From the IMG/VR virus record IMGVR_UViG_3300027835_000013, positions 1 through 35,163 of that record: 35,163 nt of DNA; one strand, 5' to 3'. The notes below the pieces were generated by a model. That model saw only the letters and a program-made list of their open reading frames with translations, had not been told where the DNA came from and ran no database searches. This document shows positions 1-35,163 of this stretch, piece after piece. Position 1 is the first letter of the stretch, and each line of letters opens with the position of its first letter. The stretch comes from a virus (taxonomy: Duplodnaviria > Caudoviricetes). The translations under genes were made by a program, and so were the position numbers.

Positions 1-1
1 T

Positions 2-676
2 CGCTTTGTCTCAGGTATTCTTGTATCGGATGCTCCTGCTCCCAACCTGTTCAGAGCCTCGGCAGATGAGCGTCTACACTATAAAGATTCTACTCCAGTT
101 GACCATACTCTCGCGTACACTTCAGACAACTTGGGTGTGTTTGCGGCAACCACTTCAGCCCAACTTGCAGGCGTAATATCCGACGAGACGGGTAGTGGTG
201 CGCTAGTGTTCGGAACTTCTCCTATGTTGATTACTCCAACATTGGGCGTTGCTACTGCCACAAGTGTCAACAAATTAACAATAACAACTCCTACGACGAG
301 CGCAACGCTGACGATTGCTGACGGGAAAACCCTGACGGTAAATCAGAATTTCCCTGTTGATGTTGTGACACTGACTGATGGTGCTACCCCTGCGCTGGAC
401 GCTTCTCTAGGCAACGTATTCCTATTGACGGCGGCAGGGGATAGGACAATCGCAGTTCCTACCAACCCGACGAGTGGACAGAAGATTGTGATTGCTCATA
501 AAGCCTCCGGTGCTAATAGAACCCTCTCACTGAATAGTGGCGCGGGTGGATTTCGATTTGGCACAGACGTTACTGCTCTAACTATGACGACCTCCGGTAA
601 GACTGACTACGTTGGTTGTATATATAATAATGCCGACAATAAGTGGGACGTAGTAGCTTACGTAAAGGGCTACTAA
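2..676 (+). CDS. Fibre-like virion protein, 5'-truncated
   Basis: The frame of ORF 131..676 is open back to base 2 (RFVSGILVSDAPAPNLFRASADERLHYKDSTPVDHTLAY). It has the fibre-type segment SDETGSGALVFGTSP..TPTLG and a C-terminal beta domain. It shares the LFR..ADERLH...LAY repeat with 16597..17661. Confidence 0.75.
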   Translation, partial: RFVSGILVSDAPAPNLFRASADERLHYKDSTPVDHTLAYTSDNLGVFAATTSAQLAGVISDETGSGALVFGTSPMLITPTLGVATATSVNKLTITTPTTSATLTIADGKTLTVNQNFPVDVVTLTDGATPALDASLGNVFLLTAAGDRTIAVPTNPTSGQKIVIAHKASGANRTLSLNSGAGGFRFGTDVTALTMTTSGKTDYVGCIYNNADNKWDVVAYVKGY

Positions 677-678
677 AG

Positions 679-1107
679 ATGCCGATTTCTGCCAGTCTGA
701 AAGCAACGGCTAATGTGAAGCTTGATGATTTGGTCACGCAACTATCAATGCTACAGGCGACATATAAAGCAAAGAACGGAAAATATTGGCAGGGTCTTCC
801 GTGTACCGCAACTATCCCCGCAGATGGGGTGGCTGTAACTGTCAATAAAACGGTTAGACCTAGTGACCAACCTGAAAGTTGGAATAATCTCTACAAAAAT
901 GACGCAACTCCACCCCAAGATGTAGGGATTGCCCTGGATGCGACCCTCCCTGTGCAACTACGAGTTGACACATATGCAAGACCGAACGAAGCAGGGTATG
1001 TTGTCGTTGGGGAAGTTATAGAGAGTACGAGGACATACCAACGATGTATTAACGTCGGGCCGGATACTTACCGTTCCTACGATTGGACTGACGTAACATC
1101 TACGTAA
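679..1107 (+). CDS. Hypothetical phage protein
   Basis: ATG at 679 lies 2 nt after the upstream stop and is more plausible than the 643 start. It fills the gap between co-oriented genes. Confidence 0.65.
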   Translation: MPISASLKATANVKLDDLVTQLSMLQATYKAKNGKYWQGLPCTATIPADGVAVTVNKTVRPSDQPESWNNLYKNDATPPQDVGIALDATLPVQLRVDTYARPNEAGYVVVGEVIESTRTYQRCINVGPDTYRSYDWTDVTST

Positions 1108-1128
1108 CACCAAGGGGATAATGTATAC

Positions 1129-1893
1129 ATGGCTAAAGTCTTTCAAGTAGATACTGGTGGGACACTGACTACTGGCCTTATCTCCTATTGGCCTCTAGAG
1201 GAACCAAGTGGTCTAAGACCTGACTTCTTCGGCTCGAACGATTTGACGGACAATAACACCGTCACAGGAGCCGTCGGAAAAGTCAATAATGCCGCGCAAT
1301 TTACCAGAGCAAATGGAGAGTGGCTATCCCATGCAGACAACGCCTCACTGAGCATAAATGGTAGTAGTTTCTCTCTTGCGGGTTGGGTCTATTTAGACTC
1401 GAAACCTGCTGTCGCAAATATGACCATTTGTGCAAGGACAGGGCCAAACGGAAATACGCTTGGAGTGGGCGATAGGGAGTTCGATTTGCTTTATGTGGAT
1501 ACAGTTGGGAAATTCTATTTTCAGATTTATGATGGTAGTGGTCTTGCTGATGCAGTTCAGGCAACAACTTTTGGTGCTCCATCAACCGGAACATGGTACT
1601 TCCTGGTAGCTATACATGATATTGTGGCCCAGAAAATTTATATTTCTGTGAACAATGGAACATTGGATAGTACGTCTACAACAAAAACCACTATTGATAG
1701 TACCGCCGATTTCAGCCTAGGAAACAGGAATCAATTTGGGATAGGTGATGCCTGGGACGGGCGGGAGGATGAATTTGGATTATGGAAGAAAGTTCTGAGT
1801 GCTCAGGAAATCACTGACCTATATAATGGTGGGGTGGGACAGACAATGGTACTTTCCAGTACCGTCCACCGGATGTTCGCAATATTTGATTAA
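1129..1893 (+). CDS. LamG/concanavalin-A-like domain virion protein
   Basis: LamG-type motifs LISYWPLEE, FSLAGWVY, GTWYFLVAIHD, WDGREDEFGLWKKVLSAQEITDLYN. Paralog of the N-terminus of 29362..31323. Confidence 0.85.
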   Translation: MAKVFQVDTGGTLTTGLISYWPLEEPSGLRPDFFGSNDLTDNNTVTGAVGKVNNAAQFTRANGEWLSHADNASLSINGSSFSLAGWVYLDSKPAVANMTICARTGPNGNTLGVGDREFDLLYVDTVGKFYFQIYDGSGLADAVQATTFGAPSTGTWYFLVAIHDIVAQKIYISVNNGTLDSTSTTKTTIDSTADFSLGNRNQFGIGDAWDGREDEFGLWKKVLSAQEITDLYNGGVGQTMVLSSTVHRMFAIFD

Positions 1894-1913
1894 GACTGAG
1901 AGACTACTAACAT

Positions 1914-2198
1914 ATGAAGAAACAGACAGTAAGGAAAACCAGTCAAAAGAATCGGGATGAGGATGTTGAGTCTCGCCTAACCGCGTTAGAAACGGATATG
2001 GGATATGTCCGAGAACAGGTGGAAAATCACATCCCAACGACCCTCGCTGAACATGGAGTAATCCTAGAGAGCATCCAGCGCAAACTAGGAGATAGGGATG
2101 CAGTTTCTAAGTTTATCTCAATGTGCTTCAAGTTTGTTGGTGCACTAGCGGGGGTTGTTTGGTCAATCAAGGCGATATGGCCTGGACACCATGACTAA
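1914..2198 (+). CDS. Small coiled-coil protein with C-terminal membrane helix (holin/XhlA-like)
   Basis: Basic N-terminus, heptad-like VESRLTALETDMGYVREQV, hydrophobic C-terminal FKFVGALAGVVWSI. Confidence 0.5.
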   Translation: MKKQTVRKTSQKNRDEDVESRLTALETDMGYVREQVENHIPTTLAEHGVILESIQRKLGDRDAVSKFISMCFKFVGALAGVVWSIKAIWPGHHD

Positions 2199-2487
2199 AG
2201 AATTACTGTTATCGTTTAGGGATACCCTCTCCTCCCTGAGCTTAATGTTAAAAGGGGCGCTCGGAGATGATGTACCCGCCCTAGACCCTACCGCAGATAC
2301 GTCTACGCGCCCCCCTAGTACGCAGGGAAGGATACCCAAGGGTCAGGATACCCCCCCACCCAAGAACAGGTCAAAGGACACCGTTTTTGGTCAAAAGCAT
2401 CTACCTCCAACTCGAAGGGTTCCGAGCACAGAGCCGGAAAACCAAGTACGACAGGATGCGGCCTACCACTTCGGCAGCGAAGTATAA
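2191..2487 (+). CDS. Hypothetical Pro/Thr-rich protein
   Basis: ATG at 2191 overlaps the end of the upstream gene (ATGACTAA) and the ORF fills the gap. No recognisable motif. Confidence 0.4.
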   Translation: MTKELLLSFRDTLSSLSLMLKGALGDDVPALDPTADTSTRPPSTQGRIPKGQDTPPPKNRSKDTVFGQKHLPPTRRVPSTEPENQVRQDAAYHFGSEV

Positions 2488-2503
2488 CATTAAGGAGAGT
2501 CCC

Positions 2504-2896
2504 ATGCGAACGACTCTCGCGCAACATCTGGTAACTCTCATTCAAAAATGGGCCGCGAATCTCGGAATATCCGACTACAAGTATGATTTCACCCTACATC
2601 CCGACAAGGTGATGGGGAGTGATTATGCGAGAGTCGATACGAACGACGTAACTAGAGATGTTATTATAGAATTCAATCGCCATAAACTGACTCAAGAACC
2701 CGACGAAATAGAATCCACCGTTGTCCATGAATTGCTCCATGTACGCGTCAACGAGTATGCTGAATTTATCTTGGACGTGATTCGTACCTACGTCAACGAC
2801 CCCAAAACCAAAAAACTCCTCCAGAAGCAGGCAGAAAAACTTGAACACAAAACTATCGTGTCTATTACGGATGCACTCCTAAAGGAGAAGAAGTAA
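2504..2896 (+). CDS. Small zincin-type (HEXXH) metallopeptidase-like protein
   Basis: TVVHELLH motif with a downstream LEH. SD TAAGGAG at 2491-2497 favours ATG 2504 over the longer ORF-track start. Confidence 0.7.
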   Translation: MRTTLAQHLVTLIQKWAANLGISDYKYDFTLHPDKVMGSDYARVDTNDVTRDVIIEFNRHKLTQEPDEIESTVVHELLHVRVNEYAEFILDVIRTYVNDPKTKKLLQKQAEKLEHKTIVSITDALLKEKK

Positions 2897-4773
2897 TGCC
2901 TTTATTTGGAATCGACCCTTTCAACATCAAACTGTTCAAGAAATTGGGGACAACTGTTCCCGAAGTCCTTATCAAGCGGGGCGCAGACCGTCCCGAACCT
3001 CAACCCAGAAAAGGACTATGGGGACTCTTTGGTGGGAACACTGTCAATAAGCGCCAGCAACGCGCATACACGGTGAATGGCGAAAGCCTTGCTCGTCTTG
3101 CCAAAACTGACCCCGTAACAGGTTCCATTATTCGGACTATCAAATCCTTCGTGAATCAGGCCAAGTGGGACATCGAGGTAGATACTGAAGTATTTGAGGC
3201 AGAACTGAACCGTTGGGAAGAGTATGCTCTCTCTCATTTGTCCCCTTATGCCATAGGGGATTTAGAAGACTTCAAGAGCGAGAAACTTGACCCCAAGATT
3301 ATGTCAGATGCGAATTCTCGGCTCAAGGCCATTATGAAAGAGCCAACTGACTTCTCGGAGAAGAATAAGGCAATTCAATGGTATTTCTCTTCCGTCGTCC
3401 GACAGGTAAAAACGGAGGCTGAAGCGCATAGATGGCCTGTGAAAGCTATCTTCGAGCGACCTTCCGAGCGTGGAACAGAGCCGAACCTCCGCACTCTTCA
3501 GGACATTCTACTGAATGATATGCTTGTCCACGATGCGGGCTGTCTCGTCAAGAACTGGAATCGGGGAGGCGAACTCGCAGAACTCTACCCCATCCCAGGA
3601 AAATCGGTCAGGCGATATTTGAATCCCGATAAGACAATCCCCGAACCACCTGAGCCTGCCTACGTCTGGGAAGATGGCGGAATCATCAGAGCCGAATATT
3701 CCAGAGATGAACTTGTGTATATTGTAGGGAATCCCCAGAATGACGGATATGGGTTTTCACCTGTCGAATCGGCCTGGTACATCATCACGGCATCCATCTA
3801 CGCCGACGAATATAACATTGATTATTTCAAGAATTCGAATGTTCCTCCAGGGGTCTTCGACCTCGGAAAAGATGTAACCGAAGAGCAACGAAATCTCTTC
3901 CAACAGATGTGGGATAATGAGGTTCGTGGTCGTGGAGGACTTCATCGGATGCTGTTCATCAGTGGGTCAGAAAATCCTAAGTTCATGCCGATGCGGGATA
4001 TGTCCAACCGCGATATGCAGATGATGGAATATATGAAGTGGACAGTTGCTATTAAGACATCATGTTTCGGACTCTCCCCGCAGGACATTGGGTTCATGCA
4101 GGAATCTGGTGGTCTTGGTGGGGGTGGGGTCGCAAAAACACAAAAAGGACTATCTCACTCTAGGGGTATCCAGACCCTTTTGAGTCTCCTCGAACAATAT
4201 TATAATAGTGGAATCGTCAAGCAGGAGTTTAAGTTTGACGACGTGAAGTTCGTTTGGAAAGATATAGATGTCATGGACGAGGAGAAGGAATCGACAATTG
4301 ATTCCCAGGATATCACAAATGGTGTTCTTGCTAGAAATGACCGCCGAAAGAAGCTCGGACTCAAGCCAATTGAAGGCGGTAATGTTGCTACTGTAACAAT
4401 GGCAGGACAACTTATTCCTGTGTCTGAACTTCAGCAGTATGAGGAAGGGCGCGAGGACATTGAAGAACAAGCCTCAAACGCCGCTGGAGGCGCACCCCAG
4501 GACTTATCACAAACTCCTCAACCTGGAAGTCAAACAGCCCAGGATGTACAAGACTCTAATGCTCCTCCGGCTCAATCGTCCACAGGACAACCGCCTGCCC
4601 AAAAGCCGTCTGAACCAGTACAAAAAACTCCAGACTCAAACATCAATCTCCTAATCAACCGAAGGAAACCTATCAAGAAACAGCATGAAGACCTTGATGC
4701 TGTTGTGAAGGAACTTCAAGCAAAAGGGATTGATGCGACCCTTCGTATAGGTTTCGACGATGCACAAAAATAG
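2896..4773 (+). CDS. Phage portal protein (HK97-like family)
   Basis: Portal motifs ELYPIPG, YGFSPVESA, YFKNSNVPPG, DMQMMEY, FGLSPQDIG, NDRRKKLGLKPIEGG. Located at the start of the head module. Confidence 0.92.
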   Translation: MPLFGIDPFNIKLFKKLGTTVPEVLIKRGADRPEPQPRKGLWGLFGGNTVNKRQQRAYTVNGESLARLAKTDPVTGSIIRTIKSFVNQAKWDIEVDTEVFEAELNRWEEYALSHLSPYAIGDLEDFKSEKLDPKIMSDANSRLKAIMKEPTDFSEKNKAIQWYFSSVVRQVKTEAEAHRWPVKAIFERPSERGTEPNLRTLQDILLNDMLVHDAGCLVKNWNRGGELAELYPIPGKSVRRYLNPDKTIPEPPEPAYVWEDGGIIRAEYSRDELVYIVGNPQNDGYGFSPVESAWYIITASIYADEYNIDYFKNSNVPPGVFDLGKDVTEEQRNLFQQMWDNEVRGRGGLHRMLFISGSENPKFMPMRDMSNRDMQMMEYMKWTVAIKTSCFGLSPQDIGFMQESGGLGGGGVAKTQKGLSHSRGIQTLLSLLEQYYNSGIVKQEFKFDDVKFVWKDIDVMDEEKESTIDSQDITNGVLARNDRRKKLGLKPIEGGNVATVTMAGQLIPVSELQQYEEGREDIEEQASNAAGGAPQDLSQTPQPGSQTAQDVQDSNAPPAQSSTGQPPAQKPSEPVQKTPDSNINLLINRRKPIKKQHEDLDAVVKELQAKGIDATLRIGFDDAQK

Positions 4774-5092
4774 GGAAGGAAAAGATTGGAAACCGGACTA
4801 TATTCAAACCATTTGTGATAGCTGTAGCGAGCTAGTCCAGGTGAAGGTCGATTTTATAGTCCGGCTCGATGACGGAATAAGCTACCAGGGGCTTATTTGT
4901 CCTCGTTGCGGAAATGTTCTCATTCTCGACAATCTCGCATTGCAATTTTTCATGCTTCCAAGAGCCAAGGGGAATAAGCCGACTCCCCACTCCAAGAAGA
5001 CCGCGAAGCGAAAATGGAAAATTATAAACAAGGGAAAGCTCCCGCCCGATGCAAGTACGTCTGGAAACACCACAGCCCCTAGAAAAACTTAG
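4760..5092 (+). CDS. Small zinc-ribbon protein
   Basis: CDSC...CPRCG cysteine pairs and a basic tail. Overlaps both neighbours. Confidence 0.55.
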   Translation: MHKNREGKDWKPDYIQTICDSCSELVQVKVDFIVRLDDGISYQGLICPRCGNVLILDNLALQFFMLPRAKGNKPTPHSKKTAKRKWKIINKGKLPPDASTSGNTTAPRKT

Positions 5093-8000
5093 AAAGATAT
5101 ACAAAGATAACGTCACGTTCATCTCTAGTGTCAACTCATATCCGTTGGTTGACACTTTAGAGTTTAAGGGGGACTATCTTTCCGCTATGAAAAAGCGGTC
5201 TGTACCTGTTAAGATTGGGAAGAAGGTAGATAAGGAGATTGCTAAGTACAGGAGCCGACTTACAAAGATATGGGATGCAAACCAAGCAGACTTCCTCAAA
5301 TCAATTACGCTGGATGGACTCAAAAAATCATTGAACAAAGCCGACGATACTTCACTTGAAGAAATAGCCCAAGAGCCGGATTCCAAAGAACGAACAAAGA
5401 AATATCGACAATACTTGCTTGACCACAAAGACGAAATTATCCGCTCAGGAACGAAAGAACTCAAGGAAGACCTCCGCAATGTGACTTCACTGTCGTTTAC
5501 GTCGGTCTACCTCCTTGGGAAAAATCGTGGACAGGCAATGACAAATCAAGAACTCTCCGATGACCTCACAAAAAAGGATAGAGATACCCTCGACGAAAAA
5601 GAACAGTGGAACGACGATTACTTAGACGGTCTTACGGATGACTTGTACAACAACTACGTCGATGCCTTGGGTGAGGATTATGATAGCGATGATGAATTGC
5701 TCGACACCTTAAAAGGAGTTGGAGATAGTGAGAGGAGTCGTCTACCACTTTTCGCCGCCGCTGTAGGGAGCGTTCTGCTCGCCGCAGGAATGAGAAGCGC
5801 GGCAGACGACGTAAGACAGGTAGACCCAGAGACCGGAGAATTAACAGACGAACCTGTGCTCGACCCCGATACCGACCTGCCAATTGGAGACGTGATTACG
5901 GGAGGTGTATGGCATACCTCTCAAGATGATAGTGTTTGTGATGGGTGTGACGACGAAGACGGACAATGGATGACTTGGGATGAATTCGAGCAGGAAGCAG
6001 GGACGAATGATTGTCTGACCCGATGCCGTTGCATTGAACTCTTTGAGCCTTCGGATGAGCCACAGGATGAGGAAAAATCTGTGAAGTCCGGCTCCCTCAC
6101 TAAACAAGATGAACACAAGAAAAATACCATAGCTGTAGACCTTGACGGAACACTCCTCGAAACTGGAACTGCTGATGAGCCATTAGGTAAACCAAAACCA
6201 GGGGCTAAAGAAGTTCTACAACGATTGAAGGATGAAGGCTACACAATCGTTATCTATACTTCTAAGGCCGGATACACACGAATTTCGAACCACCTGAAGG
6301 CTTACGGGATACCATTTGACCACATCAACATCAACCCAGATGAACCTTACATCGTTGGCTCAAATCTCGGAAAGCCGTCTGCGGAAGCCTACATTGATAA
6401 CCGCGCTTTGGAGTTCAAAGGCGATTGGGAAGTGGTGTACCAAGAACTTAAAAGGCGTGGTGGAAACCCCCTGGCGAAGATTGCCCCGACAACAATTAGT
6501 CGAGATATTGAGCGAGTTAAGGAGATACATGGTAGCAAACTCGATGACAAGTTTCTCCAAGTCCAGGCAAAACGAGCCGATGAACTTAGAGACCTACACT
6601 CAGACATTACCCAACGTATCGTAACCGACTTACGAACACTCCTTCCGAACGCCGATATCTCATCTCGTACTAAGACCCGTTACAGTATGGTTGAGAAGCT
6701 TGGGCGCAAGGACAAATACAAATCCGTCGATGACATCAAAGACATTACCGGAATTCGTATTATCGTTAATCATCTTGATGACATTACGATTGATGGTGGG
6801 GTGATTGACGCTATTAGGGGCAAATATAATGTGGTTGAACAACAGAATTACATCGACCATCCACAGCCAAACGGCTACCGTAGTTACCACTTGACCATAA
6901 AAGATGCCGAGACTGGACGCCCTGTAGAAATACAGGTGCGTACCAAGAACCAGGATGCTTGGGCCTTGTGGTCATATGACTTGACCTACAAACCTAAATC
7001 TAAGACTTTCCAAGAACTAAGTCTTGCCGACAAAGAAACTGTTAGGCAATATCAATCTGATGTGTCGGATTATCTGTACACGCTCGACCAGGATAGGACA
7101 GCTACAAAGCCGGAATGTCCAGACCTCATTACACAGGTCGTAAAATGCTTTGGGGAAGTGACAAAAGGTGGGGCTGGCTCTGGTTCTTGGGAAGGGCAAG
7201 GACAACCGCGCTTCCAGTGGACACAGGCTCAGAAGCCCGAACAGGCAGGAATCCGACAACTAGAGGAACCTGGTCGTCAACTTGCCTCCCGCGCCCAGGA
7301 AGCTGAGAAAAAGATTACACCTTTAATTGATAAGCTTGCGCTCACAATGGATGGAACTATTCGGGGCAGGGAATACCGACTAAAGACAGAGGAATCTCTC
7401 TTGAGAAAAATGAATGAGGCGTATCTAGCAAACCCCGCTCTCGAACCCGACAAAGTAGCCAGTGACATCAAAGACTCAGTACGGTACACGATGGAATTTC
7501 CAGATAACACCTACACCATGAAGGTGAGTGAATCGCTTGACGCACTTCAAAAAGAAGGCCACACTCCGGTAAAGGCGAAGAACTATTGGGAGCAAGACGA
7601 CCCCTACCAAGGTATCAACGTCACCATGAAATCCCCCGAAGGACATCTCTGGGAACTCCAGTTCCACACTCCAGAAAGCTATGACCTCAAGCAAAACAAA
7701 ACCCATCCAGTCTATGAACAATTCCGAGTAAGTCCTAGTCCCGTCGAACGGAAATCCCTCTATGATACGATGGTACGAATGGCATCTACAGTAGCCGCCC
7801 CCGCAGGCGTCATGGCACTTGGGGAACTGGCCCGACAGATGATGAAAGCTGTGGCCGAGGGCGCACGATATTTTGCTATCCGACCAGATTTTAATGATGT
7901 GACCTCTGGATTGATTCGCCTTCGTGATGAAAAATCTGGAATGGTCATTGAATACCTTAATCGCAAGGGAGTATGGGTTCCTGACCCTGAACTTCTTTCC

Positions 8001-9485
8001 TTTCTCTTGGGGTCAGAGGGCGTCGATGAGATAGATGAAAAACGTGCGGGGGAAATCATGCACGATTGGTTCTTTGCTGGCAAGAAAGTGGAGAAAGGTG
8101 GAGCAGGCTCAGGACACTTTGGACACGCAGGGATTCCAGGGCAGAGGGGCGGCTCTCTCCCCGCAGGTGAGGGCGGCGCAGAGGGCGCAGGACGTGGCGG
8201 CTATGAAACCACTATCACAGAAACAGGTGGACAACGATGGCTACCTGAAGAACGGTATGGTAAAGAGTTTAAGGATGCTGTAGAGAAAGAGATTGCGAAC
8301 GCGGCTGAACACCTCAAGATGGCTCCTGCTATTGATACAGCAACAGTTAGAAATATGCTAGGAACATCGGCAACTGCTTTTTTAGCCAAAGAGGTTGTAG
8401 CTATACAAAATACTAATAACGGGGATAAGGATGAACTTAAGCGGCTAGAAGATAAAAAAGTTGCGGGGCAAACAACTGTTGGATGGGATAATAAACCTAT
8501 AGATGAGGCAATTTCTTTTGCTCGAAAGCAAGTACAGGAAAGTGGGCTTCAGGTAGCTGTTACGAGAAGTTCAGCAGTAACAAAAGGTATTGAAGAACAG
8601 GTCGGTAAGATTGCTGAACAATTAGGAAAACAGCCAAGTCTAGCTGACCAGAATCGGCTGTTTGAGAAAATCAAAGAGGATGTTTATAAGAGTAGCGGAA
8701 GTAAAATTCTTCAGAGTAATGCTACTCAGGCGGTTGTTACCAATGTTCTTGCATCGGCCATAGGGGAACGCCAACGGGCCTTAGCCAATGAGAATGACCA
8801 ATCTATCGAGGGGCATTTATATGAGCATCGCCAAGAGATTCAAGCTCAGTGGGACAAGCAGACCGATGAAGACATGAAACGCGCTCGAAACGCGGTAGAA
8901 GGTGGAGCGGCATCAGCAACGGTGCAGAGCCGCCAAAACTATCAGAATGGGCGAGATTGGGTAAAGGGGAATGTTTCCCCCTGGCTCCTCCAACAAATTC
9001 CCCCTGTTGAATGGCAAGCCAAGCGCGGGAATCGGTCTTTTTATCGTCCTCAAGATGGCGCAATTAAGTTAGCTACAGATGACCGACCAGGCACAATTCC
9101 CCATGAGTTTATGCACCACCTAGAGCGGAATATCCCTCAAATTTCTAACTTCTTCTCAGAGTATTATAAGGCGCGAACATTGGGGGAAACTCCACTAAAA
9201 CTAAGTCGAGTCAACCCAGGACGAAGTTATACCTCCGACGAATACACACGGCTGGATAAGTTTACAACTGCCTATATGGGGCATACGTTTATGGTTCAGG
9301 GGTATGGTGGTGATAGAAATGAACGCCGACAAGGAGGCGAAATCTTTTCAACAGCCGTAGGAATGTTGGCTAACCGCCGAGATGCCGCAGAACTCTACCG
9401 ACGCGACCCAGAACTATTTGGGATTACTTCCGCAATTCTTAAAGGTTGGGTTCCAAGTCCGAAACCCGTAGGAGGATTGGCATGA
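5049..9485 (+). CDS. MuF-family minor head protein fused to HAD phosphatase, two RelA/SpoT-superfamily nucleotidyltransferase domains and a C-terminal HEXXH peptidase (polyvalent protein)
   Basis: Position after the portal. MuF-like WHT..D..VCDGC...CLTRCRC (5910-6032). HAD IAVDLDGTL...IYTS...KP...YIDNRA (about 6129-6460). Synthetase motifs RTK, DITGIRII, GYRSYH, EIQVRT (6663-6945). Second domain YRLKT.ESL.RK, DSVRYT, KNYW, YQGIN, ELQFHT (7371-7670). HEFMH at 9102. Confidence 0.88.
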   Translation: MQVRLETPQPLEKLRKIYKDNVTFISSVNSYPLVDTLEFKGDYLSAMKKRSVPVKIGKKVDKEIAKYRSRLTKIWDANQADFLKSITLDGLKKSLNKADDTSLEEIAQEPDSKERTKKYRQYLLDHKDEIIRSGTKELKEDLRNVTSLSFTSVYLLGKNRGQAMTNQELSDDLTKKDRDTLDEKEQWNDDYLDGLTDDLYNNYVDALGEDYDSDDELLDTLKGVGDSERSRLPLFAAAVGSVLLAAGMRSAADDVRQVDPETGELTDEPVLDPDTDLPIGDVITGGVWHTSQDDSVCDGCDDEDGQWMTWDEFEQEAGTNDCLTRCRCIELFEPSDEPQDEEKSVKSGSLTKQDEHKKNTIAVDLDGTLLETGTADEPLGKPKPGAKEVLQRLKDEGYTIVIYTSKAGYTRISNHLKAYGIPFDHININPDEPYIVGSNLGKPSAEAYIDNRALEFKGDWEVVYQELKRRGGNPLAKIAPTTISRDIERVKEIHGSKLDDKFLQVQAKRADELRDLHSDITQRIVTDLRTLLPNADISSRTKTRYSMVEKLGRKDKYKSVDDIKDITGIRIIVNHLDDITIDGGVIDAIRGKYNVVEQQNYIDHPQPNGYRSYHLTIKDAETGRPVEIQVRTKNQDAWALWSYDLTYKPKSKTFQELSLADKETVRQYQSDVSDYLYTLDQDRTATKPECPDLITQVVKCFGEVTKGGAGSGSWEGQGQPRFQWTQAQKPEQAGIRQLEEPGRQLASRAQEAEKKITPLIDKLALTMDGTIRGREYRLKTEESLLRKMNEAYLANPALEPDKVASDIKDSVRYTMEFPDNTYTMKVSESLDALQKEGHTPVKAKNYWEQDDPYQGINVTMKSPEGHLWELQFHTPESYDLKQNKTHPVYEQFRVSPSPVERKSLYDTMVRMASTVAAPAGVMALGELARQMMKAVAEGARYFAIRPDFNDVTSGLIRLRDEKSGMVIEYLNRKGVWVPDPELLSFLLGSEGVDEIDEKRAGEIMHDWFFAGKKVEKGGAGSGHFGHAGIPGQRGGSLPAGEGGAEGAGRGGYETTITETGGQRWLPEERYGKEFKDAVEKEIANAAEHLKMAPAIDTATVRNMLGTSATAFLAKEVVAIQNTNNGDKDELKRLEDKKVAGQTTVGWDNKPIDEAISFARKQVQESGLQVAVTRSSAVTKGIEEQVGKIAEQLGKQPSLADQNRLFEKIKEDVYKSSGSKILQSNATQAVVTNVLASAIGERQRALANENDQSIEGHLYEHRQEIQAQWDKQTDEDMKRARNAVEGGAASATVQSRQNYQNGRDWVKGNVSPWLLQQIPPVEWQAKRGNRSFYRPQDGAIKLATDDRPGTIPHEFMHHLERNIPQISNFFSEYYKARTLGETPLKLSRVNPGRSYTSDEYTRLDKFTTAYMGHTFMVQGYGGDRNERRQGGEIFSTAVGMLANRRDAAELYRRDPELFGITSAILKGWVPSPKPVGGLA
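7158..7214 (+). repeat. Inter-domain peptide type A, copy 1 (VTKGGAGSGSWEGQGQPRF)
   Basis: Near-identical peptide at 9761-9817. Confidence 0.9.
8088..8162 (+). repeat. Inter-domain peptide type B, copy 1 (VEKGGAGSGHFGHAGIPGQRGGS)
   Basis: Similar peptide at 10574-10645. Confidence 0.9.
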
Positions 9486-11158
9486 AACTAACCTTGCTCC
9501 ATGACCAAGCCCCCATGCTAGAAGTATCGTATGACGCCTACAATGACCCTGTAACCCTTGAGAAAATAGACCCAAAGTTCAGAGGACTATATGATAGTTG
9601 GATACAGGACGCGGATTATATTGTAGCCCATGATGAGCAAGATGGCGGGTACGAAGGACGGACGAATGGTTTAGACGACATACGCGCCTTCGAGCAACGG
9701 ATTATTATGCTTATTCATCAGCTAGGTGGGGGCTGGCGATATGAAGTCAGCGAAGAGGGGCTTTACAAAGGTGGTGCGGGGAGTGGTAGTTGGGAAGGCC
9801 CAGGAGACCCCAGGTTTGCCTATGAAGGTTCTCAGGCAACAGCAACCGCCCCCGCGAGTGTGGTCAATACCAAAGCCTATGATGCCGCCCAGAAATATCT
9901 AGCAAGCAGGAATATGACCCCAATTGGCGACCAGGAAAAAGTGAAGGTAGACCCTGAGCGCGGAGCTAGAATTGCAGAAGCCTACGAGCAGATGAAGTCT
10001 GACCCCACAGACCCCACCGTAGTAGAAGCCTATACACAGTTTGGAAAAGAAGTCCAGGCGCAGTATGATATTCTTCCAGTCAAGGTTGAGTGGACAGCTA
10101 ATGACCCGTACAAAACCTCAAAAGAAATGGTTGAGGATGTAGTCACCAACAACAACCTTAAAGTGTACACAGGCGGGGAACCACATCCATTACTAGGAGA
10201 GAAGGACAAAGATGGTATCTCCCTCAATGATAAATTTCGAGCCGTCCATGATTACTTCGGACACTCTATGCGCGGGAACCAGTTTGGGCCAAGCGGAGAA
10301 GAAAATGCGTGGATAGACCATAGCCATATGTTCTCACCCCTAGCACAGAAGGCGATGACAACCGAAACGCGGGGGCAGAACTCTTGGTTCAACTTTTCCA
10401 AGACGAACGAAGGAAAGGAACCGAAAGACCGCAAGTTTGCCGAGCAAAAGGTCGGTATCCTGCCGGACGAGTTTCTACCATCAGCACAGCAAAAGCAGGC
10501 AAGCGACGACAAGACCGTTCAGGAAGACGAAAATCCCCGCTACTGTCCACTCCGAGCCTATCTTGCTAAAGATGTTCAAAAAGGTGGGAGTGGCTCAGGC
10601 AATTTTGGACATGGGGGTAGACCAGGGGAAGTGGGAGGTTCGGGAGAAGGGGGTAAGCCTGATATTAGCCAGGACAAGCCTGAAACCCTTATCCCACAGC
10701 ACCTTACAACATTCGCAGGCATTAAGGAGCATCTAGGAGCAGGAACCAAAATAATTATGTCCGCAGAGAATCCAAGGGGGCGTCGTCTAAGTCCTGATGA
10801 GAACGCCCGCAGGAGCGTTGGATTGAAGCGAGTCCTCCAAAATTACTCCAAAGATGTAGTGACACAACATTGGCACGAAGGAAATAATCCTATCGAAAGA
10901 AGTTATGTGGCAACTGTTCGACCAGAACATATTAACTACATACAAAATCTAGCCTTTGACCCCAAAGAGCTTAACCAGAAATCTATTATAGTTATCCGAA
11001 ATGGAATTGCTGAATCACGATACTATGATAACCGACCTGTAAAGTATGCGCTAGTTAATGAGCTTGAAGAAACCAAAACATCAACTGGCTACTACTCGAA
11101 ACTCGGAGATATAAAATACCTGTTCGACTTCAAATACAAGAGAGTGCCAAATGGCTAA
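9482..11158 (+). CDS. Second polyvalent cargo protein: unknown N-domain, HDxxGH domain, C-terminal SAM-lyase/DUF3293-like domain
   Basis: ATGA overlap with the MuF stop and SD GGAGG at 9471-9475. Motifs NDKFRAVHDYFGH, GEENAW, TETRGQNSW. C-terminal IIMSAENP..LS..EN..R...L, ERSY, NQKSII. Carries two KGG peptides. Confidence 0.78.
   Translation: MKLTLLHDQAPMLEVSYDAYNDPVTLEKIDPKFRGLYDSWIQDADYIVAHDEQDGGYEGRTNGLDDIRAFEQRIIMLIHQLGGGWRYEVSEEGLYKGGAGSGSWEGPGDPRFAYEGSQATATAPASVVNTKAYDAAQKYLASRNMTPIGDQEKVKVDPERGARIAEAYEQMKSDPTDPTVVEAYTQFGKEVQAQYDILPVKVEWTANDPYKTSKEMVEDVVTNNNLKVYTGGEPHPLLGEKDKDGISLNDKFRAVHDYFGHSMRGNQFGPSGEENAWIDHSHMFSPLAQKAMTTETRGQNSWFNFSKTNEGKEPKDRKFAEQKVGILPDEFLPSAQQKQASDDKTVQEDENPRYCPLRAYLAKDVQKGGSGSGNFGHGGRPGEVGGSGEGGKPDISQDKPETLIPQHLTTFAGIKEHLGAGTKIIMSAENPRGRRLSPDENARRSVGLKRVLQNYSKDVVTQHWHEGNNPIERSYVATVRPEHINYIQNLAFDPKELNQKSIIVIRNGIAESRYYDNRPVKYALVNELEETKTSTGYYSKLGDIKYLFDFKYKRVPNG
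9761..9817 (+). repeat. Inter-domain peptide type A, copy 2 (LYKGGAGSGSWEGPGDPRF)
   Basis: Matches 7158-7214 at protein level with different codons. Confidence 0.9.
10574..10645 (+). repeat. Inter-domain peptide type B, copy 2 (VQKGGSGSGNFGHGGRPGEVGGS)
   Basis: Matches 8088-8162 at protein level. Confidence 0.9.
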
Positions 11159-11384
11159 GAGAAAAGACCCAGAAGCTACAAAGATAGAACGAACAGGCAA
11201 GAACTCCTTTAATGTTAAAATGGAGGACGGCTCCTCTTTCCAGGCAAAGACCGACCCTAGAAAGTTCAAGAGTTGGGGGAACCTAGCTACCAAGGCTGAA
11301 AAGGGCGCAACCGGAGATACGGTATTCATTATAACTACCTGCCCCAAATGTGGGTCAAAGTGGCACATAGACTGTTCAAACTAA
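11151..11384 (+). CDS. Small basic protein with C-terminal CPKCG motif
   Basis: Overlaps the upstream stop by 8 nt. Contains CPKCG..WH..C. Confidence 0.6.
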   Translation: MAKRKDPEATKIERTGKNSFNVKMEDGSSFQAKTDPRKFKSWGNLATKAEKGATGDTVFIITTCPKCGSKWHIDCSN

Positions 11385-11460
11385 GTCAAAAGTGAAACAA
11401 TACACTTAGGGAAGGTTTCTTTATAATTTTATGTAACCCCAAAACCAAGGAGTGACAGGT

Positions 11461-11766
11461 ATGTTTGACCAAGCAACACAAAATGGTCTAAACTCGGCCC
11501 ATAATGCAAGGGTCGGTACGATTATAAAAAACCTCGACTCTGTTGTAATTCCTCGGTACTTGGGACATCTTGAAACAGCCAAACAGTTGCTTAAAAACTA
11601 TCTTGCAGAACTTGGCGAAGTCGAGTCGCGCCTTCAGAAAGTAGACTCTGGAACTCGTCTTGCCCTTGGCGAACCAGACCTCCATGCTAAGAAAGTGGCC
11701 CTGGAAGAGACCATCCGAAAACTTGAAGCCCATCAAAAAAGCACCCTACTGAGGCTAAATGGCTAA
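11461..11766 (+). CDS. Hypothetical coiled-coil protein
   Basis: SD AAGGAG at 11447-11452 fits ATG 11461. Leucine heptad pattern. Confidence 0.65.
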   Translation: MFDQATQNGLNSAHNARVGTIIKNLDSVVIPRYLGHLETAKQLLKNYLAELGEVESRLQKVDSGTRLALGEPDLHAKKVALEETIRKLEAHQKSTLLRLNG

Positions 11767-12325
11767 TGAGAACTTCGACTTCAAGAAATTCGTCGTAGGG
11801 TTAAACCTCTTAGACCCCGTAGCCTGGTCAAAGGCCGCATCTCATTCTTTGCGAATTACCATCCTTGTTGGACTTATAGCTCTCGGATGGGGATATTATA
11901 AAGGGTACAAGGGACGACCTATCCAGGTTGATGCCGCCGATGCTAAGTTTGATTTGGTAAATGGAGACGGAAAACATCACCTTCTCGAAATCAAACATGG
12001 GGCGATGACTTTCGATGGCAAGACGGTATCTACCAAGGACGTACCTAGGTTACACGCATTTGGAGTGGAATTGGCTCCTAAGCTAGTAACGGGCGTCACG
12101 TCAGCCGGAAATCCTGCAATTGGAGTTGGGCTTGGAGTTGCCCATCTTTACAACTTGAATCTCGATGGGATTTTAACCTATCCGTTTGTGGGAATCGGCC
12201 TGAGCTACGCGCTACACATTGATAAACCTATTCCCATTCAAAATACATCTGTAGGAATTGCTGTTGGCCGCGACATTGAAGCCAGCGAAAATGGCTTGAT
12301 GGCATATTTAGCAGTAGATTTTTAG
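11759..12325 (+). CDS. Membrane protein: N-terminal helix plus amphipathic beta-strand C-domain ending in Phe
   Basis: ITILVGLIALGWGYY helix, Gly-rich alternating strands, C-terminus YLAVDF. Confidence 0.65.
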   Translation: MANENFDFKKFVVGLNLLDPVAWSKAASHSLRITILVGLIALGWGYYKGYKGRPIQVDAADAKFDLVNGDGKHHLLEIKHGAMTFDGKTVSTKDVPRLHAFGVELAPKLVTGVTSAGNPAIGVGLGVAHLYNLNLDGILTYPFVGIGLSYALHIDKPIPIQNTSVGIAVGRDIEASENGLMAYLAVDF

Positions 12326-12355
12326 GAATCGGGACAGGAGGTTTTGGGAACAAAA

Positions 12356-14179
12356 ATGTCTAATTTTACTCTGTATGCCCCCATTGATAAAGTTGATAAA
12401 GAAAATAGGACTGTTGCTGGATGGGCAACGGATGAAACCCTCGACAAACAGGGAGAAATTGTTTCTTACCTTGCATCCAAAGAAGCTTTTGCTGATTGGC
12501 CTGGAAATATTAGGGAGCAACACGACAGCAAAGCGGTTGGTAAAGCTGTTGAAATTATCCCTAATGACGAGAAAAAAGCTATCTACGTCAAAGCCTATAT
12601 CAGTAAGGGAAGTCCTGAGACATGGGAGAAAATCCTCGACGGAACCCTACGAGGGTATTCAATTGGAGGAAATACTCTCGATAAGAGTGTACAAATCGTA
12701 AAAGATGTCCAAACGGGTCAATCTCGACAGGTCACTAAGATAAATAAATACAGACTAAATGAGCTTAGTCTAGTGGACAATCCCGCGAATCCGTCAAGCA
12801 TATTCTCTCTCGTAAAACGGGCGAATGACGGATACCTATATCAGACTGAACTCGTCGAGGACATTCAAAAAGTCATCATCACTGATTCCGATTTCATTCT
12901 TGAGAACGAAGTCAAGGAATATCGTGAGAAGGCCGATGGCCTTGCTCGAAAGATACGTACCTCCGACGAAATGGAAAAGATGGGGGACGATGAATTTGGC
13001 ATTATCCGTAAATATGTTTCACCACAGGGTAATAAGGTAGTCAAAGAACGTCATTACTTCATGCCCGACAAGGTTCATGCAAATGCTGTTCTTCGGAAAC
13101 TAGATGAGCAATCTATAACTCCCGACGAGCGCAATGTGCTTCACAAGAAAGCGAAGGAAATTCTAGGTTCCTCACACTCAGAGGACGAGTGTAAATTTTG
13201 TAAGAGTGAGTCAACCAATACAGGGGGTGATTCTAGCGATATGGACAAAGCAGTAGTTACCGAACTAACCGGAAAGATTGATGCACTTTGCACAACGATT
13301 GACAAAATGCTCAAGGCGTATGAGGGTGCGTATAAGCCTGTTGCAGGCGCGAAGGACACACCGGAGCAAGAAGGGGAGAACCCGACAGATGCTTCGATAA
13401 GTCCGTCAAGCCCTGACAAAACTGGCGACCCAGATAACAAAGATGTCAAGACCCAGGATGAACAACCTGTTCCCGCAAAGAAAAATGTTGGAGCATCTAA
13501 TACCAAGAAGGCCCAGAATCCAGCAACTTCCAATGCCGAGACACAGGAGAGTCCTGCGGTTCCAGCAGGGACAGGAAAGGCAGAGTCCGTGAGCGCCAAA
13601 GATGGCGTTCCAGCCGCGTCAAGTCCCGAAAAAGCAGGCGACCCCGCAAAGAACGAGGTCAAGACGCAAGATGAACAGCCAGTTCCAGCCAAGAAAGCAA
13701 TGGCATCTAAACCCGCTGAAGGTTCAGCAGAGGAAGAAGCCTCTGAGACCCCAGAGGAAGAAGCCGCAGAACAAGCAGGAACTAAGAAAGCTGTGAAAAA
13801 GGCGAAGCCAGCCGAAGGTTCTCAAGAGGAAGAGGATAAAGAAACCGAAGCAGAGGAAATGGCTGAAGAGGGTGCAAAGAAATCGGCTGACCCATCAGAC
13901 CTTAAGAAATTGGTTGCAACGGTTCAGACTCTTCAGAAAGAAGTTGAGACACTGAAAAAGCAACCCCTTCCCCGCAAGTACGCCGCAACAAGGATTGAGA
14001 AGTCCAATGAAGAACCAAGTGGAGAAGATACTCTTCAGAAAGAGTACAACGAGGTTCTTGAGTGGATTAAAGCTCACCCAGGCAAAGACCTTCCAAGGGA
14101 AATTGCCATAAAGAAAGATGCCGTACTGAACAAGATGTTATCCAACAAATTTGGAGACAGCACGAAAAAGGTAATGTAA
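12356..14179 (+). CDS. Prohead protease (HK97-type, S78-like) fused to a scaffold-like region
   Basis: RTVAGWAT, DKQGE, NIREQH, GYSIGG, LNELSLVDNPANP. Long acidic low-complexity C-terminal half with a coiled coil. An alternative TTG start at 12344 is possible. Confidence 0.9.
   Translation: MSNFTLYAPIDKVDKENRTVAGWATDETLDKQGEIVSYLASKEAFADWPGNIREQHDSKAVGKAVEIIPNDEKKAIYVKAYISKGSPETWEKILDGTLRGYSIGGNTLDKSVQIVKDVQTGQSRQVTKINKYRLNELSLVDNPANPSSIFSLVKRANDGYLYQTELVEDIQKVIITDSDFILENEVKEYREKADGLARKIRTSDEMEKMGDDEFGIIRKYVSPQGNKVVKERHYFMPDKVHANAVLRKLDEQSITPDERNVLHKKAKEILGSSHSEDECKFCKSESTNTGGDSSDMDKAVVTELTGKIDALCTTIDKMLKAYEGAYKPVAGAKDTPEQEGENPTDASISPSSPDKTGDPDNKDVKTQDEQPVPAKKNVGASNTKKAQNPATSNAETQESPAVPAGTGKAESVSAKDGVPAASSPEKAGDPAKNEVKTQDEQPVPAKKAMASKPAEGSAEEEASETPEEEAAEQAGTKKAVKKAKPAEGSQEEEDKETEAEEMAEEGAKKSADPSDLKKLVATVQTLQKEVETLKKQPLPRKYAATRIEKSNEEPSGEDTLQKEYNEVLEWIKAHPGKDLPREIAIKKDAVLNKMLSNKFGDSTKKVM
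13406..13696 (+). repeat. Duplicated 26-aa unit in the scaffold (SSP.K.GDP....VKTQDEQPVPAKK) at 13406-13483 and 13619-13696
   Basis: Seen directly in the translation. A second pair KPAEGS.EEE..ET..EE.AE follows. Confidence 0.9.
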
Positions 14180-14207
14180 TTAGCAAGACCCAAGGAGGAA
14201 TAATACA

Positions 14208-14402
14208 ATGGCATTGAACAATTCTCCTGACGCACATTGGGAAGGCCCACTCCGCGTTGATGGTAGTATTTCACTTCGACGTTATACTACCGCACAGCGA
14301 GATGCCCTCTCCGTCGCGGAAGGAACTGTTATCTACAATGTAACCACCCACAAACTGAACGTGCGGGTTGCCGCAGGGTGGGAAGCTGTCACATCAGCTT
14401 AA
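14208..14402 (+). CDS. Small virion protein, probable head decoration
   Basis: Strong SD AAGGAGG. Fibre-knob-type motif YTTAQRDAL...GTVIYNVTT...W. Sits between scaffold and capsid genes. Confidence 0.65.
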   Translation: MALNNSPDAHWEGPLRVDGSISLRRYTTAQRDALSVAEGTVIYNVTTHKLNVRVAAGWEAVTSA

Positions 14403-14473
14403 TAACCAAATCGTGAACCAAAATAATGTAATACCCAAAAGTAATACCAAAAAGGAGAAACTAAAAAACTAAT

Positions 14474-15478
14474 ATGAGCAACGCAAACCTCGTAGACGAG
14501 GCGTTGGCAACGATTCGTAAATCTATCGAATCGACTGATGTTAGCGGATTACTGCTTGTCCGTGAGGACTTGCAGGCCGAGCTTGCAATTGAAGCTCCTA
14601 CCGCTACGCCAGTTCGCAATCGTCTTAATCGTATTCAAGGAAATGGTCGTGCTCACTCTTGGTACAAACTTGTACCCACCACAGTCGATGAAGGACTGTT
14701 CCTCGGAACGGCTCCCTCAAAGATGTTCTTTGAGAAGGGTGGACTTCCTGACGCAACAACCCCTTCCTACAAGAACGTGAGCGCACCTTATACAGCGATT
14801 GGTGACTTGGTGACCGTATCGTTCCAAGACCAGATGAGCGGCGCAACATACACCGACATCAAAAAGCACCAAATCAAGCTGAAGATGGTCAACGTGGCGC
14901 GTGGTGAAGAGTGGGCCATAATCAATGGCGATTCCACAGTAGACCCCAAGCAGTTTGATGGTCTACTCAAGCAAATCACCACAAACACCACAGACCTAGC
15001 AGGTGTGAACCTCTCTCTATCCGATATTACCAATATGGAGCGAAAAATCGTCACTCGCGGTGGGAAACCACAGGCGGTGATTGCTGGCTACCGTGAGGCT
15101 CAGAGGATTTCCGAACTCGTCCTCGGTAGTTTCTACCGTTTAACTCAAGCAGGAGCAGGCTCTATGTCCAATGTTCCGGCGGGTGTTGCTGTAACCGCAT
15201 GGGACAATGTGTTTGGTCGTGTGGACATTATCGGGTCAGAGTTCCTTCGTCCAGAAGGTATTGATGAACTAGCAAAGCTGATTGTGCTGGATGATAAAAC
15301 GGTGCTCGAAGATGGAAATGCCGTCCAGATGGTTGACCTTATGCCATTGTCGGCAATCGACCTCGCACTCCTTGGTTCGGCTTACCGAACTCTGGTCTGC
15401 GAATTTACGGTTTTGATGCTTGCCTGTGAAGCCTTCCAGGGAGTCATCAAGAACATCGGTACAACGGAGCCAGCATAA
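14474..15478 (+). CDS. Major capsid protein (HK97 fold)
   Basis: Position, 334-aa size, A-rich leader with AAGGAG, motifs TPVRNRL, EEWAIINGDS....FDGL, downstream hairpin. Confidence 0.9.
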   Translation: MSNANLVDEALATIRKSIESTDVSGLLLVREDLQAELAIEAPTATPVRNRLNRIQGNGRAHSWYKLVPTTVDEGLFLGTAPSKMFFEKGGLPDATTPSYKNVSAPYTAIGDLVTVSFQDQMSGATYTDIKKHQIKLKMVNVARGEEWAIINGDSTVDPKQFDGLLKQITTNTTDLAGVNLSLSDITNMERKIVTRGGKPQAVIAGYREAQRISELVLGSFYRLTQAGAGSMSNVPAGVAVTAWDNVFGRVDIIGSEFLRPEGIDELAKLIVLDDKTVLEDGNAVQMVDLMPLSAIDLALLGSAYRTLVCEFTVLMLACEAFQGVIKNIGTTEPA

Positions 15479-15502
15479 TACTTGGCTTCTAATTAAAATT
15501 GA

Positions 15503-15542
15503 TTCAGGTGGAGGTGGGGTGAAAAGCCCCACCTCCTCTGAA
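15503..15542 (+). terminator. GC-rich hairpin after the capsid gene (terminator or mRNA stabiliser)
   Basis: GGAGGTGGGG (15510-15519) pairs with CCCCACCTCC (15527-15536), extendable by TTCAG/CTGAA. No U-tract on the + strand. Confidence 0.6.
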
Positions 15543-15592
15543 ACAATCTAACTTAACTCAGGGCAGGGGTGAAACTGTCGGGAAATTTTTGT

Positions 15593-15668
15593 TAGAGGCC
15601 ACGCTGACCGTAGATGAATTCGTATCTTCACTGAGCGAATCATCAATTACGTAAAGCAAAGTGGACTA
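15593..15668 (+). other. Long imperfect intergenic stem-loop
   Basis: Nested pairings TAG/CTA, CCAC/GTGG, GCT/AGC, CGTA/TACG, GATGA-TTCG/CGAATCATC, found by eye. Confidence 0.5.
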
Positions 15669-15694
15669 TCGAGAAAAGGAGCTACAATTACAAA

Positions 15695-16594
15695 ATGTCT
15701 ACTACTGACCCCACTCGGTACAAGGGTAAGAAAGTACCCGCATTTCCATACGACCAAAGCAATAAAAGTTCCTCTGTTCTAGTCCTTCCTATTATTGTTG
15801 CAGGCGAGATTGTCGGATACCTCCCTGCCAAAGCTATAGACAACGGAGATGGCACAGCAACATTGAAAGTTGATACAGAATTAACACTAGCCGCCGATAA
15901 TGTAACGGTTGGCAATATCAAAGTTGCCTCTACTGACCAATCTACAGCCAACGAAAAATTTATCAAGGTAAAGCCCGATGGAACGGTTTTTGTGACCCCC
16001 GACCTTCTGGCTGTTTTTGATACCAACGTAAAACAATGGGGCGGGACTATTCAGTCCGGTGCAGACCTAACTCCACTCTTTCAGCACCTTAATACAGACC
16101 TTTCCACCAGAGCATCCGAAGCAACTCTAGCAACTCGCGCTACTGAAGCTACACTCGCCTTAGTTAAATCTGACCTCGATGAAATTGCTTTAGATACAGA
16201 TAATCTTAATACCCCATTGAGTACAAGAGCCAGTGAGCTAACCCTATCAGGAATCAAGACCCAGACCGACAAGTTAACATTTGATGCAACTAGTTCGCTC
16301 CTTGTGCAAGAAGAACAAAAGAGCACAGGGACAGCCGTAGCGGTTCCTGTGACTAACACTATTGGGCCAGCGACCTTAATTCTCGCGGCCAATGCTAACA
16401 GACAGGAATACACGGTGGTTCACGAAGACCCAAGTGCTGTAGTCTACCTTGGTTTTGCTAACACAGTTACGACCTTAACGGGAATTCCGATTGTTGGAAA
16501 CCAGATGTACGGCTCAAACAAGTATACAGGAGCAATCTACGCTGTGGCGTCAGTTGCAGGCCCAATCAGCGTAAGAGTTGCAGAGGTCGCATAA
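15695..16594 (+). CDS. Fibre/decoration protein, paralog of 18123..19544
   Basis: Shared N-domain (G.IVG..PA.A.D.GDGT..LKVD.EL), LSTRASEATL repeats, C-terminal beta domain LILAANANR. Confidence 0.72.
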   Translation: MSTTDPTRYKGKKVPAFPYDQSNKSSSVLVLPIIVAGEIVGYLPAKAIDNGDGTATLKVDTELTLAADNVTVGNIKVASTDQSTANEKFIKVKPDGTVFVTPDLLAVFDTNVKQWGGTIQSGADLTPLFQHLNTDLSTRASEATLATRATEATLALVKSDLDEIALDTDNLNTPLSTRASELTLSGIKTQTDKLTFDATSSLLVQEEQKSTGTAVAVPVTNTIGPATLILAANANRQEYTVVHEDPSAVVYLGFANTVTTLTGIPIVGNQMYGSNKYTGAIYAVASVAGPISVRVAEVA

Positions 16595-16596
16595 AA

Positions 16597-17661
16597 ATGG
16601 CTGTACTTAGCTCCCCTCCTTCAAAATGGAAACTAAATGCCGACGGAGATATCCAGCCAAAGAGCCTAACAGCAAATCTTCGTATAGAAAAGGTAACTCC
16701 CTCTCTAATATTACGGGATATCTTTCAAGTTCTTCCTGATGGCTTGTGGAGAACTCGCCTCGATAATAGCAACATACTGTTCATTGAGAAGAATACTGCC
16801 GTCGCTGGAGACTTTAGTATCTTTGCATCCCCGATGTTTATGTCATCTACTGTTGTATCAGTCCAGGGCATCCTTGACCTTCTTCCTGGTGATGGGGGAA
16901 TCCCAGGACGAATCGCTTTTGATAGTTCTACTACTGAACTCTCGATTGACCCACACCAACTATATCGAAATGCAGTAGATGAGCGACTCCACTACAAAGT
17001 TGCAGTTGCGGATGACCGTTCCATAGCTTATCAAATTGACGACCTAAACCACCAAATATCAAATCCAGACCCCGCGTTTGAACTCCGAGAAACCGACCAG
17101 ATACTTCCCGCCGGACTTTGGAGAACCCGCTTGGGTGGCAATGCTTTTAAGGTCGAACGTAATACGGCCCCTGTGGGAGATTGGTCTTCCTTTCAGACGC
17201 CATTTGACCTGTCTTTCGACGGCATCCAATATATATTTGAACTTGGAGGACAGGTAGACGTTGGAACTAATCTTTTGCTATCTGGAGCGAGTTCCTATGT
17301 GTGGTTTGTGGGTACAGTTCCTACCCCAACGGTCAACAATACGTTGTTTAGAAGCTCTGCCGACACTCGGTTACACTTCCGCAACAACTCTGCTGTCAAT
17401 AAGACTCTAGCTTACCTTGACGAAGTTGCGGCAATCGCTAACTTTATCACGCGAGAAACACCTACGGGAACAGTGAATGGAGTGAATACTATATTTACTT
17501 TAGCCAATACCCCTGTGGTTGGAAGTGAATCTGTCTATCTTAACGGTGTCCAGCAAGACCCAGGTGGGGCAAACGACTATACAATCGCAGGAGCTACCAT
17601 TACGTTCAATGTTGCGCCCTTGACGGGAGAAAAAATCCGAGTGAGTTATATTAAGGCATAA
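16597..17661 (+). CDS. Fibre-like virion protein with internal duplication
   Basis: Two LP.GLWRTRL units, each followed by L.R...D.RLH...AY. C-terminal ETPTGTVNGVNTIFTLANTP...VYLNG...DYTI domain. Confidence 0.72.
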   Translation: MAVLSSPPSKWKLNADGDIQPKSLTANLRIEKVTPSLILRDIFQVLPDGLWRTRLDNSNILFIEKNTAVAGDFSIFASPMFMSSTVVSVQGILDLLPGDGGIPGRIAFDSSTTELSIDPHQLYRNAVDERLHYKVAVADDRSIAYQIDDLNHQISNPDPAFELRETDQILPAGLWRTRLGGNAFKVERNTAPVGDWSSFQTPFDLSFDGIQYIFELGGQVDVGTNLLLSGASSYVWFVGTVPTPTVNNTLFRSSADTRLHFRNNSAVNKTLAYLDEVAAIANFITRETPTGTVNGVNTIFTLANTPVVGSESVYLNGVQQDPGGANDYTIAGATITFNVAPLTGEKIRVSYIKA

Positions 17662-17683
17662 AATTGCTATCGAGAATACACAA

Positions 17684-17938
17684 ATGCCGAATACAAATAA
17701 AACTATACCACCAACGTCAGGTCTTGGCCTTCAACATCTTGGTCTGCCCCTTGTTTCGCGTCCGTCTAATGTAGTGATTCCAATTGTTAAGAATGGGCAG
17801 ATAGTTGGGTGGACATCTATTGATAAAAATAACCAAGTTGTTCCCGCTACTACCTCACTAACGCAATCCCCAATCTCAATAAAACCTTGCATTTTTTGTA
17901 GGGCAGTACGCACACTACAAAAAGTGTTCGCTAGATAA
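17684..17938 (+). CDS. Small protein resembling only the N-terminal module of the flanking fibre paralogs
   Basis: SNVVIPIVKNGQIVGW versus SVLVLPIIVAGEIVGY in 15695..16594. Confidence 0.55.
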   Translation: MPNTNKTIPPTSGLGLQHLGLPLVSRPSNVVIPIVKNGQIVGWTSIDKNNQVVPATTSLTQSPISIKPCIFCRAVRTLQKVFAR

Positions 17939-17958
17939 AATTCCTTAGAGAGACCCGA

Positions 17959-18138
17959 ATGATTTTATCTTATAACAAAAAGCGGGTACGACTTGGAAAC
18001 GTACATGGTAATCATGTGGATTTGGTTCTAAAGAAAGTCTGTTCGCTTCCCCATAATTGGTCACTATTGCCGATTCGTACAAAGATAAGATGGAAAATCT
18101 CACATCTTTTGAGGCATATTAAATGGTTAATAACATAA
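17959..18138 (+). CDS. 59-aa basic ORF below the ORF-track cut-off
   Basis: Translated by hand: MILSYNKKRVRLGNVHGNHVDLVLKKVCSLPHNWSLLPIRTKIRWKISHLLRHIKWLIT. Fills the gap between co-oriented genes. Confidence 0.4.
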   Translation: MILSYNKKRVRLGNVHGNHVDLVLKKVCSLPHNWSLLPIRTKIRWKISHLLRHIKWLIT

Positions 18139-19544
18139 GCGGAAAGAAACCTCCTGCTCTCCCCGTTGATGGTAATGGCCGCGCCCTTGCTGGCTTATGC
18201 CTTCCACTGGTGGACGGAACGGGTCATATTATTGGATGGGCACCCGCCGGAGCGGTAGACCAAGGTGACGGAACGCTTGTTCTTAAGGTGGATGCTGAAC
18301 TAGCAGTAGATAATGCGAACTTCACATTCAATAATCTTAAGGTAGGGTCTATCGACCAGACGGCGGCGAATTCTCGATACCTTAAAACTGATGCGGATGG
18401 AACTGTCCATGTTACTGTAGTTGGCACACCTACTGCTGATACGAACATAATCAAGTGGGGTGGTACAGTTTTAACTGGTGCGAACATTACGCCCAATATC
18501 CTTAATCTCGATGTTGCCCTTTCGACTCGCGCTACTGAAGCTACACTTGCATCAGTAAAAACTGACTTAGATTCTATTCTTGCTCGGTTAGACGTAGCTC
18601 TTTCGACGAGGGCGACTGAGGCAACATTAGGGTTGGTTAAAACCGACCTGGATGATGTCAAAACTAAGCTTGATACACTGAACGCCAAAGATTTCTCGAC
18701 CCAGACAACTCTTGCCCAGGTAAAGACCGACCTTGATAGTATACTCGCTCAATTGAATGTAACCTTGTCAACTAGAGCATCGGAGTCAACGCTTGGTGCA
18801 GTAAAATCAGACCTTGACGACATTAAAACAAAACTTGACACGCTCAATGCGAAAGACTTTGCTACACAAACGACATTATTGAGTCTTAACTCCAAAGATT
18901 TTGCAACACAGACCACCCTTGCTGGCATTAAGACTCAGACCGATAAATTAACCTTTGCTGGTATTCGATTGCTCGTTGATGGAAGCGGAGTAACACAACC
19001 AATTTCAGCCGTCTCATTACCACTCCCGACGGGGGCGGCAACTGAGACTACATTAACTTCGGTAAAAACAGACCTAGACGAAATTGCGCTAGACACTGAT
19101 AATCTGTCGCTGATTAAGGTAAAGACAGATAACTTAGATATAGCATTATCGACTCGGCTAGCAGATGCAACATTTACGGGAAGAATCAATACCCAAGGGC
19201 AAAAAACAATGGCGGCGTCAACGCCAGTGGTACTTGCCTCAGACCAATCTGCGATTTCTGTTAGTGTTGCAAACGCTACTGCGTCATCTGTAACCGTCGT
19301 GGCACGTAGCGCATCCTCTGTAACTTTACTTGCATCAAATAGTAGTCGTCGTGGCGCGATTATCCACAATGATGCATCAACCGATTTGTTTGTGAAGCTC
19401 GGTGCAACGGCATCTACGTCAAGTTTTACAACTAGATTGGGAGCGCAAGATAGTTATGAAGTGCCATTCCGCTATTCGGGAATTATTGATGGTATATGGG
19501 CATCCGCAGGTGCGGGAGATGCTAAGATTACGGAGTTGACATAA
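18123..19544 (+). CDS. Long fibre/decoration protein with segmented coiled-coil repeats
   Basis: Repeats LDVALSTRATEATL..VKTDLD and LNAKDFATQTTL. C-terminal LLASNSSRRGAIIHN beta domain. Confidence 0.75.
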   Translation: MVNNISGKKPPALPVDGNGRALAGLCLPLVDGTGHIIGWAPAGAVDQGDGTLVLKVDAELAVDNANFTFNNLKVGSIDQTAANSRYLKTDADGTVHVTVVGTPTADTNIIKWGGTVLTGANITPNILNLDVALSTRATEATLASVKTDLDSILARLDVALSTRATEATLGLVKTDLDDVKTKLDTLNAKDFSTQTTLAQVKTDLDSILAQLNVTLSTRASESTLGAVKSDLDDIKTKLDTLNAKDFATQTTLLSLNSKDFATQTTLAGIKTQTDKLTFAGIRLLVDGSGVTQPISAVSLPLPTGAATETTLTSVKTDLDEIALDTDNLSLIKVKTDNLDIALSTRLADATFTGRINTQGQKTMAASTPVVLASDQSAISVSVANATASSVTVVARSASSVTLLASNSSRRGAIIHNDASTDLFVKLGATASTSSFTTRLGAQDSYEVPFRYSGIIDGIWASAGAGDAKITELT

Positions 19545-20659
19545 TGGCTATCTCAAAGAGTTCAAATTCAGCAGGAAGAACACCGACAGACGGAAGTGGA
19601 GTAACGCAACCTATTTCGGCTGTGTCATTACCGCTTCCCACAGGCGCGTCCACCGAAGGAACTCTTGCTCTTGTCAAGGCTGACCTGGAAGGTACAGTTT
19701 CATCTGGAAACTCCTCGACAACACCACTTGGGGTAGGCGCAACATACACAGGCACATTTGACGATGTAACAAATTATGCCTTTATGACGATTTCTGTATT
19801 CTCAGACCAGGCTTCTGCGACAGGTGGACTTACATTTCAATTTTCGAGTGATGGGGTTAATGTAGATGTGTCAGAATCGTCCGATGTTACTGCGAGTTCA
19901 GGGCGGGGATTTGCGATTACGCCGAGGTCGCGCTTCTTCCGCATCGTGTATGTAAACGGTGCGGTAGCACAAACGGCATTTCGCCTATCAGTGGTATATC
20001 ACCGGGCGGGAACGGGCTTGATTACCAAACCGCTTAGTGATTCGATAAATGATAGTAATTTCGCTCAGACAGTTCGGGGCGTCCTTGCCGGAAAGATACC
20101 TGCTGGAACATATAGCAATATTACAGCCGCCGTAGTAGGAGCCTCTCGCGCTCTAGATGTTAATGTGGTACAAAATGTATCTGCTACGGGTGCTCGTACC
20201 GACTTAGGGCAAGTATTTAGCTTGGCAGTAGATGTCAGTCTTGCAACATCTGGAGTGCGCAATCCTGCTATTCTACTCAAGAATCCAACGGGGAGCGGTA
20301 AGAGAATCAGAATTGTTCGCTTAAATGTTCATGCTACAGCCGCCGATAGTGGTATTATATGGAGGCTTTTTGTTGACCCCACGATAACCATAAATGGGAC
20401 GACTCAGACCCCTGTAAATCTCAATATAGGTGGCGGCTCTAATCCCGCTACGGTAGTTACTATCTTTACACTTCCAACTGTATCGGCAAACGGGACTAGA
20501 TTTTTTGGGTATTTGTCTGGACAGAATTCAAATAGTACCGAGATTGTGGGAGATGCGATTGTGGTTCTAAATCCAAACCATAATCTCTTGATTACAGGTG
20601 AACCAACCATCAACGCTCAAAACTCCGTGATTACACTTTATTGGGAGGAGGTAGTATAA
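19544..20659 (+). CDS. Beta-rich fibre/decoration protein
   Basis: Shares DGSGVTQPISAVSLPLPTGA with the upstream gene. Has NSSTTPLG...TYTG and two apparent beta-sandwich domains. Confidence 0.7.
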   Translation: MAISKSSNSAGRTPTDGSGVTQPISAVSLPLPTGASTEGTLALVKADLEGTVSSGNSSTTPLGVGATYTGTFDDVTNYAFMTISVFSDQASATGGLTFQFSSDGVNVDVSESSDVTASSGRGFAITPRSRFFRIVYVNGAVAQTAFRLSVVYHRAGTGLITKPLSDSINDSNFAQTVRGVLAGKIPAGTYSNITAAVVGASRALDVNVVQNVSATGARTDLGQVFSLAVDVSLATSGVRNPAILLKNPTGSGKRIRIVRLNVHATAADSGIIWRLFVDPTITINGTTQTPVNLNIGGGSNPATVVTIFTLPTVSANGTRFFGYLSGQNSNSTEIVGDAIVVLNPNHNLLITGEPTINAQNSVITLYWEEVV

Positions 20660-21021
20660 TGTCGCTCACCAACTTCACCGCCCAACTTTATGTCGAGAGC
20701 CTTTTGGTACAAGTTCCTGTGGGAAAATCTACTGTAACAATAGACAAGACGTTCAGTTTTGGGACGAAGCCAGCAGGGGCAATCTTGATTACGTCCGATT
20801 GTAAGTATGGAGACGTAGGCACATTGACTATAGAACATCCTATTGCGGGAACAGTCGGGCAGTTGGGAACTGTCCATCTCCCAGAAGGTAATAGAGAAAT
20901 TTCAGTCTACACAGAAAGCCCAAATGTCGAAGTCCCGCCAGGGCTTATATATAGATTGGTTATAACAACAGTAGACACTTTTGGTCGTAATATTATAATC
21001 TGGTTGTTGGTAAAAAAGTAA
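20659..21021 (+). CDS. Small beta-rich virion-associated protein
   Basis: TAATG coupling and SD GGAGGAGG support ATG 20659. Confidence 0.65.
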   Translation: MSLTNFTAQLYVESLLVQVPVGKSTVTIDKTFSFGTKPAGAILITSDCKYGDVGTLTIEHPIAGTVGQLGTVHLPEGNREISVYTESPNVEVPPGLIYRLVITTVDTFGRNIIIWLLVKK

Positions 21022-21034
21022 AGGGAGATAGCTA

Positions 21035-21937
21035 ATGGCTTTGAGCTATCATTATTGTACCGAAGCAGACGTTCGCTCCAAAATTTTGGGGCTTGATGTG
21101 AGTGATATTCCATCTACACTTTTTCAACACCTCAATGACCGCTACATCCCTTTTGCTCAACGGGAAGTGGATAGTTTCTGCGCTACAAATTTCGATGTTA
21201 CGACGGTAGAAGAATTTTATGACGGAACTGGTAGCGCACTATTGAATCTTCGCCACCGCCCCGTCAGAGAAGTTTTGAACGTGACGTTGAACATTATTCC
21301 ATCGGCAATCTGGTATCAGTTCAAAAGATGGTACTACACCGCCGTAACAGATTCCCTTGGCATAAGAGTTGCAAGGCAGGGTGGGATTGAGCCTATCAAT
21401 GCGGCTCTGACCACCTCAACTATTCCGCAGGACATCTCATACGTCTATGACCCTGGCCTTGGTTTCACAAATCAAGATGCTAACCCTGCAAATCGGACAG
21501 CTTCATTCACGGATACAGTTCAACAGTATGGCCGTTCAGACTTGTTTGTGAACACTAGACTTGGAACTTTGACAATCCCTCCCCGAATCCTGTTTATGGA
21601 ATCGCAAGGGGTTCCGTTTTGGAATTATACATGGATACGGTCTGTCCAAAATGTGCGTGTGCGGTATATTTATGGTTATTCGAGTCCTACTCAGCCCGAT
21701 GCGTTAATTGGGACTGATAAAGGTAATCTTCCTCCTGAGATAACCGATGCTACAGCGGCCCTCACCGCCAAATATTTACTCATAGATAAAGGAATTTTTA
21801 TGAGTTCTGGAACAACGAGCATATCAGCAGAGGGCATAAACAAAAATTATGGAGAGATGCCCTATGCGGGCCTGATAAAATACCTCGAAGAATCGGCTAA
21901 ACGTACATTGACACGGTACAAAAGGTTGGGGGTCTAA
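21035..21937 (+). CDS. Head-tail adaptor/connector-like protein with insertion
   Basis: YCTEADVR start, AQREVDSFC..NF, E.YDG.G...L.LRHRPV, VRVRYIYGY, LPPEITDA, C-terminal L.RYKR. Confidence 0.72.
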   Translation: MALSYHYCTEADVRSKILGLDVSDIPSTLFQHLNDRYIPFAQREVDSFCATNFDVTTVEEFYDGTGSALLNLRHRPVREVLNVTLNIIPSAIWYQFKRWYYTAVTDSLGIRVARQGGIEPINAALTTSTIPQDISYVYDPGLGFTNQDANPANRTASFTDTVQQYGRSDLFVNTRLGTLTIPPRILFMESQGVPFWNYTWIRSVQNVRVRYIYGYSSPTQPDALIGTDKGNLPPEITDATAALTAKYLLIDKGIFMSSGTTSISAEGINKNYGEMPYAGLIKYLEESAKRTLTRYKRLGV

Positions 21938-21939
21938 TA

Positions 21940-22215
21940 ATGAAACAGGTTACGCGCTTTGAGATGAACGGAGATATTCTTACCCTCCACTTCCGCGATG
22001 ACTCAGACCCAAACACTGATTCTTACAGTATAAATGTAAATTGGAAAATCAACATAGAAGTTCAAAAAGTTATCTGTGCGGCCATTCGGGTTGTTGCTAC
22101 CTATCTTCTGACCGAGAATAAAAACCTAAAGGATATACACCAAGACGAATTAGAATACTTGTTCCAACAACTTCTTAAGGGGCCACTTCCTCCAGAGCCA
22201 CCTTCAGGATACTAA
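21940..22215 (+). CDS. Hypothetical protein
   Basis: Tightly packed between neck genes. Confidence 0.6.
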   Translation: MKQVTRFEMNGDILTLHFRDDSDPNTDSYSINVNWKINIEVQKVICAAIRVVATYLLTENKNLKDIHQDELEYLFQQLLKGPLPPEPPSGY

Positions 22216-22911
22216 ATGGCAACCAACACAAAGACCATCACGGCGGTAACTAAAATTCTTGCTACGCTGACGAAGGTAATATCGTCAAACTCGCATATCA
22301 CCTCTACTGGAACCTCACTTCTTCCAAAATGTTCAGAGGGGCTTTTATCCTCACTCGCCGTCGAAATTATTGATGAAGATTTATCCTTGAAGGTCACTGG
22401 TGGTACAGTCTATCTCTTCCGAAACCAAAATCTCCTCGAAATTCCAAAGGTCAGGATACGGTCTATTGACCCCACTACGGGAATTGAGACCCCACTTTAT
22501 GAAGCTATTGACTACACTATCAATCATGTCGCAGGAGAATTGACCCTCACTGTAGCAACAGCCAACACTATCCGAGTCGAATATTTTTACAAGCCTTTGA
22601 CGGATAAGACTATTGATACGCTTTTGGAACAGTCTATCACTGAGATTTCTGTCGAGATTCACCGCCCTATAAATCATCAAAGTATTCCATCCGAGTACCA
22701 ACCTGCTATATGCCGTCGCCTAACTACAAATGTACTGAAGACTCTCCAGGTTGAAACTAGGGATTTCTTTGCCATCTCGATAGCAGGGCGCAGTATTTCC
22801 AAAGACCAAGTGCCAACTCATTTCGATCTTCTGATGAAAGACAATGAGACAACTTTGCGGTATATGATTACACAATTGAGACACTTTAACAATACGGCAA
22901 GGCTGGAATAA
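22216..22911 (+). CDS. Second neck/adaptor-like protein with inserted beta domain
   Basis: Position. DYTINHVAGELTL...IRVEYFY domain followed by a helical adaptor-like region and SISK.QV..HF. Confidence 0.5.
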   Translation: MATNTKTITAVTKILATLTKVISSNSHITSTGTSLLPKCSEGLLSSLAVEIIDEDLSLKVTGGTVYLFRNQNLLEIPKVRIRSIDPTTGIETPLYEAIDYTINHVAGELTLTVATANTIRVEYFYKPLTDKTIDTLLEQSITEISVEIHRPINHQSIPSEYQPAICRRLTTNVLKTLQVETRDFFAISIAGRSISKDQVPTHFDLLMKDNETTLRYMITQLRHFNNTARLE

Positions 22912-22912
22912 A

Positions 22913-23326
22913 ATGCCGCGCTCCCGTAACGTCGATAGGTCACAAATCAAACGAATGAATGATGAGGGACGACTCGAAATTGGAGAGGCGGTCATGCTTA
23001 AGCTTGTTGATTCGGCCAATGCTGGAAATCCCGCAAGGGGAGTCGGGCGCACCTATACTTTTAAATTTGTCCCCACTCGCGCTATTATTGAACAAGTTGA
23101 CCAGAACGATGTCTTAAACTCCGGCGGGATTTATCAAACGGGAGACATCAAGATACAACTCAACGAAAAACTCCGAGAGGTTATTGATAAAGTAGGTAAT
23201 ATTGGAGATAGGGTTGTATGGCAAAAATCAGAATACCGCGTGGTTGGTAAACGTCACCCAAATACCTTAACTGGTGATACCTTCTTGTACTCATATGTTG
23301 TTCGTAAAGTTGATGAGCAATCCTAA
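22913..23326 (+). CDS. Head-closure (stopper)-like protein
   Basis: Size, position and motifs G..QTGDIKI, GDRVVW...EYRVV. Confidence 0.62.
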   Translation: MPRSRNVDRSQIKRMNDEGRLEIGEAVMLKLVDSANAGNPARGVGRTYTFKFVPTRAIIEQVDQNDVLNSGGIYQTGDIKIQLNEKLREVIDKVGNIGDRVVWQKSEYRVVGKRHPNTLTGDTFLYSYVVRKVDEQS

Positions 23327-23889
23327 TGGCCGTTACTTCCGTTGATAGACCAGGAGAATTTTTCAAACTAACAATTACATTGGAAAACACACCTGAAGAA
23401 ATTGAGAGACTAGCAAATCGTGGCGAAGCTTTTGACCGAGAGCTTAAAATAGCCTTCACAAATTTTATATTTGAAGTCCATAAATATTTGCTTCGCGTTA
23501 CGCCAATTGATACGGGGGAACTTCGTGGGGGATGGTTAGCCTATTTAGATGCTCATAGCATAGACTATTCCCGACAGGTAACAGATACGTCTATTGCAGA
23601 AAAAGCCCCAGGACGAGAGTACCATATAACTCCAGATGGTATACAGCTTGGTCGAGGTTTCTCACAATATGAGGTCCCTATTCCTACAGATGTAACGATT
23701 GTCAACAGTGTCCCTCACGGTATCTATTTGGAAGATGGAACATCGAAAATTCCCGCCCGAAATTTTGTGGGGCTGACGCGGTATAAAGCGGAATTTCTGT
23801 ATGAAAAGCTAATGAAAGACTGGCTATCAAAAATTGAAGGGGTCAATGAGATTGTTCCAGCCGACGCACCTCCAGAAATCCAGGTATAA
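23326..23889 (+). CDS. HK97 gp10-like neck/tail-completion protein
   Basis: TPIDTGELRGGW and N.VPHGIYLEDGTSKIPARNFV. Confidence 0.8.
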   Translation: MAVTSVDRPGEFFKLTITLENTPEEIERLANRGEAFDRELKIAFTNFIFEVHKYLLRVTPIDTGELRGGWLAYLDAHSIDYSRQVTDTSIAEKAPGREYHITPDGIQLGRGFSQYEVPIPTDVTIVNSVPHGIYLEDGTSKIPARNFVGLTRYKAEFLYEKLMKDWLSKIEGVNEIVPADAPPEIQV

Positions 23890-23891
23890 CA

Positions 23892-24509
23892 ATGCCTATT
23901 CCAAGTGGATTCGTCCCAAAAGCGGGCAAGCAACAACTTATGGCAAGCTTCAATAACTTTCTAGTCTCACAACTAGATGGTGGAGAAGTCCATGATGGTG
24001 CGGCCACATCTTTGCCTCTTGGTAAGACATTTTGGTGGCTGTTTGGATATCCACTTACCACTTTAATGTTTCCATCTATATCAGTAGTTGAGGTTGGATT
24101 ATTTAACAAAGGCGAATTCGCAATAGGAAGATTGTTGGGGTTCGAGTCTGACGGGACTCCAATCAAAGGTACAAGAAATCAGACGTTAGTAGAAATAAAC
24201 TGTTGGGCTAAAGATACAGATACAAAAGCCGACGCAGAAAAAGTAGTACGAGAGCTACGCGACAGAATTATCTTTGCGCTGACAAATGCAGGGCAATTTG
24301 ATGAAACAACAAATGGTTTGCTCATCCCTCCGATAGAACTAAAGAACTACAATGTGATAGGCAATCCAAAAGTGGGTCTCATCAATATTGACCCTTCAGA
24401 TAACGCAATCAATGAAAAATTCATCGTGGATAGCGTCGATGCAAATATCAAGAGATACAAACTGCTCGTTAGGATTTTCTGGTTCGAGCTATCCGAACCA
24501 TTACCATAA
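23892..24509 (+). CDS. Tail terminator/completion protein
   Basis: FPSISVVE, VEINCWA..., position just before the tail tube gene. Confidence 0.62.
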   Translation: MPIPSGFVPKAGKQQLMASFNNFLVSQLDGGEVHDGAATSLPLGKTFWWLFGYPLTTLMFPSISVVEVGLFNKGEFAIGRLLGFESDGTPIKGTRNQTLVEINCWAKDTDTKADAEKVVRELRDRIIFALTNAGQFDETTNGLLIPPIELKNYNVIGNPKVGLINIDPSDNAINEKFIVDSVDANIKRYKLLVRIFWFELSEPLP

Positions 24510-25108
24510 TGGTGTACATCTATGCTCTCATAGACCCAAGAACAAAATTAGTCAGGTATGTTGGGCAGACCAGTAACTTAAAGGAACGATATTATCAACA
24601 TTGTTCGTCCACAACCTTACGAAAAACGTATGTAGGATGTTGGTTAAAAAGTTTGTGGAGATTAGAAATAAAACCTATCCTCGAAGTCCTATCCGTTGAG
24701 ACAGAAGAAACGTGGAAACAGGGTGAAAAATTTTGGATTGCTTATTTTCGACGATTAGGTTGCTCTCTAACAAATCTTACAGATGGTGGAGATGGGACAA
24801 GAGGAATAGTGCGGAGTTCTGAATTTCGTGAAAAGATTAGACAGGCAAATTTAGGAAAGAGACATACGGCAAAAACAAAAAAGAAAATGAGTGAAAATCG
24901 AATGGGACATCCCGTTTCCCAAAAGGTAATAGACAGGGCGCACAATCTAAATTTAGGAAAGGTTTTCTCGCTAAAAACGAGAGAAAAAATGCGTTTGGCC
25001 CATATTGGAAAAGCGTTGTCCTCCGAGACGCGAAAACATTTGAGCGAAGCCATTAGAGAAAGTTGGAAAATAAGAAAAACTAAACAACTACAACTAGTTG
25101 TTCGATAA
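24509..25108 (+). CDS. Free-standing GIY-YIG homing endonuclease with NUMOD3-type repeats
   Basis: YIYALIDPR..VRYVGQT....R...H, E..WI, LTNLTDGGDG, then repeats such as HTAKTKKKMSE and SSETRKHLSEA. Visibly more A-rich than its neighbours. Confidence 0.88.
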   Translation: MVYIYALIDPRTKLVRYVGQTSNLKERYYQHCSSTTLRKTYVGCWLKSLWRLEIKPILEVLSVETEETWKQGEKFWIAYFRRLGCSLTNLTDGGDGTRGIVRSSEFREKIRQANLGKRHTAKTKKKMSENRMGHPVSQKVIDRAHNLNLGKVFSLKTREKMRLAHIGKALSSETRKHLSEAIRESWKIRKTKQLQLVVR

Positions 25109-25120
25109 GGAGATATAACA

Positions 25121-25870
25121 ATGCCGGAGACGGTTATAGGCACCCGAACCAAGTTAGAGTTGATGAGTAAGACACATGGAGCCATCAGGGTTCCATTGGC
25201 GCAATCATTTGACTACACCCCGAAGTACACGGAGAGAACAATCTTCGAGTTTGACCGAAGTGATGCTATTCTCATCGTGTCTGTGTTCGATGGGGTAGAT
25301 GTCAAGTTTGATTACTTCGACACAGATAGTCATTTGGTGGATTCAGTATTCAATGACCTTAGCCCTGCCGCTACTGTTACGAAGAATGACCCATCAACGC
25401 TTAAGCACTTCAACGGAATGTTGAACATTCGCTCTGAATCAACAGGGAAAATCTTTCAGAGTGTGTATATGAAAGAAGCCCGCGTGAAGGGATTTGCGGC
25501 AACGGAGCCAGTCCGAGAGGAATCAAAAATTACTGTTGATGCTTCTGCTCTGAACGTGATTCGGCTCAAGGGTGCGGCTATTATGTACGTCCGAATGTTG
25601 GATTTTGACCCCGACCCTGCCGTATTTCTTCAAGGGGCTTCAAACTCTGAAGTTGACTTAAACTTCCCCGATGTTCCAGGGCCATATGTCATTACCTTGC
25701 CCCACACGGCAGTTGCAATTGACCCTGCGGGTTCGCTGTCCTTGCGTGTTCTGAAGAATGGGAACGAAGTTACAACGGGGTTTACATTAACCACGACTAC
25801 CTTCACCGTTCCGACTGAACCCGCCGACACAGACATTTGGGAACTCTGGGCGGCGTATATTGATTCATAA
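25121..25870 (+). CDS. Major tail tube protein with C-terminal accessory beta domain
   Basis: Strong SD TAAGGAG, position between terminator and chaperone, beta-rich, followed by a terminator-like stem. Confidence 0.72.
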   Translation: MPETVIGTRTKLELMSKTHGAIRVPLAQSFDYTPKYTERTIFEFDRSDAILIVSVFDGVDVKFDYFDTDSHLVDSVFNDLSPAATVTKNDPSTLKHFNGMLNIRSESTGKIFQSVYMKEARVKGFAATEPVREESKITVDASALNVIRLKGAAIMYVRMLDFDPDPAVFLQGASNSEVDLNFPDVPGPYVITLPHTAVAIDPAGSLSLRVLKNGNEVTTGFTLTTTTFTVPTEPADTDIWELWAAYIDS

Positions 25871-25886
25871 TTTAGTGTGACAATTT

Positions 25887-25969
25887 TGAGGAGAGGTCAA
25901 AACGTCTGCCCGCGTATTCAGAATCCGTGACTCCCGACATGGTATCTGGACTTCTCCTCATTTTTTGTT
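25887..25969 (+). terminator. Terminator-like stem with a 50-nt loop and U-tract
   Basis: TGAGGAGAGGTC (25887-25898) pairs with GACTTCTCCTCA (25949-25960, one G-U), followed by TTTTTTGTT. Confidence 0.6.
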
Positions 25970-26013
25970 GACGTAATTGGGTCAGGTCTATCGGGAAAAC
26001 TATCGGAGGACAA

Positions 26014-26547
26014 ATGGAAAACACCGAGGCGCAAGACATAGTTGAGTCTGTTGCCAAAAATAGTGTTGTTACAAAAGCCTATGAGAAGCTAAATCGCAAA
26101 TGTGTAGACATGGATGTTCCTAGGCAATTGACATTGCTGGAAACTATTGAGTCGGTACTTATTTCGCTAAAGGCCGACTCTCCTGATAAAACAAACCAAA
26201 TCGCTGAAGCTGAACAGCAAATTGAGAGCCTTCGGAAAGACTCTATCATTGGCACGTTAGTCCCGCTCAAAACAACGGATATGTTCCTTGTCCAGGGCTT
26301 GATTGCGGAAACCGCCATGAAGGGTAAAGAGATGGGGTTCGAGATGGACGTTCAGCTTTTTATTATGACTAAAGCTGAACGATGTGGAACCATCTACCTA
26401 TCACTCAGAAAACGAAACAATATTGAGGAAAGATACTTCAAGAATCAAGAAGAAGTGTTAGAAGTCGATGACCGCGTAATGCAGGAAATAGTTAAGGTTT
26501 ATCGAGACAATTTTATGTTGACTGAGGTTGAAAGAAAAAACTCGTAA
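26014..26547 (+). CDS. Tail assembly chaperone (lambda gpG analogue)
   Basis: Position between tube and tape measure, SD GGAGG, ends ERKNS over a slippery heptamer. Confidence 0.82.
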   Translation: MENTEAQDIVESVAKNSVVTKAYEKLNRKCVDMDVPRQLTLLETIESVLISLKADSPDKTNQIAEAEQQIESLRKDSIIGTLVPLKTTDMFLVQGLIAETAMKGKEMGFEMDVQLFIMTKAERCGTIYLSLRKRNNIEERYFKNQEEVLEVDDRVMQEIVKVYRDNFMLTEVERKNS

Positions 26548-26735
26548 GGAGCGCCCTATTTACTAATCGGCTTCATCTGGCGCGTTCCTACGGATTAAAT
26601 ATTTTTGAAGCCGACTCAATAGAAAATCTAACTATTGAGCAGTATTATGCCCTTGTAGAGGCGACTATCGAAGCTGCTAATCAAGCTACAGGGAGGGATT
26701 CAGGAAGAACTGTATCTATACGGACTAAACCCTAA
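26014..26735 (+). CDS. Frameshifted tail assembly chaperone (gpGT analogue), -1 slip at 26535-26541
   Basis: In-phase A AAA AAC. The -1 frame is open for 64 codons (LVRSALFTNRLHLARSYG...SIRTKP) to TAA 26733-26735, which overlaps the tape measure ATG. Confidence 0.85.
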
Positions 26736-28924
26736 TGGCATCTCAGCTATCCCTACGCATATCAAGCCAACTTGACAAGAAAGGCTTTGACGACTTCAAA
26801 CGGGAGTCCAAAGGTCTAGTTGATAATATTCGACAAGCCAATACCTCCACCCAAAACCTTGCGGAATCGTTTTCTAATCTGGGAAGCATTTTGGTTGGAG
26901 TTTTTGCGGCTAGTGGGATTAAGGCTTTTGTTGCAGCGGCCTTAGAAACGGATAGGTCGGTAGCTATCATCGCGGGTCGCTTTAAAGCGTTAGGAGATGC
27001 TGGCATTACGTCGGCTCAGGACGTTGAGGCCCTAACCGCCTCTCTTGCTAGGACTAGTCAGTTTTCACAGACTGAATTACTTGCGGCTTTGAACGCTACT
27101 CTCCGAACCGCCAAAAGTTCAGGTGAGGCATTTAATGTTCTTGCTACAGCCCAGACCCTTGCGGCGGCAACTGGTAAGGAAGTAGCAACTGCGGCTTTTG
27201 CGATTACCAGGGCGCAACAGGGGGGTACTCGACAGCTACAAATTATAACTGGCTTATCTTCCGCCCGAATCAAACAGCTTAATGATGAAGGAAAACTACT
27301 TGACGTTATTAATGCTAAGTTTAAGGACGCGGCAGAGGCGGCGGGAAGCACTTTAGCAGGTGAACTTAAAAAACTTGGTAATCGGTTTACGGAAATAGGG
27401 GAAAGTATAGGTCATCAACTTCTTCCATTTCTACAGTTTGCTATTGATACACTTAAAGCGATTCCTACCCCCCTCATTACAGCGGCAACTGCTACACTTG
27501 CGTTTTTAGTTGCAACAAAAGGAATCGCCTCCGCTCTTGCCGTCTTAGGGATTGGTTCGACAACAGCCAGCAAAAGTGTTTCAGCATTAGGAGTGTCGGC
27601 TGTGGGTACGGCGGCCCAGATGTCTGTATTGAAAACTGCGGTAACTCAAACTACGGTAGAGGTAGAGAGATATGGAGTGGCAATTGGTTCGAGGGGCGTA
27701 CAAACAGGAGGATTCAAAGCAGCACTTTCGGGAATTGGGGCAGCAATTCCTGGTCTTGCATTAACTGGTGGGATAGCAGCTATAGAGCTATTCGTTGCAA
27801 GTTACCAGGCGGGTACAGACAAAATCAATGAAGCTACTGCTGCGATGAATCTCAAATTTTCTGGGGTTCCTGAAGCTCTAAAAGACAACCTCAAAGCACT
27901 TGGTTCTCTTGAACAGCAATCCCAAGGAGCTAAAAATGCTATAGCTTTATTGAATGAGCAACTTGATAAATTACTAGCTCAGGGGATTAGTGGCGACCGA
28001 AATCGTATAGCACGTCAAACAGCCGAACGGGATAGACTCGTTGCAGAATCCCGTCAGATTCAGGAGCAAATAGACTTCCGCAAGAAACTTGAAGCCGAAG
28101 GTACGAAGGAAGAAGAAAAACGATTTAGGGAACTTACCCAAGCAAAAGATACTATTCGTGCAACTGACCTTTCCCGTGATATTGCCTTTCTTACTCAAGA
28201 ACTAGAAGATGACAAGATTCAAGGAGAAGAGCGGAAGGTTAGACAATTAAAACGGCAAAATGACCTTATTGAGATTCACCAATTAGGTTTGGCGCAAATT
28301 ATTAAAGCTCACGAAGACGCTAACCGAAAGCTAACTCTCTTAGAACAGGCGGTTGCAGCCATACGTCCAACGGAGGTATCCAAACTGGCCTCTGATGAAC
28401 AGGACAAAATCATTAACTCAGAATTGAGACTTCGTAATCGAAAGCTAGAAGTAGCAAAAACCGAAAAAGAAGATGCTATCCGAAAAGCTAAAGAAGAATT
28501 TGAAAACTCTTTTAAGACCGCCCAGGATAGAGAAGGTCTTGAAAAGAAAATCTCTGACGCTATTAAAGATGAGCGAGGTAAGCAACTCACTATTCACCAA
28601 GATTTTGAGGGGAAGATTAAAGATTTTGAGTTTAAGGGACGCAAAGACCTTCGAGAAGAAGAGCGTCGAAAAGTTGACGAATTGGCCCGCCAGCAGGAAA
28701 GGAGAATCGACCAAGAGGAAACGCTAAAACAAGCAACTAAAAAGCGCCTTGGTCTGCTAGAGGAACAAAGGATTCCTGCCGTTGTAGAAATCAAGACAGT
28801 GGAATTTTCGGGAAACCTCACACAACAAATTACAGATGAGTTTAGGAAGAAGCTAGGGGATAACTTTATTATCATTAAGGTAAAGGAACCTGTGACAGCC
28901 ATAGCCCCGTCAGGTAAACACTAA
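26735..28924 (+). CDS. Tape measure protein
   Basis: Follows the chaperone. Ala-rich helical N-half, hydrophobic segments, charged coiled-coil C-half. Confidence 0.9.
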   Translation: MASQLSLRISSQLDKKGFDDFKRESKGLVDNIRQANTSTQNLAESFSNLGSILVGVFAASGIKAFVAAALETDRSVAIIAGRFKALGDAGITSAQDVEALTASLARTSQFSQTELLAALNATLRTAKSSGEAFNVLATAQTLAAATGKEVATAAFAITRAQQGGTRQLQIITGLSSARIKQLNDEGKLLDVINAKFKDAAEAAGSTLAGELKKLGNRFTEIGESIGHQLLPFLQFAIDTLKAIPTPLITAATATLAFLVATKGIASALAVLGIGSTTASKSVSALGVSAVGTAAQMSVLKTAVTQTTVEVERYGVAIGSRGVQTGGFKAALSGIGAAIPGLALTGGIAAIELFVASYQAGTDKINEATAAMNLKFSGVPEALKDNLKALGSLEQQSQGAKNAIALLNEQLDKLLAQGISGDRNRIARQTAERDRLVAESRQIQEQIDFRKKLEAEGTKEEEKRFRELTQAKDTIRATDLSRDIAFLTQELEDDKIQGEERKVRQLKRQNDLIEIHQLGLAQIIKAHEDANRKLTLLEQAVAAIRPTEVSKLASDEQDKIINSELRLRNRKLEVAKTEKEDAIRKAKEEFENSFKTAQDREGLEKKISDAIKDERGKQLTIHQDFEGKIKDFEFKGRKDLREEERRKVDELARQQERRIDQEETLKQATKKRLGLLEEQRIPAVVEIKTVEFSGNLTQQITDEFRKKLGDNFIIIKVKEPVTAIAPSGKH

Positions 28925-29362
28925 ATGTCTCAGCGCGTAGATGTAGAGTGGCGAAAAGGAACAGACGGGTTGGGAGGAACTTATACGTTCTTTCCTCGTC
29001 CTTCTCTTACCCGCCCCGTGACAGGACAAAAAAAGGTCGAGTTCAAAATCCCTCTTTTAACAGGGAGCGTCACACAACTCCTAGGTAAAGACTCCGACAC
29101 AATTATTCTAACTGGAGTATTAGTACAAGCCGATGCTAGTAACTTTGATGCTCTAGATACTCAAAGGAGAAATCTTGTTTCTGGGGTTGGTAATGGCGTA
29201 GGGCAACTTCATATTATTTCCAATCTTGGCAATCCCGATAGTAAGCATATATTCTACCGAGCGATTCCCACAAAAATAGATTTCAAAGAACAGACCAATT
29301 CCCAATTATTAGATTACACAATTGACTTGCTCCTATCCGACCCAACGGAGAATATTGTTTAA
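28925..29362 (+). CDS. Distal tail (Dit)-like protein
   Basis: Directly after the tape measure. IP...GS..Q.LG.....I.LTG, YTIDL. Confidence 0.6.
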   Translation: MSQRVDVEWRKGTDGLGGTYTFFPRPSLTRPVTGQKKVEFKIPLLTGSVTQLLGKDSDTIILTGVLVQADASNFDALDTQRRNLVSGVGNGVGQLHIISNLGNPDSKHIFYRAIPTKIDFKEQTNSQLLDYTIDLLLSDPTENIV

Positions 29363-31323
29363 TGTCAAACTTTATAGTAGATACTGGTGGAACCCTCTTT
29401 ACAAATCTAATCTCTTATTATAAGCTTGAAGAGGCCACAGGGACGAGGGTAGATTCGGTTGGTACTAACAATCTCACCGATAATAATGCAGTAACTAATG
29501 GGACTGGTATAAGAGGCAATGCCGCACAATTCGCCAGAGCCAGTAATCAAAATCTCACGCACGTTGACAATGCCGCCCTCTCAACAGGAGATATTGATTT
29601 TACATTTGCGGGTTGGGTCTTCTTGGACTCCAAACCAAGTCAAATGGGGATTGCTGGAAAAGGAGACGGTGGGGGCGCAACAAGTGATGAGTGGAGAGTA
29701 GAATATCTTGGAGGAGTCACAGACCGATTCCTATTTATTGTACGGGGTGGAACGGCGGCTGTAATTGCGAATAATTTTGGTTCTCCTGCTACCGGAACGT
29801 GGTATTTCATTGTGGTGTGGCATGATTCCGTAGGCAACACTATTAACATTTCCGTAAATAATGGAACAGCAGATAGTACAGCGTTCTCCGGTGGCCCAAA
29901 CGATACAACCAGTGGATTTGTAATTGGGAATGGATTTAATCCCATCATCTCCGCCTACTCTTGGGATGGAAAAGTTGATGAGGCAGGTTTTTGGAAAAAA
30001 CTTCTATCAAGTCAGGAGAAGATTGACCTTTACAATGGCGGTACTGGAAATACCATCACGAATGTAACGACTTCTACAAAAACCATCAACGCAAATACGA
30101 ACATTAAGACGACCTTAACTAAAACGATAGATGCAAATACTAATCTCATCACCGCGCAGAATACAGATACTATCAACGCCAACACAGACATCTTTGGAGC
30201 TTTACATACGGAAACGATAACAGCGAATACTGTTATTAAAGTAATTGCGACCAAGACGATTGACGCTGTAACATTTATCAAAAAGACTATTCTGCAACCA
30301 ATAGGCGCTGTTACCACCATCTTGCTCCGACCCACCAAAACAATATCTGCAAATACAACCATACTTGCGAGAGAGCCAAACCTTGTCCTTTACAAAGAAT
30401 CTGACCTCTCAACTCCTGTTGGAACTTTAAGCAACCCATTAAATTTTGGGACTGTGGATGCGGGAACTACTGTACTACAGGTTAATAACCCCTTTGTTCT
30501 ATTCAATGATAAGGGCGGTACGCTCAAGTCATTTGATGCTAGAGAGGTCACAATCAGCGTTGTTGAATTTAATCTGGTCGATGAATTATTGGGGTCAAGT
30601 AATGGGTTAGCAAGCCAGTTGTTTACAGTGGCATTTCCTCCGGCTGTAGACAACAATGATAAAATTACGATAAAGGTCAACAATATTGGTTGGACAAGAG
30701 TATCTTCTTTTGCAGGATTCCAGCCTACGTCTGAGATATATACCTTTAACGCCACAACAGGAACCATCACATTCGGAGATGGTCTACAGGGCAAAATTCC
30801 TCCTGCTGGAAATAGCATCAAAGCCTCTTATACGCCCGACACACAGCTATTCGGAAAACAGGCCATTGAACAATTGTGGATTGGGGTACAATCCAGTGGA
30901 GTGATTTCCAACAATATAACCACCCAACTTGAGGAAAGGAACGCTACGGATACAACTCATGTCCAAATTATTCACCATCCCAAAGTTGTATCTGTGAGCG
31001 GCGTTTGGTTAGCAACAGACCCGAATCGTCTCGGCACAAATTATTTTACTGGTGGGGGGTTCAACGACCAGACAGGAATCATTAACCTCGGAACTCCGCT
31101 TCCAAGTATTCAACGAGTTCTTGTAGATTATGTATACACAATTGCGGATGATGCGGAGGGTATCTTTACGCAACTGAATGATGTAGTTACCCATACTTTC
31201 ACCAACTCTATTCCCTCTAACAACGCAAAAAGATTGAACTTCCTGGCCGCGATTCCAAGTGATGCTTCATCATCAGGGCTAGCGACCATAAAGCTCAAGG
31301 TAAGAATCACATATAAAATCTAA
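29362..31323 (+). CDS. Tail-tip/baseplate protein with N-terminal LamG domain and 14-15-aa repeat stalk
   Basis: LamG motifs, seven TKTI.A.T.I-type repeats (30076-30363), baseplate-type GSSNGLASQ.F...GTITFGDG..GKIPPAG..I.ASY. Confidence 0.78.
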   Translation: MSNFIVDTGGTLFTNLISYYKLEEATGTRVDSVGTNNLTDNNAVTNGTGIRGNAAQFARASNQNLTHVDNAALSTGDIDFTFAGWVFLDSKPSQMGIAGKGDGGGATSDEWRVEYLGGVTDRFLFIVRGGTAAVIANNFGSPATGTWYFIVVWHDSVGNTINISVNNGTADSTAFSGGPNDTTSGFVIGNGFNPIISAYSWDGKVDEAGFWKKLLSSQEKIDLYNGGTGNTITNVTTSTKTINANTNIKTTLTKTIDANTNLITAQNTDTINANTDIFGALHTETITANTVIKVIATKTIDAVTFIKKTILQPIGAVTTILLRPTKTISANTTILAREPNLVLYKESDLSTPVGTLSNPLNFGTVDAGTTVLQVNNPFVLFNDKGGTLKSFDAREVTISVVEFNLVDELLGSSNGLASQLFTVAFPPAVDNNDKITIKVNNIGWTRVSSFAGFQPTSEIYTFNATTGTITFGDGLQGKIPPAGNSIKASYTPDTQLFGKQAIEQLWIGVQSSGVISNNITTQLEERNATDTTHVQIIHHPKVVSVSGVWLATDPNRLGTNYFTGGGFNDQTGIINLGTPLPSIQRVLVDYVYTIADDAEGIFTQLNDVVTHTFTNSIPSNNAKRLNFLAAIPSDASSSGLATIKLKVRITYKI

Positions 31324-31345
31324 GTAACCGAAAGGTGGTGATATA

Positions 31346-31810
31346 ATGCCAAGTATCTTTGAGTTCTCAGAAAGCAATAGTGCCGGAGAAACCGTTACCA
31401 ATGGGATATTGAATGTCAACTTCGGTAATCTCGATTCTCCAAATCTGTCCACTCCGAACAATAGAGTAGTTGCCGGATTGAACAGTTTTGAGAAGTGGTT
31501 TCGAGGACACTTTACCGGAACGTACACCACGATTGATAACCTGAAGTTCTGGAAATCCGCAGGGTCACTCGGAACCGGAGTCAGTATTAAGGCCGCAGTA
31601 AACGCGGCGTTTGCTACTCCAACGGACAGCACATCAGTTGTTGCGACGGCTAATGTTCCCACAGTGGTAGGAAGTGCGCTTGTCCCAACAAGTCCAGGTG
31701 CTTCCCCGTCATATGATGGGTACATAATTATGCAACTTCAGACAACTGGAGCGGCAAGCCCAGGTTCGATAGGTACACAAACTTTTTCGTTGAGATTCGA
31801 CGAGGTTTAA
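31346..31810 (+). CDS. Beta-rich virion protein
   Basis: SD-like AAAGGTGGTGA. Motifs NSFEKWFR.HF, IDNLKFW, YIIMQLQ. Confidence 0.65.
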   Translation: MPSIFEFSESNSAGETVTNGILNVNFGNLDSPNLSTPNNRVVAGLNSFEKWFRGHFTGTYTTIDNLKFWKSAGSLGTGVSIKAAVNAAFATPTDSTSVVATANVPTVVGSALVPTSPGASPSYDGYIIMQLQTTGAASPGSIGTQTFSLRFDEV

Positions 31811-31811
31811 G

Positions 31812-31876
31812 GGCAATCCAATGCTCGTTTAAGCAATAAGACATGGATTGCCGAAGGGAATACAATTCCTTCGGCA
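31812..31876 (+). promoter_or_regulatory. Two overlapping hairpins in the intergenic region
   Basis: GGCAATCCA (31812-31820)/TGGATTGCC (31844-31852) and TGCCGAAGG (31849-31857)/CCTTCGGCA (31868-31876). Confidence 0.55.
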
Positions 31877-31896
31877 CAACTCTAGGAGACAATTCA

Positions 31897-32337
31897 ATGT
31901 CAAAACTTACCTTAGTCTGGATGGCATATTTTCAAGGCGGGAAACTGCTCTACCAATTTGAGGATGAAGAGCAGACCAAAGAGCACCTATTCAAAGAAGT
32001 ACTTGACCGCCAGGACGACCTCAAACTATTCTCGCTCATCAATACGAAATCCAACCGTATCTATCAGATTGACCTTGAAAACGGACGATTTCGTTTTTTT
32101 GCTCCTGGGTTTGTAGCGAGTCCCGAAGACGTGGTGGAAGGTTCAACTGAAAATAAATATCGCCTCATCCACTTTAGACGAATCGAAAAGTCATTCGCCT
32201 ATGGCGCAACCTCAACAATTGAAGAGCTTTCAACCTCTATAAAATATTTTCTTGGTTATCAGTACACTACCACTGAAGGAAAAAATATCAAACACATGGC
32301 CCAAATCACGGATAATGATGAGGTCTACTTAGTATAG
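31897..32337 (+). CDS. Hypothetical phage protein
   Basis: SD AGGAG at 31884 favours ATG 31897. Motifs W.A....G..L.Q, RLIHFRR, YFLGYQ. Confidence 0.68.
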   Translation: MSKLTLVWMAYFQGGKLLYQFEDEEQTKEHLFKEVLDRQDDLKLFSLINTKSNRIYQIDLENGRFRFFAPGFVASPEDVVEGSTENKYRLIHFRRIEKSFAYGATSTIEELSTSIKYFLGYQYTTTEGKNIKHMAQITDNDEVYLV

Positions 32338-32339
32338 CA

Positions 32340-34715
32340 ATGCCAACTAACACGAAATTCATAGACTCTATTTCAACTATTGCTCTCCGCAACGTGGAGT
32401 TCATAGGCCATATCATTTCTGAGCGAGCAGGAATAGTTGATGAGGAGACTCACATCATTGTTGACCAACCACTTCCTACGGCTCCCGTCATCGCTACTGC
32501 AACCGACCTGAAATACGGAGATACGATACGGCTTGTTTGGGCGGGGGGGGGGCCGTTCTTCAACGTCTACTACAAGAAGACCATCGACATAACTTATATT
32601 CGTGCGAATGGGACTCCTTTACCTGGGGCTACGACTCAATATGATGTTGGTGGATTAGAGGTTAATGTAGCCTACAACTTTATTGTGAGGGGGGTCAACG
32701 GGGCTGGAACCGAAAGCGCCAACTCAAATGTCAAAACGGCAACGCCGACCCTAGACCTTGGACTATCTAAATTTGTCACGCCTACATGGTCGGTGGTTAT
32801 AAATAATGTGACGCGAACCGACGCAGTATTATCAAGTGTTGAACTTGGTTATGGCTCTAGTATCTCGAACGCGATTTTCTCTATCAAGAAAGACCCCGAT
32901 GAAGTGGGATTTCCTAATTACAACGATGATGTTCAGATATTCGTAAATAGTCGTCAGGTACTAAAAGGGAAAATTAAAGGCATTACATCGAAAATTTCCA
33001 TCAGTGGTTTGGAGAAAACCTTTACGGTCTTGAGCAACATTAGTAAATATCAAGATGATGTCGTTTCAGTGGCTAATTCTTTCTTTAACGTGAGGGCATC
33101 TCTCTTTAATGTTCAGCGTCAGGTCAATGTCCAAACCTTTACAGATTCTACTGGAACGCCGAGTAAGAAAAATGCTCCTGCAATCTTACAAGCAATTCTA
33201 GGCTTTATACCTAGTGGAACCCTCGATGACTTCCCAGGTGAAGTTCATCTTACTGATGAGACTTTACTATCGGCTACGGATACTGTCATCAAGAAGCTTG
33301 GAAACTTCAAAATATTCTTTAACCAATCTACCGAGCTTATAGAATTTTACAAATTTGGGGAGGGCGGGGATGTGACCCGTCAATTTGTGAAAGGTGAAAA
33401 TCTAATCGACTTTAACATAACGGAAAATCGGCGGGATATTGTAGACCAACTAACACTTATTGGCCCCCCAAGGGCAGTTAGAAAGACGGCTCTACTAGAC
33501 CCAACTTCCCTAGATTTTCAACAAGATGCGTCAGGCGCACGGCATTTGACATTTACTCTTGTTGGGAAGAATGTCCGAGAAATTGAGATAATTGGGACTT
33601 CGAGAGATAAACCTACCTATGAACATGGGCATATTTATGTGCTTCCCGAAGACATGGGATTCCTGCCTGGGCTTACTTTTATTGATACTCCAACATTGAC
33701 CCCCGATGCAGTTCAATCACAACTCAACTTCGACCTAGCGGCTATTGATGCCGATACTACTAAGACTGACCAAGAAAAGGCTAAAGCTAAAGCTCAGGCT
33801 CAGATTGATGCCGCAAAGATAGCAACTTCTGAACTAAATATTCCAAATCTATTTGTACCAGAGTTTGCTCAATGGCCCATCAATATATTTTCAGAAGTAC
33901 CTGAAGGAAGTATGCAAGGCGATTTTGGGTTTCGACAAAATATAACTCATATTGCTGACCGCCCCACCAGTCAAAATACTGTTTCAACAGATATTGAATT
34001 TTTTGACAAAAATACTGCAAAGGTATTTATCAATGAAGTTCCCAAAGTCTACTATCACTCGGAAATTACCCGTTCGGTTGAGAATAAAAAGATTGGTATT
34101 CCCTCTGACCCAGGAGCAACAACGGAGGTTACTGTTTTAACAAGTATATGGCACGCTCCAGGTTTTATGCGAGTCTTTTATACTGTGGACGGTGATAGAC
34201 CAACCGTTGTGCGTGGGAGTGGGACAGTCAAACGAACGATTACCGACGAGCAGTACCAAATTATTAACGATAATGTTTCAGCCCCTCCCTTCGCCCGTCC
34301 ATTTGATAACGAGGCCGAGATACTAGAGGCAATGAATGATAGAGCCGATGCCGAATTTGAACAATTAAATCGTCCCAAAATAAGTGGCTCAATCACCATT
34401 TTAGGTGACGAGACTGTTGACCTCAAAAGTACAGTCATTATCAATGGACAACGGCTCGATGTGACAAGAGTTGCACATAGCTTTACTAATGGATTTACTA
34501 CCCAAATTTCTCTAACCAATGAACCTTTCATTGAAGTGGGGGTATTTATTCCTACTGAGCGACTTCCACTTCCCCCAACAAAATTTGCTCAAATTGATTT
34601 TAAGATTGAATTTTCCGATGTCACACAAAACCAAAACTTTCAGACTAATAGGCAGAACGAATTTATAAAGCAAATAAAAGCGGCAGGAGTTCCCGTAGCA
34701 AGGTATCAATTATAA
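32340..34715 (+). CDS. Baseplate hub/Tal-like tail protein with N-terminal fibronectin type III domain
   Basis: FN3 pattern PTAP..ATA......IRLVW....FNVYY...Y.V.GL.....YNF.VRGVN.AG.ES..S. Hub-like KGENL and SGSITILG....DL...V.......VTRVAHSF. Confidence 0.72.
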   Translation: MPTNTKFIDSISTIALRNVEFIGHIISERAGIVDEETHIIVDQPLPTAPVIATATDLKYGDTIRLVWAGGGPFFNVYYKKTIDITYIRANGTPLPGATTQYDVGGLEVNVAYNFIVRGVNGAGTESANSNVKTATPTLDLGLSKFVTPTWSVVINNVTRTDAVLSSVELGYGSSISNAIFSIKKDPDEVGFPNYNDDVQIFVNSRQVLKGKIKGITSKISISGLEKTFTVLSNISKYQDDVVSVANSFFNVRASLFNVQRQVNVQTFTDSTGTPSKKNAPAILQAILGFIPSGTLDDFPGEVHLTDETLLSATDTVIKKLGNFKIFFNQSTELIEFYKFGEGGDVTRQFVKGENLIDFNITENRRDIVDQLTLIGPPRAVRKTALLDPTSLDFQQDASGARHLTFTLVGKNVREIEIIGTSRDKPTYEHGHIYVLPEDMGFLPGLTFIDTPTLTPDAVQSQLNFDLAAIDADTTKTDQEKAKAKAQAQIDAAKIATSELNIPNLFVPEFAQWPINIFSEVPEGSMQGDFGFRQNITHIADRPTSQNTVSTDIEFFDKNTAKVFINEVPKVYYHSEITRSVENKKIGIPSDPGATTEVTVLTSIWHAPGFMRVFYTVDGDRPTVVRGSGTVKRTITDEQYQIINDNVSAPPFARPFDNEAEILEAMNDRADAEFEQLNRPKISGSITILGDETVDLKSTVIINGQRLDVTRVAHSFTNGFTTQISLTNEPFIEVGVFIPTERLPLPPTKFAQIDFKIEFSDVTQNQNFQTNRQNEFIKQIKAAGVPVARYQL

Positions 34716-35163
34716 TGTTTTGTCCGACTTGTCACTCGTCAATTGGCTCTGGCGGTTTGTCCGAGGCGGCAAGAGTCCAAGGCGCTCAAGGAACAGACCC
34801 TAATGGAAATCCTATTCCACGATGGTCTGACGACCCAATATTAACTAATCCTCCCACTAGTGGGGATGCGTACCGAGGGGTAAATAGTCCTCGAACTGTT
34901 CATATACTTGAGCTTCAACAGCAAATCACGACAATGGAAACTGGCTTAGGATTGGTATTGACGGCATTTAGTCCGATTGATGACACGACTCACATATCTC
35001 GCCGACATATTATTGAGCTACGGCAGGCCATCGAACGATTGCTAAATGTTAGTGGAGCAACCCTTGAAGACTATTTCAAATTAGATAGTGATGGAACCCC
35101 ACAAACACAAAATCCAATTCTAGTTGGCTTCGGCGCGGCAAGCCCCCAAGTAGAATGGATAGA
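34715..35163 (+). CDS. Tail-associated protein, 3'-truncated (absent from the ORF track)
   Basis: TAATG coupling. Reads MFCPTCHSSIG...RWSDDPIL...VHILELQ...RHIIELRQAIERLL and is open to the window end. Confidence 0.7.
   Translation, partial: MFCPTCHSSIGSGGLSEAARVQGAQGTDPNGNPIPRWSDDPILTNPPTSGDAYRGVNSPRTVHILELQQQITTMETGLGLVLTAFSPIDDTTHISRRHIIELRQAIERLLNVSGATLEDYFKLDSDGTPQTQNPILVGFGAASPQVEWI

What the first reader, a model, noticed from the sequence alone, without database searches (positions are those of the whole stretch)
5049..11158. Candidate head-packaged, protease-matured effector polyprotein system punctuated by a K-GGxGSG signal
Seen: two translationally coupled proteins between portal and prohead protease are strings of unrelated enzyme-like domains. 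Four junctions carry hydrophobic-x-K-GG[AS]GSG (VTK 7158, VEK 8088, LYK 9761, VQK 10574). They come in two flavours, A (SWEG.G.PRF) and B (FGH.G.PG..GGS), in the same A-then-B order in both genes. Codons differ between copies (e.g. Ser TCT versus AGT), so the conservation is at peptide level. Other junctions have hydrophobic-x-K (SVKS, LAKI, MMKA), as does the capsid N-terminus (IRKS). Known: HK97-type prohead protease cuts after Lys, and MuF proteins are minor head proteins that can carry toxin domains. Inference: the head protease cuts both proteins into individual effectors, each starting with a Gly-rich tag that may serve packaging or ejection. The second gene lacks MuF and may be loaded by the tag alone.
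Basis: partly seen in the sequence, partly recalled or inferred. Interest (0 to 1): 0.88.

Follow-up and report, generated by a model that had tools for sequence, protein, structure and literature searches.

The report
Protease-cut tagged cargo in phage heads
Two genes in the head-assembly block of this uncultured phage string counter-defence enzymes together behind short peptide tags, and because the residue just before the tag changes from phage to phage in step with each phage's head protease, that protease likely cuts the chains into single tagged enzymes that are probably carried in the virus head and injected with the DNA.

Summary
Observation confirmed: four [VL]-x-K|GG[AS]GSG junctions at the stated places, conserved as peptide. 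The tag is a widespread portable module: 434 copies in 176 viral contig groups. The residue before it is fixed per phage (928 of 979 within-group pairs; shuffled 0.29) but is K, D, R, L/A, E or H/N/Q in different phages. It tracks the prohead-protease family and the end of the capsid leader. Homology crosses the tag in 9 of 105 sites against 381 of 539 masked controls. Orthologues carry the same cargo at the same K behind unrelated tags (HPRD-type, HDQ-type). Cargo here: HAD, RelA-type synthetase, Apk2-like (p)ppApp synthetase with a probable Tis1-like immunity module fused in cis, two zincin-like domains, and a T3-fold SAM lyase. Not upheld: a fixed A-then-B order, a tag on every module, and hydrophobic-x-K as evidence by itself. 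Cleavage, packaging and tag function are unmeasured. Polyvalent/MuF cargo and T4 internal-protein processing are known; a retained, interchangeable tag behind a protease-matched site was not found in nine literature searches. This scan noted the same kind of system earlier on other DNA (e1-10031997, e1-5848933).

The parts
2896..4773 (+). portal protein
   Evidence: PF04860 E 1e-28
5049..9485 (+). gene 1, 1478-aa MuF polyprotein
   Evidence: orthologues L307, P0077, P0183, P0184 share its N-terminus
5049..6053 (+). N-terminal region with MuF-like domain (Cys-rich core at residues 288-328)
   Evidence: PF04233 E 0.0055, below cut-off; 34% identical to the L307 orthologue
6078..6104 (+). untagged junction SVK..LTK, probable cut site(s) after MuF
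   Evidence: aligns with MMK or LTK that precede tags in L307 and P0077, and with VTK..VAK in P0183/P0184
6105..6464 (+). HAD-family phosphatase-like module (DLDGT), untagged
   Evidence: phrog_1238 E 1e-23; Pfam HAD hits below cut-off
6471..6479 (+). untagged junction LAK, probable cut site
   Evidence: LAK-FAK in P0183; in P0184 FAK at this junction is followed by an HPRD tag
6480..7157 (+). RelA/SpoT small-alarmone-synthetase module, untagged
   Evidence: PF04607 E 1e-25; closest solved structures are small alarmone synthetases, 6EWZ E 4e-16
7158..7214 (+). VTK + tag A (GGAGSGSWEGQGQPRF)
   Evidence: P0183 has MMK plus an HPRD tag at the same junction
7275..7814 (+). Apk2-like (p)ppApp-synthetase module
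   Evidence: E 3.5e-29 to the MuF toxin domain of Streptococcus phage K13; 8VX3 E 1e-21
7839..7847 (+). untagged junction MMK between synthetase and immunity-like module
   Evidence: sequence; synthetase homologues end before it and stand-alone homologues of the next module begin after it
7848..8075 (+). probable Tis1/IapK-like immunity module fused in cis, untagged
   Evidence: stand-alone 77-83 aa homologues; top VIA hit 6OX6_B Tis1, Z 4.9, tied with unrelated chains; complex score 0.59 vs best control 0.06, weak
8088..8156 (+). VEK + tag B (GGAGSGHFGHAGIPGQRGGS)
8166..9482 (+). helical region plus zincin-like metallopeptidase (HEFMH at 9102)
   Evidence: phrog_33618 E 3e-16; atlas nearest cluster 'DdrB domain protein' 0.94, a lead only
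9482..11158 (+). gene 2, 558-aa polyprotein without MuF, ATGA-coupled to gene 1
   Evidence: full-length orthologue P0065 52% identical
9761..9817 (+). LYK + tag A (GGAGSGSWEGPGDPRF)
9839..10501 (+). HDxxxH zincin-like domain of polyvalent proteins, function unknown
   Evidence: phrog_3170 E 4e-22; tblastn hits in large polyvalent proteins of cultured phages
10574..10642 (+). VQK + tag B (GGSGSGNFGHGGRPGEVGGS)
10700..11155 (+). SAM-lyase-fold module (T3 gp0.3-like)
   Evidence: model pLDDT 92.5; Foldseek top six rows are SAM lyases, 8BB1 E 2.8e-4, TM 0.61; VIA Z 11.6 to 7OCK; homologues pass the PF23780 cut-off
12359..14179 (+). prohead protease-scaffold fusion, enriched in [VILM]-x-K
   Evidence: phrog_9427 E 5e-41; 27 sites vs 13.4 shuffled
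14474..15478 (+). major capsid protein with IRK at the end of a 16-residue leader
   Evidence: PF17236 E 1e-17; Lys conserved in 5 of 5 aligned relatives

Best explanation
Genes 5049-9485 and 9482-11158 encode chains of unrelated enzyme modules joined at [VILM]-x-Lys sites, which the phage's own prohead protease likely cuts inside the maturing head, so that four modules would start with a retained Gly-rich tag that probably docks them in the head for co-ejection with the DNA. Steps: (1) shown: the genes lie between portal and protease, the modules are separate domains, the tags mark their boundaries, and the residue before the tag matches the phage's protease family and capsid leader. (2) Inferred: gene 1 is taken into the prohead through MuF and gene 2 through its tags or its N-terminal domain. 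(3) Inferred, strong: cleavage after Lys during maturation. (4) Inferred, weaker: the tag is a docking handle for an internal head component (portal, MuF or DNA) that holds the cut pieces and sends them out with the genome. (5) Inferred from homology: the delivered enzymes act before phage genes are expressed: a SAM lyase against SAM-dependent restriction (type I R-M, BREX), nucleotide pyrophosphokinases that disturb host nucleotide signalling, and peptidase-like domains. The Apk2-like synthetase is probably kept off in the producing cell by its fused, untagged immunity module and armed only after the cut at MMK.
For: P1 fixed per phage: 928 of 979 within-group pairs, shuffled mean 0.29, maximum 0.38; P2-P5 only 0.13-0.33; 69 of 80 multi-copy groups have a single P1 residue. 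P1 by protease cluster: phrog_80 type 61 of 61 tags K (16 groups); phrog_530 type 40 of 40 D (16 groups); phrog_760 type 43 tags L/A/H/N/Q/F, none K or D (12 groups). Within one capsid family the leader ends in R-x-[LA] in 5 of 5 phages with L/A tags and in V-x-N in 3 of 3 with H/N/Q tags (site picked by eye). In this phage's protease family [VILM]-x-K is enriched in 5 of 5 protease-scaffolds and the capsid-leader Lys is conserved in 5 of 5; all four tag sites fit it. Boundary test 9 of 105 vs 381 of 539. Unrelated tags replace GGxGSG at the same junction before the same cargo (P0064, P0183, L307) and mostly follow the same P1 class within a contig (exceptions L132, L169). 60 of 212 complete tagged ORFs are fused to portal, MuF or protease; 64 of 70 groups with at least 10 kb hold a head or terminase gene. 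99 of 279 first tags lie within 45 residues of the upstream stop and still keep the phage's P1. T4 gp21 cuts retained, ejected internal proteins (PMC7411985, passages).
Against: No cleavage, packaging or ejection has been measured, and no cultured phage carrying the tag was found (none in the records or regions checked). P1 and protease family share descent, so part of the correlation is phylogenetic; groups are not independent and large groups dominate the pair count. HAD, the first RelA domain and the immunity-like module have no tag, also not in P0183, so a tag is not needed on every module. [VILM]-x-K is loose: 32 such sites in gene 1 vs 23.2 shuffled, most inside domains. Nothing here separates loading from ejection from simple protease access. 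The immunity assignment is weak (no Pfam, phmmer or hhalign match to IapK/Tis1; no Foldseek hit). The window's SAM-lyase module scores below the Pfam cut-off (E 0.022) and has Lys where relatives have Asp/Glu after the conserved Gln, so its activity is not assured.
Confidence: 0.68

Rival explanations
1. The protease cuts at these sites, but the tag is only a flexible spacer or exosite that makes the site accessible; targeting comes from MuF/portal fusion or from the short leader upstream of the cut, as with the T4 capsid-targeting sequence.
For: Gly-rich tags are good linkers; many free-standing tagged genes have 8-15 residue basic/hydrophobic leaders ending in P1, like a removable propeptide; untagged modules exist in gene 1.
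Against: 14 of 24 tag columns are invariant in 30 copies, including Phe, His and Pro, far more than a spacer needs; the same tag serves proteases of different families and P1; the replacing HPRD/HDQ tags are not Gly-rich at the cut; the upstream leaders share no sequence beyond P1-P3.
Confidence: 0.17
2. The modules are cut and packaged, or simply expressed late, but serve the lysogen or the producing cell (toxin-antitoxin type defence, competition) rather than early takeover of the next host.
For: Apk2 MuF toxins sit in temperate phages with immunity genes and their purpose is open (PMC12226406, part 1 of 4); the in-cis immunity-like module resembles a toxin-antitoxin pair.
Against: A SAM lyase and the ADP-ribosyltransferase-rich cargo of other loci fit early counter-defence; sites matched to a head-confined protease make sense only for head-loaded proteins.
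Confidence: 0.08
3. The chains are not prohead-protease substrates: they stay whole or are processed by their own zincin domains, as proposed for polyvalent proteins, and P1 merely follows phage ancestry.
For: Iyer et al. 2017 propose MPTase autoproteolysis and cite unprocessed N4 vRNAP (PMC5512222 sections 8 and 33); both genes hold zincin-like domains; kin share labels.
Against: P1 matches the capsid-leader residue even inside one capsid family; 21 of 46 shared cargo clusters span two or more P1 classes, so cargo moves and P1 is reset; most tagged modules scanned have no peptidase hit.
Confidence: 0.06
4. The motif is a DNA-level repeat used to shuffle cassettes, and the peptide is a by-product.
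For: Modules are clearly shuffled; Gly third positions are slightly more alike within contigs (0.395) than between (0.278).
Against: Synonymous sites are mostly different; 33 of 71 multi-copy groups mix TCN and AGY at the invariant Ser; always in frame and on the coding strand in the window.
Confidence: 0.01

Closest known systems
Phage-type polyvalent proteins (Iyer, Burroughs, Anand, de Souza, Aravind 2017, PMC5512222)
   Same: Multi-domain strings of unrelated effectors (RelA/SpoT, zincin MPTase, ART) in portal-terminase phages, fused to MuF or portal, predicted to be packaged and injected.
   Different: That work proposes MPTase autoproteolysis for the release of domains; the passages and two sections read mention no junction tag and no protease-matched P1. 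Its FTP supplements were not seen.
T4 internal proteins IPI-III and Alt with capsid-targeting sequence, cut by gp21; SPN3US gp245 (PMC7411985)
   Same: The prohead protease cuts ejection proteins at the motif it uses on the capsid protein; the cargo stays in the head and enters the host.
   Different: The T4 signal lies upstream of the cut and is removed from single proteins. Here the conserved element lies downstream, is kept on the cargo, repeats inside polyproteins, and is shared across unrelated P1 specificities.
MuF polymorphic toxins, Apk2 with IapK/Aph1 (PMC12226406; PMC3482391)
   Same: MuF domain plus homologous (p)ppApp-synthetase domain in the head module, followed by a small immunity-like unit.
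   Different: Known Apk2 has one C-terminal toxin and a separate iapK gene; here the synthetase is internal, one of five cargo modules, and the immunity-like unit is fused in cis behind a predicted cut site; no Aph1 hydrolase was seen.
T3 gp0.3 / Svi3-3 SAM lyase (PF23780; PDB 8BB1, 7OCK, 6ZM9; PMC7877911)
   Same: Fold over 124 aligned residues (Z 11.6) and an invariant Glu in the family alignment.
   Different: T3 gp0.3 is a stand-alone early gene (recalled); here the domain is a tagged module of a late head-block polyprotein; activity untested.

Membership tests
Phage-type polyvalent proteins | two or more biochemically unrelated domains in one chain | tested here: met
Phage-type polyvalent proteins | encoded with virion head genes of a portal phage | tested here: met
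   between portal and protease
Phage-type polyvalent proteins | zincin-like MPTase or other listed polyvalent domain | tested here: met
   HEFMH zincin-like and RelA/SpoT domains
Phage-type polyvalent proteins | packaged in the virion and injected | not testable with these tools
   needs virion proteomics
MuF polymorphic toxin / Apk2 | N-terminal MuF domain | tested here: inconclusive
   PF04233 E 0.0055, 17.9 bits against cut-off 29.6; position and Cys pattern fit
MuF polymorphic toxin / Apk2 | Apk2-type synthetase domain with Syn motifs | tested here: met
   E 3.5e-29 and 2.1e-27 to the K13 and Aaphi23 domains; RLK..S..RK, D.VRY, YQG.N, ELQFHT kept
MuF polymorphic toxin / Apk2 | single C-terminal toxin followed by a separate immunity gene | tested here: not met
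   synthetase is internal and the immunity-like unit is in the same ORF
Tis1/IapK immunity proteins | fold and binding to the synthetase | tested here: inconclusive
   VIA Z 4.9, rmsd 4.4, 67 aligned, tied with unrelated chains; complex 0.59 vs control 0.06, weak; no sequence match
T4-type capsid-targeting sequence system | cut site shared with the capsid protein and scaffold | tested here: met
   by sequence only:
T4-type capsid-targeting sequence system | targeting peptide upstream of the cut and removed | tested here: not met
   the conserved element is downstream of P1; upstream columns are not conserved
SAM lyase (PF23780) | T3 SAM-lyase fold | tested here: met
SAM lyase (PF23780) | catalytic Glu and SAM cleavage | tested here: inconclusive
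   invariant Glu in ERSY (residue 472) in 7 of 7 aligned; equivalence to Svi3-3 Glu69 not checked residue by residue; activity not testable
Known Pfam/PHROG/NCBIfam/PDB entry for the tag | profile match of the tag | tested here: inconclusive
   0 of 30 members match NCBIfam or PHROGs and no PDB hit; 24-residue queries have little power; Pfam was scanned only with the whole proteins

The most novel reading that the evidence does not exclude
Tailed phages with unrelated head proteases share a small set of interchangeable peptide address tags (GGxGSG-, HPRD- and HDQ-type) that are unmasked as new N-termini by capsid maturation and suffice to load any appended protein into the head and eject it with the DNA: a portable virion-delivery code, here also used to arm a (p)ppApp toxin by cutting off its fused antidote and to pre-load an anti-restriction SAM lyase.
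Probability: 0.4. Interest if true: 0.9.

Novelty: new variant of a known kind. Interest (0 to 1): 0.74.

Why it matters
How phage ejection proteins are chosen, held and released is understood for few phages (T4 CTS). A retained tag behind a protease-matched site makes this testable with a 20-residue peptide, explains how polyvalent proteins without their own peptidase could be split, gives a read-out of prohead-protease specificity for uncultured phages, and flags hundreds of unannotated modules (most of the 140 scanned had no Pfam hit) as candidate injected counter-defence enzymes. If the tag suffices for delivery it is also a tool for loading proteins into phage heads.

Tried and rejected
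tblastn of the bare tag against cultured phages: no match, probably lost to the low-complexity filter. Tag profile against PDB, NCBIfam, PHROGs and five chosen records: nothing. The search for related loci with the Apk2 domain: no locus. Sequence tests of the immunity-like module against K13/Aaphi23 small downstream genes, Pfam and PDB: negative; Foldseek no hit at E 0.001. Alignment A3 misplaced the small proteins and was not used for folding. Sequence search of the SAM-lyase module against PDB: no true hit. First boundary control was unmasked and too favourable; replaced by the masked control. Position-of-tag counts ('inside' rows) are blurred by profiles that include C-terminal extensions and were not used. 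Scaffold motif enrichment in other protease clusters was modest or absent (2.0-fold for x-x-D-small in the D cluster, 1.5-fold for [KR]-x-[AL]-small in the L cluster, 0.92 for [VILM]-x-K in cluster 15). Cultured phages with the nearest protease (Jay2Jay, Gilson, NiceHouse) have no tagged cargo in the 14-kb regions read. Rejected: fixed A-then-B grammar; SVK as a hydrophobic-x-K site; DNA-repeat explanation; reading the last module as DUF3293 of unknown function (it has the SAM-lyase fold). Literature searches without a description of the tag.


Full report
Observation. The window is a 35-kb virus record with portal (2896-4773), two long ORFs (5049-9485, 1478 aa; 9482-11158, 558 aa, ATGA-coupled), protease-scaffold (12359-14179) and capsid (14474-15478) on the + strand. 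A six-frame scan finds exactly four K-GG[AS]GSG, at the reported places, with tails A (SWEGxGxPRF) and B ([HN]FGHxGxPGxxGGS) and divergent codons.

The tag is a widespread module. In the 274 viral loci there are 434 distinct copies in 176 contig groups, up to 20 per group. In 30 aligned copies 14 of 24 columns are invariant. Conservation is at peptide level: Gly third positions agree 0.395 within and 0.278 between contigs, and 33 of 71 multi-copy groups mix TCN and AGY at the invariant Ser. The seed patterns constrained P1 of one copy per locus, so P1 frequencies are not population estimates; the other copies were unconstrained.

It marks domain boundaries. With the tag masked, BLAST alignments to other groups (at most 60% identity) cross it in 9 of 105 informative internal sites (200 tested), against 381 of 539 (990 tested) random positions masked the same way. 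Alignment starts pile up 20-40 residues after the tag start and ends just before it. 437 modules fall into 265 clusters, 207 of them singletons; 21 of 46 clusters shared between groups span two or more P1 classes. Of 140 modules scanned, most had no Pfam hit; hits were mainly ADP-ribosyltransferases, zincin-like, zeta-toxin, GNAT, topoisomerase IB and RNase-toxin domains.

The residue before the tag follows the head protease. P1 is the same in 928 of 979 within-group pairs (shuffled mean 0.29, maximum 0.38), P2-P5 only in 13-33%; 69 of 80 multi-copy groups have one residue, 7 of the other 11 mix L/A(/F), 3 mix H/N/Q and 1 is D/Q. Groups with the phrog_80-type protease have K in 61 of 61 tags, phrog_530-type D in 40 of 40, and the phrog_760-type L/A/H/N/Q/F in 43 of 43. 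Capsid leaders end accordingly: K-[AS] in the K clusters, D in most of the D cluster, and inside one capsid family R-x-[LA] in 5 of 5 L/A phages and V-x-N in 3 of 3 H/N/Q phages (sites read by eye). For this phage's own family, [VILM]-x-K is enriched in 5 of 5 protease-scaffolds (27 vs 13.4, 30 vs 15.1, 15 vs 6.9, 19 vs 7.0, 11 vs 6.5) and the capsid-leader Lys is conserved in the window, L307 and three cultured actinophages. Non-head proteins of the window show no enrichment (82 vs 81.2). Against: relatives share ancestry, and scaffold enrichment in other protease clusters is modest or absent. That HK97 protease cuts after a Lys is recalled, not checked (one search found no paper).

Tags are interchangeable. 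L307 (protease 69% identical) has the orthologous MuF gene but uses K-xW[DI]ExxHPRxxxGxF six times in the locus and no GGxGSG. P0183 has the same MuF-HAD-RelA start and an HPRD tag exactly where gene 1 has VTK-tag A; P0184 has an HPRD tag after the HAD domain where gene 1 has untagged LAK. P0064 carries both cargo domains of gene 2 behind K-HxxGxHDQSxH tags, P0077 has LTK plus an HDQ tag after MuF, and P0065 repeats the A-B arrangement. So the untagged SVK/LTK and LAK junctions are position-conserved Lys sites. A-B order is not fixed: of the 5 ORFs with both tails (the window's) are A-B and 3 (two near-identical) are B-A; further tails (GSGRHP, GSGCxGxNCGRP) exist.

Location. 64 of 70 groups with at least 10 kb of DNA hold a terminase, portal, MuF, protease or capsid gene (profiles were built from the loci themselves). 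Of 212 complete tagged ORFs, 60 are fused to portal, MuF or protease and 152 to none of these. 99 of 279 first tags lie within 45 residues of the upstream stop, often about ten residues from a Met, and still keep the phage's P1. I infer that the cut matters even with nothing upstream to separate, which points to unmasking of the tag or removal of a leader; tags on portal and protease fusions, which need no loading signal, point to a role after the cut.

Cargo of this phage. Gene 1: weak MuF, HAD phosphatase-like, RelA-type small alarmone synthetase, an Apk2-like synthetase (E 3.5e-29 to the phage K13 MuF toxin domain; Apk2 makes (p)ppApp and is blocked by IapK, PMC12226406), a 77-residue module, and a zincin. 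The small module has stand-alone homologues. Its model (pLDDT 82) ranks Tis1, the immunity protein of the (p)ppApp synthetase Tas1, first among 48,161 chains, but at Z 4.9, tied with unrelated chains. The predicted complex with the synthetase scored 0.59 against a best control of 0.06, partner pLDDT at least 72, 78% agreement: weak support, a level reached by 18 of 157 solved and 2 of 215 mismatched pairs, and possibly from likeness to Tas1-Tis1. Sequence tests were negative. I put in-cis immunity at about 65%. Gene 2: an HDxxxH domain also found in large polyvalent proteins and a module with the T3 SAM-lyase fold (Foldseek top six rows; VIA Z 11.6, rmsd 2.7, 124 aligned), whose homologues pass the PF23780 cut-off while its own score does not.

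Mechanism. Shown: anatomy, boundaries, P1 co-variation, tag swaps, homologies. Inferred: loading into the prohead, cleavage after [VILM]-x-K by the 12359 protease (about 80%), tag as retained docking/ejection handle (about 50%), early action of the cargo against host defence. Rivals are a pure spacer with targeting by MuF or leader, action in the lysogen, zincin self-processing, and a DNA repeat.

Comparison and novelty. The proteins meet the testable criteria of phage-type polyvalent proteins (PMC5512222: passages and sections 8 and 33 read; FTP supplements not seen and could list these tags). They work like T4 internal proteins processed by gp21 (PMC7411985, passages) but fail the CTS definition, since the conserved element is downstream and kept. 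They extend MuF/Apk2 toxins (PMC12226406, part 1 of 4; PMC3482391 and PMC9503650, passages). SAM-lyase catalysis is from PMC7877911 (passages); the BREX link is from a search listing. Nine searches found no description of the tag or of protease-matched junctions; the library lacks most subscription journals. Earlier unchecked notes of this scan describe the same kind of system on other genomes; my P1 test preceded that look-up, and they are not independent support.

Verdict: a real, well-patterned feature; a new variant of known head-packaged effector systems; interest 0.74.

Noticed in passing
window 2387-2896: SprT-like HELLH zincin gene directly before the portal, with a homologue at the same place in L307 (4146-4559).
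   Followed up: partly
window 12359-14179: The scaffold part holds an internal duplication (VKTQDEQPVPAKK twice) and acidic EEE..AEE repeats flanked by KKA motifs.
   Followed up: no
window 15695-20659: Several paralogous neck/fibre-like genes with repeated LSTRASEATL-type heptads; similar genes in L307.
   Followed up: no
window 24509-25108: ORF that looks by eye like a GIY-YIG/NUMOD3 homing endonuclease inserted in the tail block.
   Followed up: no
window 1-2900: No terminase gene upstream of the portal in this record; the gene 1 protein is also on a 98,557-base contig, so the window is a genome fragment.
   Followed up: no
window 11151-11384: 77-aa ORF overlapping the end of gene 2, with a CxxC..C zinc-ribbon-like end; a similar gene follows the MuF gene in L307.
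   Followed up: partly
L307:91-909, 2600-3664, 6374-7486: HPRD-tagged genes lie upstream of the portal as well as between portal and MuF; two carry a VxGLGLVREDLQ-like stretch resembling the capsid N-terminal arm (LLLVREDLQ), also seen in P0067-P0076.
   Followed up: no
P0001, P0039, P0041: XkdF-type protease proteins fused to an Apk2-like synthetase behind K-HxxxRHDQSSH tags.
   Followed up: partly
L293:526-569: R-type tag in a contig binned to a Methanomassiliicoccales archaeon; may extend the system to archaeal viruses, binning unverified.
   Followed up: no
P0070-P0076: A Cys-bearing tail variant GGPGSGCxGxNCGRPS and a GGPGSGRHPE variant of the tag.
   Followed up: no
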